In this document: piece by piece, positions 1 through 64,000 of the stretch
How the letters are laid out: each line of letters begins with the position of its first letter
Position numbering within the stretch: position 1 is the first letter of the stretch
Virus record (IMG/VR): IMGVR_UViG_3300013121_000018
Coordinates: 1-64,000 of that record
Source: a virus
Taxonomy: Duplodnaviria > Caudoviricetes
DNA length: 64,000 nucleotides
Direction: 5' to 3' (one strand)
Translations under genes and position numbers: made by a program
The notes under the pieces: model-generated
The model's input: only the letters and a program-made list of their open reading frames with translations
What the model was told of the DNA's origin: nothing
Database searches by the model: none

Positions 1-1
1 A

Positions 2-1852
2 TGTTAGTGTGTAATTTGTGCTTTTGGTTGCATAGGATGGATTTGAAATAGAAGAAACAACTGTTTCTATTTTATCATAAACAGCATTTTTAGTTGGAAC
101 TTCTAAAGAACCATTCCATGCTACTCCATAGGCTTCATCTGGCACAACTACATCATCTGCAAACGTACCCAATCCAGTCTTGCTTACTTTAAACTTGCTA
201 GCCCCACCAACCTGCAAATCCATTAACAAACTATTAGAATTAGATGCTGTATCAGTAACATTCAGCTTAATAGCTGTTGGTGTTCCCGACGTATTCCAAG
301 TAGGCAAAAGCTCTAGTATTGAATCTGCTTTACTTCCACTTCCTGCTGAATAAGTATCAGTTAATTTTATCCTACCGTTGTCTGATTCTATGAAATAATA
401 ATCAGCAGCAGAAGTAAGAGTTGGGGAATTATAAAATGTTCTGACCTTTCCATTTGCCCCACCAGTTTGATTAATAACCGCAGAAAATTCATACGCTGCA
501 AATGAACCAATACCTGTTGTTGTTGGGGCATATCCAAGATTATTCCAAAATCCCCTATGTGTAGTGTTATTTCCGGTTTGTGAATTTGTTCCGATTAATT
601 TTATACCATTTGATATAGTGGTGGCAAACGGCATAATATTAAATCCATCATTAAATGAAATATAAGATGCTCCGGTACCAAAAGATACTGTTGAGTATCC
701 ACCTATACCACCTGCAACATATAAACCGGGAGTACCTGAGCCGGGATCTGTTGCATAAGAAAGTGCTGTACTATATGCACCTCCCGCTATAGAATACCTC
801 AACCTCCAAGTACCCTGTCCACTATTACTACCTTGTGTTGGTAATACTTCCATTAGATAGTCTATGGTCTGAGAACCAGCTACGGATGCAGTCTTATATC
901 CATTCCCTCTAAACCTCAGCGGTGGGGATGATTGTTGATTCCCTAATGTAGCAGTTGTATTATTAACCAAGGAAATCCCATAAGAATTATCCTGTGTAAC
1001 ACCAATCGAATTTCTAGTAATATCCAATCTTGATGATGGTGAACTTACTCCAATACCAATCCTACTATTAGCTTCATCCAAATAAAGAAGACTTGTTCCA
1101 CCTGATGTTCTAAACTCCACTGGTACAGCAGATGTCATGGTGTACAGGGATGTTGGAGTAGTAGTTGAAACAGAAGATACAACAGATAATGCACTAAGGG
1201 CAGAACTTGGACTAATTGTTACATTGGATGCTGCTGTTATTAATCCTTTACCATTTACGGTAAACTGTCCTACTTGAGAAGCAGAACCGAATGTACCTAC
1301 ATTAGAATTAACTGTTGCTAATGTAGTTGCATTACTGCCTTGTGAGGCTGTTATGTCGCCTGTAAGAGCAGCACGACTTAATAGAGGTGTACTATCAGTA
1401 TACACTAAAGAAGAGTCTACCATAGCCCCTACAGCGTCCTGAGCATCTTCATCTGTATAACCTACAGCAGTGTATTCACTAAAGTCAATAAAAGCTTCAA
1501 CATATCCGCTATAAGCTTTTATAACACTTCCTACAACTTGAACATTTGAAGGAGATGTTGTAGTTATTTCTCCAGAAGTATCTGAAAGATACAGAACATC
1601 CCCTTCATTAAAAAGTGATAAGACATTGTCAAGATTTATCTTACCTAATTTAAGTATTTGACCAAATTTGCCAGCTTCTATTTTTTCAAGAGTAATTCCT
1701 ACAGCTTTATTACTTAAAGCACTGGCTAAACTTATTACAGGGACATTATTATCCCAAGTATCGATATAAACAAGTTTCTTTTTTTCTATGAAATCAGAGC
1801 TTATATTTTTACCAATAAAAACCTCTCTTTTGTTAAAAAAATTTTCTGACAT
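2..1852 (-). CDS. tail/head fibre-like protein, partial (runs off the left edge)
   Basis: Not in the ORF track because there is no stop in the window. ATG at 1852 gives MSENFFNKREVFIGKNISS..., with Ser/Thr/Gly-rich fibre motifs (LTGDITAS, VGQFTVNGKGLITAA, RIGIGVSSPSSRLDI). Confidence 0.75.
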   Translation of the reverse strand, partial: MSENFFNKREVFIGKNISSDFIEKKKLVYIDTWDNNVPVISLASALSNKAVGITLEKIEAGKFGQILKLGKINLDNVLSLFNEGDVLYLSDTSGEITTTSPSNVQVVGSVIKAYSGYVEAFIDFSEYTAVGYTDEDAQDAVGAMVDSSLVYTDSTPLLSRAALTGDITASQGSNATTLATVNSNVGTFGSASQVGQFTVNGKGLITAASNVTISPSSALSALSVVSSVSTTTPTSLYTMTSAVPVEFRTSGGTSLLYLDEANSRIGIGVSSPSSRLDITRNSIGVTQDNSYGISLVNNTTATLGNQQSSPPLRFRGNGYKTASVAGSQTIDYLMEVLPTQGSNSGQGTWRLRYSIAGGAYSTALSYATDPGSGTPGLYVAGGIGGYSTVSFGTGASYISFNDGFNIMPFATTISNGIKLIGTNSQTGNNTTHRGFWNNLGYAPTTTGIGSFAAYEFSAVINQTGGANGKVRTFYNSPTLTSAADYYFIESDNGRIKLTDTYSAGSGSKADSILELLPTWNTSGTPTAIKLNVTDTASNSNSLLMDLQVGGASKFKVSKTGLGTFADDVVVPDEAYGVAWNGSLEVPTKNAVYDKIETVVSSISNPSYATKSTNYTLT

Positions 1853-1865
1853 TGTATCAAATTTA

Positions 1866-2228
1866 TTATATGTCTTTAGTTGGTTTTGCCAACCACTCTA
1901 TAGCCTTTTGTCTTTGAAGTTCAAGAGAATCTTCAGGTTTAATAAAACCCAATTCTCTTAAATCTTTAATGGCTTTAATTATAGCCGCTTCTTGTTCTCG
2001 TTCTTCTTGTTTTCTATATCGTCTGTATCCAAAAAAAGCAGGTAATCCGAATGTACCTATAGCAGTTCCAATAATCGTTATAAGTATTGGAACATCGTTT
2101 AAAGTAATAAATAAAAACGTGCCAGAACCCAACGATACAATTATATCATTAAAGTGAAACTTAAATGATTGAATATAATGTTCAAACATAGATTTATGTT
2201 GTATTTTTAATACCCCTATCATAGTCAT
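1866..2228 (-). CDS. small membrane protein, holin-like
   Basis: Two hydrophobic segments followed by a basic/charged C-terminus; lies in the late module. Confidence 0.4.
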   Translation of the reverse strand: MTMIGVLKIQHKSMFEHYIQSFKFHFNDIIVSLGSGTFLFITLNDVPILITIIGTAIGTFGLPAFFGYRRYRKQEEREQEAAIIKAIKDLRELGFIKPEDSLELQRQKAIEWLAKPTKDI

Positions 2229-2269
2229 GGTTGTTAGTAGTTGTGTTTGTGTGTGGGATATTATTATTG

Positions 2270-4021
2270 TTAACTATTTTCTAGCAATTCAATTCTATTG
2301 AGAAGCAACTGCAATGTTTCTTTTAATTGTTTATTTTCTTCGTAAAGTTCTTTTACACCTTGTAGGGCAATTGCTCCAATGGCAGAATAAGATACACCTT
2401 TTATACCATTTAAACCTTCTGAAACTATTTCTGGATAAGCTTTTTCAACCTCTTGTGCAATAACTCCAATATGAGGTCTATCACCATTTTTAAGTTTAAA
2501 AGATACTCCTCTAAGATTATCAATATTGTCTAAAACACTTAATGTCTTAATATCATATTTAAGTCTTTCATCAGAAGGGTCTTTCCAACCAGTAACACTT
2601 TGGTCACAGTAGGCAACTTCAAATCCCCCATCTTGTATAAGTTGAAAGGTATGATTGGTTGCTGCGGCTGTCCTAAATCCGTATGCACCGTTACCTGCTG
2701 TTGATATACCGATACCACCACTAGGAACACATACAGGAGCCAAAGAACTTAAATCTGCATTACCAAATAATGATATTGTACCAGAGGAAGTATTATATAT
2801 ATGTAATCCTTGAACCCAGTTTGCACCTACTTGATTATTACGTGTCCAAAACTTAAATGCTCCTGCATCATTACCAGTATCATTACCAGTGGCTATTAGA
2901 TTAGTTACATTATCACCTGAACCACCATCATATACAGTCTTAATAATAAGACCTCCGAAATCTGCAAAATCAGCTTCTGTAATACTACCTAATCCACCTT
3001 TTAGAGCAAATACTGTAGAATCAGCAGCACCAAAACTACTACCAGTTGGTAGGGCAGAAGTACCATATTGTAACTTACCGTTGAATTTCTTAGTACCAGA
3101 GCTAATAGTTTGGTCAGTTGTTAAGTCCACAAAGCCTGACGAGAAATAAGTTCCCATAGCAGCTTTCTTATGAGTAGCCGTATCATTGTCATAAATCATA
3201 ACACTATCTAAAGTATCAAAACTAGATAGGGTAGTTAACTCTGGTATATTGGGTGCTATGCTAATATTATTAGAAGTATTAGTAATATCCAAACCGTTTA
3301 CTTGGTCTGTTACACCAGTAACAACACCAGTGGCAGCAACGGTAAGTGTTTGACCCACCCTACTTAAACTAATGTTTGCACCAGAGGCTAAGTTAACATC
3401 TGTGCCCGTAGAACTGTTTAGAGTAAATGGTGTAGTAGAACCTGACCATGTTAAATCAGTTGCTCCACCACCACCAGAAGCAGTAATGGTTAATTCATTA
3501 GCAACTCTTGATAAAGTAACACCAGAACCTTCTGCAAATGTTACACCAGTACCAGTTGAACTGTCTAGAGTAAAAGGAGAAGATGCTCCTGTAAAACTAA
3601 GATTAGTTGGGCCACCACCACCACCTGCAATAGTATCAAGGGCTGTATCAATCTTAACCATTAAATCTTCTGTAAACAATTGATTCTCATTTCCAGAGAT
3701 GTTGGCAATCCACGGTATTAATTCATAGTTGGTAGAACCTCTTGATATTGCAGCATTGTTTGTAGTAGGAACAGATGTAATACCTGTTACACCTACATTG
3801 CTTACTTTTAAAGTAGCACTAGAACCAGAGGCAGAAACTACTTCTGTAACTTCTAGTTGATAAAATTCACCACTATCTGTAAATAGAAGAAAGTCTCCTA
3901 CTGTTATTTCTGTAGTATCAAACTGACCACCGGGGTCATTGAAGTTTGTAATGGCTACTTGCCAATAACCACTACCACTTCCATTTTGTGATACAGCACA
4001 TTTTCCTGTAAATATTCTCAT
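2270..4021 (-). CDS. fibre protein with C-terminal intramolecular chaperone (peptidase S74-like)
   Basis: C-terminal SDERLKYDIK...HIGVIAQEVEKAYPEIV...coiled coil; internal tandem repeat TNLSFTGASSPFTLDSSTGT / TDLTWSGSTTPFTLNSSTGT; shared N-terminal domain with the next fibres. Confidence 0.8.
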   Translation of the reverse strand: MRIFTGKCAVSQNGSGSGYWQVAITNFNDPGGQFDTTEITVGDFLLFTDSGEFYQLEVTEVVSASGSSATLKVSNVGVTGITSVPTTNNAAISRGSTNYELIPWIANISGNENQLFTEDLMVKIDTALDTIAGGGGGPTNLSFTGASSPFTLDSSTGTGVTFAEGSGVTLSRVANELTITASGGGGATDLTWSGSTTPFTLNSSTGTDVNLASGANISLSRVGQTLTVAATGVVTGVTDQVNGLDITNTSNNISIAPNIPELTTLSSFDTLDSVMIYDNDTATHKKAAMGTYFSSGFVDLTTDQTISSGTKKFNGKLQYGTSALPTGSSFGAADSTVFALKGGLGSITEADFADFGGLIIKTVYDGGSGDNVTNLIATGNDTGNDAGAFKFWTRNNQVGANWVQGLHIYNTSSGTISLFGNADLSSLAPVCVPSGGIGISTAGNGAYGFRTAAATNHTFQLIQDGGFEVAYCDQSVTGWKDPSDERLKYDIKTLSVLDNIDNLRGVSFKLKNGDRPHIGVIAQEVEKAYPEIVSEGLNGIKGVSYSAIGAIALQGVKELYEENKQLKETLQLLLNRIELLENS

Positions 4022-4027
4022 TTGTTA

Positions 4028-6118
4028 TTATTGACTACTTCTTAAATATGTTAATGTTCCCATCTTGCCCACAATGTCACCTGAGCCACCGCCGCCGCCA
4101 CCAGCCTGGGCTGTTAGCTTTATGATGTTGGTATTAGTGAAAGTTAGACCCGTGATGTCGGTTTCTTGGGTGTAGCCAGTGGTCGCATTTGAATTCGTAG
4201 TCAGTGTAGCGTATGCACGAGCAGTTGTTGCGCCAGTTCTAATTACAATCACCCTGACTGAGCCATAACCAGTATTTGATATGGTTATGGCACCACTGTC
4301 AAAAAAATTTGTACCACCGAAGTAAGCCCTGATTGTGGCTGTGCTTGTATTATCAGTGAATTGCAAGTTAAAATCCCCAATAATTTTTTCACCAGTGGCC
4401 GATAGCCTGTTTGCGACAGATGTATGGCTGAATATATCAGTTTCAACAGTAGTTCCATTTGAAACATCAGAAACAAAATCAGCTAGAACCAATACCGTTG
4501 GCCGTTCTATGGGCCTATTGTACGCAAACCTGTTTCCAACAATTACTTCATCTGCATATATAGTGGTTGCGTTTATATTCCCAGCCACAAGTGATTCAGA
4601 ATAGTGCCTCTTGGTTGAGATTGAAACAAGTTTTGTGGCATCATAATCAGTGTAAAATATATGGCCATTGCCTGCGGCCATTGCATATCCGGTTGTTCCG
4701 GTAATTGTCTTAACATAAGTAGGAGACGCTGGATTCGTTACGTCAATAACAACAATACTGTTTGTGCCGTACCCGGACACATACAATATTTTATCCAAAA
4801 GAACCATTGTTATTTCCCCACCTCCAGTAAATTGAGTAAACTGGGTAGAACTTATCTGCGTCAATGTACCCGGATTGCTTGCATTGTAAATATTCAGATA
4901 TTTTGAACTTCCTTCACCGGTTAAATAAAGGTATTTACCATCGCAGACCATCGCCCTTGGATTCGTAAGACTTCCCGTACTAATTGTATCAAGGAACGTC
5001 ATTGATAATGGATTGCTTATATCAATACTGGCCACACGGTTAGCATCTACAAGACTAATATAAGCAATGTCGCCAAACACGCAGACCTTGCTTCCTTGAG
5101 ATGTAGCTCCTATGTTGGTGACACTAGAAAGGATTGCTCCGTTATCAAGGCTCCATGCCCTAAAAGCATTTGTGGCTCCCGTTGCATACAACACCCTACC
5201 CCTTATAAATCCTCCCAATGTTGGTTGATTTCCAGAAGTGGCTATTTTCCGAGCAAACACAGGAGATGTTTTATTTTTTATACTGTAAATGGCTACTGCC
5301 CCCGCACTACCACCAGAATCATTGATGACATACAGGGAATCTCCTTCCGCATACACATTGAATGGACGAAGTATGTTTGTTGCATCTGTTGTTGTGGAAA
5401 CCAGCGTTGGGGATGCTGGATTGGAAATATCAAACACGCCAATCCTTTTTGATGAAAAGTTCATCACGTAGGCATAATTTCCAAGTATGCACATAGATTC
5501 TGGTGTTCCAAGGTTTGTTGCACTTGTTACAGAACCCTTTTCTTCAATATCAGTGAGATTATAGTTGCCCCAACCAGTATATCGTTCGTTTCCATATATA
5601 TCTAAAATAAATGTTGAATCGTTCCTCACATAAGTTGTATCTATGTCTGATACATTTATTGCATTTAATAAACTATCAATAAGATAACACATGTATTCAT
5701 TGACCATTTGATTATCATTACCAGATGTATTAGCTGCCCAAGGTGGTAATTTAAAGTTTGTGGAACCTCTGGAAATAATTGCAGGGGTTGTTGGAATAGC
5801 TCCAATAGAAGTAATTCCAGTATTATTAAGTCTTAGAGTAGCAGTGTTACCAACAGCACTTACTATCACAGTGATTGGTAAGGCTAAAGATGTACCACCA
5901 TCATTGAAATAAACAATATCATCTACTTGAAGTTCAGTACAATCCGTTCCTCTAGGACTACTATAATTTGTTACTGATACTTGCCAGTAACCTGCTCCAG
6001 AACCTGTTTGAGCAATATTACACTTACCTGTAACAATACCTGTAAATTCAACAGGGTCAGTTTGTGCAAATATTGACAAAGGTAAAAGAAACAGTAATAT
6101 ATTAATTAGTTTTTTCAT
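4028..6118 (-). CDS. signal-peptide-bearing fibre-like protein with LVIVD-type beta-propeller repeats
   Basis: MKKLINILLFLLPLSIFA|Q; repeats such as GNYAYV...IGVFDISNPASPTLV, IDISNPLS, VIDVTNPASPTYV; shared N-terminal domain. Confidence 0.7.
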   Translation of the reverse strand: MKKLINILLFLLPLSIFAQTDPVEFTGIVTGKCNIAQTGSGAGYWQVSVTNYSSPRGTDCTELQVDDIVYFNDGGTSLALPITVIVSAVGNTATLRLNNTGITSIGAIPTTPAIISRGSTNFKLPPWAANTSGNDNQMVNEYMCYLIDSLLNAINVSDIDTTYVRNDSTFILDIYGNERYTGWGNYNLTDIEEKGSVTSATNLGTPESMCILGNYAYVMNFSSKRIGVFDISNPASPTLVSTTTDATNILRPFNVYAEGDSLYVINDSGGSAGAVAIYSIKNKTSPVFARKIATSGNQPTLGGFIRGRVLYATGATNAFRAWSLDNGAILSSVTNIGATSQGSKVCVFGDIAYISLVDANRVASIDISNPLSMTFLDTISTGSLTNPRAMVCDGKYLYLTGEGSSKYLNIYNASNPGTLTQISSTQFTQFTGGGEITMVLLDKILYVSGYGTNSIVVIDVTNPASPTYVKTITGTTGYAMAAGNGHIFYTDYDATKLVSISTKRHYSESLVAGNINATTIYADEVIVGNRFAYNRPIERPTVLVLADFVSDVSNGTTVETDIFSHTSVANRLSATGEKIIGDFNLQFTDNTSTATIRAYFGGTNFFDSGAITISNTGYGSVRVIVIRTGATTARAYATLTTNSNATTGYTQETDITGLTFTNTNIIKLTAQAGGGGGGSGDIVGKMGTLTYLRSSQ

Positions 6119-6128
6119 TGTATTTTGT

Positions 6129-6602
6129 TTAATAGTAAACTCTAATGTGAACTAAGAATTCATTTGAAGTAGCAGGGTCTGTAGCTGTCAATGAACTGCT
6201 CAAGGCATATACATCAACAGTATCATCTGTAGCTCTACCAACAATATAACTTCTAGGATTAGAACCTCTTGTTTGTAAAGAAGCATATCCTGTAGTTTTA
6301 TTTGTAGGGAAGGCTCCTGCCAAAGTACCAGTATATACACCCGTTGTTTTATAAGTCCAAACAACTGTTCCGCCAAGTTCGTTTTTATAAACTGTTGCTA
6401 TAGGGGCATCTGTATTTACTTGTGATAATAAAGCAATATATTCTTTTGGTGGAACATTTTCAGAAGAAGTTGTATCTACTACACCAGAAGCGTCAACTCT
6501 AATAACACCAGCATCATCCAATATGGCATACTTAATTTGAGCCTCACCAAAGGCTAACCAAAATAGAAGTACAGTGGCTAATATAAATTTTAAGTATTTC
6601 AT
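6129..6602 (-). CDS. secreted hypothetical protein
   Basis: Signal peptide MKYLKFILATVLLFWLAFGEA|Q followed by a beta-rich domain. Confidence 0.6.
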   Translation of the reverse strand: MKYLKFILATVLLFWLAFGEAQIKYAILDDAGVIRVDASGVVDTTSSENVPPKEYIALLSQVNTDAPIATVYKNELGGTVVWTYKTTGVYTGTLAGAFPTNKTTGYASLQTRGSNPRSYIVGRATDDTVDVYALSSSLTATDPATSNEFLVHIRVYY

Positions 6603-6603
6603 T

Positions 6604-7965
6604 TTATTTTATTTTAAAGGCTACTGTGTATTCAATTAATTGTCTTGTGCCTGTAGCATTATCGGTATCGTAACTAATAGTTACTCTATTATTTATAACA
6701 TCTGCATAGGAATCTGCACCATATAATACTGCTGGAGTAGTTTGCCTTTGATTAGTAACATTACCAGTCACATCATCTTCAATATCATCTAAAGTAGATG
6801 TAATTCCCGGAGGGTAACTAACTCTAAAAGAGGAAGCAATTGTACCAGAAGCATTGTTTAATAGAACCTTACCCATGATTATACAGTTATTACCCATTCT
6901 AAAATATTGATTAGAATATACAGTAACAATAGTGTCAGAAGCAACGTTCTTTGTAATAGTAGGTGTATAAGAACCACTTTGAGCAAAAGAACCTATATCA
7001 TCATCAGATACCAAATAGGCAATTTCACCCAAGTTAACCAATACAAATTTAAATATTCTTGTACCAAAGGCACTTATCTGCATATTAGGCATGTCTCCGA
7101 AAATACCATCATCTGTACCAAATGGTGTAAATACACCAGATTCAAAACTTACTGCAATAGCATCTTCTGTATTATTAAATACTTCAAAAACCCAACTATC
7201 ATTGGTATTTTGAGAAACTTCATTGGAAACATTCAATGTAATATTACCATTGGCAGAAGTATAAAAATAATTACCACTATTAAGATTATAGGTAGTTTGT
7301 CCTAAAGCACCATAGGCAACAGTTACTTTATTATTACTATTTACTTGAGATGCATTTTTAGCTGTAGTTCTATTCCACCAATCATTTTTTAATTCCAACA
7401 TTTGACCTCTATTTTGCCATTGTGCAAAATCACCATTTTCAGGCGTTTTACCAGAAGGAGAAAATACAGCAGTATCCAATGTGGCAAAAAATGAACCATC
7501 ACCAAGAGCCATAATACTATCAATAAGGTATACCATATATTCTTGTGCCAATTGATTATTATTATCGGACATATTGGCAAAGAAAGGAAATAAACCAAAG
7601 TTGGTTGTTCTAGCAGTAATTGCACCAGATGTTGTAGGTACAGAAGATATACCTGTGATGCCTACTTTAGATACTCTTAGGGATGCAGAAGAACCAGAGG
7701 CAGATGATATTAGGGTAATTTCTAAAAGATATACTACTCCTGCATCATTTAGATAAACAAAATCTCCAACTTGAATATCAGAAGCATCACCAGCAACACT
7801 GTTGAAATTGGTTATACTTAAAAACCATTCATCGGCATCTCCACCAGTTTGTGTCATATCACATTTACCTGAAAAAACCCTTACACCAGTTTCACTTTGA
7901 GCGAAGGATGTAAGGGTTATTAAAGTAAACATGAATGTTAATATACAATTGTATATATATTTCAT
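6604..7965 (-). CDS. signal-peptide-bearing fibre-like protein
   Basis: MKYIYNCILTFMFTLITLTSFA|Q; shared N-terminal domain; C-terminal SGSYTPTI...YFRMGNNCII fibre-tip-like domain. Confidence 0.65.
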   Translation of the reverse strand: MKYIYNCILTFMFTLITLTSFAQSETGVRVFSGKCDMTQTGGDADEWFLSITNFNSVAGDASDIQVGDFVYLNDAGVVYLLEITLISSASGSSASLRVSKVGITGISSVPTTSGAITARTTNFGLFPFFANMSDNNNQLAQEYMVYLIDSIMALGDGSFFATLDTAVFSPSGKTPENGDFAQWQNRGQMLELKNDWWNRTTAKNASQVNSNNKVTVAYGALGQTTYNLNSGNYFYTSANGNITLNVSNEVSQNTNDSWVFEVFNNTEDAIAVSFESGVFTPFGTDDGIFGDMPNMQISAFGTRIFKFVLVNLGEIAYLVSDDDIGSFAQSGSYTPTITKNVASDTIVTVYSNQYFRMGNNCIIMGKVLLNNASGTIASSFRVSYPPGITSTLDDIEDDVTGNVTNQRQTTPAVLYGADSYADVINNRVTISYDTDNATGTRQLIEYTVAFKIK

Positions 7966-7976
7966 GTTTTATGTTT

Positions 7977-8909
7977 TTAGAATCCAGAGAATGATAACAG
8001 ATAACCTTGACCACCGATTGACATACCAGAAGCCCTGATGACAATATCATTGCTAGAAGCACCAATAACAGTTAATGCGGGGTTGTTATCATTGTCAATT
8101 GACATACCGTTATTGGCAGCCAAAGCACCAGCATTAGGAATAGAACCCTTTTGTACTTGTGGTACTCTTAGGGTAGTTACACCAGAGTTTCCATCCAAGT
8201 TAACAAAGGTTACAGTAATCCAATCTGTAAAGCCACCAGCATCAGCAGCAGCTTGGACATCAGCCGATACAACAATAAGATGGGCAGAAAGTAGAGTTTC
8301 ACCAACTGGAACTGTAATAGTATAATTGTTACTTGCATAAGAGCAAGTAGTACCTGTAGCAGTAGCAGTGACACGAAGGCCAGAACCAGCATTACCTCCT
8401 GTAATGCTGACGTTTTCTTGTACGATAGAAGAACCTACCGGAAGATTATCAATGTCATATACTCTAATAGAACCATCTGCTAGAAAACCAAGAAGGAAAT
8501 CACCAGCAGCAGGAGCGGCTTCTTCAGTAATATCAGCTAAAGCTGCATCGGAAGGTGCACCAGAAGTACCAGCATTACGAACCTTTACAGTCCATGCAGC
8601 CATATTTGCCATTTTAGCATTGGTTATTGCAGTATTATCTACAGTCCAAGTTGCACCTGAACCGGATACTGTAATATCACCTTTATCGCCATCAGAAATC
8701 CCGCCTGCACCAATAGTAATATCACCGGCATCAATTGCACCTTGAACAACTTCAACAACGCTATGAGCATAATTTCCAGAACTTGCCAATGCTAGTTTTG
8801 CACCACCAGTAGTTGTACCATTAATAGGATTTTCGTATCTTCCTTGATCAACTTTATTTAAAGATGCAGGAATGAGAATGTCTCTAGGGACACGTTTTGT
8901 ATTTGCCAT
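7977..8909 (-). CDS. virion structural protein (head-fibre-like)
   Basis: DGDKGDITVSGSGATWTVDNTAITNAKMANM motif typical of phage fibres; Ala/Gly/Thr-rich. Confidence 0.55.
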   Translation of the reverse strand: MANTKRVPRDILIPASLNKVDQGRYENPINGTTTGGAKLALASSGNYAHSVVEVVQGAIDAGDITIGAGGISDGDKGDITVSGSGATWTVDNTAITNAKMANMAAWTVKVRNAGTSGAPSDAALADITEEAAPAAGDFLLGFLADGSIRVYDIDNLPVGSSIVQENVSITGGNAGSGLRVTATATGTTCSYASNNYTITVPVGETLLSAHLIVVSADVQAAADAGGFTDWITVTFVNLDGNSGVTTLRVPQVQKGSIPNAGALAANNGMSIDNDNNPALTVIGASSNDIVIRASGMSIGGQGYLLSFSGF

Positions 8910-8982
8910 TTTATTTATAAATTGTTTAGAAATAAAAAAAGCCGCATTCTATCATTTTGGTATGAAGAAAACGGCTTATTAA

Positions 8983-10443
8983 TTAGAGAAAATAAGTTGT
9001 AGATGTTGCTTTACCTTTTACCGGAAATGCATTAAATGCTTGACAGCCTTGTAACCAATCTCCAAGAATATCTTCTAATGAAGCAACGGTTGTACCATCT
9101 GTAGTGGTTGAAGGAATAGCATCTGTAGTTCCCAAATTGGTAACTGCTGCGTTTACATCCACACAGGTATTAGTTGCTTCAAGCAATATAATCAGTTTCT
9201 TAAACGAAGTTTCGTCCGTAGTAAGAGTAGATTCATTATCGAAAAATTCTACAATAAAAGCATTGTAATTTTTGGTAGTATCTACATAAGTTTTACCTTC
9301 ACTGAAGAATTCGCCATGTGGTTGATTCTGCATAGTGTGGGTTTGCAACCTTGCACTATTACTGTCAAAAATACCCCATTTGCGGCCACTACCAATTTCT
9401 TCTTTACCAGCAACAGTTGTTTTATCAACTCCTGTTTCATCAACGCGGAAACCACCAGAAAGGTTCAAATCAACCTGCACTTGAGTTTGGTCAATGTTAT
9501 CAAAGTAAGCAGAAGTGTTTTGGCTTAGACCAATGATTACTAGACAGTTAGTTGCAGTTGTGCTTGCAGCATAAGCAACTGTACCTGCAGTTTCCAAATC
9601 AATTACTTCAATTGTAGATACCGCAGTAACAGGATCTGTTACGTCTGCATTAGCAGCATGATCAACGATAAGTTGTGCCAAAGCAGAAATCAATTTCTTA
9701 TCAGCAGTAAAAACAATATCGTTTGTACCATCTGTTTGAATAGTAATTGAATCTCCGCAATCAATATCACCAATTACAGTACCATCACCGCCATCGGTAT
9801 TAATAGCAAGAACAATAAAGTCCTTATTGCCGTGAGGCAATGCACTATTACTTACACCGGAAAGACGGCTTCTACGATTAAGTTTATAAGCAAGGTTTTT
9901 AATAACCCAGTCGTTCATGTCAGTAGCAGTCGTAGGACTTACTACAGATTCAAAAGCGACATTATCGTTATCAGAATAGTCCCTGTCATCACGAACACTG
10001 TATTGGAATGCATATGCACCAAAAGTTGTTTCAGCGTCAAATGCATTAAAATCAGTAAATGCTTGAAGAGAATATCGGCCGGGATTATAAAAGCTTGCGG
10101 AAAAACCTTGGATTTTATCACGATTGATAATAGCAGATTCTACATAGGCAGGATCTGAAGTTTCCCAAGGAGTTACTTGTGTAATATCAGTGCTGTTAGG
10201 AGTGCCTTGAATTACTTTAATTGCGGTTACATTCGATGCAGTCGCTGTATTTGGACACCAGTCCCCAAGCGGCTCAGCAGAACTATTAAAATCCCAAGAA
10301 AGCATACCAAGCTTTCCATTTGCGATATTAACAGTTGTATTGGTAGCAGCAAGTGTACCAGTACTTTGTAGAGCAGTATTACCACTACCTACTAAAATTT
10401 TGACAAGATCGGCTTGTCTTTTGTTTGTACGTTTAGACGCCAT
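8983..10443 (-). CDS. auxiliary capsid/structural protein
   Basis: Position downstream of the MCP block as in crAss-like phages; Thr/Ala/Asp-rich, 486 aa. Confidence 0.55.
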   Translation of the reverse strand: MASKRTNKRQADLVKILVGSGNTALQSTGTLAATNTTVNIANGKLGMLSWDFNSSAEPLGDWCPNTATASNVTAIKVIQGTPNSTDITQVTPWETSDPAYVESAIINRDKIQGFSASFYNPGRYSLQAFTDFNAFDAETTFGAYAFQYSVRDDRDYSDNDNVAFESVVSPTTATDMNDWVIKNLAYKLNRRSRLSGVSNSALPHGNKDFIVLAINTDGGDGTVIGDIDCGDSITIQTDGTNDIVFTADKKLISALAQLIVDHAANADVTDPVTAVSTIEVIDLETAGTVAYAASTTATNCLVIIGLSQNTSAYFDNIDQTQVQVDLNLSGGFRVDETGVDKTTVAGKEEIGSGRKWGIFDSNSARLQTHTMQNQPHGEFFSEGKTYVDTTKNYNAFIVEFFDNESTLTTDETSFKKLIILLEATNTCVDVNAAVTNLGTTDAIPSTTTDGTTVASLEDILGDWLQGCQAFNAFPVKGKATSTTYFL

Positions 10444-10445
10444 TT

Positions 10446-11144
10446 TTAATTATCTTTGTTATAAGGATAAAACCATCTTCTATAAATCTCCTGTGCACAT
10501 AAATCAACTAAAAGATAGTGATACTGTTCAGGTAATTCCGAAGTTATAGGTTGAGTTGTTGTATTATATGCAGTTGAATCGCCTTCATCATATTCTAAAG
10601 TATTGTAACCACCAAAAAATACATTTCTTGGTTGTTTAATATACTCTATTGTAACATCAGATATTGTTTCTGCTATATAAGCTTTTAAAGTATTTGATTC
10701 AATCCCACCAATTGCTCTTTCCCAAATCAAACTTGGTTTTGTTAAATCGTTCTTAATAAGAGAATTTAATTGATCATGTGACTTAATATCAATTGGTTGA
10801 AATTTACAATCATTACTGTAATAAAATCTTATATAATGTTTATAGTTTTCAGGCAAATTAAATACATGTGCTATACAATCAGGAGAAATAATACTGGTAG
10901 AAACTACTGATAAGGTTGTATCAGGAATAACAAGAGTTTGGAGCATATCCAATCTTTGTCTGTCAATTTCAAATCCATAATTATAACCAGAATTATTATT
11001 TCCCATTACAAGGTCTTCAACATATCGATTTTGTACAAAGTTTATTACATCATCGATCATCTCTGGAACCAAATCGGGATAATTCTGTGAATCTAATTTA
11101 TTTACTGCATATTTAATTTCCTGATGAAGCCTTTTAATTATCAT
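10446..11144 (-). CDS. head-tail ring/adaptor protein
   Basis: NKLDSQNYPDL..EMIDDVIN..Q, YIKQP, SELPEQYHYLLVD.CA pattern of crAss-like ring proteins; synteny. Confidence 0.6.
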   Translation of the reverse strand: MIIKRLHQEIKYAVNKLDSQNYPDLVPEMIDDVINFVQNRYVEDLVMGNNNSGYNYGFEIDRQRLDMLQTLVIPDTTLSVVSTSIISPDCIAHVFNLPENYKHYIRFYYSNDCKFQPIDIKSHDQLNSLIKNDLTKPSLIWERAIGGIESNTLKAYIAETISDVTIEYIKQPRNVFFGGYNTLEYDEGDSTAYNTTTQPITSELPEQYHYLLVDLCAQEIYRRWFYPYNKDN

Positions 11145-11154
11145 TTGTAATTAA

Positions 11155-12282
11155 TTAATATCCTTCTAATTTTACTCCTTTTGTACGAAGTTCTTTCAGA
11201 AGAATACCGTAATAATTTGTCAGTTCATCTTCTCCATTATATGCTTCAAATTCGAGATAAAGTCTGTTTATCAGAGAATCAAGTGAATCAAATTTATACA
11301 TGTTTGCTGTACCAACTTGTGAATGCCATACATAGAAAGAGTCCCTAATGTTAAATACATTTGTGTTCAAAGCTTGTTGAACCAGATACTTAATATTAAA
11401 ACGAGCAATACCATCTTTAGTAGAAATTTCATCAATAGCTCTCATGAAGTTATCAATGTGTTTCATCTGATGATCAGATGTCGTTGTTACATATTCACTC
11501 AAAATATTGTTAACCCTTTCAGAAGTAACATCTCCTACAAGAATTGGTTCACCACGATAATCTTTAAGAACTATAGCAATTTGATATGCTCTGAAAACAC
11601 CTAAATCGTGTTTTAGTTTATATAGATTATATGTAGCTCTTTCAATAATGTCATTGCGCAATTGACGTTCTTCTTCGTCTTCGTTTTCTTGTGAAACATA
11701 CCATGTATGAAAGGCACTGTTAGCAATATTTTTATTAGGAGCAATTGCAGGAACAACTTCAATCATTTCCATCAACATTTCCTGTCGAGGAGTATCATTA
11801 CAAAACCTATTAGGTCTAGGGTCTAAAGAAAGTGTTAGTTTTTCAAGAAAAGTCTTTTCACCTAATTTAGCATTAGGATTCAACATACTAAAAGTCATTT
11901 TTTCAGTATAGAATCCAGGAACTACTCCATGTTTTATTTCATAATAAATTTGCCGAGTAATCATACTCTGCCTAGAAATAGCATCCAATTTTTCATCAGA
12001 CCATTCTTCAGGAACATTATATTTATTACGAATTTCTTCGACGGCCATACCCTTAAAAGGATTTTCCCGTTCTTTTCCAAGATTTGTTAACAATTTCCCA
12101 GTTTGATGATTTGCAGGGAATTGATAAAGTGTTGGTACACCGTCCTCTTTAATTTTATTCATAACACGAGTAGGAATCACCTCACCTGTGTTTGTTTGAA
12201 TAGTATAAATTTGTTTGTGTCTACCTTGATAGGAAATCCTAGGAACAGGATTTACCCAAATAATTTTTTTTCCAGATTTCAT
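11155..12282 (-). CDS. conserved crAss-like virion (cargo-type) protein
   Basis: Synteny between the MCP and the ring protein; 375 aa. Confidence 0.45.
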   Translation of the reverse strand: MKSGKKIIWVNPVPRISYQGRHKQIYTIQTNTGEVIPTRVMNKIKEDGVPTLYQFPANHQTGKLLTNLGKERENPFKGMAVEEIRNKYNVPEEWSDEKLDAISRQSMITRQIYYEIKHGVVPGFYTEKMTFSMLNPNAKLGEKTFLEKLTLSLDPRPNRFCNDTPRQEMLMEMIEVVPAIAPNKNIANSAFHTWYVSQENEDEEERQLRNDIIERATYNLYKLKHDLGVFRAYQIAIVLKDYRGEPILVGDVTSERVNNILSEYVTTTSDHQMKHIDNFMRAIDEISTKDGIARFNIKYLVQQALNTNVFNIRDSFYVWHSQVGTANMYKFDSLDSLINRLYLEFEAYNGEDELTNYYGILLKELRTKGVKLEGY

Positions 12283-13007
12283 TCTTTTTCTTTTTGAAGC
12301 TGTGCATAATATGTCACTAATACATTAGCAACTATCTTAGCAAATTCTTTTCGTTTTTTTAGTGTATTTCTCATTTTATTCGGTATCTCTAACTGAACCG
12401 CAATAACATTAGGATAACGCTTGTAAATCTCTATACAATAACCACCATTAAAATATGGTTTAGGTTTCTCTGTAAAAGATGAAGGATAACAAAGTATTTT
12501 TTCAGAATATATTAAATTTCCTAGTAATATTTCTTTTTCTGTAAAACCTTTTTCTTTATCAAAACCAATTTCTAACATTCCATGTTTGTGATTTTGACCA
12601 TGAATATCTACATATAATATTACAGAATCAGACCAAATATTATTCATAATTGCTTTCTGTATATCATGATGATATTGATAATATAATTTACTTAGCTTTT
12701 TATCCACAAAAGCACTATCAACTTCTCGATTATAATCTATTTCTTTTCTGCTATTATTTGCATAAATAATCGATGGTTGTTTTCTTATCTTATATTGTAT
12801 TTCCTGAGAAATCAATTTTAGAACTTCTATAGTATAACTATCTTTAGTTGTTACACCAAATGTTCTATTTTTTATTTTGTTGGATTCAATAGAACCTCCA
12901 TGGGGGGCAGACAGTATAATAGGAATGTTTCCATCCACTGTTACAATGTCTTGCCCACATGAGAGATTGGAGAATAAAAAGAAAATACCAAATAATAGGT
13001 ATTTCAT
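12279..13007 (-). CDS. N-formylglutamate amidohydrolase-like (Zn hydrolase fold) protein, probable lipoprotein
   Basis: PIILSAPHGG, DYNR, VDIHGQ, FNGGY, AVQLEIP motifs; N-terminal hydrophobic signal ending LSC. Confidence 0.7.
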   Translation of the reverse strand: MKYLLFGIFFLFSNLSCGQDIVTVDGNIPIILSAPHGGSIESNKIKNRTFGVTTKDSYTIEVLKLISQEIQYKIRKQPSIIYANNSRKEIDYNREVDSAFVDKKLSKLYYQYHHDIQKAIMNNIWSDSVILYVDIHGQNHKHGMLEIGFDKEKGFTEKEILLGNLIYSEKILCYPSSFTEKPKPYFNGGYCIEIYKRYPNVIAVQLEIPNKMRNTLKKRKEFAKIVANVLVTYYAQLQKEKE

Positions 13008-13018
13008 TTTTTATTTTT

Positions 13019-14641
13019 TTAGAAGCTTGCAGCAAAGTTTGGTTGAACACGACCTACACGGGTAGTATCCCAAATAGTCAAGTCACCGGAAGTTTCACGG
13101 TAAATACCGCATTCTTTGTTGTTGCTATAAACGTTTGTGCCAGTCCTTTCAGCACCGGTTTCAAAATCATATACGTTACAAACAGTAAAGTATGATTCTA
13201 CACCATCTTGCATTACCATTGTAATGTTTTCTGAACGAGTCGCATCTACCGATTTCTGGTTAGTTGCACCCCAGTCAAAAATATCCATTGCATAAGATTC
13301 TGCAGTACGGTTTGTACCCGGAGCTTTAATTGGGAACAGTTTGCGGTCATCCTTAATCGGGTCATAAACCATCTGCAATACATAACCCATAGGCAACATC
13401 AGTTTTGTAAACTGAGCACCGAATTCAAGTTCATTTTCATGATAACCTTGAGGATCTGGACGCTTACGAAGGAATGTAGTGTCGATGTAAGAGAACTGTG
13501 ATGCTTCTTGAGCAACAAGCCTGTTCAAAAATTCGATACCGCCTTCACCAGTAGCAAGCATTACATTACGATCAGAGAATGTTCTACGTGTAAGGAAGAT
13601 TTCAGCAATGTACTCATAAAGTTCATTAAGAGTCAAAGAACCGTTATGTTCTTTGTAGTGACCATCACGAGCATATTGACGCCATCCAGCACCACGCTTC
13701 AGAGTTCTAGAGCTATCAGGATCTTCACCTTTGTAGAGGTGTCCAAACTCCATGTGGAGTTCCCTGTCCATCAAGATTCTTTCTTCCAAACGGGCTTCAA
13801 TCTTAGATACAAATACACCAGCTTCAATCAATTCAGGTTTACCGCCATTAGTTACATTCATCTTTTGTTGATAAACATAACCTACGCCGATAGCACCATC
13901 ATAATATGATTTGCCACCAATATTGTAACCTTGATTCTTAGGCATAGAAGAGCCTGACTTACGGCAACCGATTTCAGTACGAATAAATTTGTCAGTAAAT
14001 TCTGCTTTACGAGCATAGTTACCAACCCAGCCTTGCAGCTTAAACATTTCACCATACTGATCACCTGCATACTTGGTGTTAAGTTCATCTGTTACCGCAG
14101 TGGTAATATCGATGAAACGACGACCAGGATTGAAGTATTCGGCTGGAATCCAAGCATTCTTGTCAGAAGTCAGAAGAACAGCTTCATACAACCATGAGTT
14201 AACATCAATCTGTTGTGGAGATTGAGAAGTAATCATGATAGGTGGAAGATCAGGATGCTCACATTTAAGTACTACTGGAGTGTGCAGCCAGTCACGGTCT
14301 AGTTGAAATTGGAACGGCATTCCTGCTTTACCAACCTGTGCATCCGCAGCAAATGGATTCGTAGTAGAACGGAAATCAACATCCGCATCTGCAATCAAAG
14401 ACCATTCGTAGTCGTCTGTACCCGGAGGCAAAAGAAATACGTTTCCTTTAGCAACAGTGTAATAAGTAAATTTTTTGTTCACCAGATGTGAACCAAGTTC
14501 TGCCGAAAATAGTTGTGCGTTCCTTACACCGAAGTTAAACGGTTTATATTTTCGGAACATTTCCGCATGTGTGTAACTGTCATAGTAACTGCCACCAAAT
14601 GCTTTGCGTTCAACTGTTTGTAGTTGTGTACGTCTTACCAT
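13019..14641 (-). CDS. major capsid protein
   Basis: 540 aa; follows portal and acidic scaffold; DDYEWSL, TGEGGIEF, LEFGAQFT, G.LTIWDTTR motifs resemble crAss-like MCPs; high-expression codon bias. Confidence 0.85.
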   Translation of the reverse strand: MVRRTQLQTVERKAFGGSYYDSYTHAEMFRKYKPFNFGVRNAQLFSAELGSHLVNKKFTYYTVAKGNVFLLPPGTDDYEWSLIADADVDFRSTTNPFAADAQVGKAGMPFQFQLDRDWLHTPVVLKCEHPDLPPIMITSQSPQQIDVNSWLYEAVLLTSDKNAWIPAEYFNPGRRFIDITTAVTDELNTKYAGDQYGEMFKLQGWVGNYARKAEFTDKFIRTEIGCRKSGSSMPKNQGYNIGGKSYYDGAIGVGYVYQQKMNVTNGGKPELIEAGVFVSKIEARLEERILMDRELHMEFGHLYKGEDPDSSRTLKRGAGWRQYARDGHYKEHNGSLTLNELYEYIAEIFLTRRTFSDRNVMLATGEGGIEFLNRLVAQEASQFSYIDTTFLRKRPDPQGYHENELEFGAQFTKLMLPMGYVLQMVYDPIKDDRKLFPIKAPGTNRTAESYAMDIFDWGATNQKSVDATRSENITMVMQDGVESYFTVCNVYDFETGAERTGTNVYSNNKECGIYRETSGDLTIWDTTRVGRVQPNFAASF

Positions 14642-14652
14642 TGTTTAATTTG

Positions 14653-15690
14653 TTAAAATTCTATAATAGGTTCTATTGAATCATATCTCTTATTTTGATT
14701 AACGTCTTTTTTTGCTGAAGTTTTCGGTAAAGAACTAAAACTGTCTTTAAGAATACTCTTTCTTACAGCCTGTGTTTCTGAAGACTTGGCTTCTTTAACA
14801 AACGAATCAAAATTAAATTCTTTTTTATTCTCGTCAAATTTTGTCATAATATAGGCCAACTGAACGTATGCTTTAGGATTTTCCCAAGCATTCTTAATAA
14901 TTGTACTAATTTTATTATCACGCAAAACATTAACGATGGTATTCAGAGTAGGCTTATCATAATCTTCTGAATTTAATTCTTTTTGTATAGCCAAGCTTCT
15001 TTGTCTTGTTCTCTCGGCAATCTGTTCATTTTCTCTTATCTTATCATCAATAAGTTTTTGATGGTTGTTAGACTGTTTTAGTTTTTCTGTTTCAGCTTTA
15101 GCTTCAGTCATCAAACTACCATCATCTTCCATAGCATCAAGTGCAGCTTCAACAGCTACAGGTCTAAGTGTTTTGGAAAGATGTTCTTTCATAAAAGACC
15201 TTGCGCCTTCTACTGTAGATACATCAATTTCCTTTTCAGCATTATCTAAATCTTCAAGATAGGTTTGCATAAAACCTTTCAGAGATTCTTTAGTAATGTT
15301 TTCTCCAGAAGCAAATCCAAATTCTAGAACTTTCTTCAAAACATCGGGTGCAGATTCAATCATATCTTCTGCAATCCTATCAGGAAGAGTTTCTAGCATT
15401 GATTCTAAGCCTTCCCATGAGGGTTTAAACTCTTTATCTTCATATAATATTCCTTTTCCAACAAGAGTGTCATAAAGGGCTTTAACTGTAGATTCTTCAT
15501 CAGAAACCTCTTCTTCAGCAGGTTCTTCAGTTTCTTCTTCTACAGTTTCTACGATAGGCTCTTCTGTTTCAACTTCAGGAGCTTCTTCTTCATTTTCGGA
15601 TTTCTTTTCTTCAAACTCCTCACCTGTCAAATCTAGTACAAATTCGTCTAAATCATCAAAGCTAGGAATCAGGTTGTCAGTATTTTCCAT
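14653..15690 (-). CDS. scaffolding-like acidic protein
   Basis: Very acidic N-terminus, coiled coil, between portal and MCP; ATG at 15690. Confidence 0.6.
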   Translation of the reverse strand: MENTDNLIPSFDDLDEFVLDLTGEEFEEKKSENEEEAPEVETEEPIVETVEEETEEPAEEEVSDEESTVKALYDTLVGKGILYEDKEFKPSWEGLESMLETLPDRIAEDMIESAPDVLKKVLEFGFASGENITKESLKGFMQTYLEDLDNAEKEIDVSTVEGARSFMKEHLSKTLRPVAVEAALDAMEDDGSLMTEAKAETEKLKQSNNHQKLIDDKIRENEQIAERTRQRSLAIQKELNSEDYDKPTLNTIVNVLRDNKISTIIKNAWENPKAYVQLAYIMTKFDENKKEFNFDSFVKEAKSSETQAVRKSILKDSFSSLPKTSAKKDVNQNKRYDSIEPIIEF

Positions 15691-15693
15691 TTG

Positions 15694-15770
15694 CAAAGTT
15701 AACTGCTTTTTTGCATAAAAAATAAAGTTTTAATTGTATAACTTAAATATTTGGTCATAACTAAGTTATA
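15694..15770 (-). promoter_or_regulatory. Bacteroidota-type -7 promoter element (TAACTTTG) with upstream 20-bp box
   Basis: TAACTTTG at 15701-15694, 3 nt before the ATG; box TATAACTTAGTTATGACCAA at 15770-15751. Confidence 0.65.
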
Positions 15771-15781
15771 CTCTTAAAAAA

Positions 15782-18412
15782 TTATTTTACGCTACTTTTA
15801 TTTTTAATCTTTTTTTCTTCTATTTCCTTTCTCATTGACATCTCTTTATCTTTTTGGTCAAGTTTTCTTGCCTCTAGATTCAGTTTTTGATTGTCAACAT
15901 TTTTCTTATGAAGAAGTTCTGGAGATTCTCCTTCCTCTTCTTCTTCTGTATCATTGCTTCTTACTTCGGCAACTTTTACTTGCCACATTCCTTGACGGTC
16001 AACTTTACTTAGTTCAAAGTTTTGAGCATTCTCAATTTGTCTTTGTTGCATTTGAGCAATCTTTTCTTGAGATTCTCCTTTAATCTTTTCGAGTCTTTCA
16101 AGTCTTTCCTGTTGCTTTTGAGATTCAATTGATATTAATTTGTGTACTTCTTCAGGAGAAGCTCCTGCGGTAATACTCTTAATTAAAGATGAAATTGATT
16201 CTAAACCTTCACCAGCATTCTGAGCAAAAGCATGTGACATGTTCATCATGCTATTAATATACTCTTTACTATTACTACTATCAGTAACAAATAATCCCAT
16301 TTGAACAGGGTCAAGCATTTTCTTAGTTATCTTGAAAAGTTCTTTTGTACCATCAGGTAAGATGTAAGACAAACTATGTTCTTCCATATCAGGATTGGAT
16401 TCAAATATCCTTTCACAATATGTTCTGAAATTCTTTAGATAATCTTCAAACAATTGTCTCCAAACCTCATTTACATAAAAGAAGTATGGTTCAGTAATAA
16501 AACTGGATTGAACCAAAGCTTGTTGATTATCTGAAACATTTGTATTAGGGGCAACCATAGCCTCTCGTTGAGGGGGAATACCCATTGCAATACCCATTTC
16601 AGCTTCAATAAGTGAAAGAAGGTTTTGCAGAACAAATATTTCTTGTGCAGTACCGATAATATGACCAGCAGAACCAGGACTTCTAGTAGAAGGTGGGAGA
16701 CCACCTAAAGAGTTCTGTGAACCAGAATAGAAGTTAATACCGGTTTTCTTACGGTAAATCATCCAGGTTGCTATAGGGTCTTTAATCAATTCACCATTAA
16801 TATCTTTACCAAGTTCTGTTGGAATCTGGTCAACATCAACATCATTAATATATCCTTGATACTTAGCAAGTTCTCGGTTTTGAATATGCTTTACATAAAT
16901 ATACTGAAAGTAATAAGGTAAAGCTCTTTCCAACAGAGAAACTGATTTAGCATTCCTAGAAGTAAATATTGCACCGAAAGTAGATAAATTAAATGAAGAA
17001 TATGGTTCTTCAATATTAATACTTTGAAAAGGTACTTCTCTAGCAATAGGATAAATATCATTACCTAAACGTACAACCTCATACTTTCTTGGAATCCACA
17101 GTTCTTCTGCTTCAAAATATTTCTCTGATAGCGGATCAAACCAGACATGCTTTTCACTTTCATTTCCAAATTGATTTAGAAACTTTACTTTTTCAGCATA
17201 ATCCGGAATTTCAAAATCTTCAGGTACAACTTCAGTTATACGCTTCTTTCTTTCATTATCATATGTCAGAAATAAAACTTTCCTGAAAGCTTTAAACTCT
17301 ATATGAGTTTCCCAAATAAATCTGTCTTTACTGTGTTTTCTATTAACACCTGCGCCTTGATGCAAGCCCACACGTTTATCATCACTGTGTCGTGTAGAAT
17401 CATTAAAGAATTCTTGTAGAGTGTGATCAAATACAGCTTCTGACTGAGCACCATCAGCACCAAGTACATTGTGTCTAGGGTCAGAAATATTTGTTACGTG
17501 CGTATAAACACCGAGTCTTTCAATGTCAACATCGGATAAAAGATGCCCATAAGAGTTATAAACATCTGCAAGAGAAATTGGTTTCTTGTACCAAAAATAA
17601 TCACCTTTATTAATAAAGGGTTCATTTGGATCTTTTAACCAACCTGAATAAAGAGGATTCCTTATTTCAAAATAAGGTTTACCAAAACGCCATCCAGAAT
17701 AAACAAAAAACCTGTCCACTATAACAGTGTCTTCCATAGTTTCTTGTTTCTTCATTTTGTAAGATTGGTCATACATACCATACTTAATAGCATGGTTGTA
17801 GAATATTTCCCAATCTGTAAGGAAGTCTTTTTGTGCTAAGTCTTTTGGTTCAAGTTTGGTTCTAAGTTCATCAACCTGCTGTTTTGCTTCTTCGGGAGAC
17901 AATCCTTGTTGTTCAAGTTTCATAGCTTCAACAACAAGTTGTAATTTTTCTTCTACAGACTTTTGTATTTCCTGATAACGAAGAACATTCTTTTCTGCAA
18001 ATACTTTTGGTGAAAAAAGATTGACAATAAAGTTGTCATTTCTTTTAAGAATCTCTCCTTTTAAGAGATTTACCTTTGTATGTAACTTTGGATACGGAAG
18101 AATTTCTTCTTCAATGTTTCCAAGGTTTTCTCCAAGTGGATTGCAGAATTCATCCAATTGTTTTTTAAATCCTTCAAGATTGTTATTATAGACTTCGTAA
18201 AGAACTTTCATTCCCTCATAATCATCTATAACAGCAGTGTTTGCAGGAAGTATATAAGCTATATAATCCTTAAACCATTGCTTATCATTTGCATACTTTT
18301 CTTCTTCAGAAACCCGCAAAGAAAACATCGGTATTGCTTTAGATGTTTTTCTATTCTTTGCAGGATTCGTAGGAAAAAATGTATCCTTTACATGTTGTGA
18401 GTAATTGCTCAT
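15782..18412 (-). CDS. portal protein
   Basis: 876 aa; GIPPQREA, TNVSDNQQALVQSS.ITEP.F motifs and C-terminal coiled coil; synteny TerL-portal-scaffold-MCP. Confidence 0.85.
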   Translation of the reverse strand: MSNYSQHVKDTFFPTNPAKNRKTSKAIPMFSLRVSEEEKYANDKQWFKDYIAYILPANTAVIDDYEGMKVLYEVYNNNLEGFKKQLDEFCNPLGENLGNIEEEILPYPKLHTKVNLLKGEILKRNDNFIVNLFSPKVFAEKNVLRYQEIQKSVEEKLQLVVEAMKLEQQGLSPEEAKQQVDELRTKLEPKDLAQKDFLTDWEIFYNHAIKYGMYDQSYKMKKQETMEDTVIVDRFFVYSGWRFGKPYFEIRNPLYSGWLKDPNEPFINKGDYFWYKKPISLADVYNSYGHLLSDVDIERLGVYTHVTNISDPRHNVLGADGAQSEAVFDHTLQEFFNDSTRHSDDKRVGLHQGAGVNRKHSKDRFIWETHIEFKAFRKVLFLTYDNERKKRITEVVPEDFEIPDYAEKVKFLNQFGNESEKHVWFDPLSEKYFEAEELWIPRKYEVVRLGNDIYPIAREVPFQSINIEEPYSSFNLSTFGAIFTSRNAKSVSLLERALPYYFQYIYVKHIQNRELAKYQGYINDVDVDQIPTELGKDINGELIKDPIATWMIYRKKTGINFYSGSQNSLGGLPPSTRSPGSAGHIIGTAQEIFVLQNLLSLIEAEMGIAMGIPPQREAMVAPNTNVSDNQQALVQSSFITEPYFFYVNEVWRQLFEDYLKNFRTYCERIFESNPDMEEHSLSYILPDGTKELFKITKKMLDPVQMGLFVTDSSNSKEYINSMMNMSHAFAQNAGEGLESISSLIKSITAGASPEEVHKLISIESQKQQERLERLEKIKGESQEKIAQMQQRQIENAQNFELSKVDRQGMWQVKVAEVRSNDTEEEEEGESPELLHKKNVDNQKLNLEARKLDQKDKEMSMRKEIEEKKIKNKSSVK

Positions 18413-18759
18413 TTATTTAATACTGTATTTACTTTTAAGTGTTTATGTAGTTCATCTACAAGCCAACCTAAAAGATAACATTCAAATTCATCATTTTCCA
18501 AATCTGGTCTTTGCATTATGTCTTTCATAATATAGTTGACAGCATGATTTGCTTCATGCGCAACAATTCCTGGTGTACAAGAAGATTCTTTAAATAAAAG
18601 AATTATTAGTCCCTGTCGCATATAAACAGTCAGAGCATTGTAACCGTTGTCTGATTTATCTATAACAAGATTTGCTTTTTCAATGGCCTCACTTAAAGTA
18701 GGTTCTTGATAAACTTCTATCTTATGGAAAAACAGTGGAACCTTTAGTATCTTCTTCAT
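18409..18759 (-). CDS. small HExxH metallopeptidase-like protein
   Basis: IVAHEANHAV...NDEFECYLLGW. Confidence 0.55.
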   Translation of the reverse strand: MKKILKVPLFFHKIEVYQEPTLSEAIEKANLVIDKSDNGYNALTVYMRQGLIILLFKESSCTPGIVAHEANHAVNYIMKDIMQRPDLENDEFECYLLGWLVDELHKHLKVNTVLNK

Positions 18760-20203
18760 TGTTTAATACAAATGAGGTATTGATTAGGAGTTTAGTATTT
18801 GTAAAAGCATTATTTAATGCTTGAATACATACCTGTGCAGGATCAATTATACCGGATTCGATAAAGTTTTCAAATCGTTTTGCTGAAGTATTATAACCAA
18901 GGTTTTTAGCCAATACTTCATCTAAAATATTCAGAGATTCATTAGCATTTGCTAGAATCGTTTTTAAGGGCATTTTTAGGCATTCTGAGAGTACTTTGTT
19001 GTTTGTCTGTACTTCCGCCAAGGTTTTGCCACCGCCTTCCACAAATCCATTGTGAATAGCCGATTTAACAGCACCGTGAGCATCTTCAATCCTATCAAAT
19101 TCTTCAGACTGAGATTCTCTTGTAAGACCACCAACAAAAATAATTGCACTGCTTCCTTGTAGTCTATGGAGACGTTTGTTATAATCAAGTTCATCATATG
19201 CTTCAACAGCGTTATCTCTTAATGTTTTTAAAGCTTCTATTCTATCTTTAACCAAAGGAGGGTTATCATTATAGATGATAAATTTATATGCATCAACTAC
19301 AATCCTGTCTACAGTACCATCTTCATTTAAGAACGATGTAATATCATCAATATTCTTATTGACTGCATGACCGTAACCAGGTGTCCTAATAAGACATACC
19401 TGAGCACCTTGATTAACCTTATTCATCGAAAACAATCGGATGAATGCATCGGAGAATCTAGGGGCAACTACTACTAGAGGAATGTTGTTATCATAACTGA
19501 ATTGCAACATTTTCTTGTATTCGTCACTTACCATAGTACATGGTTCTGTATCAATATGAATATAGGCATTTTCAAAAACAACATTCTCCAGTTCTTTATT
19601 TGTCATAAAAGATGGATGTGCATAACCACTATCAAATTCAATACCAGTGAATCTTTCAAAATAAGTTCTGTCAGAATGGTCTGCCTTCTCAATATTAATC
19701 ATTGCAGAAAATCCTGTCTTCTCATATAAATTACGAAATAGTTTTCCAATAGCTTCTGATTTAGAAGATGTGGTTGCAATCTTTTCTACTTCATCTAAAG
19801 TATTAACCGCAATTGTTTTCTCTTTTATTTGCCTTACAGCATCTTCAATAGCAACTTCAAGATCATTAAGTGTTTTGTTTATAGAGTTGTTTTGAATCTC
19901 TGATAGTACACTATTTACCATTGTCTTTAACATAAGAGATGTAAGAGTTGTTCCATCACCAACTTCATTTACAGTTTTGTTTGCAGCACTAATAAGAAGT
20001 TGCGCGCCTACATTTTCAAATGGGTCAGGAAGAACAATACTTCTTGCAACAGAAACGCCGTCTTTGGTAAATCTTAGTCTACCACCATTTTCTATAATTA
20101 CATTCTTACCTTCAGCACCCATCGTTGAGGCAATAATGTCTGCAGCTTTGTTTAAGCCGTTTATAATCTTATCCAGATTATTTTCTATCAATTTAGTCTT
20201 CAT
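18722..20203 (-). CDS. groEL: GroEL-like chaperonin
   Basis: TMGAEGKNVII, FTKDGVSVAR, NEVGDGTT, GIEFDSGY.HP.F, RIEDA, GIIDPA motifs. Confidence 0.92.
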   Translation of the reverse strand: MKTKLIENNLDKIINGLNKAADIIASTMGAEGKNVIIENGGRLRFTKDGVSVARSIVLPDPFENVGAQLLISAANKTVNEVGDGTTLTSLMLKTMVNSVLSEIQNNSINKTLNDLEVAIEDAVRQIKEKTIAVNTLDEVEKIATTSSKSEAIGKLFRNLYEKTGFSAMINIEKADHSDRTYFERFTGIEFDSGYAHPSFMTNKELENVVFENAYIHIDTEPCTMVSDEYKKMLQFSYDNNIPLVVVAPRFSDAFIRLFSMNKVNQGAQVCLIRTPGYGHAVNKNIDDITSFLNEDGTVDRIVVDAYKFIIYNDNPPLVKDRIEALKTLRDNAVEAYDELDYNKRLHRLQGSSAIIFVGGLTRESQSEEFDRIEDAHGAVKSAIHNGFVEGGGKTLAEVQTNNKVLSECLKMPLKTILANANESLNILDEVLAKNLGYNTSAKRFENFIESGIIDPAQVCIQALNNAFTNTKLLINTSFVLNNEEDTKGSTVFP

Positions 20204-20279
20204 ACTAAGTTTATTTCTTTAATTTTATTTTTACTCATAAATCTATATCAGTTATAAACTTCTATTATTTTCTATTTGT

Positions 20280-20744
20280 TTAGTTGTCATTTAAACCTAA
20301 TTGTTTTATAAGTCTTTTTAATTCTGATTTGTTTTTTATCCAACCTTTAAATATGTCTTGCCAATCGAAACTGCTTTTAGCTTCTTCATATGGCACTAAA
20401 AATCTCCTTATGTATACATTGTAATATGGAGTAATAAATCCCCATCTTTCTCGTAATTCTTCAGCATTACATTCAGAAATCCATAAGTTAAAATTTCCTT
20501 TATTTGCAAAATAAAATGAAGCTGTATATTTTTCATGTGGAAGAGGATCCATTACAAAACCTAATTCTTCAGCGTCTTGTCTATCAATACATTTTACACG
20601 AACTCTATCTCTTTCAATAGCATCTTTTAAATCAAACTGAAAATCCCAAGAAAGTTTTTTCCATTCATTTGATACTGTGAAAACTTCAAATTCAAAACCA
20701 ACATGAAATTCATCTATTGTTGGTGTATAGTACTGTTCTTTCAT
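20280..20744 (-). CDS. hypothetical phage protein
   Basis: YYTPTIDEFHVGFEFE...IKNKSELKRLIKQLG, a pattern common in Bacteroidota phages. Confidence 0.55.
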   Translation of the reverse strand: MKEQYYTPTIDEFHVGFEFEVFTVSNEWKKLSWDFQFDLKDAIERDRVRVKCIDRQDAEELGFVMDPLPHEKYTASFYFANKGNFNLWISECNAEELRERWGFITPYYNVYIRRFLVPYEEAKSSFDWQDIFKGWIKNKSELKRLIKQLGLNDN

Positions 20745-23092
20745 ATAATTCCTTTTTGCATCATTTCAATTTTTCTTTGCTGTTTAATCTTATCAAAATC
20801 TTGAGCACCAAATACTCTTGAGTTTACAGAAAGAAAACCTAAAGGATTCTTATTATTTTTTTGTTTTAGTTGTTCTGTCATTCCATACTCCAATTCCTTA
20901 ATTACAATCGGTAATAATAGCAATGCAGATACAGCATCAAAGTTTCCATTATCAATATCATAGGCCATTATTTCTCGTATTGAATAAATACAAGGAATAG
21001 TTTCTATGAGTCTTTTCTTACTTCCCATTACATCAATCTCTTGTAACAACAAATCGTGTAACATGTCAAGCCATTGTAATTTAGTAACCTTACTAGAAAG
21101 CGGTATGCCATATTCTACAGCTACTCTTTGATATGCCGACTTTGATAAGAATGATGTTGGTGTTGGTGCTAGTATATAAGCTTTCTTCTTCTTAATATAA
21201 TGGTCACGATAACGCTCCATTCTGTTCTTTTCAATCCACAATCCATTAACAGGATTGCCATAAAACGCAATAAGCTTTTCTTGATTCTCTAAGTGTCCAT
21301 CAAGACCAGAAGCATTCTTACCAATGTAAGAAGCTACTATTGGGCCAGTAGGAGGCATTTTATGCCAGTATCTCGGATTGAGTACTACAAAGGTTACTCC
21401 TAGTGAACCACCAGCATCAAGTGCTTCAGACACATAAGTATCACATATTGCGAGATATTTGTCGTTTGGAACAAGTCCCGATTCTTCTTCTGGAAAACTG
21501 TATATCTGTATAGAGCCTTCAACATTATCAGTATCAACACGTACAGGATAATTAAAGATTGGTTTTGCAGCATAGTTGATTTCATGTCTTACACCATTAG
21601 GATACTTTGAATCCCAAATAAGATTAACCGGTGTACCTATCTTCTCATAAAGAAGATTTGTCATCAGTTCTTTTTCTCTAGCAGCAGCTTCTTCATAAGG
21701 AAGAATCTTAGCTTTAGTACCAAGCCACATTTCCGATGGTATCATCGGGTAGTTTAGTTTCTCACCACGAAGTACATCAGGATTATTGGATTCTGCTTTT
21801 TGTTCACGTATTTTTTCAAAGTGACTAATAGCTTCTTCAAAATCAGTATTACCATTGTCATCTTTAAACTTACCGTCTGTCATATATGCAGGTAAGAAGA
21901 ATCCTATCTGTCCTGTATGTTCCCATTCATCTGAGAACTGTACCATCCTATAATCTTTAGGATGTGTAAATATTTCCTTGGCTGGTTGTACTGCTTCAAT
22001 GTTTTCAGAAGTTCCGATAAGAACCTGTCTTCCAAAATACTTTGTACCAATACGCACAATAGCATCATTTGACTTATATACTCCTAAAAGTAATGGTGTC
22101 AAACCAATCTCTTCAATTACAGATACGTTATAACGACCACCAGCACCAGATTGTGCACCTTTACCTGAACGTTTATTTTCAGAATAAGTTACATGGTGTA
22201 ACTGTGATTTAGTTCCTTTCTTAATTTTCCTACCACCAAAGTCAACTTCATATTCATGCTTCCAAGGATTGTCTTTGTTGTTTGGGCCAATATCACCAAC
22301 CATATCCTTGTATAAAGGATTAGGTGTGTAATCAGGATCTCCTGGTTGACCATAAACACCAAGCATAGGATTTGTTGCTAATTCAAGCATTGCATCCTGT
22401 ACTTTCTGACACAATTCTGCAGACTTAGAAGTATCACCAGAACCTACAAGAACATTAATCCTTGGTCGATTCTTTCTGTTTTCTTCGGTGTAATACTTCA
22501 TACCATCAGTTATAAGCTCATGTAAAAGCTCACCTAATGATGTAAAGTATGATTTAGAACCACCACGAGAACCCATAGTAATAGTATTCTTGGTTCCATT
22601 TCTGTATAGTGGTGTATAATAAGGTTCATCAAAAAGCCTACGAATATATTCTACAGGATTGATAAACTCTTTAAACTTTCCGTTCGATGAAAATATATCA
22701 AGGTATTGTTCTGCTTTGTGCTTATGTCTATTGTATGAAAATACACGTTCATCACAAGTAAACTTGTCATCTTCTCTGAATCCAGAGAAACCTTTTGCTA
22801 CAAGAGATTGATATGCATATTCCCACATAATATCCCATAAAATAGGACGTATAGTTCTTCTTGTGTTTTCTATTTCATCCGTATCAATGATAGTACCATG
22901 ATTTACAGTGAAATACAGGTTGGCCGGCATATACCTAAACTTACCCCAATCTTCACCCCAATGTCCTTCTACAACACGTCGTATTTCTTCATACCAGTAA
23001 TTTCTCCATCTTGGATCATTCGGGTGATATGTCTTAATATCAAAGACAAAATTTCTTCTATTTTCTAATTTAATCCAAGGATACTTTTCCAT
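20741..23092 (-). CDS. terL: terminase large subunit
   Basis: Walker A-like GSRGGSKSY, Walker B VIEEIG, coupling motif IGT, nuclease ICDTY and C-terminal GNFDAVSA. Confidence 0.9.
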   Translation of the reverse strand: MEKYPWIKLENRRNFVFDIKTYHPNDPRWRNYWYEEIRRVVEGHWGEDWGKFRYMPANLYFTVNHGTIIDTDEIENTRRTIRPILWDIMWEYAYQSLVAKGFSGFREDDKFTCDERVFSYNRHKHKAEQYLDIFSSNGKFKEFINPVEYIRRLFDEPYYTPLYRNGTKNTITMGSRGGSKSYFTSLGELLHELITDGMKYYTEENRKNRPRINVLVGSGDTSKSAELCQKVQDAMLELATNPMLGVYGQPGDPDYTPNPLYKDMVGDIGPNNKDNPWKHEYEVDFGGRKIKKGTKSQLHHVTYSENKRSGKGAQSGAGGRYNVSVIEEIGLTPLLLGVYKSNDAIVRIGTKYFGRQVLIGTSENIEAVQPAKEIFTHPKDYRMVQFSDEWEHTGQIGFFLPAYMTDGKFKDDNGNTDFEEAISHFEKIREQKAESNNPDVLRGEKLNYPMIPSEMWLGTKAKILPYEEAAAREKELMTNLLYEKIGTPVNLIWDSKYPNGVRHEINYAAKPIFNYPVRVDTDNVEGSIQIYSFPEEESGLVPNDKYLAICDTYVSEALDAGGSLGVTFVVLNPRYWHKMPPTGPIVASYIGKNASGLDGHLENQEKLIAFYGNPVNGLWIEKNRMERYRDHYIKKKKAYILAPTPTSFLSKSAYQRVAVEYGIPLSSKVTKLQWLDMLHDLLLQEIDVMGSKKRLIETIPCIYSIREIMAYDIDNGNFDAVSALLLLPIVIKELEYGMTEQLKQKNNKNPLGFLSVNSRVFGAQDFDKIKQQRKIEMMQKGII

Positions 23093-23303
23093 TAATTTTC
23101 TTTTTAAAAAATATTATATTTTGGATATTTGTCTTTATGTTCAATATCTCTATAATATTTTGCAATTGCTTGTTTAGCATATCTATATTTCATAAAACAC
23201 CGATACCTCAATATATCCTCGATTGTATACTGTGTAGGATAATATGTAGGTTCAGACAAACGCATCCAATAATGTATGGTATTTCTTAACCATTCTTTTT
23301 TTG

Positions 23304-23846
23304 TCATAGATCACCTTTTTCTACAGGTGTTTCTTTTCTACCACCTCTTACACGTCCTACTTTTTCAGAGGATATATATTTCTGTTCAATTCTTTCAAAG
23401 TCAGAATAAATTTTATCATTCTTAGCAATTGCAGCATCAATATCCTTCATAGTATCAAGAGTGTAATCCATCTTACGAAGAATAACAGCCCTTCTAGTTA
23501 TAAAGTCTTTCATGTCTTTTAAAGACCGTGCTACAGCAGATAAACACAATTCAGGGTATTTATCAATTGCTTCTACTAATAGTTCATCATTCCAATCAAT
23601 TGCATCATAGAATGATTCTTGTATTGCTTCCCGTCTTTCTTCTTCAGGGATTCTGTAAAATCTATTCTTTTCTTCATCAGGGTCACACATGAAAAAAACT
23701 ATCGTCATAAGTTTCGACGATAGTTCTCCACCATTATCCAATTTATGTATTTTACTAAATGGATAAATTATTGCTAGTTGCCCATTAAAATCCCAAAAAT
23801 TTGTATCCTTTGTCCAGTTAGGAGGTAGGTTTACAAAATTGTTCAT
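23304..23846 (-). CDS. conserved crAss-like protein, possible small terminase
   Basis: Upstream of terL; helical with C-terminal RVRGGRKE. Confidence 0.4.
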   Translation of the reverse strand: MNNFVNLPPNWTKDTNFWDFNGQLAIIYPFSKIHKLDNGGELSSKLMTIVFFMCDPDEEKNRFYRIPEEERREAIQESFYDAIDWNDELLVEAIDKYPELCLSAVARSLKDMKDFITRRAVILRKMDYTLDTMKDIDAAIAKNDKIYSDFERIEQKYISSEKVGRVRGGRKETPVEKGDL

Positions 23847-24014
23847 TATTTAATTATTTTTACTGTTCCTTTTGTTAAGCCGTTTTCGAGTACAGTAATG
23901 TAAGTTCTATATGTGTAAAAGCTTCTAAAAAGATGACGATTATATTCTTCCTCTGACATTATTGTTTCTTCTTTCCATGTGTAAGGTTTACTTCTTTTAC
24001 GAGTTTCTGGGTAT

Positions 24015-24581
24015 TTAATTTGTACCCTGGTTCCCGGCAGAAGTTTCTGGTGACTCAACAACATGAGCTTTTATTTTCAAGATTTGTTGTGAATTGTCTG
24101 TAAACCAAACTGTAATATTATGACTACGATTATATTCTCTTTTTTTAACAATTGATGCTACAGTATCTTTTACTGCTTTATGTGTTACTTTTCCTGTAAC
24201 CACACCATCCTTATATTGTACTTCTGTACAACTACAATCTCCGTTTACACCACGAATACTTTTATCCCCAAAATACTTAAATTCAAAAGGAATATCTTTG
24301 GTGTCAGGCCAATTTGTTACTTGTGTTTCTGTTTTATCCCACATATCTATTTGTTGTGTTTTAACAGTTATTTTTTTACCCATAGGGAGCATAATTTCTC
24401 CATCAGGAAAAAACTCTGGATTTTTTTCCAAAAACTCTTTTTTAGTTTCTTGCTTTTCAAAAATAGTCATTGCTAATATATGTCTTAGCAATTCTCTACT
24501 TTCATCAGGAGTTAATAGAAAGTTCTTCTTGTCTTGTTCCAGTACTTCCTGGATTATCTTCTGAAAGATATTCATTTTCAT
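24015..24581 (-). CDS. DUF1573-like Ig-fold protein
   Basis: FEFKYFGDKSIRGVNGDCSCT...HNITVWF...LKIKAHV. Confidence 0.5.
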   Translation of the reverse strand: MKMNIFQKIIQEVLEQDKKNFLLTPDESRELLRHILAMTIFEKQETKKEFLEKNPEFFPDGEIMLPMGKKITVKTQQIDMWDKTETQVTNWPDTKDIPFEFKYFGDKSIRGVNGDCSCTEVQYKDGVVTGKVTHKAVKDTVASIVKKREYNRSHNITVWFTDNSQQILKIKAHVVESPETSAGNQGTN

Positions 24582-24825
24582 CTATTCTTTTACATGGTTT
24601 TCCACTCATAATTAATTCATAAGTAGAACAACCACAATGAAAACAAGTTCCGTTCTCAATACAGTCATTACATAATGCCGCTCTGTACATCATGTTCATC
24701 ACAGACTGTTGCTTAAATTCTTTAGCATATAAAAACTGTAATAAACTTCTGTAATAACCTAGTATTACAAATTTGATATTTTTAACATTCGATATTACAT
24801 ATACCGCTTTTTGGAGCAGTTTCAT
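24505..24825 (-). CDS. Cys-rich hypothetical protein
   Basis: CNDCIENGTCFHCGC...KPC. Confidence 0.5.
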   Translation of the reverse strand: MKLLQKAVYVISNVKNIKFVILGYYRSLLQFLYAKEFKQQSVMNMMYRAALCNDCIENGTCFHCGCSTYELIMSGKPCKRIDENEYLSEDNPGSTGTRQEELSINS

Positions 24826-25099
24826 AATTTTTAGTTGAAGCTATTGTTAAACCTTCTTGTAGGGTGTTTATACCAGTGGTATTATTTACAGAAAGGTATC
24901 CTGTATGAGTTTGAAAATTATAATAAGGCATACGATAAGGGTATATTGGATAAGTATTCCAATTAATAACAGTATTAGTTTCTAATTTCCATTCTTTCCA
25001 ATCAGGAAGAATTTTTTCAATTTTATCAAACAGTTCTCCAAGATTTGAAGAAGATTCTAGTTTAATAATTTTTCTATCAAAATCTAATTGAATTTTCAT
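24782..25099 (-). CDS. hypothetical protein
   Basis: ORF track; coupled to its neighbours. Confidence 0.5.
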   Translation of the reverse strand: MKIQLDFDRKIIKLESSSNLGELFDKIEKILPDWKEWKLETNTVINWNTYPIYPYRMPYYNFQTHTGYLSVNNTTGINTLQEGLTIASTKNYETAPKSGICNIEC

Positions 25100-25842
25100 T
25101 TTACAGCTTTCAATTTAAATAATTTTCTGTTATATTGCAACCTATAACCATCAAGAGTATTAATTTGCTTTGGATCTACATACAATCCAAATTGATTCTT
25201 TTGATTTGAAATATCAAAACCAAAATCAAATCTATTAGTAGTAAAACTTGTACCAGCACCAAGGTAAAATGACTTATCACCAGAAGTTTCTAGCGGAATG
25301 TATTTTACAGTTTCTGTAGCACTGTCTACAGTATCTTTAGAAACAACAACAGTATTAACAATTGTAGTCATCTCTTTCAACATAGTAGTATCTAATTGAT
25401 AATCAAGTTCATGTTTTGCTGTAGCAGGGCTATTAGCTTTAACAGTAGTTTTAAACTTGAATTTACACAAACCATAATTGTAAGATTTCTCAAACACAGT
25501 AGTATATATACTGTCTGCTTTTTCAATAGAAACTACAGGAGCAGTGTCAACAGAAGAAATAGTCTTGCCTTTTTTAACAGCATGTTCTTGAGTACTTGTA
25601 GTAGTCGTCGTAATATCTGCAATCAGTTTATTACTAATACATGTATCTTGATACACAGTTTTGACATCTGTTTTATATATTGTCTTTGCTGTTGGGTTGT
25701 GGAGAAAGTATCCGATGACGCCACCAATAAGAAATGCTGGCAGGATATAGATAAGTTGTTTTTTCATATTCTTTATATGTGTGGATAGCCATACCAAAGC
25801 GGCAAGGCTACCCAACATTATTAACAATTTAATATTTTTCAT
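25096..25842 (-). CDS. membrane-anchored protein with C-terminal amphipathic beta strands
   Basis: Two N-terminal hydrophobic helices; Thr-rich linker; FYLGAGTSF...GYRLQYNRKLF. Confidence 0.5.
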   Translation of the reverse strand: MKNIKLLIMLGSLAALVWLSTHIKNMKKQLIYILPAFLIGGVIGYFLHNPTAKTIYKTDVKTVYQDTCISNKLIADITTTTTSTQEHAVKKGKTISSVDTAPVVSIEKADSIYTTVFEKSYNYGLCKFKFKTTVKANSPATAKHELDYQLDTTMLKEMTTIVNTVVVSKDTVDSATETVKYIPLETSGDKSFYLGAGTSFTTNRFDFGFDISNQKNQFGLYVDPKQINTLDGYRLQYNRKLFKLKAVK

Positions 25843-26120
25843 TACGGCTGTTTACCAGTCAATACCCCAGTGATAAGACCTTCAATAGCATTTGCTATAG
25901 GAGAATCACCAAGTTCAATTTTCAATTGTTTTCCAGAGCAATCTTGTAGAGTTTTTACAAGAGATGAATATCCAAGGCGGACAAGCTGGAGATAATCATT
26001 TACATCAGTGATTACAAGATCACCATCTGTTTCAGATGCAAATAGAGCATCTAATTGTTTTACAGCATCAGACGAATTATCCAAATAACACGTCACTGTA
26101 GCTAATTGTTTATTCTTCAT
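25842..26120 (-). CDS. hypothetical protein
   Basis: ORF track. Confidence 0.5.
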   Translation of the reverse strand: MKNKQLATVTCYLDNSSDAVKQLDALFASETDGDLVITDVNDYLQLVRLGYSSLVKTLQDCSGKQLKIELGDSPIANAIEGLITGVLTGKQP

Positions 26121-26274
26121 TAAGAGAATTGGTTAAAAGTGTAATTATTTTATTTTTGAGTACAGCAAGTTCATCTTGTGACCAGAGTGATTGTGGTGCA
26201 CCATTTGGTGCCGATACTGTAATTGAAATAAGATGACGCAGTTGTTCAAGCGCGATTAAAGTTTGTTGATCCAT
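26110..26274 (-). CDS. small hypothetical protein (54 aa)
   Basis: MDQQTLIALEQLRHLISITVS...; fills the gap between flanking genes; below the ORF-track cutoff. Confidence 0.5.
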   Translation of the reverse strand: MDQQTLIALEQLRHLISITVSAPNGAPQSLWSQDELAVLKNKIITLLTNSLNEE

Positions 26275-26275
26275 T

Positions 26276-26878
26276 TTATAATGAAAGTTTAATTAAGTGA
26301 TTAGGTATCAAGAAATACCCGTAATGTTCGTTTTCAGGGTCTGTAGGATACTCTGAGAGTTCTAGTGCTACATCAGGATGTACAAATGCATTTACTCTGA
26401 TATAAGCATTATCTCCAGAACCAACAGCAACTACAGGCTTAAAAGTATTGTCAATCATGACAACATCGCCGACATTAATATCATCTGCAACTTTATTGGT
26501 TGCTACAATAACTGCTTTGTTTATAAAGGGATAAGGATTATCTACGCTATAAAGTTTGCCACGACCAGCATTGGTTGGTACTTCAATTGATAATGAAGTG
26601 GGAATAAGAACATCTCCTTCTTTAATCATAGGACGTACAAAGCATCTTACCAAGACATCAAATCTCGGTTTGAGTTGTGCATACTTCGGATTTACTTGCA
26701 AAATACTTTCGTTGTATTTCGTCAATTTTTCCTGGAAACTGTTGTCGAAGTGAAAGCTCTCTGTTATGTTGTTCTGCTCCTGTGAAGGTTCTGTCTTGGA
26801 TTGCTTCTCTTGTCCGTTGGTAGGCGAGTTCCACAAGTCTTTCATGCTCATTTTTGAACCCGGTTTGTCTTTTGCCAT
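26276..26878 (-). CDS. GroES-like co-chaperonin
   Basis: LKPRFDVLVR...EGDVLIP...KAVIVA...INVGDVVMI pattern of the cpn10 fold, with extensions. Confidence 0.55.
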   Translation of the reverse strand: MAKDKPGSKMSMKDLWNSPTNGQEKQSKTEPSQEQNNITESFHFDNSFQEKLTKYNESILQVNPKYAQLKPRFDVLVRCFVRPMIKEGDVLIPTSLSIEVPTNAGRGKLYSVDNPYPFINKAVIVATNKVADDINVGDVVMIDNTFKPVVAVGSGDNAYIRVNAFVHPDVALELSEYPTDPENEHYGYFLIPNHLIKLSL

Positions 26879-27152
26879 TTTCTTTTAATAGTTTGTAAAG
26901 TTCACCACAAATCACTACAAGACGTTTTGGCAGTGTCTTGTATGATAAGAGGTATCTAAGTTTAGGAATACTAATTCTTACTTGAAAGAACGGAGTTAAA
27001 TCTATATGTCCTTTTGCTGCATATGGTCTTACCGTATAATGTCTGAATCCATCTAGGAAGAAAGAGTTTACAACTTTTCTTACAAGTGCTTCAGGTAATC
27101 CAGTTTTAACAGCAGTTCTTTCAATAAGATTATCTTGTCTTAAGTCTGTCAC
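26658..27152 (-). CDS. HU/IHF-like DNA-binding protein
   Basis: LIERTAVKTGLPEALVRKVVNSFF helix pair followed by IDLTPFFQVRI strands. Confidence 0.5.
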   Translation of the reverse strand: MTDLRQDNLIERTAVKTGLPEALVRKVVNSFFLDGFRHYTVRPYAAKGHIDLTPFFQVRISIPKLRYLLSYKTLPKRLVVICGELYKLLKENGKRQTGFKNEHERLVELAYQRTREAIQDRTFTGAEQHNRELSLRQQFPGKIDEIQRKYFASKSEVCTTQTEI

Positions 27153-27355
27153 GATAAAACAATTTTATCTGTGAGTATTGTATGTTTTAATTCTGCTCCA
27201 TAAATTGTATCCATATCTTCTGAGTATAACTCAAACAATAATCTACGATACAGTTGTTCAGGAAGCACAATTCTTTTTACTGGTTTGCGTTTTCTAAGTT
27301 GAAATTTAAGAATCAAAAATATCAAGTTGTCTAAGGCTTCTGTTCTTTTTCTCAT
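27149..27355 (-). CDS. hypothetical protein
   Basis: ORF track; overlapping start/stop with neighbours. Confidence 0.45.
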   Translation of the reverse strand: MRKRTEALDNLIFLILKFQLRKRKPVKRIVLPEQLYRRLLFELYSEDMDTIYGAELKHTILTDKIVLS

Positions 27356-27732
27356 GGTATATTAAATGGAAATGTAAATTGTATTACATCAATTTTCTTT
27401 TCTTTGATTAGGGTTTTCATGTTTGCAATACCTTTATGTAAACTGTATTTACCCCTTTCATTTTTAATTAAAAGCCCTGCTTCAATAAGTCGTTTTCGCA
27501 TCATGTGGACATATTGAGGTTTATAGTTAAATTCTTTTCCAAGGTCTTTGTCTAGACCTTCAAACATAATCGTTTTAATATAAAACTCTATGTCAGCATT
27601 TGTAATCTCAACTCCTTTTAACTTCAGTACATTTAAATAAAACTCCCAAAACTTTTCTTCTGGATAGTTTATTGGTTCTTCAGGTGAATGAAGAACATGT
27701 TCCTTAAAAGGATTAATTATTAGTCTTTTCAT
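27352..27732 (-). CDS. winged-HTH DNA-binding protein
   Basis: LGKEFNYKPQYVHMMRKRLIEAGLLIKNERGKYSL. Confidence 0.55.
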   Translation of the reverse strand: MKRLIINPFKEHVLHSPEEPINYPEEKFWEFYLNVLKLKGVEITNADIEFYIKTIMFEGLDKDLGKEFNYKPQYVHMMRKRLIEAGLLIKNERGKYSLHKGIANMKTLIKEKKIDVIQFTFPFNIP

Positions 27733-27772
27733 TATCGCATATTAATCTAGTTTTGTTTTAATTTCTTTTTAG

Positions 27773-27794
27773 TTGCGGATATTGGAATCGAACC
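27773..27794 (-). pseudogene. 3' remnant of split tRNA (T-loop plus acceptor strand), tRNA-Met(i)-like
   Basis: GG-TTCGATT-CCAAT-ATCCGCA-A; acceptor strand pairs with 28376-28370. Confidence 0.75.
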
Positions 27795-27797
27795 GCC

Positions 27798-28337
27798 TTA
27801 TTTTTTTCTTTGAGAGGTATAAACACAATTACGGCTACAGTACATCTTTCCGGTAACACCTCTTTTCATCTGCATAGTGTAAACAGATTTCCTTATACTA
27901 AATATATCTTTACAGTATCCGCATTCTAATTGAATTAGAGGTTTTGAGTTTTTTCCTTTGTTTGATTCGGATAACTTTTTTCTAGTTTCTTCCGAAACTT
28001 CACGTTTAAAAGAACCTCTACCGCCCCCAGTTAAATTATAACCATTAATATTAGTTTCAAATTTTTGAATATAATATGTTTCTAAACAATCCAATTCTTT
28101 TTTTGTTATACTTATATCGTCAGATAATTCAATTACAGCAAGAATTTGTAAATTAAAGTTCTCTATTCCTTTATATTTAGATATTGCTTGTGAAAAATAT
28201 CTTCCTATAGAATCTTTATTTTTTAGATATTTCTTGTATCTCTCTTTAAAATTTATTGTTTGACCTATATAAGATTTGTTTATTGGAGAAGTAAACATGT
28301 ATATAACTCCTTTTCCTTCTATATTTTCTAAATTCAT
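27798..28337 (-). mobile_element. GIY-YIG homing endonuclease with NUMOD3 and C-terminal Zn finger, inserted in a tRNA gene
   Basis: GVIYMF...SYIGQT...ERY, ETYYI, GYNLTGGG, SEETRKKLSESNKG, CGYC...YCSRNC. Confidence 0.9.
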
Positions 28338-28353
28338 TAAATTTTAATTAATT

Positions 28354-28376
28354 AGTAACCACTACTCTAACCCGCA
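28354..28376 (-). pseudogene. 5' remnant of split tRNA (acceptor strand plus D arm), tRNA-Met(i)-like
   Basis: TGCGGGT-TA-GAGT-AGTGGTT-ACT. Confidence 0.75.
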
Positions 28377-28387
28377 TTATTATGTTG

Positions 28388-28458
28388 CACGGATAGAAGG
28401 ATTTGAACCCTCAAATCACAGTTTTGGAGACTGCTTACCACACCAAATGGGTATCCGT
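28388..28458 (-). tRNA. trnW: tRNA-Trp(CCA)
   Basis: Acceptor ACGGATA/TATCCGT, anticodon arm GCAGT-CTCCAAA-ACTGT, T arm GAGGG-TTCAAAT-CCTTC; atypical short D region. Confidence 0.85.
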
Positions 28459-28519
28459 ATAATGACGGGCATATGTAGTTTCTCTCATAGTACCCGTCTA
28501 ATAAACATATGAAAATAAA

Positions 28520-28895
28520 CTTTAAGGAATTACCCTGAAGTTTAGTTCCTCCTGTTCACCTGGTAACTGTTGACCTCTAGACACAGGTATGGTTCCGGTA
28601 ACAGGTATCTGCTCCGTAAACCTAATCACTGATTTTGGTGAATATGTTCTTATAAGAGTCTTTGACCTTTGGGACGGTTATTCTCATTAATCCCATGCCT
28701 TTCGGTTTAGACGATTAATGTTTTATGTCTAGGATGCAATCTTTTTAGCACTTGGCCGCATCACCCTCCTGTCAAATCTTTCAAATCATATTTCGTAAGA
28801 AGTCCTTATAACCAGAAGTTTCCTTCTCATACTCTGGGCCTACGAAAGTCATAATTCTTATAAATGATGTTCTTATTTGCCTTTGCATTTAAAAA
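28520..28895 (-). ncRNA. putative structured non-coding RNA
   Basis: ORF-free, GC-richer than flanks, several nested stems and GNRA tetraloops, directly downstream of a consensus promoter. Confidence 0.5.
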
Positions 28896-28901
28896 CGAGT
28901 A

Positions 28902-28933
28902 CAAAGATAAGGGAAAAAACTTATTTATCCAAA
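28902..28933 (-). promoter_or_regulatory. Bacteroidota sigma70-type promoter
   Basis: TTTG (28933-28930) - 20 nt - TATCTTTG (28909-28902). Confidence 0.8.
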
Positions 28934-29015
28934 TTTATTACAATATTTTTTTGATAAAAATTGAAGAAAAGGTCATAACTACATCATAAACCTAAAAAAT
29001 TTGATTGGAAAATAT

Positions 29016-29702
29016 CTACTTTTTTCTAAATCTATGCCGCAAAGTATCTTCTTTTATATTCAAAATTGCAGCGGCTTCTTTAAAAGAACTATATTCAACT
29101 TCATCGATAACAATACTTCTTGCTTTTGGCCCAGTTTTTTTAAATTTTTCTGGACAATCTTCTGTAAATGTAAATAAATATCCGCCTACACTTTTTCTTT
29201 TTGTTTTGGAATTTGGAGCAAGAGAATCGTATACTGATTTCTTCCTTATGTTTAATTTATTACAAGCCTCTGAAATTGAAACAAATTTACCTACAAAACT
29301 AAAATCAGATTTTTTCCAAACAAAAAGTTCTTTTTTATTTTTTGTATTTTGTTGATTTAATTTTTTAGATTCTTCAGATGTAACAAATTTTGTTAAATCT
29401 TGATTTGGTTCTTGTTGATTATATCCTTTTTTAGCAGAATCAAATTTATTAATATAGTATAATTCTCTTTCAGTCAACTCTTGTCTTGTAATGTATTCTA
29501 AAGAAGACCATGCTTCTATAACATTAAACATAAAACAATCTTTTCCATATTTATTATAGGCCGCCTGAAGATGTCTGTTGGGATGTTTATTGTTTTTTAA
29601 ATCTTTAAAGTGTCTTGATTTTCTTTCTCTTAACGATATACTTTGACCAATATAATTTTTGTTATTTTTTGTGTTTGTGATTTTGTAAATTCCAATATTC
29701 AT
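29016..29702 (-). mobile_element. free-standing GIY-YIG homing endonuclease
   Basis: GIYKITN...YIGQS...RH, RELYYI, GYN; C-terminal NUMOD1-like HTH. Confidence 0.9.
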
Positions 29703-29721
29703 ACGTTATTAATTTAGAATA

Positions 29722-29753
29722 CAAATATACGATATAAATCTTATTTTGCCAAA
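29722..29753 (-). promoter_or_regulatory. Bacteroidota sigma70-type promoter for the GIY-YIG gene
   Basis: TTTG (29753-29750) - 20 nt - TATATTTG (29729-29722). Confidence 0.75.
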
Positions 29754-29934
29754 CATTTTAGCATTAATTTTTCCTATATTAATCGGGTTTAAATTGTATA
29801 TGTGTCAGTTACCTCGAAACAACCCCCCTCACAAATTTTGGAGCGGGAATACCCCCGTCTGTTTTCACAGACGAATTCCGATTTTCAATCGGAAATTCCG
29901 TCAACTTTTCTGTCATCATTTCAATTCTAATATC

Positions 29935-30261
29935 ATGTCACAATTCAATCTTACCTTCAAGACTAGCGTCAACAAACTTCCTGAAGACTTTGCTGAAATT
30001 CACAGCCTTAAGAGCGTATGCTCTGCTCTTGGTGTACACTCTGTCAAGCTTGCCGACAAAGGCAATGGTAAATTCCTCATTCTGATTGCTGATGACGGTT
30101 TATACACCACCATTCCAGCATCCAAGGAAATGCAGCCACACCATCTGTCCACAGCAAGGGTTGCTCTGATGAAGAAACCCAATGAGGACGGCACTCCTGC
30201 ATATGTGGCAATCCGCCCAGAAGGTGAAAGCTCTGTTGTCCTTGGAGGCTGCACATTCTAA
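29935..30261 (+). CDS. first plus-strand (early) hypothetical protein
   Basis: More plausible ATG at 29935 (MSQFNLTFK); followed by a terminator-like hairpin. Confidence 0.6.
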   Translation: MSQFNLTFKTSVNKLPEDFAEIHSLKSVCSALGVHSVKLADKGNGKFLILIADDGLYTTIPASKEMQPHHLSTARVALMKKPNEDGTPAYVAIRPEGESSVVLGGCTF

Positions 30262-30267
30262 ACCACA

Positions 30268-30305
30268 GTGGGGGCTTCGGCCCTTACTTTGTTTCTTTTC
30301 TTTTT
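30268..30305 (+). terminator. intrinsic terminator-like hairpin
   Basis: GGGC-TTCG-GCCC core followed by a T-rich run. Confidence 0.6.
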
Positions 30306-30497
30306 ATTATTATGATTAATTCACCATTAAATATTTTGATTATGAAAAACACAGTTTATTATGAGTATCCTGATGGAACAATTTCATCACAGGACAATGG
30401 ATGGGACAGGCAATAACAAACTATCAGGTGGTACACATTAGTATATATGTATCACCTGTTCTTTTCTTTTAATTTAAACCTTTTAAAATAGAATATC

Positions 30498-30806
30498 ATG
30501 AATAATTTATTGCAAGTTGTATTGGAAAACAACCCTGAATTGTTGATACATGCAGCAAAGATTGACAACAACATGATTTTTGATGAAACAGGAAAAACGA
30601 TTGTTGTCCAGGTGGATAATGATAAAATCCCTGTTGGTTTCAAGAAGGCTAAAGAAAATGAAGGCAACCGTTACAACTTCTACAAAGAAGTTCGTGTTAT
30701 TGCTACAAACATTTTCAAGATGTCAAAGCCTTACCTTACCGAATATGGTTGGAAGGATGCTACTGATGCAGCACCAACTGAATTGGTTCCTATTACATTA
30801 CTATAA
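30498..30806 (+). CDS. hypothetical protein (paralogue A1)
   Basis: Similar to 31491..31787. Confidence 0.65.
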   Translation: MNNLLQVVLENNPELLIHAAKIDNNMIFDETGKTIVVQVDNDKIPVGFKKAKENEGNRYNFYKEVRVIATNIFKMSKPYLTEYGWKDATDAAPTELVPITLL

Positions 30807-30997
30807 TTAATTAATAATCAGCCTGTTATACTATGGTTGCAGTGGTTATAATCCACAATAACAGGTTGATTTTTGATTATTATGTAACCAAATGGTTACG
30901 TTTTAACAACCCAAAACAACATCACCTCTTATTTCAAACAACCAAAAATGCCCAAAACCAGGGCATAACTATATCATCATTTCAAAATCATTTTATT

Positions 30998-31153
30998 ATG
31001 GAGAAGAAAAAATTTAATACAACCATGGAAATGGCTAATTGGATTAATTCTAATATTCCAGATTTCCTTGAACAGGAAATATTAATGTTACAAGGAATCA
31101 ACAATAAAAAATTATTCGGAATGTATGTGATTTCTTTTAGTAAACTGGAATAA
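30998..31153 (+). CDS. small hypothetical protein
   Basis: ATG at 30998 (MEKKKFNTT). Confidence 0.4.
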   Translation: MEKKKFNTTMEMANWINSNIPDFLEQEILMLQGINNKKLFGMYVISFSKLE

Positions 31154-31272
31154 TTAAAAACACAGAAACCTGTTTGTATTACTGGTCTTGTATCAAAAAC
31201 AAGTACATCAAAGGATACAACAGGTTTCTTTTTTACTAAAATATATTATTCAACATTATTAAACATTATATC

Positions 31273-31473
31273 ATGAAAAAATTTCTTATCCATTTCATCA
31301 TTTGTTTCTTACCATATTTTGCAGTAGCAACTGTATGGTGTCTTTCCATTGGAAACTTTTCATACACAGCAACAGTAACTGCTGATGGCTTTTACTTCGC
31401 TTGTGCTGTATATTGGATTATATTCCAATGGTTTCTACATTGTGTTGTACAAGAAGCATATTTTTACAATTAA
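31273..31473 (+). CDS. small two-TM membrane protein
   Basis: Two hydrophobic segments. Confidence 0.55.
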   Translation: MKKFLIHFIICFLPYFAVATVWCLSIGNFSYTATVTADGFYFACAVYWIIFQWFLHCVVQEAYFYN

Positions 31474-31490
31474 TCACAAAATTCAATATT

Positions 31491-31787
31491 ATGGAAAATG
31501 TTCTTTTGAAAGTTGTTCTGGAAAATAATCCAGAATTGTTCATTCATGCTACAAGAGTAGAAAACGGTCTTGTTTCTGATAAAACTGGACAAACAATTGT
31601 TGTCCAAGTTTCTACTGAAAAAATACCAAAAGGTTTTAAACTGAAAAGTGGTCGACATGGTTGGTACTATGTTGAAACCAAAGTATTGGCAACCAATGTT
31701 TATTCAACAAGTAAACCATATTTTACAGAATATGGATGGAAGGCAGACTCTGAAATGCCGCCATCAGAACTTGAAGCTGAAGAATAA
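31491..31787 (+). CDS. hypothetical protein (paralogue A2)
   Basis: MENVLLKVVLENNPELFIHA...SKPYFTEYGWK. Confidence 0.65.
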   Translation: MENVLLKVVLENNPELFIHATRVENGLVSDKTGQTIVVQVSTEKIPKGFKLKSGRHGWYYVETKVLATNVYSTSKPYFTEYGWKADSEMPPSELEAEE

Positions 31788-32056
31788 TCCAGTACATCAA
31801 ATAATTAAATAATTTAGAAATCTGTTTGTATTTAGACGTAAGGTTGAATATCGTCTTTAACATAAAGAGTTGTTCAGTTGAAAATACTGATAGACTTTGA
31901 TACAACATGTGGTCAAACTACAGATGGTACAACAGATTTCTTTTTTAATTTAAAATGGAAGATAAAAATAATCTTGGACAAACATTAATGGTAATTGGAT
32001 GGTCACTTATTATAATATCGTTCATATTATCTAAGTGTACAACTCTTTAACTTGTT

Positions 32057-32142
32057 GCTCCGGTGGTGGAATTGGTATACACGACAGACTTAAAATCTGT
32101 TATCCATTATTTGGATTGAGGGTTCGAGTCCCTCTCGGAGTA
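32057..32142 (+). tRNA. trnL: tRNA-Leu(UAA)
   Basis: GCTCCGG/TCGGAGT acceptor, ACAGA-CTTAAAA-TCTGT anticodon arm, long variable arm, GAGGG-TTCGAGT-CCCTC. Confidence 0.92.
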
Positions 32143-32174
32143 CAAAAATAATACTTATTATTGTATTAAAGATT

Positions 32175-32612
32175 ATGATTAAAGCAACCATAACGCTGAC
32201 CTTAACAGGAGGCGTGAGGCTTCTACGTGAAGCCAAGAGCTTGAGTAATCAAGACATTCAAAACGCATTGCAAAATGCAAACAATGATCCTGCTTTTGGT
32301 AAAGTTTTTGCACATTTACCAAGCACACAAAAGAATCATGATGTTACTATTGAAGAAATTCCTTGCACACAACGTATCAACATCATGAATGTACAGTTCA
32401 AAGAAATAATGTCAGGTCAAGCAAGACCTTCTGACAGTTTCTGCCTGAACAACAAATTGATGATCATCAAGAAAAAAGATGGTCGTCGTGTCAAGGAGTT
32501 TATGTATGAAAAATGGCGGTCATTCTCGGAAGAAAAGCGTTTGGCATTGTTTTTCAATGAGGTTGCCCTTGATCGAAATGCAGAACTTGGAAATATTGAA
32601 ATTCTCAAGTAA
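32175..32612 (+). CDS. hypothetical protein
   Basis: ORF track. Confidence 0.55.
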   Translation: MIKATITLTLTGGVRLLREAKSLSNQDIQNALQNANNDPAFGKVFAHLPSTQKNHDVTIEEIPCTQRINIMNVQFKEIMSGQARPSDSFCLNNKLMIIKKKDGRRVKEFMYEKWRSFSEEKRLALFFNEVALDRNAELGNIEILK

Positions 32613-32615
32613 ATA

Positions 32616-33023
32616 ATGAAAACACGTTCTCTTATTTTAATTAATTCTATTAAATTAAATATTATTATGGCACAATTTTTAAAAAGAACTGAAAAAAATG
32701 GATCGCTTACTGATAACTTTACTGCAGTATTCAGGAAACCACCTGCTATTGGTGGATTGATTGACTGTAAAATTCTCAAAAAGAATCGTGAAGAAATTCT
32801 TCACAAACATTTTTCCTTAATGCTCGATATGCCTGAATCAAAGGCATTAGAAAACGCCAAGAAGACGTATGTCAGGCTGGTGAAGAACTCAAAAGCAATT
32901 GTCAAACGTCTACGTGTATTGTCCTATGAATGGGACACAGCCAACGAGAAATACATTGCCGTATTAACAGAAAATACATTACCATATTATCGAAAGAAAA
33001 ATGTGGAAATTAATGTACAATAA
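32616..33023 (+). CDS. basic hypothetical protein
   Basis: ORF track; the real start may be the internal MAQFL. Confidence 0.5.
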   Translation: MKTRSLILINSIKLNIIMAQFLKRTEKNGSLTDNFTAVFRKPPAIGGLIDCKILKKNREEILHKHFSLMLDMPESKALENAKKTYVRLVKNSKAIVKRLRVLSYEWDTANEKYIAVLTENTLPYYRKKNVEINVQ

Positions 33024-33279
33024 TCAACTGTTAGAGAGGGGACAATCCATTCCTGTCGTTATTGACAACCTTAAAGTCAATATGCAGTACGGATTGTCTG
33101 CTCTCACAGTTGATGTAAACAAAATTGAAAATTTTAATAAGTATAGGTTAGGTAAAATAGAAGTTGTTTATCATAAGAACAAACAGAATACTGGTGCTGC
33201 GGCAAAGGTTCGTGTTCTATGTATAAATAATTGCTTTTTAGTGGTTACAGAATATAAGAAACCTATAATTTTAAAATAG
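33001..33279 (+). CDS. hypothetical protein
   Basis: ORF track. Confidence 0.45.
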   Translation: MWKLMYNNQLLERGQSIPVVIDNLKVNMQYGLSALTVDVNKIENFNKYRLGKIEVVYHKNKQNTGAAAKVRVLCINNCFLVVTEYKKPIILK

Positions 33280-33317
33280 TTTTACTTTTTTTTAAAAATT
33301 AAAAAACAATTAAAAAA

Positions 33318-33872
33318 ATGATTACTAAGAATTCAACCAATCAGGAAATTCGTGATGCATTTAAAGATGTTGTAGCAACAGGTAAGGCATTTGTTTATGG
33401 TCTTTTTGAAACAGCTAACGCTGATTATATTCAACTTGGCATTGCACAAGAAGTTACCACTCCAGGTTCTGCCACTGCAGAACAACAACTGTTCTTAGGA
33501 TGGGGTGAGAATAAAAGTATTGTGCGTTGTTTGCAAAACGTTAAGAAAGAAGTTCTTGAGAACATCAAGAAATATTTCAACAGCGATTTGAATCCAGGTT
33601 CTATTCTGGATAAAGCAAATATTCAAATCACTGAAGCATTTACTCCAAACTCTTGGCCTGATGCTGATGGTACAATTGTGTATCAAAAAGCAAAAGTGTA
33701 TCCAGAATCTTCACAACATGCTGGTAAATTCATGGTAGACTCTGAAGGTCGCCGTGTATACCGCAATACATCTCTTGTTTTGGGTGAAGCAACACATACT
33801 TTTGTGAAAGATTGTGTGCCTGAAGCAGCACCAGCAAATGCAGTTTCTCTTGAAAGTCTTGCAACAGCTTAA
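33318..33872 (+). CDS. hypothetical protein (highly expressed codon bias)
   Basis: ORF track; A-rich leader. Confidence 0.6.
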   Translation: MITKNSTNQEIRDAFKDVVATGKAFVYGLFETANADYIQLGIAQEVTTPGSATAEQQLFLGWGENKSIVRCLQNVKKEVLENIKKYFNSDLNPGSILDKANIQITEAFTPNSWPDADGTIVYQKAKVYPESSQHAGKFMVDSEGRRVYRNTSLVLGEATHTFVKDCVPEAAPANAVSLESLATA

Positions 33873-33933
33873 GTAAACAACACCTCTCTCTAATTAAATT
33901 TTTTAACAAATCATTTTAAAAATCTATTTTTTT

Positions 33934-34326
33934 ATGAGCAAATTAACTTCTAAAGCAGTATTTCTTCTTTCAGCTCTTTTTTTGGCAACTGGTGACAACG
34001 CACCAGAATCAGATTTCTGTGTTCCCTCAAACGAGGGCGATTGGGAATCTGCTTACAAAGAACTTCAAGAAAATCGCATTCTTGATGAAAATAACAATCT
34101 TACCGGTTATGGTAAGGCTAGGGCACATGGGTGTCAATCGCAAGGCGTTAATTTGCAACGACTTGCTGAAAAGAATCCAAACATGGCTATTGCTATGTTA
34201 AGGGAATCTGTCAACGGTATTGAATATCATTACCAAAATGGTGTTGAATTCTCCGATAAGGCTTTTAAGCTTTTTGGTGAAACTTCAGCTAGACTTGGCC
34301 ATTTGGCTGCAACTACAGTATCGTAA
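33934..34326 (+). CDS. hypothetical protein
   Basis: ORF track; followed by hairpin 34336-34368. Confidence 0.55.
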   Translation: MSKLTSKAVFLLSALFLATGDNAPESDFCVPSNEGDWESAYKELQENRILDENNNLTGYGKARAHGCQSQGVNLQRLAEKNPNMAIAMLRESVNGIEYHYQNGVEFSDKAFKLFGETSARLGHLAATTVS

Positions 34327-34380
34327 TACAAAAACAAATCCTCTAGTCCCGTAAGATTAGAGGATTTTAATATTTTTTTT

Positions 34381-34929
34381 ATGGACAAAGAGAAAAGAGA
34401 AGCCTATGTCCAATGGCTTACAAAGAAAGGAAAACCACAATTAGTTACTCCTTTAAAGTTTATTGGACTTAGAAAAAATAAACACGATCACGTCGTAACA
34501 TTTTACGATGCTGACGGGAGACCCTACAACGGGGAAGTATGGGATTGTCGTACACAGGATGGTAAAGTAAAACAATTTACTTTTCCTGTTGAGACAGCCT
34601 CTCAGGAAGAAGTAGGATGGAGTTTTAATTCTAATCCTATTGATGATAATAGTATTTACACTAATCAAGATGCTTGGCATTATGATGGTGAAAACTATAT
34701 TGTAATCCCTAATGAATGTAAATTAACAGAAAAAGAAGAAAAAGTAATGAGTTTTCTTCATAACTTTGTTAACAACACAGATGATGACGTTATGGGCACA
34801 TTGGCTCAATTAAAGTTAATGATGTTGACTACGCCGTCACAAAGGATATTAAAAGAGTACAAAGATTTTAGAACCAATCATGCCGAAAAGCATGATAAAC
34901 TAAACAATCTTATAGATGGAAGTATTTAA
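34381..34929 (+). CDS. hypothetical protein
   Basis: ORF track. Confidence 0.55.
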   Translation: MDKEKREAYVQWLTKKGKPQLVTPLKFIGLRKNKHDHVVTFYDADGRPYNGEVWDCRTQDGKVKQFTFPVETASQEEVGWSFNSNPIDDNSIYTNQDAWHYDGENYIVIPNECKLTEKEEKVMSFLHNFVNNTDDDVMGTLAQLKLMMLTTPSQRILKEYKDFRTNHAEKHDKLNNLIDGSI

Positions 34930-35110
34930 AAAGATTGGATTTTTTCTCCTTGCTGCAATTAGCGCATTTATATTGGCTTCAATAGCAATTGCTGCTAAAG
35001 CACTTGGAGGAATTGTTGGATTTATTTTTTCACACTTTGTTGATGGCTTCAAAGGACAAGCTGATGCCGTCAATGAATATTTTGAGTATTTAGACAGGAA
35101 AACCGATTAG
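34916..35110 (+). CDS. small membrane protein
   Basis: Long hydrophobic stretch. Confidence 0.5.
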   Translation: MEVFKKIGFFLLAAISAFILASIAIAAKALGGIVGFIFSHFVDGFKGQADAVNEYFEYLDRKTD

Positions 35111-35117
35111 AGGTTTT

Positions 35118-35134
35118 GGCCCCGTAGCTCAGTG
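35118..35134 (+). pseudogene. 5' remnant of split tRNA (probably Arg)
   Basis: GGCCCCG-TA-GCTC-AGTG; pairs with CGGGGTC at 35684-35690. Confidence 0.8.
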
Positions 35135-35491
35135 TACTATTATGTGACGTATTCTATGACAGTTTGCACATAATAGTACACATTTATCCAATTCTTCTAA
35201 TATTTTATTCCAATTCATAATTCTTAATTTCGACCAATCATGATCTTTTAATTTAGGATTAAGATGATGAAATTCAAAAACAGCATAGTGCGAATTGTTT
35301 AATTCTAATAAACAATCATTACATTTACCACCTTTGTAAATAATAGCATCAATTTTACGTTTTATCCAACGTTGTTGACACCGTTTATTAAAACAGTTTT
35401 TACAGTAGCACATTGTATTTTGACTATGTGATTTTGAAGTATAAAACTCATTTAAAGGTTTAATAATTTTACAATCGGTACATATTTTCAT
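35129..35491 (-). mobile_element. HNH homing endonuclease
   Basis: CTDC...CKNC, GGKCNDC, FEFHHLNP, KCVLLCANCHRIRH. Confidence 0.9.
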
Positions 35492-35524
35492 ATTATTTTA
35501 TTTTTTTTATTATTTGTAAATCAA

Positions 35525-35597
35525 GGCTTGGTCATTCTAACGGATAAGAAATCTGGCTTCTAACCAGAGAATAGGGGTTCGATTCCTCTCCAAGTCA
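35525..35597 (+). tRNA. trnR: tRNA-Arg(UCU)
   Basis: GGCTTGG/CCAAGTC acceptor, TCTGG-CTTCTAA-CCAGA, AGGGG-TTCGATT-CCTCT. Confidence 0.92.
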
Positions 35598-35605
35598 CAA
35601 AGATA
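35598..35605 (-). promoter_or_regulatory. -7 promoter element (TATCTTTG) pointing through tRNA-Arg into the HNH gene
   Basis: Exact TAnnTTTG match; no clear -33 TTTG. Confidence 0.5.
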
Positions 35606-35675
35606 ATATATAATATGCTTAGTAAATAAGTTTCTAAGCATATTATTAAATATTTAATAAATATTTAACAAAAAA

Positions 35676-35691
35676 ACTCCTGTCGGGGTCA
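35676..35691 (+). pseudogene. 3' remnant of split tRNA
   Basis: ACT-CCTGT-CGGGGTC-A followed by CAA. Confidence 0.8.
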
Positions 35692-35705
35692 CAAATTAAG
35701 TTTTT

Positions 35706-35924
35706 ATGAATGTATTTAAAAAATCAGAAGTTCCTAAAGGAAAAAATTCTTTATATTCTGAAACTTATCAGGTTAACTTTTGGTTGACTGAAAATGGAAT
35801 AATTTCTAAACAACAAGAAATTTATCATACTGCTTCAAAAGGTAGACACAAGCAAGTTGAAGCTAAATGGAAAAAAGAATATAAAGATAAAGCAGTAAAA
35901 TTGATTTCTGTAATTTATGAATAA
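35706..35924 (+). CDS. hypothetical protein
   Basis: ORF track. Confidence 0.5.
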   Translation: MNVFKKSEVPKGKNSLYSETYQVNFWLTENGIISKQQEIYHTASKGRHKQVEAKWKKEYKDKAVKLISVIYE

Positions 35925-35930
35925 AATATT

Positions 35931-36170
35931 ATGGCAAAAGATAAAGAATTTGAGAAACGATACAAAGAAGAAGGAAACAGAAGAATGTCCATTAGAAAAG
36001 CAAAAAGAAATGAAAAATATTTTAAACTTACAAGAGAAGCCCAAGAATGTGGAAAACCTATTTGGGCAATAAAAGCAGGATATTGGCCTGATTCTAATAG
36101 TCCTACAGGATATTCACAAAAATGTGATTGGCAGGGTAATTGTCAATATCCCTGTAACGGAGATTGTTAA
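35931..36170 (+). CDS. Cys-containing hypothetical protein
   Basis: C-terminal CDWQGNCQYPCNGDC. Confidence 0.5.
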   Translation: MAKDKEFEKRYKEEGNRRMSIRKAKRNEKYFKLTREAQECGKPIWAIKAGYWPDSNSPTGYSQKCDWQGNCQYPCNGDC

Positions 36171-36175
36171 TACAT

Positions 36176-36231
36176 CGCAGGATAGCTTAGTGGTAGAGCT
36201 TTTAGCGGGTGTTCGATTCACTCTCCTGCAA
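36176..36231 (+). ncRNA. tRNA-like element lacking the anticodon arm (initiator-like)
   Basis: CGCAGGA/TCCTGCA acceptor with C1:A72 mismatch, D arm GCTT-AGTGGTA-GAGC, T arm GGGTG-TTCGATT-CACTC; only 7 nt between the D and T arms. Confidence 0.75.
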
Positions 36232-36249
36232 CAAATTAAAATTAAAATC

Positions 36250-36444
36250 ATGGAACTATTATCATTTGTAATTTGGTTATGTTTTTATCCTGTTTCTTGT
36301 GCAGTAGAAAAATATGTATTGGCAGAATTTTACAGAAAAAGAAACTGGAAATTTTTGTCCGAAACAAATAACTTTTTTTCTATAGTTTTTAATTTGTTTT
36401 TATATATTTTAATAGCACAATTTCTTTTCTTCAGGATTCCATAA
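36250..36444 (+). CDS. small membrane protein
   Basis: ATG at 36250 (MELLSFVIW); two hydrophobic segments. Confidence 0.5.
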   Translation: MELLSFVIWLCFYPVSCAVEKYVLAEFYRKRNWKFLSETNNFFSIVFNLFLYILIAQFLFFRIP

Positions 36445-36483
36445 CAGACTAAGAACAAACACCTAAACTTAAATCTTAAACTT

Positions 36484-36789
36484 ATGAAAAAATTATTATT
36501 ACTAGCATTTATTAGTTTGAGTGTTTGTTCTTATGCTCAAACCATTGGTCTTGAAATGGGAGCAAATCTTATTTCAGACAGAAAATTATTTCATGACAAT
36601 ACTCTTAACTGCCAACCACGGCCATTCACCTATGTTGGAGTGAATTATCAAATCAAAAGTATAACGACAAGACTGACTTATACTTTTGATTTACACATTA
36701 TTACTATTGGGTCTAGTATCCAATTATATAATGTGAATAGAAAAAGTAGAAGTTATGCTTTAATAAACAGAAACTATAACAAACATTAA
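36484..36789 (+). CDS. secreted beta-rich protein
   Basis: Signal peptide ending CSYA|Q; amphipathic strands. Confidence 0.55.
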   Translation: MKKLLLLAFISLSVCSYAQTIGLEMGANLISDRKLFHDNTLNCQPRPFTYVGVNYQIKSITTRLTYTFDLHIITIGSSIQLYNVNRKSRSYALINRNYNKH

Positions 36790-36810
36790 ACTATTAAAAT
36801 TAAAAAAATT

Positions 36811-37446
36811 ATGAGAAAATTGTTAATGTTTGTAACTTTTCTTACATTTAGCGTTATAATGACTGCACAATGTAAGATTGAAACTGGAAATCTGATTGTC
36901 GAATCATTAGGTAATCAAGAGTATAGCCTATATTTAAGCCAGAAACCAATTAACACCTGTTTCCCGGTTTCTGACAGCAGTTCATTATGGGTGGGTATAC
37001 TTTGTTCATCTACTGGTAATTATGCGTCAGAATGGCTGAAATGGTCTGATACGCTAAAATACACTTTTAGTGGTCATATTACACTGGTCGCTAAGATTAA
37101 GTGGTATAAGCAAGGGAATGCTTATGCTGAAACACATATCTTTGTACCAGATGTATTTGAAACTGGACATAACTGCTATACTAAAATTGGTACATATTCT
37201 GTTCCAAATATTATACCACCAGTAATCACACCACCTGTGTTTGTTCCAGAGTTTAATATTAACAATGAAATTATTACCACTAATGTTGGTGGCACGTTAA
37301 TAATTATGTCATATCCTAACTTTGATAATATCATTGTAAAGGAATATGACAATCAATTCACTTTTAATCTATTACCCGGATGGTGGTATTGTTATCTAAT
37401 ATTAGATGATGGGACAACATTGGGTAATACAATCATTCAAAACTAA
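36811..37446 (+). CDS. secreted protein with possible T9SS C-terminal-domain-like tail
   Basis: Signal peptide ending MTA|Q; Pro-rich linker; FNLLPGWWYCYLILDDGTTLGNTIIQN. Confidence 0.5.
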   Translation: MRKLLMFVTFLTFSVIMTAQCKIETGNLIVESLGNQEYSLYLSQKPINTCFPVSDSSSLWVGILCSSTGNYASEWLKWSDTLKYTFSGHITLVAKIKWYKQGNAYAETHIFVPDVFETGHNCYTKIGTYSVPNIIPPVITPPVFVPEFNINNEIITTNVGGTLIIMSYPNFDNIIVKEYDNQFTFNLLPGWWYCYLILDDGTTLGNTIIQN

Positions 37447-37817
37447 TGTATTTACTACTAACTTTTTTAGTTTTATCATTATTAATTTATTTTTTTGGAG
37501 GGAAGTTTCCGGATTCAGATGGTGTAGGTTTTTTAACTATTTTGATAGCAGTAGTTTCAATCTTAGGAATATGTGTATGTTTAATAATGATTCCTCTTAA
37601 AAGAATAGAATCATTACAACTTATTAGAAAAACCAATTCTTATCAAAATACAATTCAACTACATAGAGAATTTAACGTATCTGAAATTGAAAGAGCCGCA
37701 TTAACTCAAAAAATATTAGAAATTAATGCTGAAATAATAGAAGCACAATATTGGAATACTACTCAATGGGATTGGTGGTATGACGATAGTGTAATGAATA
37801 TTAAACCTATTGAATAA
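37446..37817 (+). CDS. membrane protein
   Basis: Two N-terminal TM helices. Confidence 0.55.
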   Translation: MYLLLTFLVLSLLIYFFGGKFPDSDGVGFLTILIAVVSILGICVCLIMIPLKRIESLQLIRKTNSYQNTIQLHREFNVSEIERAALTQKILEINAEIIEAQYWNTTQWDWWYDDSVMNIKPIE

Positions 37818-38226
37818 AAACAAACAACTCCCCCATCACCGGATTAAAATTCCACGAAAACAGTCGTCTGGTGGTGCGGGGAGTATTCTTTATTATGAAT
37901 AAATCAGAACCAAAGAAAATAATTAACTTGGCTTTACCAAAAGCCAAAGAAGTAATGTCCAAGTTTTCTATTAAATGGACATTTGGACAGAAAATCCTAG
38001 TCAAATGGCTAGGATTAAAAATATTCAGTAAAAAATTAAAGAAAAATGAACAGAACAACATTTAATATAGCTCTTAGTGCATTAGGAACATATCTTACAA
38101 AACCATATTTAGAACATGACCAAATATTTGTATTTGGAACAATAATGTTGATATGTTGGGGCATTGACCAATTAATCAGTTTAAAAGAAAAAAATACATT
38201 CAACGACCATCATTTAAACAATTAAA

Positions 38227-38667
38227 ATGAAAAAATTAATCAATTTATTGGCTATTATAGCCATTATTACTCTAAGTTCATGTAGAGCTTCATTCTACAC
38301 AGGAGAATTTACTATAGTAGATAAAAAGCCTTCTAAAACAGAAGGTTATTATCTCTATAAACTTAAGAATGTAAATCCAGACAAACCACGTCGTAAATAC
38401 GAGCATGGATACTACTCTTGGTATAGAGACAGTGTTAATTATCTCATTGGAGATACTTTTAGATTTGTATCAACAGATAAAGAAATGCTTTCTTTATATG
38501 AAGCATTATCTGGTTTAAAAAATATCAATGAAGGGCTATACATAGCCATGAAAGGTCTTGTCCAAAATGCATATAATAAAGCACTTTTTGAAGGTAAATC
38601 CCCAAAAGAAGCTTATGATGCTGCTCTAAAAGAAGCAAGATTAAGGTTAACAGAACTTTTAAAATGA
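38227..38667 (+). CDS. lipoprotein
   Basis: Lipobox ITLSS|C. Confidence 0.65.
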   Translation: MKKLINLLAIIAIITLSSCRASFYTGEFTIVDKKPSKTEGYYLYKLKNVNPDKPRRKYEHGYYSWYRDSVNYLIGDTFRFVSTDKEMLSLYEALSGLKNINEGLYIAMKGLVQNAYNKALFEGKSPKEAYDAALKEARLRLTELLK

Positions 38668-39659
38668 AAAAAATACTAACAATATTATTGACTATAAGTA
38701 CAGTTTTGGCCTATAGTCAATCTTTTAACATAAAATCCCAATATTCATTGGGTAATCTACTTGGTGGTGTAAGTTTATCCTTAGATGAAAAGCCAGTAAT
38801 ATTTGAAACAGGTTTGTACTTAGACCAAAATGGTCAAATACACAATCAAATCAAAGCGGGTTTACATCTAAAACATACAGATGAACCTGTTAGAAGCAGA
38901 TTTATGTTCTATCCTATATGGCTTGATGGTAAACTTGGTGGCGAAGAATCAAATCACTTTACTGTAGCGCATAGTTTAGAGTTCACAAGACCTACTAAAA
39001 TCAAAAATAATTATTTGATTTGGTGTATAGGAGCATCTATGTCCAAAAAAGCAGACAAAGAGATGTTTCCTTACAAGGATTTTAAGATATTGCCACATGT
39101 AAGTCTTGAATACTCATTTGGTAAAAGATATTACTCTGATTATAAAAAAGTCAAAGAACCTATTGCTATGGATATGGGTGTTAATTGGAATAAGTTTAAT
39201 ACTGCTTCTCTTATATTAGGTATTGTTAATGGCATGGCTGCTGGTGGAATAGAAGTTATCAGAGCAGAACCACAAGCCTTTCAAGCATTTGTCAAAGCTG
39301 GCCCTTATGATTGGGGTGGTGTAAATGATTGGGAAAGAAATTACTACCATAATAGATATAGAAATGAAGATGGCTCTATTAATAAACATAAGCCAGAGTG
39401 GTTTGGAAATTTTGGTAGGGATGCTGACCACACGTTAAAAGATGTTTTCAAAGTATCCAGAGGGTTGTATGGTATTGGCATAGGTGCTTCTGCCACACAA
39501 CAAATACAAAAGACAATTAATTTATATAAAGGAACTCCTCGTTATAAAAAGGAACTTACCAAAACAATTCTACAGGAATTAGGTAAAGCTGCTTTTTGTA
39601 GAGTAGTTTCATCACTTACAGAACAACAGATTTATGAACACATCAGAGCAAACTACTAA
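38664..39659 (+). CDS. secreted/outer-membrane-like protein
   Basis: Signal peptide ending AYS|Q; beta-rich N-terminal domain ending PHVSLEYSFG; helical C-terminal part. Confidence 0.55.
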   Translation: MKKILTILLTISTVLAYSQSFNIKSQYSLGNLLGGVSLSLDEKPVIFETGLYLDQNGQIHNQIKAGLHLKHTDEPVRSRFMFYPIWLDGKLGGEESNHFTVAHSLEFTRPTKIKNNYLIWCIGASMSKKADKEMFPYKDFKILPHVSLEYSFGKRYYSDYKKVKEPIAMDMGVNWNKFNTASLILGIVNGMAAGGIEVIRAEPQAFQAFVKAGPYDWGGVNDWERNYYHNRYRNEDGSINKHKPEWFGNFGRDADHTLKDVFKVSRGLYGIGIGASATQQIQKTINLYKGTPRYKKELTKTILQELGKAAFCRVVSSLTEQQIYEHIRANY

Positions 39660-40954
39660 TTTTAAAAAAGGTGATTACCTATATATTCAAGATGATAATG
39701 TAGAAATACTTTTCATCTTTGATGAAGTAATTAGCAACAGATATTTCACACCAAAGTATTACCAAATAATTGATGGTGAACATTGCTTCAAAGGTTCTGG
39801 TTATATTACCACAAATCAAGAAGTAGTAGAAGCTTCTCAAGACATCATTGATAGATTTTTAAATCATCCTAATTTTGTATGAATTTAGTATTTTGTGAAA
39901 ATAATTGTTCAATATCTGATTTAGAAGAAGGTAAATGTAAATGTTACAATGAGGCTAAAGAAGAACTTCAAGAAGAAAACTCTGGTAAATATTATTGTGG
40001 CATTTGTAGTAAACCTTTTCTTAAATCAGAATTAACACCAATAACAAATGGATTAGCCTGTTGTGATAATTGTTTAAAAATTAAAATATGAAAAACATAG
40101 ATAAAACCTTAATTTATTTATCCTCAAGTATGTTCTTTATAGGAATTTGGGCAGGATTAACTTTTTCTACTATTGAATTTAAAAAGTATTCTGATAAAGA
40201 ACTACAATTAATCCATAAGGGATTTGTTTTAGGGTGGTATTATCACGAATCATCTATATTTGGGAGTAAAGTTCCATCTACTTCATTATATGAAGCATGG
40301 AAATCTCAAAAAGCTTCTTTAGAGGCAGAAAAAAAAACAATTAAAGATGAATAATGAAAGACTATATAATCATCAATGGTCAAAAAATCAATGTTACTAG
40401 AATGTGGAATCGTCTTCAACAATTAGAGCATAAAATTAAGGTTTTAGAAAATGAACGAAATATGATGAATAACGAAAAAGAAATTAAATGGCCTTTTCAT
40501 AAGGCTGCACGGTTTATCATAGCTATTACTGTTATATTATGGTTTTTTATAATCATGTTGCTTATTGGTTTGTAAATTTGTCAAGATGAAAAGAATTAAT
40601 ATTGAAACTGCTAAATTGACAAAAGAAATTGGGTATGATTTGGGTGCTTGTAATAAATACTATTATGATGGAATTATCAAATCATCCAAAATTCTATTAC
40701 AAGATATTAATAATTGTTATCCAGCACCATATCAAGCAGAATTACAAGAATGGTTAAGAAATAAACATGGTATAATAGTTTTAGTAGAATATTGTAAATT
40801 TTATGAAGTTCCTTGGTCAGCATGTATTCAAAAATTACAAGATGATTTTATTGAAGATTATCATAATTTTACAAATTACGAAGAAGCTCTAGAACAAGGA
40901 TTACAAGAAGCATTGAAATTAATTAAAAATGAACAATATGATGAAAATCCTTAG
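39634..40954 (+). CDS. run of five small hypothetical ORFs (39634-39882, 39879-40091 Zn-ribbon-like, 40088-40354 TM, 40354-40575 TM, 40565-40954)
   Basis: ORF track; tightly coupled starts and stops. Confidence 0.5.
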
Positions 40955-41087
40955 ATGGGTTCCTGTAATTGGAATATTTGTACCCATTAAGTATGCTGAT
41001 ATATATGATACTGTGTACCAGTATGTAATGGGTGCAATATTCTTGTGGTGGTTAAATGTGATTTGATGGAAAAAGAAGTATGGTTTT

Positions 41088-41789
41088 ATGAAATTTAAAG
41101 ACTTAAAAAGACACGCTCTCTTAGTAAATGGAATTTATAAAATAACTAATATTTTAAACAATAAATGTTATATTGGAAGCAGTGCTTCTAAGTATTATTT
41201 ATATAATAGATTATTAAATCATTTTAATAATCTAAGAAAAAATAAACATGTTAATTCTCATTTACAAAATGCATGGAATAAGTATGGAGAAGAGAATTTT
41301 ATTATTAGTATTTTAGAAACATGTTCTCCTGATAAATGTATTGAAAGAGAACAATATTATATTAATATTTTTTCTCCTGATTATAATATATGCCCTATTG
41401 CTAATAGTTCTTATGGAAGAACCTGCGATGAAAACACTAAAAGAAAAATATCTAATAAAAATAAAGAATGGTATGCTACTGAAGAGGGTATATTATTTAA
41501 ACAAAAATTATCGAAACTAAGAAAAAATTGTTCAAACTTAAAACACTCTGACGAATTTAAAAAAAGATTATCACTTTTATATAAAAATAGAATTGTTTCT
41601 GAAGAAACAAAAAATAAAATGAGAAAACCAAAAATATCATTAAGAAAATCTATTTTAGATTTAAATGATAATAACATCTATTCAAGTGAAGAATTATCTG
41701 AAAAATATAAAGTAAGTGTTAGTTATATAAGGTCTATTGCAAGACAAGAAAGAACTTCCTCTAAAATTAGAATAACATATGTACAATAA
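41088..41789 (+). mobile_element. free-standing GIY-YIG homing endonuclease (NUMOD3)
   Basis: GIYKITN...CYIGSS, EREQYYI, YNI, SEETKNKMR; overlaps the polB start. Confidence 0.9.
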
Positions 41790-43683
41790 AAAAATATATG
41801 TTTATGACCTTGAATGTTACCCCCAGTTATTTTCTGCAACATTTTTACACAAGGATTCCGATGAAACAAGAGTGTTTTATATATTTAAAGAAGAAGATCA
41901 AAGAAAAGATTTATTTAATTTTCTTAATAATGAAGTAGAAGGTTTAATATCCTTTAATGGATTAAATTATGATTCTCAATTAATTGAATTTTTATATAGA
42001 AATCCTAACGCAACAACTTATGAATTAAGAAATTATTCAAATCAAATAGTAAATTCTGAAAATAGAAGAAATGATGTTCCTGAATATAAGTTACGAATTC
42101 CTCATTTAGACTTATACAAAATACATCATTTTGATAATAAAAATAGAAGAACCGGTTTAAAATGGATAGAATTTATGCTTGATTTGGAAAATATTGAAGA
42201 TTTACCTTCAGACGGAATCGGTGATAATTGGTTAGAACAGGTTCTTCATTACAATTTAAATGATGTTATAGCTACTAAAAAATTATTTGAAAATTCAAAG
42301 CAATTAATTAAGCTTCGTCAAGAGCTTTCTGAAATATACGGTATTAATTTAATAAATGCAAGTAATTCTAAAATAGGATCTGAATTGGCACTTCATTTAT
42401 ACTGTAATGCTACTGGAAAATATAAAAGAGATGTGAGATCAATGAGAACAGTACGAAATGAAGTAAATGTTAAAGATATTATATTTCCTTATATTAAATT
42501 TAAATCTAATGAATTTAATAATGTTCTTAACAAATTTAAAGATACTGTAGTAATAAATACTAAAGGAGATATTGAATTTTCAACAAAATATAAAGGTTTT
42601 CAATTTGATTACGGTGCGGGAGGTATACACGGTAGTTTAAATAATACAAAAATTGAAAGTGACGATTATTTTATAATAATCGACTGCGACGTAAGTAGCT
42701 TATATCCATCCATAGCTATAGTAAATAAACTTTTTCCAGAACATCTTGGAGAGGAGTTTTATAGTGTATATGAACGAGATATAGTTGCTATAAGACTTGC
42801 TGAAAAAGCAAAAAAAGAGAACGGTAATAAAGCTATTGTTGATGGTTTTAAAGAGGCTGCTAATAGCGTTTATGGTAAAAGTAATGATCAATATAGTTGG
42901 CTTCAGGACATGAAGTACACAATGGCAACTACAATTAACGGTCAGTTAATGTTATCTATGCTAGCGGAAATGTTAATGGAAATTGAAAATCTCCAAATGA
43001 TTCAAATTAATACTGACGGCCTTACTGTTAAATTACCAAGAAAATATGAAGACCAATATTATAACATATGTAAAGAATGGGAAAATATTACAAAACTTCA
43101 ACTTGAATATGTAGAATATTCTAAAATGGTTTTATTTGACGTAAATAATTATTTGGCAGTTTATAAAAATTTAAATAAAAAACCAAAATGTAAAGGCAGG
43201 TGTGAATTTGAGAACATTCCTTTACATAAGAACAAATCTCATTCAATAATAGCAAAATCGTTTCATGACTATTTTGTTCATAATATACCTGTTGAAGATA
43301 CAATTTTAAATCATAGAAATATTTTTGATTTCTGCGCTGGTGTAAAAGCTAAGAAATCAGAAAAACAGGGCAATTCTCATTATGAATTACATTCTATTGA
43401 AGGTACTGAAATAAAGAAAGAAAAACTTTCTAAAACTGTAAGGTATTATGTATCTAAAAAGGGCAAGTGGTTGTTTAAATGCTATGAAGACGGCTCTCAG
43501 GAACACGTAGAAGCTCCTACACAATTTGGTAGAGCATCTAAAGACTGGAAGGTAACTTATTTCAATAAGTCTTGGAAATGTGATAATTTTGAAGATTATG
43601 GTATTGATTATACATATTATATATACAATGCCAAGAAACAAATATCACAAATTCAAGATAAACAACAATTAAGCTTATTTTAA
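41779..43683 (+). CDS. polB: family B DNA polymerase
   Basis: Exo I YDLECY, Exo II FNGLNYD, Exo III YNLNDV; DVSSLYPS, KEAANSVYGK, INTDG. Confidence 0.93.
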   Translation: MYNKKIYVYDLECYPQLFSATFLHKDSDETRVFYIFKEEDQRKDLFNFLNNEVEGLISFNGLNYDSQLIEFLYRNPNATTYELRNYSNQIVNSENRRNDVPEYKLRIPHLDLYKIHHFDNKNRRTGLKWIEFMLDLENIEDLPSDGIGDNWLEQVLHYNLNDVIATKKLFENSKQLIKLRQELSEIYGINLINASNSKIGSELALHLYCNATGKYKRDVRSMRTVRNEVNVKDIIFPYIKFKSNEFNNVLNKFKDTVVINTKGDIEFSTKYKGFQFDYGAGGIHGSLNNTKIESDDYFIIIDCDVSSLYPSIAIVNKLFPEHLGEEFYSVYERDIVAIRLAEKAKKENGNKAIVDGFKEAANSVYGKSNDQYSWLQDMKYTMATTINGQLMLSMLAEMLMEIENLQMIQINTDGLTVKLPRKYEDQYYNICKEWENITKLQLEYVEYSKMVLFDVNNYLAVYKNLNKKPKCKGRCEFENIPLHKNKSHSIIAKSFHDYFVHNIPVEDTILNHRNIFDFCAGVKAKKSEKQGNSHYELHSIEGTEIKKEKLSKTVRYYVSKKGKWLFKCYEDGSQEHVEAPTQFGRASKDWKVTYFNKSWKCDNFEDYGIDYTYYIYNAKKQISQIQDKQQLSLF

Positions 43684-43684
43684 T

Positions 43685-43849
43685 ATGGATTGCTACAAAA
43701 TAATTTATGATGAAGAAACTTTGATTAATTTTATTAATTGGCTTCCTGATTTAAAAGACAATGAGATATTTTATTTAAGTTTATTTTGTAGAAAAAAATA
43801 TGCACCAACACATGTACCAAAGAAGTTTAACTTTAATTTTTCAATTTAG
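43685..43849 (+). pseudogene. short ORF, probable truncated gene fragment
   Basis: MDCYKIIYDEETLINFINWLPDLKDNEIFYLSLFCRKKY..., ends after 54 aa. Confidence 0.35.
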
Positions 43850-43853
43850 AATT

Positions 43854-44231
43854 ATGAAGACTTTTGTTCAAGTAATTGGTAAGAAGACAGCAACAACTAA
43901 AGCACAAGAAGTTGCATTGGGTTACATCATGGATTTGCAAACAGAAATTGCTGCAATTGAAGCTGCAAAGCCGTCTCTGGTAAAACAACAAGAGATGTAT
44001 GTTAGGAAAATGAAAATTGAAGCTGAACGTTGTTTTGAAGAATCTCTTGGTAATACAGAGAGGCCGAATTTGGATAAAATAATTGAAACTTATGCTACTT
44101 TGAAAGCAATTGAAGTTTCTGATAATCCATACACACAAAAAATTAAAGACGCTGAAGAACGGCTCGCAATATTGAAGGAAATACTTGCACTGTTTCCTGA
44201 AAATGTTGATAGTATCGTTGTAAGCGAATAA
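43854..44231 (+). CDS. coiled-coil hypothetical protein
   Basis: ATG at 43854 (MKTFVQV). Confidence 0.55.
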   Translation: MKTFVQVIGKKTATTKAQEVALGYIMDLQTEIAAIEAAKPSLVKQQEMYVRKMKIEAERCFEESLGNTERPNLDKIIETYATLKAIEVSDNPYTQKIKDAEERLAILKEILALFPENVDSIVVSE

Positions 44232-44310
44232 CAGTCATTTTAAGACACTTTAATTGTTTTCTGGTATAATCTACTTGGAAATGATTAGAGTGTCTTAAAA
44301 CCTCTTAAAA

Positions 44311-44664
44311 ATGGGAAGTAGAAGAAGAAAAAAAGAAAAATGGAGTAAAAGAAAAGCAGCACTTCCAAAGATTATTGTAAAAAAAACATTTAAGTCTATT
44401 TCAGACGGTTCTCTTTTTTTGAATATAGAAATTTTAAGTAGAGGTGCTATTCTAGAAAATGGTAAAAAACAAAAAATTGGTATACTACATGCTATGACGA
44501 CTGCACCTGGTAGGTATATAATATCTGCAGTTAAAAGTGACCGTGATTTTTCTGCTGAAGAAGGAGAAGAATTGAGGTTTTTATACATCGATAAAAAGCT
44601 TGTAGAACAAGGCTATCCTACTAAGGAAAAAGACGAGTTTGAAAACAATCATCACTGTTGCTAA
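44311..44664 (+). CDS. hypothetical protein
   Basis: ORF track. Confidence 0.5.
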   Translation: MGSRRRKKEKWSKRKAALPKIIVKKTFKSISDGSLFLNIEILSRGAILENGKKQKIGILHAMTTAPGRYIISAVKSDRDFSAEEGEELRFLYIDKKLVEQGYPTKEKDEFENNHHCC

Positions 44665-44676
44665 AAAAGAATAAAT

Positions 44677-45651
44677 ATGGAGAATATGTTAATTCAAGGA
44701 GTTGCGTCTGATGACCACTTTTTTGATTTCGGGAAATATTTTTCTTTGAATCATAATTGTGTTGCCAGACATATAGCAACAAAAGATATGTACCATGTTG
44801 AGGATATGTTTGAAGAAATGAAATGTTGTTTAGAGGAATACAATCTCTATATTATAAGTGTTCAACATACAATACATAAACCAGAATGGTTTAAAGTAGA
44901 TGAAAAAAATATTTTTGTTTATAAAACCGCAGAAACTATGAGTTTCTTCTATGAACCAAAAAAAGAATATAGAGATTTCCTTTTTGATATTCTTTGCAGA
45001 CATAGAAGAAAACCTGCTGAAGAAGAAGCTTCGGTGAATTTATTAATGCCTTCTGCTGATGGAATGCAACTTCATAAGACTTTCTTTAAAGCAACCCCTT
45101 TAGAGCTTGATAAACACTATAATGATGATTTTGTTGAGGAATATGATAAGATTAGAAATCTTATCATTGAAAATGAATCTGGATTGGTGTTATGGCATGG
45201 TATGCCGGGTACTGGTAAAACTACAGCTTTAAAACATTTAATGTCTTTGAATCTTGGTAGAGAATTTATCTTTATTCCATCGGGATATGCTAAGACTTTA
45301 GGAGAACCTGGATTTAACAGTCTTTTAGCAAGAAATGAAGGAACTGTATTAATTATTGAAGATGCCGAAGCTTTATTGAAACAACAGGGTGACAGAAGCG
45401 CAGCAATGTCAAATCTTCTCAATATTACCGATGGTATTTTAAGAGAAGTGTTTAAATCATTGATAATCTGTACATTTAATACTGATTTGAAGAATATTGA
45501 TGAAGCTTTGTTGCGTGGCGGTCGTCTTCGCAGTCGGTATGAGTTTAAGAAACTTACTGCTGAAAAGACAGGTACAGAACCTCTTACATTATCCGAATTG
45601 ATATTTGGTAAAGAAGAGAAGAAAAATAAGGTTATTGGTTTTAAATCATAG
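44677..45651 (+). CDS. AAA+ ATPase
   Basis: HGMPGTGKT, LIIEDAE, LLNITDG, ICTFN, IDEALLRGGRL. Confidence 0.88.
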   Translation: MENMLIQGVASDDHFFDFGKYFSLNHNCVARHIATKDMYHVEDMFEEMKCCLEEYNLYIISVQHTIHKPEWFKVDEKNIFVYKTAETMSFFYEPKKEYRDFLFDILCRHRRKPAEEEASVNLLMPSADGMQLHKTFFKATPLELDKHYNDDFVEEYDKIRNLIIENESGLVLWHGMPGTGKTTALKHLMSLNLGREFIFIPSGYAKTLGEPGFNSLLARNEGTVLIIEDAEALLKQQGDRSAAMSNLLNITDGILREVFKSLIICTFNTDLKNIDEALLRGGRLRSRYEFKKLTAEKTGTEPLTLSELIFGKEEKKNKVIGFKS

Positions 45652-45805
45652 AAAAAATGAAAACGGAACTGTGTAAACATTGCGGTAAAATTAGAACAGA
45701 AAATGATTACTGTAGTAAATGCGATCATAAAATTCCAGTGCTGCCGTTTATATTGTTTGCTATTGGATTTGTGATACTGTTTATGAAGGTATTAATCCTT
45801 AAATA

Positions 45806-46090
45806 ATGAAAGTTCAACTTATTGAAACTTTAGCAGGAAAAGCAATTCTTGTTGATAACAGAGTTATAGTATTGTCTGAATTAGTAGAACTTACAAAGCC
45901 TAATCTTACAATTTCTACTACAAATTCCAACTGGTATGGAATTTATTATAAGCTGAAAGGCTCAAGTTATTATAGTTATTTATTCGACAAGCAATTTTAT
46001 AACAATGCCCAAAGTCAGGTTGAAGTCGATAAATACTTAAAAGACTTACTTAAGGTTTATGATGAAATAATTCAAAATTGGAAATTATGA
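45806..46090 (+). CDS. hypothetical protein
   Basis: ORF track. Confidence 0.5.
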   Translation: MKVQLIETLAGKAILVDNRVIVLSELVELTKPNLTISTTNSNWYGIYYKLKGSSYYSYLFDKQFYNNAQSQVEVDKYLKDLLKVYDEIIQNWKL

Positions 46091-46246
46091 CTTGGAAAAA
46101 ACTAATACAAGAAATACGGAGTAAATATCAAGAGGCACAAACTTTAACTGATATTGAAATTGTAGAAAAAACTCTTCCTATAGATTTTTCTAAAGTTACT
46201 TTAAAAGATAAAGCAATTGCTAATTTTGAAAAAAATATTATGAAAG

Positions 46247-46672
46247 ATGAAACAACTTGATTTGATTATTTTACATGGACCACCAGCATCAGGAAAATCT
46301 ACATATGCTAAAGAATGGCAACAAGAAGACCTTAATAATAGGGTTATTGTTTGCAGAGAAGACATCTGCAATATGTTAGGAGTACATCCTGGTGGTAAAA
46401 ATGAATTTGTAGATGACCTCGAAAAGACTATTGTAGAGCAATGTTTAATGTACAATAAGAATGTAATTATTGATTCTACAAGAAAGCTGTATTGGGAGGG
46501 TAATCTTGGAAGTCAAGAATTTGATCTTTGGCACTGGGAACAAAATGTAAAAATTAATTTCATCTACAAAGAATTTGGTGCAGATTTAAGTGTTGAAGAA
46601 CTTATTGAACGTGATAGAGCAAGAGGTTCTAAAACAGGAGAAGATGTTATTAAAAACTGGAGAAGAAAATGA
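46247..46672 (+). CDS. P-loop kinase (polynucleotide-kinase N-terminal-like)
   Basis: HGPPASGKST, CREDI, VIIDST, ELIERDRAR. Confidence 0.8.
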   Translation: MKQLDLIILHGPPASGKSTYAKEWQQEDLNNRVIVCREDICNMLGVHPGGKNEFVDDLEKTIVEQCLMYNKNVIIDSTRKLYWEGNLGSQEFDLWHWEQNVKINFIYKEFGADLSVEELIERDRARGSKTGEDVIKNWRRK

Positions 46673-47283
46673 ATATAGAACAGCTTATTCAAAAAGCAGA
46701 ATTGGATATTAGATTTTATGCTGAAAGAGCAGAGCATCATACAAGATACAAGGGAGTTGTAAAAACTCGTTTGATGCAGCCAAACGGTTCTAGACCAGAT
46801 TATACATATGCTTTTTTATTCTCAAGCAGTGATAGTAACTGTGGTTTGATTTATTTAGACCATGTTACAAGTTTTGAAAGAGTGCTTCCTTACACATACG
46901 GGTCTTCTGTAGGAAAAGCGTTATATGCTATAGTATCAAAAATAAGTCCCGATGATAAAAGGAGAATGGAGCTTTCGCATAAATTCTTTTATTATTATCT
47001 TTATAACACATTGAAAGAGTTGAGAAAAGATTCTGAATATTTTAGAAAAAATTTATTATTTTGTCATGTTTCTATAGGCCGGAGGAAGCATGATTATGAA
47101 ATGACAGACTCTTATAAATTTTTTAGTCCTTTATTTGATTCATCGATGATTTCACCCATGAATAAGAATAGTGAAAACTATCAACTTCATGGTATTATTG
47201 ATTTTGAAAAAGTTGGCTTTATCCTAAGTCAACCTTTTAGTAAAGAACTAGAAGATTTGATAAATGCATATACTGATGCCTAA
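46669..47283 (+). CDS. hypothetical protein
   Basis: ORF track. Confidence 0.5.
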   Translation: MNIEQLIQKAELDIRFYAERAEHHTRYKGVVKTRLMQPNGSRPDYTYAFLFSSSDSNCGLIYLDHVTSFERVLPYTYGSSVGKALYAIVSKISPDDKRRMELSHKFFYYYLYNTLKELRKDSEYFRKNLLFCHVSIGRRKHDYEMTDSYKFFSPLFDSSMISPMNKNSENYQLHGIIDFEKVGFILSQPFSKELEDLINAYTDA

Positions 47284-47764
47284 GAAAAAGCTTAAAAATC
47301 CTGACAATTGTCAGGTACTTTTATACATTGTTGAAAATAATCTGTCTACACCGATACCAGAAATAGATCCTGAAGACTTGGATATGTTAATATTCATGAA
47401 AAAGATTGCTGTTGATTACAGTACAGGAACTTTGTATATACCTGAAAATAAAGAATTGAAAAGCTTTATTGAAGAGTATAGACAAATGTTTAATCAGAAA
47501 AATATTAACTATCCGGGAAAAATGGATAGCGCTAAGTCACATGTGGATAAATTTAAAAAATTCTTTAAGGAGAATGATACCACATATGACGAAGTATTAC
47601 AGGTTACAAGAGATTATATTGTGGAAAATATAAACAAACCACAGTATATCATGAAATCTAGTAATTTTGTATCTAAGTATGAAAATAAAATGTTTAAGTC
47701 GGAGTTGCAAGGAAGGCTTGAAAACAAAAAACAAACTACAGTAAACAACTTGTTTTTAGAATGA
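47264..47764 (+). CDS. replication-associated protein (possible helicase loader/initiator)
   Basis: Immediately upstream of the helicase; FIEEYRQMF...KFKKFF..YDEVL..T..Y...YIMKS.NF pattern. Confidence 0.4.
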   Translation: MHILMPKKKLKNPDNCQVLLYIVENNLSTPIPEIDPEDLDMLIFMKKIAVDYSTGTLYIPENKELKSFIEEYRQMFNQKNINYPGKMDSAKSHVDKFKKFFKENDTTYDEVLQVTRDYIVENINKPQYIMKSSNFVSKYENKMFKSELQGRLENKKQTTVNNLFLE

Positions 47765-47770
47765 TTGTAA

Positions 47771-49132
47771 ATGGATAAATTTAAAACGTTTTATGAATCT
47801 CTCGAAAGTCGTCAAAGACGCTTAAAAGAAGGGATTCCTACTTTAATCCCAATAAAGTTTCCAACACTGTCAAAGTATATTCCTGGTGTAATTCAGGATG
47901 ACCAGGTTATTGTTACAGCAGGACAAGGTGTGGGTGGATACAAAATGTAAGGTTTATAATATAAATTAATTTTTGCCCACAATAAATCGGATGAATTGCT
48001 GGAAAATCCTGAAGAGGACAATCAGCAGCCAAGTTAAAGTTTAAATGACTTTAAAAGGTTCAACGACTAGGTATTGAAACTAATTTACTTAGAATATAAT
48101 ATACCCAAGAGCGTCCGACATTCTAATGGAATGATGATATAGTCTGAACTGCATGTATAACTTGAAAAGAAGATGCAGAATTCAAGGATAAAGAACCTTG
48201 AAGATAACAAATTGAAAAGCCGTTTTGTACGAAAAGTTTTTGTGAAGGATATTATCGATTATGCAAATCAATCTGGATTAGAAGTACACATTATTCTCAA
48301 TTCTTTAGAAGAATCTGAAAATAAGGTTATTTCTACATTGGTTGCAAGTGACATTTATCGTAGATATGGTGTTCAGGTTAATTATTATGACCTGAATAAT
48401 TATTCTACAAAACCGATGTCATCTGAACAAATGAAAATGATTGCGGAATCGGAAGGTGCAATTGAAGACTACATGAAGTATGTTGATATTGTACACATAT
48501 CAAATCCTACTGGATTCTACAAGTATGTAATGGACTATTTGTATTCTACAGGTACATTTCTTTTGAAAGGACAACCTTTAAAGGAAAAGAAATATTACTC
48601 AACTGAATGGGATACTTATATTCCAGACAATCCAGCAAGAATTGTAGTTGCGATTTCAGATACAATGAATAAGTATCAACCGGAGAATGGTGACTTTTAT
48701 CGTACATTAAGGACATTTTCAGAGTTTTACAGCCGAAATCTTTTAGGATTAAGATGTGGAGTCATCTCCATAATAATCCAACAGCAGAAGGGCTCTAAAG
48801 AAGCCATAGATACTAATTTCAGAGGAGCAACTATCATTGAGAAGCTTAAACCAAGTATTGATGCTTTAGCAGACATAACCGGTAGTGCTCAAGATGCAAC
48901 TTTGATTTTAGGATTATTTTCTCCTCTAAAGTTTGGAGAATGTAACTATAATGGTTATCCTGATTTAACAAAGCTTAACGGTAAATTTCGAGTACTTTCT
49001 GTATTAAAAACTAGAGAAGGTGAATTGGAACAAAACAATGAAATTCCTTTATTTTGTCAATTAGCAATTGATGAATTTGAAGAATTACCATTACCAAAAG
49101 AAAGTGAACTTTTAAAAGCTTACTACAAATGA
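47771..49132 (+). CDS. dnaB: DnaB-like replicative helicase, join(47771..47935,48215..49132), 360 aa
   Basis: Splicing restores Walker A AGQGVG|KS; SLEE, ISDT, IQQQ, QDATLILGLFSP, LKTREG motifs. Confidence 0.85.
47936..48214 (+). mobile_element. group I intron without ORF (279 nt)
   Basis: Exon ends in U pairing with IGS GCCCACA; AATTGCTGGAAA/AATCAGCAG (P4), GACTAG/ATATAGTC (P7); terminal G48214. Confidence 0.9.
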
Positions 49133-49629
49133 TTTATGTTGATGCAAATAAGTATCCAGAAGTAAAACAAATTAAAACTGTTGAAGAATTTGTATACTGG
49201 TATTATGACAATCATAATCCAGCGACTTATCACAATGAAACTTGCAGATTTAATCAGCTACAATGTATGGCAGGATGCAATCGAAGTTTTGGAGATATGT
49301 TGGAGCTATGTGCTACATATTTTCCAGGAACAACTGAAGAAGATTTAGCATATATTTGGAAAGATTTGTGTATTAAAGGTAGGTTAAATACATTTTGCTG
49401 TCCTGATATTAACAGAATTGTGTCATATTTTGAATTCTTAGAAGAAGACGAATATACTCCAGAAGAAATTAAGAATTTTGATTGGCAAAGTGCTAATTGG
49501 AATTCTAGTATATTTGATTGTTATGGCTATGACAATTATTATGAGGATGATTACAGTATTGAAGCAATTAAAGAATTTGCAGAAATAAAACAAAAAAAGA
49601 AACAAAAAGAATTAGAAAAACAAAATTAA
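49129..49629 (+). CDS. hypothetical protein (paralogue B1)
   Basis: Similar to 50430..50882. Confidence 0.6.
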   Translation: MIYVDANKYPEVKQIKTVEEFVYWYYDNHNPATYHNETCRFNQLQCMAGCNRSFGDMLELCATYFPGTTEEDLAYIWKDLCIKGRLNTFCCPDINRIVSYFEFLEEDEYTPEEIKNFDWQSANWNSSIFDCYGYDNYYEDDYSIEAIKEFAEIKQKKKQKELEKQN

Positions 49630-49633
49630 GTTT

Positions 49634-50425
49634 ATGATTAAGTTACCAGTAGCGCCAAGCGCACCCAAAACCAAAAACGCAAAAAGAATGTTGATTGCAT
49701 CTCAACCTAAAGTTGGGAAAACGAGTGCTGTAATGGCATTACCAAATTGTTTAGTAATAGACCTAGAATCTGGAGCAGACCAATATCCAGGAATGTCAAT
49801 TGATGTTAATGAAATTGCAAAGAAGATTTCTGCTGAAAATGATATTCCTTATTTGGAAGCTAAACTAGAAGCATATTTTAGTGTAGTAAATGAAATTAAA
49901 AATATGGATCATAAATATGACTATATTGCAATTGATAATACTACACGATTGGAAGATATGGCTTCTTATTATGCAACAATGTTGTATAAGAAAAGTACTA
50001 TCGGAAAGAATTTTAAAGGAGAAGACGTTGTAAGTGAATTACCTAGTGGTGGTGGTTATCTCTGGTTAAGAGAAGCTTTTGATAGGCTTGTTGATGCTGT
50101 TGATGGCTTGCCTAGAATTTGTAATATTTACATCGGTCACTTGAAGAAATCTTCTATTACTAAAAACGACCAAAGTATTACTGCTTTGGATTTGGAACTG
50201 TCCGGAAAAGGTAAAACTATTCTGACATCGTTAATGGATGCTAATGGTTTCCTTAGAAGGGAGAAGTCAACCAACAAGAATATTTTAAGCTTTAAAACAA
50301 GTGAAACGGACTTGCTTACTGGAGCAAGAACTATGCACTTAAGAGGTAATGAATTTCTACTTTCAGAATTAACAGATGATGGAAAATTCATTACTTATTG
50401 GGATAAAATTTTCTTAAAACAATAA
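49634..50425 (+). CDS. AAA_24/Sak4-like ATPase
   Basis: SQPKVGKT, IDLESG, IAIDN, GGGYLWLR, IGHLK. Confidence 0.8.
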   Translation: MIKLPVAPSAPKTKNAKRMLIASQPKVGKTSAVMALPNCLVIDLESGADQYPGMSIDVNEIAKKISAENDIPYLEAKLEAYFSVVNEIKNMDHKYDYIAIDNTTRLEDMASYYATMLYKKSTIGKNFKGEDVVSELPSGGGYLWLREAFDRLVDAVDGLPRICNIYIGHLKKSSITKNDQSITALDLELSGKGKTILTSLMDANGFLRREKSTNKNILSFKTSETDLLTGARTMHLRGNEFLLSELTDDGKFITYWDKIFLKQ

Positions 50426-50429
50426 CAAA

Positions 50430-50882
50430 ATGCAGAGATTAAAATTAAATAAAAAAGATGAAGCTGATGCTAATATAGGTTCTCTAGAAGATTTTTTATC
50501 ATGGTATTTTAAAAACAGTCAGCCGGAAACATATAACTATAATGGAGATTTGCAAACTTCTAGAGGAAAATATAGATCGTTTTCTGATATACTCAGCTTA
50601 TGTTGTAATTATTTTCCAGACTGTACAGAAAAAGATTTGGCTAAGGTTTTAATTTCTTTTTGGGAAAAAAGAAACATTCATGCATTATTTTGTAGTAACA
50701 TTGGAAAAGTAGTATTTTGTGAAAGGCATAATAATGACCCTAATATAGATTTGCCCAGTTTAATTTCTCCAAAATATTTTAATCCAAATAATCCAGATGC
50801 TTATGCTCAATCCCATAATCAACCAACTAAAGTAGGAGTAGATGGACACTCCTTCATTGAAATTTACAACTTAACAATTTAA
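50430..50882 (+). CDS. hypothetical protein (paralogue B2)
   Basis: Similar to 49129..49629. Confidence 0.6.
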   Translation: MQRLKLNKKDEADANIGSLEDFLSWYFKNSQPETYNYNGDLQTSRGKYRSFSDILSLCCNYFPDCTEKDLAKVLISFWEKRNIHALFCSNIGKVVFCERHNNDPNIDLPSLISPKYFNPNNPDAYAQSHNQPTKVGVDGHSFIEIYNLTI

Positions 50883-50887
50883 TAATT

Positions 50888-51709
50888 ATGTTCGACAACA
50901 ATCAAGAACAACTCCAAAAAGGCTCTGGCCAACAACAACTTTTCACCGGTCTGTATCCATTAAGGATTGTAGGAATTAACCCTACTGTAGAACAGCTTAC
51001 CAATATTATTGGTGAAGGTGCTTCTAAATTTAAGGTTGACTACAGTGTAGGACAGTATGGAAAACCTGTTACGTTTTGGTTTTCATCACCTGACAATAAA
51101 GTGAAACCTTTTAGCAAGACAATATTTCTTAAAGAAGAAACTATTGTCGTTCAAGATTCTGGAAAAACAATGCTGTTGAATGACAGTACAGGACAATACG
51201 GAACTGTTCAGTCAGCCTGGGCAGTATCTCCAGAGGATGTTCCACTATGGTTCTCTAAAGACGGTATTCGTCCTGCAAATAAGGGAGAATATGAATATTA
51301 TGACCTACTGGTTAAATTTCTTCGTTTCCGTGACAAGGAAGGTGGAAAGACTTATGTAGAATTTCTTTCTGAAGAGAAAGTAGATTTTGCATCAGTTATT
51401 AATGGTGATGACAGTGCGTTGCATAATCTAGCCGATTATTTTATGGATAATGCAAGTACTTGTGTAATTTTGCTGACAGTTCGTAGTGGTGAAAAGAATT
51501 ACCAAGATTGTGAACTTGGTAATTGTGTTTTTGGTCAGAATTCTGTTACCGATAAAGTAATTGAAAGGGCACAAAAACTCAATTCAAATGCTGATTATCC
51601 TATCAGCAAAAACGAATTCAGCTTTGAATTTGCAGAGTATACCGGAGCATCTGCTCCACCCACACCTAAAAAGGTAGACGCTCCTGCAAAGAAGCAAAGT
51701 TGGATTTAA
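50888..51709 (+). CDS. conserved crAss-like replication protein, possible ssDNA-binding protein
   Basis: LFTGL..RIVGINPT.EQL motif; between the ATPase and primase; flexible C-terminal tail. Confidence 0.45.
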   Translation: MFDNNQEQLQKGSGQQQLFTGLYPLRIVGINPTVEQLTNIIGEGASKFKVDYSVGQYGKPVTFWFSSPDNKVKPFSKTIFLKEETIVVQDSGKTMLLNDSTGQYGTVQSAWAVSPEDVPLWFSKDGIRPANKGEYEYYDLLVKFLRFRDKEGGKTYVEFLSEEKVDFASVINGDDSALHNLADYFMDNASTCVILLTVRSGEKNYQDCELGNCVFGQNSVTDKVIERAQKLNSNADYPISKNEFSFEFAEYTGASAPPTPKKVDAPAKKQSWI

Positions 51710-51722
51710 AAAATCCATAAAT

Positions 51723-52718
51723 GTGTTTAAAAATAAAACACAACTTCTAACAAAAGTAACGCCGGACATGATTGCTAGTAATAGTGATTATGTCTGGCTT
51801 ATTTTTTTTGGTGAATTGCCGTCTTATGGTAAAAGATTTTATTCTCCTTTCAGGTCTGATAGAAAGGCTGGTTGTAGATGGTCGTACAATAATAATCAAT
51901 GGTGGTTGGTAGATAATGCTGGTCACAATGGTAAACTTGCTTGGAGCATCTATGATTTTGTATCATGGTTGTATCCAACATATACGGCTAAAGAAGTGTA
52001 TCATTTAATTGCCAGTCGATTGGTTGAAACTGTTCCAAATATTCAAACCATTAGAAGACCTAATGTAGCATCTGTTAAAGATAACAATATCATTATTAAG
52101 TTTGAATATACAGATTGGACAGAAGATGATTATTTTTCTAGAATGTTTGACATTGACCTAAATTATTTGAATCAACAACCATATTATAAAGTTGTTAATT
52201 ATTGGGCAAATTCTAGAAAAGACAACACTTTAAGAAAAAATCCTTTTCATTCACCAAAAAGTGTAGAAACGATTGCTTATTATTTTGAAGACACAGACCA
52301 TACTAAGCTGTATTTCCCTGCAAAAAATGATTTTAAATGGTATAGCAATTGTAATGCTGATGATATATTTGGAGAACACAGATTGAAGGAATATGACAAC
52401 TCTCATATTGTAATTACTAAGTCTGCAAAAGACGAAATGATACTAAACTATCATTGTAATCTTCAAACATTAGCAGTACAATCAGAGGCAATTACTTCCA
52501 ATAAAAAATTAAATGATTTATGCAATCAATTTTCTCAAAAAATTATTTACTTCGACAACGATGACCCAGGAAGAAGAAATTCAAAGACTTTGGGAGAAAG
52601 CGTCGGAGCGTTATGCATCTTTAATGGAGACACAGAAGGAAAAGACGCTGCCGAGTTTTATGCACTCCAAAACAACAAGGAGAAATTCAAAGAAGGAATT
52701 AACAACAAATTCAAATGA
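51723..52718 (+). CDS. dnaG: DNA primase (Toprim)
   Basis: SPFRSD, VITKSAKDEM, AVQSE, YFDNDDPG, KDAAEF. Confidence 0.85.
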   Translation: MFKNKTQLLTKVTPDMIASNSDYVWLIFFGELPSYGKRFYSPFRSDRKAGCRWSYNNNQWWLVDNAGHNGKLAWSIYDFVSWLYPTYTAKEVYHLIASRLVETVPNIQTIRRPNVASVKDNNIIIKFEYTDWTEDDYFSRMFDIDLNYLNQQPYYKVVNYWANSRKDNTLRKNPFHSPKSVETIAYYFEDTDHTKLYFPAKNDFKWYSNCNADDIFGEHRLKEYDNSHIVITKSAKDEMILNYHCNLQTLAVQSEAITSNKKLNDLCNQFSQKIIYFDNDDPGRRNSKTLGESVGALCIFNGDTEGKDAAEFYALQNNKEKFKEGINNKFK

Positions 52719-52719
52719 T

Positions 52720-53514
52720 ATGAAAGAAAAAAGTATTAAATCGACAATGTTTCCCCCAGATTTGCATAGGGGGCAACTGTTGAAAAACGTAGGTAAAACG
52801 GGTGAACGCTACTTTGGTAGCATGGATTATGTTATTGTAAATGATGTTGGACGAGATAGAATGCTTGTTACAGGTTTTAATAAAGCTGCTCAACCTATGA
52901 GTATGGTGACCGTTAGTATTTCTGAGTATGAATCATTAACATCCTTAACTGGAGTATTAACGCCTTATGAGACAGAAAATAGTGTTAAATTTGATATTCG
53001 GCCTATTAAAGAAAGATTATTGGAACTTCCAGCAATTGAGAGAATTCTTCCATCAAATCTTAGGATTGATGAAGAACTATTTAATCTTGTAAAAGATGGG
53101 ACGATTCCAAGTCAAGATGAACTAAGGATTTTGGTACTTAGGTATCATAAAGCCTTGTGTACTGCAGAAGAAATTGTTACTTTGTATGATAGTGTTATAT
53201 TTGGTGATGAAAAAGAAAAAATGACTGCAAATACACCAAACATTCCTGACGGACAAATTGGTGTACATGAAGACAAATTCTCTTGGTCATTAGGAGGAAC
53301 GACTACTTTCGCTGAAGATCCTCTTCCTTATTTTATAGATCCTACTATAACATTAAAAAGACCAACAGGAGCTACAATAAAATCTTCAGCAGATACACCT
53401 CCAACTGGATTTTGGACTTATGAAGGTACTGATAAATTTCAAAAAGTTGAAGAAAACACTGAAGAAGAACATGATGAGGATTCTGAATTTATGGAAGGAG
53501 ATAGTCCATTTTAA
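52720..53514 (+). CDS. hypothetical protein with acidic C-terminus
   Basis: ATG at 52720 just after the primase stop. Confidence 0.55.
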   Translation: MKEKSIKSTMFPPDLHRGQLLKNVGKTGERYFGSMDYVIVNDVGRDRMLVTGFNKAAQPMSMVTVSISEYESLTSLTGVLTPYETENSVKFDIRPIKERLLELPAIERILPSNLRIDEELFNLVKDGTIPSQDELRILVLRYHKALCTAEEIVTLYDSVIFGDEKEKMTANTPNIPDGQIGVHEDKFSWSLGGTTTFAEDPLPYFIDPTITLKRPTGATIKSSADTPPTGFWTYEGTDKFQKVEENTEEEHDEDSEFMEGDSPF

Positions 53515-53522
53515 TAACAATT

Positions 53523-54230
53523 ATGCTAAGTAAATTAAATATACATGAAAGTTGGAATGATATTTTCGTTCCTCTTTTAAGTAGTGATACAGGACAAGAA
53601 TTGTTGCTACAGTTAGGTGATAAGTATCATCCTACAAAAGAAAGTATTTTCAGAGCATTCAGTATTCCTAAAGAGGACGTATGTCTTATTATAATAGGTC
53701 AAGATGTTTATCCTGATAAAAGACTTGCAACTGGATTAGCTTTTGGAGTACCTCCAGGAAAAGACTCTGTTTCTTTGAAAAATATAAGAACAGAAATTTA
53801 TCGAGATTTCCACGATGATCCTACAAGTGATATTTTCCTTATGAAAGAGGACGAATTTAACTTCTTATTCGATAACAGTTTAGAATATTGGCAAGAACAA
53901 GGTGTTCTTTTATTAAATTCTGCATTAACTTGTGGAGGAACTCCTGGTGATCATTGGGATATATGGCAACCGTTCATGTCATTATTAGTTACACAGCTTC
54001 CAGATGTACCTACAGTATTATTTGGAACTAAAGCAGCAACGTTGAAAGCTTTTATTAAAAATCCTATAATTGCTCCGCATCCAGCTTCAGATTCCTATGG
54101 AGGAGTCCGTAAGTTTTATGGATGTGGTGTATTTAGAGAAATACAAGAAAAAATACCAGACTTCAAATGGATAGAATACTTAAGTATTTCCTCACTTATG
54201 GAGGATACGACGGGGGATTTGCCTTTTTAG
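53523..54230 (+). CDS. ung: uracil-DNA glycosylase (family 1)
   Basis: IGQDVYP, ATGLAF, QGVLLLNSALT, HPAS. Confidence 0.9.
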   Translation: MLSKLNIHESWNDIFVPLLSSDTGQELLLQLGDKYHPTKESIFRAFSIPKEDVCLIIIGQDVYPDKRLATGLAFGVPPGKDSVSLKNIRTEIYRDFHDDPTSDIFLMKEDEFNFLFDNSLEYWQEQGVLLLNSALTCGGTPGDHWDIWQPFMSLLVTQLPDVPTVLFGTKAATLKAFIKNPIIAPHPASDSYGGVRKFYGCGVFREIQEKIPDFKWIEYLSISSLMEDTTGDLPF

Positions 54231-55919
54231 GTAAATCTGTTAAGAATATTAACGATGCGGATTTGATTATTTTTACTGGTGGAGAAGATATTTCACCAGA
54301 ATTATATAATCAAAAAGCAAATACACATACAAGAGGTGTTAATATCAAACGTGATAGGCATGAAGTTGCTATATTCAACCTCTATAAAGATATTCCTAAA
54401 CTTGGTGTCTGTAGAGGACACCAACTAATTTCTGTGTTAGAGGGTGCTTCTTTGATTCAGCACGTTGATGGTCATCATACTAACCATAATATGAAAACGT
54501 TTGATGATCATACTATTGGAGTTACATCATGTCATCATCAAATGGTTATCTTCGACAAAGACATGGAAGAAGGTAAAGACTACTATCACTTAGGATGGTC
54601 TTCACCAGCAAAAGCTACTATGTATGTTGGAGAAAAAGGTATAGATATATATAGGGACGGTGTTAAACTTGCTAACAGATACTTTGAAGAATCCGAAATG
54701 GCTTTTTTTCCAAAATCAAATAGCTTGACTGTACAATTTCACCCTAAACATTTGGGGCTTGCATAAGTGATTGTGCATGAAACATCGCTTAAATTCGGTG
54801 AACTCCTTCAATATTTTGGAGAATACCGAGCCAAGCTATTCTTAGGTTAATAGAGAATAGAAGGTGTAACGACTACAGAGGTGAGCCTAACAATAATCCT
54901 CTGCACGAAAAAGCGATTACTTACTTTTATCAAAAACATCTTTATACTGCCACTTATATCCACCACAGGTAACATCTCTACCATTACAAACGTGTCTTAT
55001 ATTTTGTCTCCAAACATTATTTTTAATAGCAGCGTTTTGTAATGAGTAATATTCTTCAACAATATTTTCTTCAAAATCTAATTTATATACTGGTCGGCCA
55101 AGTTTTCTTTTTAAAGATTCTGGTCTATTTTTTCCTAATAAGCCTTGTCTTATTTTTTCACAAGTTTCTTTTCTTACTTTTCTTTTAAAGGTAATAGGAT
55201 GCTTCATGTTGGTGGAAATATTAAAACCTTTTTTTACTGAATTATATTTATTTATGTAATAAAGTTCTCGTTCCCATAAAAATTCATATGAGTTTTCATT
55301 AGGAATAAGTTCTAAAATATCAAATATAAAATTATTGACTCCGTATTTATTATACGCTCGTTGCAATTTTATATTATAATGCGCATTTTTTTCAAGTTTT
55401 AATAAATGGTTTTTCCATCTTTTATGAAAATTAGATTTGTTTCCTTTTGTGGAACCTATATAAGCTTTGTTATTTTTAACACAAAGTATTATATAAATAC
55501 CTGTAGATTTAATGTTTACCACAGATTCTGCAGTAGTAATGATGTTTGTATAAATTTTTACCATACTTGTTTTTTTACAAAGATAACTCTGTTTAAAAGT
55601 ACAAAATAGTTTTATGTAAAAAAATTAACAATTTTTGGTAATAACTAAGTTATAATGATAAAACAATTCTATATGAATGTAAATTCAATCATATGGAATG
55701 TAAGTAAATGATATAGTCTGAACTTACAGGATGATAAACTGTAAGAAGTATAGGATAAAGAGCCTATACGATAACATAATGGAATGGATGGACAATATGC
55801 TTGGACAAAAATATGTTAAAGAATTAGTTTTCAAGTTAGTTTCTAATAAACTTGAAGAACACATAATTCAATCAAAATTGAACATTGAATATGCACAAGA
55901 GCTCGATGCCCGTTTTTAA
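54167..55919 (+). CDS. class I glutamine amidotransferase / peptidase C26, join(54167..54745,55782..55919), 238 aa
   Basis: FTGGEDISPELY, GVCRGHQ, TSCHHQ; splicing restores QFHP|EW. Confidence 0.88.
54917..55564 (-). CDS. intron-encoded GIY-YIG endonuclease (antisense)
   Basis: TGIYII...AYIGST, RELYYI, GFNI, NUMOD1-like CGGYKWQY. Confidence 0.9.
   Translation of the reverse strand: MVKIYTNIITTAESVVNIKSTGIYIILCVKNNKAYIGSTKGNKSNFHKRWKNHLLKLEKNAHYNIKLQRAYNKYGVNNFIFDILELIPNENSYEFLWERELYYINKYNSVKKGFNISTNMKHPITFKRKVRKETCEKIRQGLLGKNRPESLKRKLGRPVYKLDFEENIVEEYYSLQNAAIKNNVWRQNIRHVCNGRDVTCGGYKWQYKDVFDKSK
55578..55654 (-). promoter_or_regulatory. -7 element (TATCTTTG) plus 20-bp box driving the intron endonuclease
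   Basis: Same box and spacing as at 15694-15770. Confidence 0.65.
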
Positions 55920-56589
55920 TATTGTTAACTACAGTATAGGTAAATACTGTGAGGCTACAGATTACTTAGATCCACATCTAACATTATTGGAAGAAAATGG
56001 AAAAGATTTACATTGTTTATTTAAAGCATGTAGATGTAAGGACTTCTTCAACGAAGTTTTTAATAAAATATATACAGGTAACGACAGTACAATTTATGAC
56101 TTTTCCACGAACAATATTGATGTATCTAAGGTTAAAGATTCTGAATACTTTTATCTCCTTATGGTATCAAGAGAAGCCAATGATGCAAAAATATTTGATG
56201 CTGAAAACATTCAAAATTTCTTAGATTTATTTAATCCGAAATCTCAAGTAGTAAAAACAAACATGGAAAAAGGTATTGTCATTCGGTTTCATAGAAACTG
56301 GACAGACAGACCTTATCTGTTGTCAATGTTTTTAAATTTATGTAGAATAGGTTCCTTGTATAACAACGAAGGTTGGGAATCGTTTAAACAATTGTTGAGC
56401 AGCAAAGGCTTGTTTTGGAAACAAGGTTATGCAAGTTCACCTTGTTTAAATCAAGTAGCAAACAGTTTAAGAGTAATTGAAGATTATCTGAATGGAATTG
56501 TTCATGAACAAGCTTATTCAGATTATTCAAATACAAATGATTTACACAACCGTAGTGGAGCAGTAAGCTTCACTGCTAAATTAAAGTAA
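55885..56589 (+). CDS. hypothetical protein within the amidoligase cluster
   Basis: CRCKDFFNE, SMFLNLCRIG, HNRSG motifs; exact start uncertain. Confidence 0.55.
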   Translation: MNMHKSSMPVFNIVNYSIGKYCEATDYLDPHLTLLEENGKDLHCLFKACRCKDFFNEVFNKIYTGNDSTIYDFSTNNIDVSKVKDSEYFYLLMVSREANDAKIFDAENIQNFLDLFNPKSQVVKTNMEKGIVIRFHRNWTDRPYLLSMFLNLCRIGSLYNNEGWESFKQLLSSKGLFWKQGYASSPCLNQVANSLRVIEDYLNGIVHEQAYSDYSNTNDLHNRSGAVSFTAKLK

Positions 56590-56591
56590 TA

Positions 56592-57263
56592 ATGAAACAA
56601 ATAGGTCTTCTTTTGAAGGTAGATACCGGAAACGTCACAATTAATGACAGGTATATGCATTGGGTATCACAATTTGGAAACGTGCAATTCATCAACCCTC
56701 TTGATGAAAATGTATATGATTTAGATTTACTAATACTTCCTGGTGGAAGTGATGTGGATCCAGCAAGGTATGGTGAAAAACCAAAACCATATTGTCAGAA
56801 ACCCAATATCTTTGACGAATGGTTCGATAAGTTTATGTTGCCGAAATATATTGCAAAACAAATTCCTATTTTTGGAATTTGTAGAGGTTTTCAAACTTTG
56901 GCTGTACACTTTGGTGTTAAACTAACACAACATTTATATGCTCCGTATAGTGACCCAAGAGGAAAACTTGTAGAGAATTTGGAATTTAATCTTGAGGTAC
57001 AACCGTCTGATAGGGCATATAACATTGCTAAAATGGTTAAAAAAGGAAGTCCTGTTAAAGTAAACAGCTTACACCATCAAGGATTTTATCAATGGGATTG
57101 TGAAAAAAATCCTATGATACAAATTTTAGCAACTGCAAAAGAAGCATTGAATGTTGAAGTATTTAAAGTAAAGGATATGCCAATTTGTGCTGTACAATAC
57201 CATCCAGAAGAGATTGCATGTAACTATGCAGAAGCTCTTGTAAAAAGTTTATTAACAAAGTAA
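56592..57263 (+). CDS. class I glutamine amidotransferase / peptidase C26
   Basis: LPGGSDVDPARYG, FGICRGFQ, VNSLHHQ, AVQYHPE. Confidence 0.9.
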   Translation: MKQIGLLLKVDTGNVTINDRYMHWVSQFGNVQFINPLDENVYDLDLLILPGGSDVDPARYGEKPKPYCQKPNIFDEWFDKFMLPKYIAKQIPIFGICRGFQTLAVHFGVKLTQHLYAPYSDPRGKLVENLEFNLEVQPSDRAYNIAKMVKKGSPVKVNSLHHQGFYQWDCEKNPMIQILATAKEALNVEVFKVKDMPICAVQYHPEEIACNYAEALVKSLLTK

Positions 57264-57271
57264 TAACTTAA

Positions 57272-58126
57272 ATGACAAATAAAATTCAAAATATAACGTT
57301 GGGTTCAGACCCAGAGTATTTTGTAAAACACATTCCTACTAACACCATCGTTAGTGGGATTGGTTTTGTAGGTGGTACAAAAAATGAACCGCTTATTTTA
57401 GATAATGAAACTGGTATCACTCGTACAGAGGATTGTACCTTAGCAGAATTTCAGTTTCCACCAGTTACTTCTAAAGAGGATTGGTTGTATATGTTTAAGA
57501 AACTTGTTCAAAAAGGTAATGAACACCTTGGACAATATGATATGTGTCTAGTAACAGGTTCCTCACATATTTATGACGATGCTGAACTTCTTCATCCAAT
57601 GGCAAGAACATTTGGATGCTCTCCAAGTACTAATGCTTGGACAAAAGAAACACAGTATTCTTGTGGGCCAGAAGAAGCTGGTAATTTGCGTTCAGCAGGT
57701 GCACATATTCATATTGGAACTACTTCTGACATTTCTGAAGATGATGCATATAATCTTATTCGTGTTTTGGATGTATTTCTGGGAGTACCTTCTGTTTTGA
57801 TTGATACAGATACTCAAAGGAGGAAACTTTACGGAAAAGCCGGAGAATGCCGTTTTAGGGTTATCAAAGGTGTTATCGTAATGGAATATCGCACTTTAGG
57901 TGGCAATATGCTGGAATCGGAAGAGTTGATTGGTTGGATTTATGACCAAACTATGAAAGCAATTGAGTATTACAACACCGAGGGTGTAGAAAAAGTGAAT
58001 GCTTTCCGTGAAGAGATTATTGATTGTATTGATAATGTTAAAGAAAATCTTGCAAAAGATTTGATGTCAATCTTTAATCTAACAATTCCTTATTTGGAGT
58101 ATGTTAAAATCCATAACCATGCATAA
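57272..58126 (+). CDS. phiEco32-like COOH-NH2 ligase type 2
   Basis: LGSDPEYF, VGGTKNEP, EDCTLAEF, FGCSP, LRSAGAHIHIG, RRKLYGKAGECR, EYRTL. Confidence 0.88.
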   Translation: MTNKIQNITLGSDPEYFVKHIPTNTIVSGIGFVGGTKNEPLILDNETGITRTEDCTLAEFQFPPVTSKEDWLYMFKKLVQKGNEHLGQYDMCLVTGSSHIYDDAELLHPMARTFGCSPSTNAWTKETQYSCGPEEAGNLRSAGAHIHIGTTSDISEDDAYNLIRVLDVFLGVPSVLIDTDTQRRKLYGKAGECRFRVIKGVIVMEYRTLGGNMLESEELIGWIYDQTMKAIEYYNTEGVEKVNAFREEIIDCIDNVKENLAKDLMSIFNLTIPYLEYVKIHNHA

Positions 58127-58466
58127 AATAGCAGTATACGGAAGTTTAAGACAAGGTGAATATAATTTTGAGCGAATGTCTTATATAGGGGATATTCAAT
58201 ACGAAACAACAACAACCATTCAAGGATGGGACTTGTATAGTCTTGGTATGTATCCTGCAATAAAAAAGGGTACTGGTACAATTGTTGTAGATATTTTAAA
58301 CGTTGGTGATGAAGTATTGGATTTTATTCGTGGAATGGAATTTGGTGCAGGGTATCATGAAGAAACAGTCAATGTTGATGGACAAGATTGTTTCATTTAT
58401 GTATACAATTATGAACTATCTAGAAACCAGGTACTGTCTGGTGACTGGAAAAAACAAAACGATTAA
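58119..58466 (+). CDS. gamma-glutamylcyclotransferase (AIG2-like)
   Basis: AVYGSLRQGEYN, LGMYPA, SGDW; ATG at 58119. Confidence 0.88.
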   Translation: MHKIAVYGSLRQGEYNFERMSYIGDIQYETTTTIQGWDLYSLGMYPAIKKGTGTIVVDILNVGDEVLDFIRGMEFGAGYHEETVNVDGQDCFIYVYNYELSRNQVLSGDWKKQND

Positions 58467-58467
58467 T

Positions 58468-59922
58468 ATGTGTAATATAAGTGGAGCATTAAAACTACCG
58501 AATAAGAAATACCACAATAGTGATAAATTGAAACTTCTAGCACTATATGGTGCTGAAAGAGGTAAGGATTCTTTTGGTATTTGGTATGATGATAAAGTAC
58601 TTTATCATGTAAGGAGTACTTATGCAGTAACAGATGGCAACAGTTGTAGTGTATTTTTGAAATATCCGTTTCCAGAAAATATTCAGTCTAATATTGTACT
58701 TATGCACAATAGGCAGGCTACTGTAGGTGTTGTTAACGAAAATGCAGCACACCCATATATCATTGATAATGAAATGGTGGGAATGAAGAATGGTACTATT
58801 CACAATTATGAATATCTTGCCGATAAATATAAAATTAGTGAAAAAGAGTATGAGACTGATAGTGAACTCATACTGAAAATTATTCACAGGCATGGTTTGG
58901 AAGTCTTAAAAGAATATGTAGGTGGATGTGCAATTGCTTGGTTCAACTTGTCAGAACCCGACACTCTGTATCTCTGGAAAGGTGCTTCAATGGAATACAA
59001 TAGGTATGAAGAAGAACGTCCTCTATTCTACACATTCGATACAAACGGTACATTGTATTTCAACTCTTTGGAACCACCTCTAAAGTATGTTAATAATACA
59101 AGGACACCTATCCATAGTTTAAAAGAAAACACGGTATTTGCCTTTAAAAACGGTAAAATATCGGTTGTTGCTGAATTTGATCGTTCAAAAATGTCTCAGT
59201 CAAAACCATACAACAATACTGTATGGAACGGTTATTATGAAAAAGCAACCAATTCTTCAAAAGTAAAACATCTGCCGTCACCTAAACTTATTGAACCTTG
59301 TCCTCAAATAAGGGCTGCTGGAAACATTTACTATTACAAAGGTAAATACTGGAAAAACGGTCATATTGTTGAAGGTGTGCTTAATATCGATACTGATAGT
59401 GGAGAAATTTTATACGATAATAGTGGGACAAACTTGTTTTTTTACAAAGGTTGGTGGGTAAAGGATGCATTTACTTATAATAGGTTGAATTTTCCAGGAA
59501 ATGAAGATGCTCCTGATATTTTTGACATGCACCATGATGCTGTCACTGAATGTATTGACGGTTTCTTTTACAGAAATGGAAGTAAGTTGAATTATACATT
59601 CAAACCTAAGTTTGGTTATAACAATTACACCTTTTTAAACGGTTCCTTAACAGCAATTGCTGCAAATTTTGGGCCAGAGAAAACTGATAACACTAGAGAT
59701 GCTCTTCTTGATGCTGTTAATTACTATGTGTTTGGTAACTATACACAATGTTATTATAGCAGCAGAGAAGTTGCAGAAGCAGGTATTAAAGAGATTGATC
59801 CGACTATTAAGTTGAAGTGGACTACTGTTAATCAGATTCTGGAAGCATTGAAAAATTCAAAAAAAGCTAAAAACGAAGAAGAAATTGAAGAACAGCTTCT
59901 TCTTCAAAATTGGACAAGTTAA
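58468..59922 (+). CDS. class II (Ntn) glutamine amidotransferase
   Basis: True start M-C-N-I-S-G (N-terminal Cys), ERGKDSFG, HNRQATVG, AHPY, KNGTIHN, TDSE, ERPL. Confidence 0.9.
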   Translation: MCNISGALKLPNKKYHNSDKLKLLALYGAERGKDSFGIWYDDKVLYHVRSTYAVTDGNSCSVFLKYPFPENIQSNIVLMHNRQATVGVVNENAAHPYIIDNEMVGMKNGTIHNYEYLADKYKISEKEYETDSELILKIIHRHGLEVLKEYVGGCAIAWFNLSEPDTLYLWKGASMEYNRYEEERPLFYTFDTNGTLYFNSLEPPLKYVNNTRTPIHSLKENTVFAFKNGKISVVAEFDRSKMSQSKPYNNTVWNGYYEKATNSSKVKHLPSPKLIEPCPQIRAAGNIYYYKGKYWKNGHIVEGVLNIDTDSGEILYDNSGTNLFFYKGWWVKDAFTYNRLNFPGNEDAPDIFDMHHDAVTECIDGFFYRNGSKLNYTFKPKFGYNNYTFLNGSLTAIAANFGPEKTDNTRDALLDAVNYYVFGNYTQCYYSSREVAEAGIKEIDPTIKLKWTTVNQILEALKNSKKAKNEEEIEEQLLLQNWTS

Positions 59923-59924
59923 AA

Positions 59925-61520
59925 ATGAGTACAAAAAAAAGTAAAAATAAGTTTGCTGCTCCTACATTAGCTGCTGTAAGTGAACCCAGTGTTGTAACAT
60001 ACACTGGGGATACTTATCCCAAAAGTGCCTGTAGGCGTATTGATAATGACTATTATCTTATCGGTGATAAAAATATCAAAGATTCTGGTCAAGTATTTCT
60101 TATCAATGATGTCTGGTATCGTCTGTCAACTAATAAGATTACATGGGACTATCGTAAAGAAGAATATGTAATTATTAGTAGTAGCACTTTGATTTACGGC
60201 TTGGTGGATGTCACAAAAGACAAAGAACCGGTTATGGGATATTTTACACCAGATGACCTGAAAGATATTATGGTCTATGATTACGGTGCGTCTGAATTTA
60301 TGGCTATGGATGAAAATATGGCATTAAAACTCCCAAATGCGGTACGATGTGTTTCAGATGGTGCTATAGTATTTTCCAAACTTAAAAACGTAAATTCTCT
60401 TAGTAGATTTGAAAAACATGCTAAAAGAAATTATCCCTCGTTTGATTTGAATAATTATGGATTTGCAAATAATCCTGGCGTTTCTCTTGTAAAAGAAAGG
60501 AATGCTAAATATATTAAAAGTAAAGAATTTACAGTAAATCCTACTATTGCAGAAATTGCAAAATTTCTTAAAGGCTATACATTTGGAGCAGAATTTGAAA
60601 CTGCATGTGGTACATTACCAACAAAAGAACTTCTTAAAACAGGATTAATTCCTGTTAAAGATGGTAGTATTTCTGGACATGAGTATGTTACTCTGGTTCA
60701 TCAAGGTGAACTAGGATTACAGCTTTTGATGGATGCAGCAAATGCATTAAGTACATGGACAACTCCAGATCAGTATTGTTCCTTACATATCCATATCGGA
60801 AATGTTCCTAGAACAAAAGAGTTTATCATCGCTATGTATATGTTGTCATACATGTTACAGCATGAATTACATGAAATCGTAGCTCCATACAAAAAAGATG
60901 TCGGTTATCTTGCATCTAAGAATCATGGCGCTAAAGACCACTGTAAATACTTGCAATCACTGAATCTATTTGGAAATCGCATTTATGATGTTCCTAAAGA
61001 ACAAAAACAAAGAGAAATCGATGTTGTCTTCAAAAATGTATTCGCATGGTTGAATGATGGACAGGGAGAAAATGTTAGAAATAATTTCGGAACAGGAGTA
61101 CATGTTAGACAAGACCGTCCTAAATGGGAATGGCAGTCTAGGTATTACTGGATGAATTTTTGCAATTTAGTATTTTCACCACATCATACAGTTGAGAACA
61201 GGTTGCATAGTGGAACAGTGAATCCAACTAAGACGTTGAATTGGTTATTGATTACTGTGGCAATGATAGATTTTGCCATTAATAATCAAGAAGAGATTAT
61301 TCGTGGCAAAACGAAGTATGCACTTGAGGATATTGTAAACAGATACTATAGAGTATCTGATAGTGGCAACATTATTGCCGATTATTTATTGGCATATATT
61401 CGTGACAGGAAAAACAATTTCTTTAATTTGTCTATGATGGGAGATATGTATGGCAATGAATTTGTAAATAAAAATACTTCCTTTGAACCTTGGGAAGTTT
61501 TGATTAAAAGACTCAAGTAA
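59925..61520 (+). CDS. putative amidoligase (Amidoligase_2-like)
   Basis: TFGAEFE, KDGSI, HEYVT, CSLHIHIG, RYYWMN, TVENRLHSGT. Confidence 0.85.
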   Translation: MSTKKSKNKFAAPTLAAVSEPSVVTYTGDTYPKSACRRIDNDYYLIGDKNIKDSGQVFLINDVWYRLSTNKITWDYRKEEYVIISSSTLIYGLVDVTKDKEPVMGYFTPDDLKDIMVYDYGASEFMAMDENMALKLPNAVRCVSDGAIVFSKLKNVNSLSRFEKHAKRNYPSFDLNNYGFANNPGVSLVKERNAKYIKSKEFTVNPTIAEIAKFLKGYTFGAEFETACGTLPTKELLKTGLIPVKDGSISGHEYVTLVHQGELGLQLLMDAANALSTWTTPDQYCSLHIHIGNVPRTKEFIIAMYMLSYMLQHELHEIVAPYKKDVGYLASKNHGAKDHCKYLQSLNLFGNRIYDVPKEQKQREIDVVFKNVFAWLNDGQGENVRNNFGTGVHVRQDRPKWEWQSRYYWMNFCNLVFSPHHTVENRLHSGTVNPTKTLNWLLITVAMIDFAINNQEEIIRGKTKYALEDIVNRYYRVSDSGNIIADYLLAYIRDRKNNFFNLSMMGDMYGNEFVNKNTSFEPWEVLIKRLK

Positions 61521-61526
61521 AAGAGA

Positions 61527-62108
61527 ATGAACGGAAAAAGAAACAGAACTAAGGGGCATGATCTCGAAAGAGATTGTGCTTCCCTTTTTAGAAATTTGGG
61601 ATTTAGTTTTGCTAAAACTACTAGAGCAGAGTCTAAAACTTTAGATGATGCCGGAGTTGATATAGCGAACATACCCTTTCTGGTACAGTGTAAAGCAGGA
61701 TACGATGACAGATACCCAAGATTTCCTGAAATTTATAAAGGAATCAGGGAAAACATTAAAAAAGCATATCCTAAAGACAGTCCTTTACAGGAACTTCCTG
61801 TAATTCTGATACATAAGCCAAATAGAAATGCCCCATATTGGAGCATTGACCAAGCTTTTGCTTTGGAATTATTTAAGAAAGCAACTGTTAATGCAGATAT
61901 TATTGCAACTGCAATTGATGTTTTGACAAAAGCAAAACAAGAAATTCTTGCTTTAGAAGAAGCTTTACAACAATCTAATGAGAAAGTAGAAGAATACACA
62001 ATTTATGATGATGTAGAGGATGATGATAATATAATTCATAGTACACCAATTTTTAATGAAACTTATGATCAGATTGTGGCATTACTAGACACACTAAAAA
62101 TAATATAA
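61527..62108 (+). CDS. Holliday-junction resolvase-like PD-(D/E)xK nuclease
   Basis: KGHDLER...LGF...GVDI...VQCKAG. Confidence 0.75.
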   Translation: MNGKRNRTKGHDLERDCASLFRNLGFSFAKTTRAESKTLDDAGVDIANIPFLVQCKAGYDDRYPRFPEIYKGIRENIKKAYPKDSPLQELPVILIHKPNRNAPYWSIDQAFALELFKKATVNADIIATAIDVLTKAKQEILALEEALQQSNEKVEEYTIYDDVEDDDNIIHSTPIFNETYDQIVALLDTLKII

Positions 62109-62112
62109 CTGT

Positions 62113-62721
62113 ATGCCAAGAGCCGCAAGTAGTGGTGCAAAAATACACTCTTTCACGCCAAACAGAACCTCAAAATACCTACTGGTCGCATTAAAAGATT
62201 GGGGAACAGCGTTTAACCAAGAATTTGAAACAGTTATAGAAAACATTTTAAAATTTGGAATACATGATGCTAAATACTATGAGGAAATAACAAATAATAT
62301 GTTTATTCTTTTCAAGGTAAATTCAAACTTGCAAAAATTTCTAGACTTTGTCAAAGAACATCCTGCTTATGTTCACGATTACAAATGCGGAAATAATCAT
62401 ATGTTAGTAGTATCTTTTCCTAATAAACATAGTCATTTAGTACCATTGTTTTTAGAAGGAAAATACTCAGAACTTTATTCTACAGAAGATGTTGATAGAT
62501 TGTTTCCTAAAAAAGTATTGATTGGAAATAAAGAAGAAATATATTCTTATTATAGAATATTAACTAAAGATAGTACATATATTCCGATATTTCAGTCAAT
62601 AATAAAAAAAGAATTTAATGTTGGTGATAAATTTGTTCCAAAAGCTAATGAAATTGTTGAACTCGATTTTCCTCCAAAATTGGAAGAAGAAATTTTTAAT
62701 TATGGGTTTAATGATTCATAG
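62113..62721 (+). CDS. conserved crAss-like hypothetical protein
   Basis: NRTSKYLL...FLEGKYSELYS...EEIFN. Confidence 0.55.
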   Translation: MPRAASSGAKIHSFTPNRTSKYLLVALKDWGTAFNQEFETVIENILKFGIHDAKYYEEITNNMFILFKVNSNLQKFLDFVKEHPAYVHDYKCGNNHMLVVSFPNKHSHLVPLFLEGKYSELYSTEDVDRLFPKKVLIGNKEEIYSYYRILTKDSTYIPIFQSIIKKEFNVGDKFVPKANEIVELDFPPKLEEEIFNYGFNDS

Positions 62722-63115
62722 TATTGCTCTTGAGAATAAAATAAATATTATACCTCAAGATTCGGAGTGGAAACTGCTTACAAAGGCAGTTTCCCTCGAA
62801 TCTAAGGGAGAACCATTCATAGGACAACTATTCGTAGCACAAACAATTATAAACCGTAAAAACGGCTGTAATTGCCCTGTAAGAGAAGTACTTACTAAAA
62901 AGTTTCATAGTAATCCTAATTATATCAAATGGATTGAAGCAGAACCATTGGATACTGCTTTAATGAGAAAATTAAGAATACTAGAAAATGTAAAGATACA
63001 TAGCTTCTGGTATTTTTATAATCTAAAAACTGCTACAGATACAAAATTCCTAAGAGCTATGAAAAAGAAAAAACATAAACTTCAAATCTATAACCATATA
63101 TTTGTTGAAAAATGA
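62711..63115 (+). CDS. SleB-like cell wall hydrolase (Hydrolase_2)
   Basis: LLTKAVSLESKGEPFIGQLFVAQTIINR...YFYN...IYNHIF. Confidence 0.7.
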   Translation: MIHSIALENKINIIPQDSEWKLLTKAVSLESKGEPFIGQLFVAQTIINRKNGCNCPVREVLTKKFHSNPNYIKWIEAEPLDTALMRKLRILENVKIHSFWYFYNLKTATDTKFLRAMKKKKHKLQIYNHIFVEK

Positions 63116-63572
63116 CAACAATAACATACTTTGGAGTTACTACCGAAACAGGTGGTGGAAAAAGACCTATCAGAAAAAGACATAACCAAAATTATAAATT
63201 ATATTCTTCTTATTATACAGAAGAAAAATTTCTTAGTTTAGGTAGAACATATGCGCTCGAATATCTTAAATTTAGAACAGATGGTAAAGTGATAGGAAAT
63301 GCACTTACAAGAATTAAAATTAATGATAAATATTTAACATGAAACCATTAACCGACAAACAAAAAATAACCTTGGAAAGAGGCAGAGTATTATACAGATT
63401 AAAAGGAATAAAAGATTTAGTTTCTTATACAGAAAGTAATAAATTTACAGAAGATGAAAAAGATGCTTTATTTTCTATAATGACAGAAATACATTCTTTA
63501 GAAACAAGATGGTCATTTAATAATAGTAAAATACTTGAACAACATGATAAGACAAAACAAAATACAATGTAA
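63112..63572 (+). CDS. two small hypothetical ORFs (63112-63342, 63339-63572)
   Basis: ORF track; overlapping start/stop. Confidence 0.5.
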
Positions 63573-63879
63573 TAATTGTGGTGATATTATTGAATCTGTA
63601 CACGTTCATGATTTTAAATGGTGTAGTTGTGGTAATTGTGCAGTTGATGGTGGAAGAGAATATCTTAAACGTAACGGCATTAATTACAAAGATTTATCAA
63701 CTGTAGATATAGAACTTGAAAAGTTAACACAGTTATATAAACTTTTAAATATGTCCTTAGAAGCATTTAATAACATTCAGAATCAAAAAGTTTTAATAAG
63801 CGAGGGTTATGCTGTAACAGATACTTATCAGATTGCAGCAGCAATTAATAAATTTCTAAAAGATGAAACAAATACCTAG
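63544..63879 (+). CDS. conserved phage Zn-binding protein
   Basis: CNNCGDIIES.H.HDFKWCSCG..AVDGG..YLKR. Confidence 0.7.
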   Translation: MIRQNKIQCNNCGDIIESVHVHDFKWCSCGNCAVDGGREYLKRNGINYKDLSTVDIELEKLTQLYKLLNMSLEAFNNIQNQKVLISEGYAVTDTYQIAAAINKFLKDETNT

Positions 63880-64000
63880 TGCAGAAGAATTTTTAGAAAA
63901 AGAAAATTTACCAGATTCTTTAAGTGGAGGAACTCTAAAATATGCAATGATTGAATTTGCTAAAATGCATGTAGAAGCAGCATTAGAAGCTGCTGCCGAA
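63863..64000 (+). CDS. hypothetical protein, partial
   Basis: MKQIPSAEEFL...MIEFAKMHVEAALEAAAE; runs off the right edge. Confidence 0.55.
   Translation, partial: MKQIPSAEEFLEKENLPDSLSGGTLKYAMIEFAKMHVEAALEAAAE

Follow-up and report, generated by a model that had tools for sequence, protein, structure and literature searches.

Shared N-terminal domain and predicted secretion leaders on late fibre-like proteins of an uncultured crAss-like phage

Gene content of the late fibre block

The window, a stretch of 64,000 nucleotides corresponding to positions 1 to 64,000 of the IMG/VR virus record IMGVR_UViG_3300013121_000018, belongs to an uncultured crAss-like phage and is the late structural arm of its genome; the host of the phage belongs to the Bacteroidota. 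The label 'crAss-like', used in an earlier reading of the letters alone (the sequence-only reading), is right: the Crass_capsid family (PF23898) is matched with E 4e-32 and 111.7 bits against a cut-off of 27, and the portal and TerL PHROGs are matched in the phage genome with E-values of 1e-58 and 1.9e-55, respectively.

All four open reading frames between 2270 and 7965 were confirmed and lie on the minus strand. From 10443 down to 1852 the genes are separated by gaps of 1-73 nt, and no terminator-like sites were found there. A sigma-70 promoter scan carries no information for Bacteroidota. The genes of the block and its surroundings are listed below; a slash marks the predicted leader cleavage site, and N-domain stands for the N-terminal domain that is common to P0001, P0002 and P0003.

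2..1852, minus strand: leaderless fibre-like protein of at least 617 aa, cut by the record start
1866..2228, minus strand: P0005, membrane protein of 120 aa just downstream of the fibre block
2270..4021, minus strand: P0001, S74 paralogue, 583 aa, leaderless; N-domain (3629-4021), Gly linker, two repeats of about 48 aa, fibre shaft, S74 chaperone
4028..6118, minus strand: P0002, propeller paralogue, 696 aa; predicted 18-aa Sec/SPI leader (6065-6118, ...SIFA/Q), N-domain (about 5657-6043), LVIVD/lactonase-type beta-propeller, C-terminal beta-rich region
6129..6602, minus strand: P0004, small neighbour of 157 aa; predicted 21-aa leader (...FGEA/Q), without N-domain
6604..7965, minus strand: P0003, head paralogue, 453 aa; predicted 22-aa leader (7900-7965, ...TSFA/Q), N-domain (7510-7884), beta-sandwich, head-like domain at residues 325-453 (6607-6993)
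7977..8909, minus strand: P0006, leaderless fibre-like protein of 310 aa with an N-terminus unlike the N-domain
8983..10443, minus strand: P0007, conserved late protein of 486 aa just upstream of the fibre block

P0005 is called holin-like from its position only. P0007 has a syntenic homologue in a distant crAss-like relative (36% identity, E 3e-66) and may be a tail or hub partner. A PDB sequence search with P0006, P0007 and the neighbours of 375 aa and 232 aa gave zero matches. Several further exported proteins, of Q-rule or lipoprotein type, are encoded in the early arm of the phage.

The common N-terminal domain and its tips

The sequence-only reading proposed a domain of about 125 aa common to the N-termini of three paralogues with unrelated C-termini, and both parts of this claim are borne out. 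The N-domains of P0001 and P0002 share 50% identity over 129 aa (E 6e-36), those of P0001 and P0003 48% over 128 aa (E 1e-28) and those of P0002 and P0003 46% over 157 aa (E 1e-31), with 43 invariant columns in the alignment. Pairwise comparison of the regions beyond the N-domain gave nothing significant. Exactly three copies occur in the entire 107.6-kb record.

No Pfam or PHROG family spans the N-domain. The AlphaFold model (pLDDT 94.2, pTM 0.86) shows a beta-barrel of six strands and, after it, a long helix. In a BFVD fold search the best viral matches were N-terminal parts of phage tail fibres, all of them weak (best E 1e-4), and PDB fold searches returned generic beta-barrels only (best Z 8.6). 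Fibre, tail or hub chains of PhicrAss001 were absent from both PDB fold searches with the N-domain. From its N-terminal place on the S74 fibre and from the weak tail-fibre fold matches we infer that the N-domain may dock the fibres on the virion; by position and synteny, P0006 and P0007 are candidate docking partners.

The C-terminus of P0001 matches Peptidase_S74 (PF13884; E 1.8e-16, 60.6 bits against a cut-off of 22), and its Ser...Lys self-cleavage motif SDERLK starts at residue 483, the first residue of the Pfam match; many tail-fibre PHROGs also match this protein. P0002 matches LVIVD (PF08309; E 1.4e-12, 47.1 bits against a cut-off of 20.2) and also the lactonase 7-bladed propeller (31.7 bits). 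For P0003, Pfam and PHROG searches gave no match. Its modelled residues 325-453 (a monomer model with pLDDT 75-89 in the head part, built on an alignment of 7 sequences) align with avian reovirus sigmaC over 120 residues at Z 9.9 and rmsd 2.9. The next six matches, with Z 8.0-8.3, include reovirus sigma1 (8.2), the Dettilon tailspike and the receptor-binding protein of Listeria phage PSA (8.1), and weaker fold matches include adenovirus, lactococcal and pyocin tips. Against BFVD the head model gave 327 phage matches at E<=1e-3. Judged from this model, the C-terminus of P0003 resembles the trimeric attachment heads of the reovirus-sigma/phage-RBP kind. P0004, separated from P0003 by a gap of 1 nt, has at residues 51-90 a resemblance to the start of the C-terminal domain of the family members P0014 and P0012 (E 2e-07) and could serve P0003 as an exported tip or in its assembly.

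Across the family the tips behind the N-domain comprise S74 fibres, LVIVD propellers, SGNH/GDSL and SASA esterases, BNR sialidase-like domains, beta-helices, LamG, GH32/GH130 and knob heads. This variety, together with the three paralogues, supports the proposal of a modular N-terminal domain with swappable tips. The C-terminal tip of P0006 (160-190 aa) recurs on the leaderless N-domain protein P0042 (52% identity, E 2e-47) and on the leader-bearing protein L018 of a relative (60% identity, E 6e-71), and S74 fibres exist both with a leader (P0013) and without one (P0001, P0011). Judged by these sequence comparisons, leader-bearing and leaderless N-termini exchange the same tips, which is newly found here.

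All members of the N-domain family that were found come from uncultured metagenome or virus contigs, which is likewise new. Megablast and tblastn searches of deposited phages (50,697 records for tblastn) gave no match, neither of two narrow pattern scans across the genomes of 185,579 prokaryote species gave a confirmed match, and viral-contig scans using an alignment, P0021 and P0049 gave nothing useful. Genomic context was examined for two relatives, the IMG/VR crAss-like contigs L007 and L008. In L007, the longer of the two, the N-domain gene occupies the same place in the late operon as here, in the order MCP, P0007 homologue, leader-bearing N-domain fibre, second leader-bearing protein, lipoprotein and membrane protein, with further genes before and after the P0007 homologue and between the following members. 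A contig brought up by P0063 has only C-terminal parts in common and carries neither N-domain nor crAss capsid.

Predicted secretion leaders and their distribution

Bacteroidota substrates of signal peptidase I follow a Q-rule, in which an n-h-c leader ends in a small residue (-1) and the mature protein begins with Gln (+1) (Bochtler et al. 2018, PMC5837995; PMC10653852). The leader of P0002 with its cleavage context is MKKLINILLFLLPLSIFA/QT, and those of P0003 and P0004 end in ...LITLTSFA/QS and ...LLFWLAFGEA/QI. All three have K in the n-region (starts MKK..., MKY... and MKYLK...), an uncharged hydrophobic core no shorter than 9 residues (over 9-10 residues free of D, E, R and K the Kyte-Doolittle mean is 2.5-3.0), and a cleavage context (IFA/Q, SFA/Q, GEA/Q) with a permissive residue at -3, a small one at -1 and Gln at +1, as in the Bacteroidota Q-rule. 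Leaders were called by a crude, home-made rule; this rule flags 8 of the 103 genes of the phage, with zero core cytoplasmic proteins among them. The three look like genuine Sec/SPI leaders in their sequence, in agreement with the proposal of Bacteroidota-style Sec signals before Gln on P0002, P0003 and P0004. A lipobox with Cys at +1 is absent in P0002 and P0003 (696 and 453 aa), where the context is A/Q. With regard to T9SS, no obvious CTD was seen by eye in the C-termini examined, and CTD families are absent from the Pfam census.

P0001 begins MRIFTGKC and runs straight into the N-domain; its start lies only 6 nt from the upstream stop, which leaves no room for a leader, and the S74 copy accordingly lacks a signal peptide as had been claimed. 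The sequence-only reading had also raised the possibility of internal starts. In the DNA of P0002 and P0003 no ATG, GTG or TTG falls between the leader core and the GKC motif, which is conserved; alternative starts occur only within the hydrophobic core or beyond that motif, and neither protein has a usable internal start between leader and N-domain.

Host O-glycosylation was considered as a reason for export and finds no support in this genome: its fibres with leaders show no enrichment of the sequon D[ST][AILVMT] (5 observed vs 3.4 expected, 3 vs 2.4 and 2 vs 0.8), and leaderless P0001 has 7 observed vs 3.0 expected.

The N-domain search gave 120 proteins at E<=1e-3, and in most of them the domain begins at residue 20-30. 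A leader with Gln at +1 is present in 113 of the 127 family proteins, which are mostly representatives of clusters at 50% identity. At -1 these leaders have A (49), S (35) or G (28), together 112 of 113, and their median length is 18 aa. Orthologous leaders vary in sequence and keep the n-h-c form; the P0003 orthologues P0017, P0019 and P0027 retain a diverged leader. The P0001 orthologues P0008-P0010, with N-domains 85-88% identical, are leaderless like P0001. In the tree the leaderless members form a 7-member clade (aLRT 98), or stand beside the leader-bearing S74 fibre P0013, or stand alone (P0042), and every one of them is nested among leader-bearing members. They start within 2-7 residues of the predicted mature N-termini of leader-bearing relatives. 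Leader-bearing is the majority state of the N-domain family and apparently the ancestral one. As far as the tree and the predicted leaders go, a leader is the norm in the family, which is newly found here, and the leaderless S74 copy is the exception, a member of a small derived clade. This turns the framing of the sequence-only reading around. A change from Ser to Asp or Glu in a conserved helix motif of the leaderless members is suggestive; it is phylogenetically non-independent and was not relied on.

Interpretation and comparison with known systems

The cytoplasm is regarded as the place where the fibres of tailed phages fold and attach, and our literature search found no description of Sec-exported tail fibres. 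We give about an even chance to a reading in which the N-domain serves as a modular anchor for fibres, with exported cargo maturing in the periplasm and coming together with the particle when the cell lyses. The barrel-helix module would be a trimerising anchor, attaching every fibre to one shared site on the tail or a primary fibre. Fibres with a leader would cross via SecYEG and be cleaved by signal peptidase I, host glutaminyl cyclase would cap the cleaved fibres to pyroglutamate, and folding would take place in the periplasm. Such fibres would reach the particles built in the cytoplasm only after the holin has opened the inner membrane; the S74 fibre, which has no leader, would be able to dock earlier, in the cytoplasm. 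Attachment would be a late, self-assembling step, so that both routes would yield a functional fibre, and for this reason leaders could be gained and lost on the same domains. The wider proposal, that a large crAss-like lineage builds its particles in two compartments, with most fibres exported and clipped on at lysis and with leaders repeatedly lost and regained, is tentative and is put somewhat short of even.

An unlikely, though serious, alternative is that the exported paralogues stay out of virions and act on the envelope of the infected cell by binding or degrading receptor or capsule on its periplasmic or surface side; the effect would be a superinfection block, easier release or progeny kept off debris, and the S74 fibre alone would be in the virion. 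Export would part P0002-P0004 from the cytoplasm, the site of head and tail assembly, the esterases, sialidase-like domains and beta-helix enzymes among the family tips would be able to strip receptors, and the other exported proteins of the early arm fit an envelope role. Prophages of P. gingivalis likewise encode function-unassigned Q-rule proteins for which outer-membrane modification has been suggested (PMC10367356). Yet a decoy needs no fibre anchor, and the N-domain is N-terminal and visibly constrained in all 113 leader-bearing proteins. The sole N-domain protein found in L007 bears a leader, as do P0013 and P0018, the two N-domain proteins reported from a 12.4-kb contig, and if only leader-bearing N-domain proteins exist in such relatives, those phages would under this alternative be without an anchored fibre of the N-domain type. 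The genes also lie in the late structural operon, apart from the early exported proteins, their products have neither the lipobox nor the small-protein architecture of the T5 Llp kind, and virion preparations of Cellulophaga phage phi18:3 are reported to contain leader-bearing proteins.

SAR endolysins are parked in the membrane until holin triggering releases them, and uncleaved N-termini could similarly be signal-anchors that park fibres on the inner membrane until that moment, or could have another structural role. Late, sticky proteins could plausibly profit from such control of their timing, and a hydrophobic N-terminus by itself fits a cleaved leader or an anchor alike. This reading is improbable, given that the hydrophobic cores are short (total leader median 18 aa), that leaderless relatives start near the predicted mature N-terminus, and that a small residue followed by Gln is almost invariable at the expected distance, the signature of cleaved Bacteroidota SPI substrates (PMC5837995). 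It is hardly credible that translation really starts further downstream and leaves the 'leaders' untranslated: start choice is generally uncertain in Bacteroidota, which lack strong Shine-Dalgarno sites, but there is no start codon between hydrophobic core and conserved motif, the intergenic gaps are 1-11 nt, so that the leader codons are the sole upstream sequence, and the open n-h-c frame is kept in 113 proteins, mostly separate 50%-identity cluster representatives.

Under the anchor reading with export, the predicted leaders suggest that much of the host-recognition gear of this lineage matures outside the cytoplasm in which the particles are built. If true, virion assembly would include a step outside the cytoplasm, and functional fibres might require the Sec system, signal peptidase I and glutaminyl cyclase of the host, and perhaps also periplasmic folding or modification. 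Pipelines that drop signal-peptide proteins from 'virion' sets would then miss the receptor-binding proteins of these phages. The window holds a natural control, a single genome having the putative anchor domain both behind a leader and free of one, which makes the proposal directly testable, and the 125-aa N-domain offers a handle for locating receptor-binding genes of this uncultured phage group.

In the Bacteroides phage PhicrAss001, like the present phage a crAss-like podovirus, a short N-terminal part of gp22 docks in the tail hub and further fibres attach to gp22 (Bayfield et al. 2023, PMC10172136). Both phages have a late fibre/spike block of several genes with enzyme- or lectin-like tips beside membrane/lysis genes; lysis genes follow the fibre block in PhicrAss001, and the membrane protein P0005 is likewise placed here. 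Unlike P0002 and P0003, the PhicrAss001 fibres gp22-gp26 have no leaders. PhicrAss001 is the one crassvirus with a solved virion and also the best-studied one, and its leaderless fibres count against the export reading. No sequence similarity between PhicrAss001 and the N-domain was found by tblastn against deposited phages, and the gene order around the capsid gene differs between the two.

Modular N-terminal anchors are known from branched receptor-binding proteins, as in the T7 gp17 family, K1-5/SP6, G7C gp63.1/gp66 and CBA120 TSP1-4. As with the N-domain, a single phage has paralogues that combine one conserved N-terminal module with unrelated tips, and tips, among them esterase, sialidase, beta-helix and S74-chaperone tips, are exchanged freely between phages. 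The barrel-plus-helix of the N-domain has no convincing PDB fold match to these anchors, and we know of no secretion signal on the T7 gp17-family, K1-5/SP6, G7C or CBA120 anchor proteins. The superinfection-exclusion proteins T5 Llp, Cor and TP-J34 Ltp are small exported lipoproteins unrelated to the phage's own receptor-binding protein. They share with the proteins described here that they are phage-encoded, envelope-bound and potentially receptor-masking, whereas the latter have SPI and not lipoprotein leaders and a full fibre architecture, and proteins of the Llp type are not fibre paralogues.

Known Q-rule substrates are cellular envelope proteins, in contrast to the phage fibre-like proteins from a virion operon considered here. 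A precedent for exported proteins in virions is Cellulophaga phage phi18:3 (Pachyviridae, NC_021794), whose gp085-gp087 have leaders ending in S/Q, A/Q and A/Q and are given in the GenBank record as structural/tail proteins 'based on experimental MS/MS proteomics analysis'; MS/MS of virion preparations may include co-purifying envelope proteins. Our literature search found no paper commenting on these leaders. Phi18:3 is not crAss-like and its gp085-gp087 are not homologous to the N-domain, yet they are, as here, large late proteins of a Bacteroidota phage with Q-rule leaders, in this case of a cultured podovirus.

Late gene arm and fibre block

The window covers bases 1-64,000 of a 107,581-base IMG/VR virus record with an estimated completeness of 97%. 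The late structural module occupies the minus-strand arm between about 23 kb and base 1 and includes the following features.

20741-23092, minus, large terminase
18722-20203, minus, GroEL-like chaperonin between the portal and terminase genes (PHROG E 4e-80, Cpn60_TCP1 E 4.6e-28)
15782-18412, minus, portal
13019-14641, minus, Crass-type major capsid protein (PF23898, 111.7 bits; cut-off 27)
after the major capsid gene and before the fibre block, minus, five proteins without an assigned role
6604-7965, minus, fibre-like protein P0003
4028-6118, minus, fibre-like protein P0002
2270-4021, minus, fibre-like protein P0001

The predicted late-module genes, including the Crass-type capsid, place the phage among the crAss-like phages. 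Between 10443 and 1852 neighbouring genes lie 1-73 nt apart, with no terminator-like sites in the gaps, and we infer that they form a single late operon. The gene at 2-1852 (minus), cut by the record start, codes for another fibre-like protein without a leader, at least 617 aa long, containing the motif ...AYGVAWNGSLEVPTKNAVYDKIE..., which is known from other Bacteroidota phage fibres. Between the capsid and tail genes, 12279-13007 (minus) encodes a 242-aa protein with a leader (predicted Sec/signal-peptidase-I signal peptide) ending in ...SNLSCG before QD. It has weak N-formylglutamate amidohydrolase and poly-gamma-glutamate hydrolase matches (E 5e-4 and 3e-3, under the Pfam cut-offs) and is a candidate exported enzyme (amidase or peptidase) of the structural module.

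P0001, P0002 and P0003 share, as the sequence-only reading had proposed, an N-terminal domain of about 125 aa (N-domain), with 46-50% pairwise identity (E 1e-28 to 6e-36) and 43 invariant columns in their alignment; exactly three copies are present in the whole record. The AlphaFold model of the domain (pLDDT 94.2) comprises a six-stranded barrel (residues 5-93) followed by a helix (residues 110-133). Because PDB fold searches returned generic barrels only and the BFVD hits, which fall in N-terminal regions of tail fibres, are weak, we can only infer a docking or trimerising role. Past this domain the C-termini are indeed unrelated, each with a different module. An intramolecular chaperone of the Peptidase_S74 type (E 1.8e-16) is present in P0001, which also has many tail-fibre PHROG matches; P0002 carries LVIVD/lactonase-type propeller repeats. 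P0003 gave no family match; after the N-domain its model folds into two beta-rich domains, and the second (residues 325-453) resembles the trimeric attachment heads of avian reovirus sigmaC (Z 9.9) and reovirus sigma1 (Z 8.2) and scores Z 8.1 against the Listeria phage PSA RBP, with adenovirus, lactococcal and pyocin tips also matched. This head matches 327 BFVD phage proteins at E<=1e-3. On these matches of a modelled domain, the earlier description of the P0003 C-terminus as fibre-tip-like appears correct at fold level.

Export leaders and their evolution

The N-termini of P0002, P0003 and P0004 (6129-6602, 157 aa, without the N-domain) have a Lys-containing n-region followed by an uncharged hydrophobic core and predicted cleavage before Gln, after FA, FA and EA, respectively, which bears out the Sec-type leaders predicted for them. 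The S74 copy P0001 lacks a signal peptide, as had been stated; its start, MRIFTGKC, lies inside the N-domain, 6 nt past the upstream stop. No ATG, GTG or TTG occurs between hydrophobic core and GKC motif in P0002 or P0003, which argues against internal starts as the real ones. A home-made, rule-based leader caller flags 8 of the 103 genes of the phage, with no core cytoplasmic protein among them. At 36484-39659 (plus) each of four neighbouring genes, three of them encoding less than 220 aa, carries an export signal: genes 36484, 36811 and 38664 an SPI leader with Gln at +1, and gene 38227 a lipobox LSSC. A 123-aa membrane-like gene (37446-37817) sits among them.

The N-domain profile, searched against 1.84 billion representative proteins, matched 120 at E<=1e-3, with the domain starting at residue 20-30 in most. 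Among 127 family proteins whose N-termini were read, 113 have a leader followed by Gln (median leader length 18 aa; -1 residue A in 49, S in 35, G in 28). The others are ten truly leaderless proteins, three apparently 5'-truncated ones and the leaderless P0093, set aside as atypical and outside the count of ten. In a quick maximum-likelihood N-domain tree (128 columns, unrooted) leaderless rows occur in three places, all nested among leader-bearing rows: a seven-member clade including P0001 (aLRT 98), P0011 with P0015, both next to the S74 fibre P0013, which has a leader, and P0042 alone. This nesting points to the leader as the majority and apparently ancestral state, with two or three losses, a rough count from an unrooted tree. 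The leaders of P0003 orthologues have diverged in sequence but not in form, the pattern that would be expected under selection for export.

In most leader-bearing close relatives the N-domain helix contains I-D-S-[LI], a motif that also conforms to the Bacteroidota O-glycosylation sequon. The same site reads D-E, D-D or D-T in leaderless members (P0001 residues about 124-128, window about 3638-3652), which represent just two or three lineages, so that the contrast is no statistical result.

Tip exchange and relatives

Sampling of 44 members showed C-terminal modules that include GDSL/SGNH esterases, sialate O-acetylesterase, BNR, beta-helix, LamG, GH32/GH130 and S74, matching the range of tips seen on phage receptor-binding proteins and depolymerases. 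At least 15 clusters with overall identity below 50% have almost the same leader and N-domain, the hallmark of tips being swapped while the anchor stays constant. The tip of P0006 (7977-8909), leaderless in the window, recurs in P0042, fused to an N-domain without a leader (52% identity, E 2e-47), and on a leader-bearing protein of metagenome contig L018 (60% identity, E 6e-71). The latter (1185-2288 of ENA contig ERZ724505 NODE-11725, 367 aa, leader MKFKIFSILFALSLAIGASA before QG) is directly followed by a leader-bearing N-domain protein. S74 fibres of the family likewise occur with and without leader. Sequence comparison thus indicates that tips move between leader-bearing and leaderless routes.

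The N-domain was not found in deposited phages, and no relative was confirmed by two narrow pattern scans that covered 185,579 genomes of prokaryote species. Two IMG/VR contigs with family members are crAss-like. Contig L007 (IMGVR_UViG_3300020037_000918) has the gene order of the window: capsid, a homologue of the late protein P0007 (8983-10443; 36% identity, E 3e-66), a fibre with leader and N-domain, a second protein with a Q-rule leader (cleaved between a small residue and Gln), a lipoprotein and a membrane protein. At 1437-4055 of this contig the Crass_capsid match is in two pieces with a 274-aa ORF between them, which suggests that the capsid gene holds an insertion or intron; the N-terminus of the ORF contains ...TQIAERLKVSRTTVH..., which looks like a DNA-binding motif.

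Fate of the exported proteins and known systems

Incorporation of the exported N-domain proteins into virions is favoured, because all leader-bearing members retain the anchor, with no leaderless N-domain copy seen in some relatives, and because phi18:3, a cultured Cellulophaga podovirus, offers a precedent: three of its large late proteins have Q-rule leaders and are listed as structural from MS/MS in its GenBank record, although they show no homology to the N-domain family. The exported N-domain proteins may instead act on the envelope, by receptor masking or stripping, as a less favoured alternative. Virion and envelope roles could coexist. O-glycosylation as the motive for export found no support in the window genome, where the host sequon is not enriched in exported fibres.

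The fibres gp22-gp26 of the Bacteroides crassvirus PhicrAss001 are without leaders, unlike most N-domain family members, and a leader on fibres is therefore not general to Crassvirales. A literature search found no paper on Sec leaders of tailed-phage fibres. Fibre anchors of a modular kind are already known, as are Q-rule leaders, and Q-rule proteins without known function were noted in P. gingivalis prophages (PMC10367356). To these the window adds a defined anchor family with its census, and a contrast within one genome between leader-bearing and leaderless copies of one anchor.

Follow-up and report, generated by a model that had tools for sequence, protein, structure and literature searches.

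On the minus strand of the DNA analysed here, a gene for a GIY-YIG nuclease stands between the two ends of a tRNA-Met(i)-like gene (Table 1). This stretch, which we refer to as the window, covers positions 1–64,000 of an IMG/VR virus record of 107,581 bp (IMGVR_UViG_3300013121_000018) that is estimated to be 97% complete. The 5′ piece of the tRNA gene corresponds to positions 1–24 and holds the 5′ strand of the acceptor stem, U8 and A9, the 5′ strand of the D stem, the D loop and three of the four bases of the D-stem 3′ strand. The 3′ piece begins with G52 and G53 and continues through the T loop (TTCGATT), the 3′ strand of the T stem (CCAAT) and the acceptor strand ATCCGCA to the discriminator A. 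The two acceptor strands pair at all seven positions (T-A, G-C, C-G, G-C, G-C, G.T and T-A), giving six Watson-Crick pairs and one G-U pair and thus the full 7-bp stem that an earlier note on this DNA had described. As that note had also recorded, the anticodon arm, the variable loop and the beginning of the T stem are absent. Together with the last base of the D stem, this removes approximately positions 25–51, including most of the T-stem 5′ strand, so that the D stem lacks one pair and the T stem retains two G-C pairs and one G.U pair out of five. The split tRNA is unable to decode.

Table 1. Features of the split tRNA locus and of the sequence upstream of it (positions in the window).
Feature	Length	Position	Strand	Sequence or evidence
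Two candidate Bacteroidota −7 boxes (TAAATTTG, TATCTTTG)		28902..28937	−	pattern scan
tRNA-Trp(CCA)-like gene		28388..28458	−	Rfam RF00005, 30.9 bits, just above threshold
tRNA-Met(i)-like 5′ piece	23 nt	28354..28376	−	TGCGGGT-TA-GAGT-AGTGGTT-ACT
A/T-only leader of the nuclease gene	16 nt	28338..28353	−	sequence; MFE 0; no Rfam match
Nuclease ORF	179 aa	27798..28337	−	ATG at 28337, TAA at 27800-27798
GGC between ORF stop and 3′ piece	3 nt	27795..27797	−	sequence
tRNA 3′ piece	22 nt	27773..27794	−	GG-TTCGATT-CCAAT-ATCCGCA-A

The ORF follows the 5′ piece by 16 nt and precedes the 3′ piece by 3 nt, and every coordinate and spacing given for it earlier proved correct. This leaves only 19 nt of non-coding sequence around the ORF (16 + 3). 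When positions 26000–37000 were searched against Rfam at E-values up to 10, no group I or group II intron was matched, in line with the view that the element has no room for a ribozyme of either kind. For the element itself, the same search gave neither a tmRNA nor an RNase P-like hit, and ARAGORN likewise called no tmRNA there. The split gene itself was not called by ARAGORN when the whole genome was scanned with introns of up to 800 nt or at a lowered threshold, and it did not match Rfam RF00005. ARAGORN found no tRNA-Met and no replacement tRNA elsewhere in the 107,581-bp genome, and no complete tRNA of the same identity is present inside or beside the insert. A 14-nt match to an intact anticodon arm at genome positions 64411–64424, considered as a hidden arm, was dismissed as a chance match inside a coding frame. 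An A/T hairpin spanning the start codon (ATTAA-TTAAAAT-TTAAT), considered as a pseudo-anticodon arm, had an MFE of 0 and was no better than shuffles.

The window is laid out in two divergent gene arms. Since the window encodes PHROG families for portal, large terminase and GroEL, and since the large terminase is 34% identical to that of the nearest isolate, Cellulophaga phage phi14:2, the phage is, judged by these genes, a distant, uncultured crAss-like phage whose host is probably a member of the Bacteroidota. No sister of it was found by blastn against INPHARED or by scanning with peptide patterns from ORF126 and from the large terminase. Three further GIY-YIG genes lie in the window, at 29016–29702 (−), 41088–41789 (+) and 54917–55564 (−). 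All four are GC-poor (0.22–0.27 vs 0.32 for the genome), and the genome carries a heavy load of homing endonucleases.

Read along the minus strand, the neighbourhood starts with the GIY-YIG gene at 29702–29016, which is followed by 556 nt free of ORFs, the tRNA-Trp-like gene, a spacer of 11 nt and the split tRNA. ORF126 and then structural genes lie on its 3′ side. Across the whole genome, ARAGORN reported only tRNA-Leu(taa), tRNA-Arg(tct) and the odd tRNA-Trp(cca), the last of which has a short, poorly paired and aberrant D arm and is called only at a lowered threshold. Because this tRNA-Trp-like gene adjoins the split gene, the nuclease element stands in a tRNA operon. The nearest candidate −7 boxes upstream of the nuclease gene are at 28937 and 28909. 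A pattern scan for Bacteroidota −7 boxes found none between the tRNA-Trp gene and the nuclease ORF, and there is no terminator-like site on the minus strand between 27000 and 29800. We infer from this that the nuclease is probably expressed off a tRNA/late-operon transcript.

Several other features of the window deserve mention. The ORF-free segment between the second GIY-YIG gene and the tRNA-Trp-like gene (28459–29015, −) has a GC content of 0.338, as against 0.26 in the adjoining nuclease genes, carries the candidate −7 boxes at its 5′ end and gave no match in Rfam. Two minus-strand ORFs of 200 and 164 aa (26276–26878 and 26658–27152) overlap by 221 nt in different frames, so that one start or one of the ORFs is probably wrong. 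A 120-aa ORF at 35129–35491 (−) matched no Pfam family at E-values up to 0.01. A tRNA-like sequence that has no anticodon arm, parsed by hand, is present at 36176–36231.

The assignment of the free-standing ORF to the GIY-YIG endonucleases is well supported, with PF01541 matching residues 9–101 at 38.4 bits (cut-off 22.6; 1.5e-9). A NUMOD3 match is borderline (20.2 bits vs a cut-off of 20.4), and the PHROG matches are to homing endonuclease families. The catalytic columns align to those of I-TevI (1MK0), and V11-I12-Y13, Y23-I24-G25, R33, E86 and N101 are invariant in an alignment of the clade described below. A C-terminal domain with four cysteines (C139, C142, C167 and C171) is conserved as well. 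By these features the protein looks intact. Its gene has a GC content of 0.265, compared with 0.323 for the genome.

Seven proteins with 47–64% identity form a tight group with the window nuclease, set apart from other GIY-YIG proteins by a gap in E-value (1e-37 vs 1e-17). In a quick version of the tree, the clade P0001–P0008 plus the protein of locus L007, a small set of enzymes from uncultured phages, had an SH-aLRT support of 99. The L008 protein was placed in the clade by blastp instead, at 46–47% identity. As the tree places the window's three further GIY-YIG genes elsewhere, the nuclease is not a local duplicate. No further members emerged from a viral scan with the C-terminal domain, a metagenome scan or a GTDB scan. 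The protein of L214, considered as a candidate member, is a different GIY-YIG protein.

To which tRNA do the two pieces belong? Only four unrelated IMG/VR contigs (L001–L004) contain the 5′ 21-mer exactly, and in each of them it forms the beginning of a tRNA-Met(cat) that ARAGORN calls. That exact matches occur only at such starts argues that the split layout did not arise by chance. Over its full length, the 5′ piece is identical at 23 of 23 positions to these intact tRNA-Met(CAU) genes (blastn-short). The 3′ piece agrees with the tRNA-Met of L003 at 17 of 22 positions, and has GGTTCGATTCC and six of seven acceptor bases in common with tRNA-Met genes of the L003/L004 type. The earlier note had named an origin of the two halves from two different tRNAs as the finding that would undo its reading; both ends instead fit the same tRNA-Met family. 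In L003 and L004, an ordinary elongator tRNA-Met precedes the matching gene by 4 nt. The D stem and acceptor stem of this elongator are quite unlike those of the split gene, so that a chimera with the elongator would not pair at its ends.

The matching tRNA-Met genes carry an A11:U24 pair, which is typical of initiator tRNAs. The intact relatives in L001–L004 also retain the anticodon-stem pairs G29-C41 and G30-C40; at 31:39, the position of the third pair, L001 has T·G and L003 has T·T. In the split gene A11 and U24 are both present, and the description 'initiator-like' is sound to that extent. It does not extend to position 1:72, which is a normal U-A pair rather than a mismatch, and the anticodon stem is missing altogether. 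Since both pieces resemble tRNA-Met genes of the L003/L004 type, the two ends point to one initiator-like tRNA-Met, and by this comparison they are a real remnant of such a gene.

The genomic contexts of the related nucleases follow the same theme. All four independent contexts read for the clade (the window, L007, L008 and L006) are linked to tRNA genes, compared with 12 of 160 other GIY-YIG loci fetched in the same way (~7%), in which a tRNA lies within 200 nt. The L007 nuclease is 49% identical to that of the window and has near-identical copies in L166 and L167. Its gene is flanked on one side by AGTGGTG-TG-GAGA-AGTTGGTA-TCTC-A-TTGGG and on the other by TAA-TCAGA-AGTCC-GTAGG-TTCGAGT-CCTAC-CACCGCA-A. 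Here the tRNA frame is nearly whole: the D arm is paired at four of four positions and the T arm at five of five, and the anticodon stem still has its 5′ strand. The TAA of the ORF may be U36-A37-A38 of the former anticodon loop, which would place the L007 insert within that loop. The 5′ piece at L007 is identical over 20 nt to intact initiator-type tRNA-Met genes of unrelated phages, among them that of L287, in which positions 1 and 72 are mismatched (A1xC72) and the anticodon stem is GGG/CCC. The nuclease gene of L008 runs into an intact tRNA-Met with a 1:72 mismatch, its stop codon occupying bases 8–10 of that tRNA. In L006, the nuclease gene lies 130 nt after a tRNA-Thr, directly after a weak tRNA-like piece cut at its 3′ side. 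The junctions also differ between loci: the window has lost positions 25–51, at L007 approximately positions 32–35 are replaced, and of the two tRNA ends only the 5′ one remains in L006 and neither in L008. With its closest kin in or against initiator-like tRNA-Met genes, this nuclease lineage looks like one specialised in such genes, to judge from where its members are found. Two of the 12 tRNA-linked background loci (L107 and L108; 43% identity) lie 137 nt after an initiator-type tRNA-Met. Together with L007 and L008, they speak indirectly for such genes as the targets of the nuclease.

Two further observations concern tRNA genes of this kind and their neighbours. In L286 (5691–5790) and L289 (reverse strand, near 4820), tRNA-Met-like genes with the same 5′ 20-mer as at L007 carry an extra insert of ~20 nt between the anticodon arm and the T arm. 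Neither gene is called by ARAGORN, and both adjoin 91-nt 'tRNA-Met' calls. Separately, six metagenomic GIY-YIG genes (L093, L097, L099, L118, L127 and L142) lie 20–60 nt downstream of a tRNA with a CUA anticodon, an amber suppressor labelled Pyl by ARAGORN, which suggests that another nuclease lineage is tied to one particular phage tRNA.

The L007 locus allows nuclease-bearing and nuclease-free alleles to be compared directly. The earlier note had looked to related phages with an intact tRNA at the locus; no sister of the window phage was found in the searches described above, and it is at L007 that ~40 nuclease-free, tRNA-like alleles were found. Using the capsid gene upstream of the L007 element, we identified 46 sister loci with 90–100% identity. 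The nuclease is present in three of them and absent in ~40 sisters with 90–96% capsid identity. All alleles follow the capsid gene and its terminator, ~50–130 nt past the capsid stop in L168–L211, and the flanks are colinear up to the element edges (86–92% identity upstream, 72–81% downstream). The alleles are of four kinds: a tRNA-Met-like gene whose loop reads CTCATAA; a version sharing this body, in which the loops are A-rich, the stem is compensated and CAU is missing; a 54-nt form without any anticodon arm; and the nuclease-bearing form of the three loci. Examples of the tRNA-like alleles are L183:2437–2507, L173:4038–4107 and L169:4020–4073. ARAGORN calls none of the tRNA-like alleles at this locus, and the A and B forms have in common a bulged base in the 3′ strand of the acceptor. 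A homing endonuclease would be expected to leave just such a presence/absence pattern. Moreover, the alleles that have lost CAU or the whole arm imply that tRNA-like genes persist in these phages without the ability to decode.

Taken together, we favour the reading, at a probability of roughly 60%, that a homing endonuclease specialised in tRNA-Met genes has invaded a dispensable phage tRNA gene without an intron, leaving the wreckage of that gene on either side. Intronless homing of this sort is the mode of the free-standing endonucleases of T4. The enzyme would cut the intact tRNA-Met(i) genes of related phages co-infecting the same cell, and repair of the break would copy in the nuclease-bearing allele, for which the tRNA ends and the neighbouring genes would serve as homology arms. 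Since the copied allele has no positions 25–51, it would no longer be a target and would be immune to its own nuclease. Because a phage tRNA is dispensable, the cost of its loss would be bearable and a ribozyme unnecessary. The nuclease gene, having no promoter of its own, would be co-transcribed, sharing a transcript with the upstream non-coding RNA and the tRNA-Trp. The differing junctions, the damaged D and T stems and the missing ends in L006 and L008 indicate that the flanks behave like debris. The tRNA ends are thus most likely insertion wreckage, more eroded in the window than at L007, and not a maintained RNA device. The fully paired acceptor stem and the substitution-free 5′ piece fit a recent insertion, and equally selection on the frame.

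Selection of that sort would be at work if the tRNA ends framed a messenger, with RNase P and RNase Z excising the nuclease mRNA from a tRNA/late-operon transcript and giving it protected ends, or if the top half of the tRNA kept a mimic function that is independent of the anticodon. In silico folding predicts that an acceptor helix joins the ends of the 604-nt window RNA (p 0.62–1.0), and that the acceptor helix at L007 forms likewise (0.97–0.99). The frame at L007 is almost complete, and the tRNA-like genes of its sisters still fold without CAU or without the whole arm. The armless sequence at 36176–36231 of the window genome and the position of the nuclease gene in a tRNA operon, with no promoter of its own, are also in keeping with such a role. 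By established substrate rules, however, the broken T stem and reduced D stem make the window RNA a poor substrate for RNase P and RNase Z. One or both ends are missing in L006 and L008, and within the nuclease-bearing frames there is no covariation, L007, L166 and L167 being near-identical. We therefore regard a framed messenger as unlikely, though it deserves to be taken seriously: if it were true, the anticodon arm would be a safe harbour that needs no ribozyme, and a third harmless way for such genes to persist besides introns and inteins.

The evidence on the source of the pieces bears on two further accounts, both of which we consider improbable. According to one, the 5′ piece would come from the resident tRNA-Met(i) and the 3′ piece would derive from a replacement tRNA-Met, truncated to its 3′ part, that arrived on an L008-like cassette of nuclease plus tRNA. 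The arrangement in L008, where the nuclease directly precedes an intact tRNA-Met, is of this type, and homologous tRNA-Met genes would also yield acceptor strands that match. Such an origin, however, requires two extra deletions, no second 3′ piece lies downstream, and both pieces resemble the same tRNA of the L003/L004 type. According to the other, the nuclease entered an RNA that was already without an anticodon arm, so that little or nothing was deleted. When joined, the pieces come to ~50–56 nt, the size of the RNA at 36176–36231, and a 54-nt armless form exists at the L007 locus in the sisters. Yet each of the four genes that match the 5′ piece exactly is a full-length tRNA-Met gene, the RNA at 36176–36231 has a different 5′ sequence, the T stem would still be broken, and L007 retains remnants of the anticodon stem.

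The idea of an unrecognised intron that is spliced out to restore a working tRNA-Met draws on the position of the insert in the classical region of tRNA introns, and at L007 within the anticodon loop itself, but is scarcely credible, given that the window lacks the anticodon arm itself, that only 19 non-coding nucleotides flank the ORF, that no intron model matches, and that the junction sequences at L007 do not allow a CAU to be reconstructed.

Several implications follow from the reading we prefer. The accepted homes of homing endonucleases are self-splicing introns and inteins on the one hand and intergenic spaces on the other. The window nuclease, by contrast, resides within an RNA gene that has no splicing element to remove it. 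Our search of the literature, in which most subscription journals were not covered, found no account of a nuclease ORF in an intronless tRNA gene. The lineage would use a highly conserved phage tRNA sequence as a portable landing site, at the price of killing a dispensable gene. It follows that tRNA counts in crAss-like phages overlook split genes of this kind, and that labels such as 'group I intron endonuclease' on these proteins are unfounded. The L007 sisters, with filled, empty and armless alleles at one locus, provide a ready natural experiment, which could be used to map the target site and to ask what role tRNA-like RNAs without an anticodon play.

Among known systems, group I introns with homing endonuclease ORFs occur in the anticodon loops of bacterial tRNAs, for example in tRNA-fMet with I-Ssp6803I. 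As in those introns, the nuclease gene of the window is located in the anticodon region of an initiator-like tRNA gene. In contrast to them, the window element, with only 16 + 3 nt around its ORF, has no ribozyme, and no functional tRNA can be recovered. The element also resembles tmRNA, in that paired 5′ and 3′ ends form an acceptor helix around a coding stretch. It differs from tmRNA in having C-G at 3:70 in place of the alanine identity pair G3:U70, in its broken T stem, and in enclosing a full protein gene with its own start, with no tag-peptide logic. With two to three of the five T-stem pairs left, the idea of tmRNA-like processing is weaker in the window.

The closest parallel in setting is SegB of phage T4, a free-standing GIY-YIG enzyme whose gene lies in a tRNA cluster (PMC2330249). 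SegB recognises the T-loop motif GGTTCRANTCC and cuts tRNA genes of phages that lack SegB, carrying its own gene and the neighbouring tRNA genes into recipients without an intron (PMC2330249). The window nuclease is likewise a GIY-YIG protein encoded in a phage tRNA cluster, a likeness of family and setting. Unlike segB, which lies between genes, the ORF of the window is placed inside a tRNA gene and destroys the tRNA.
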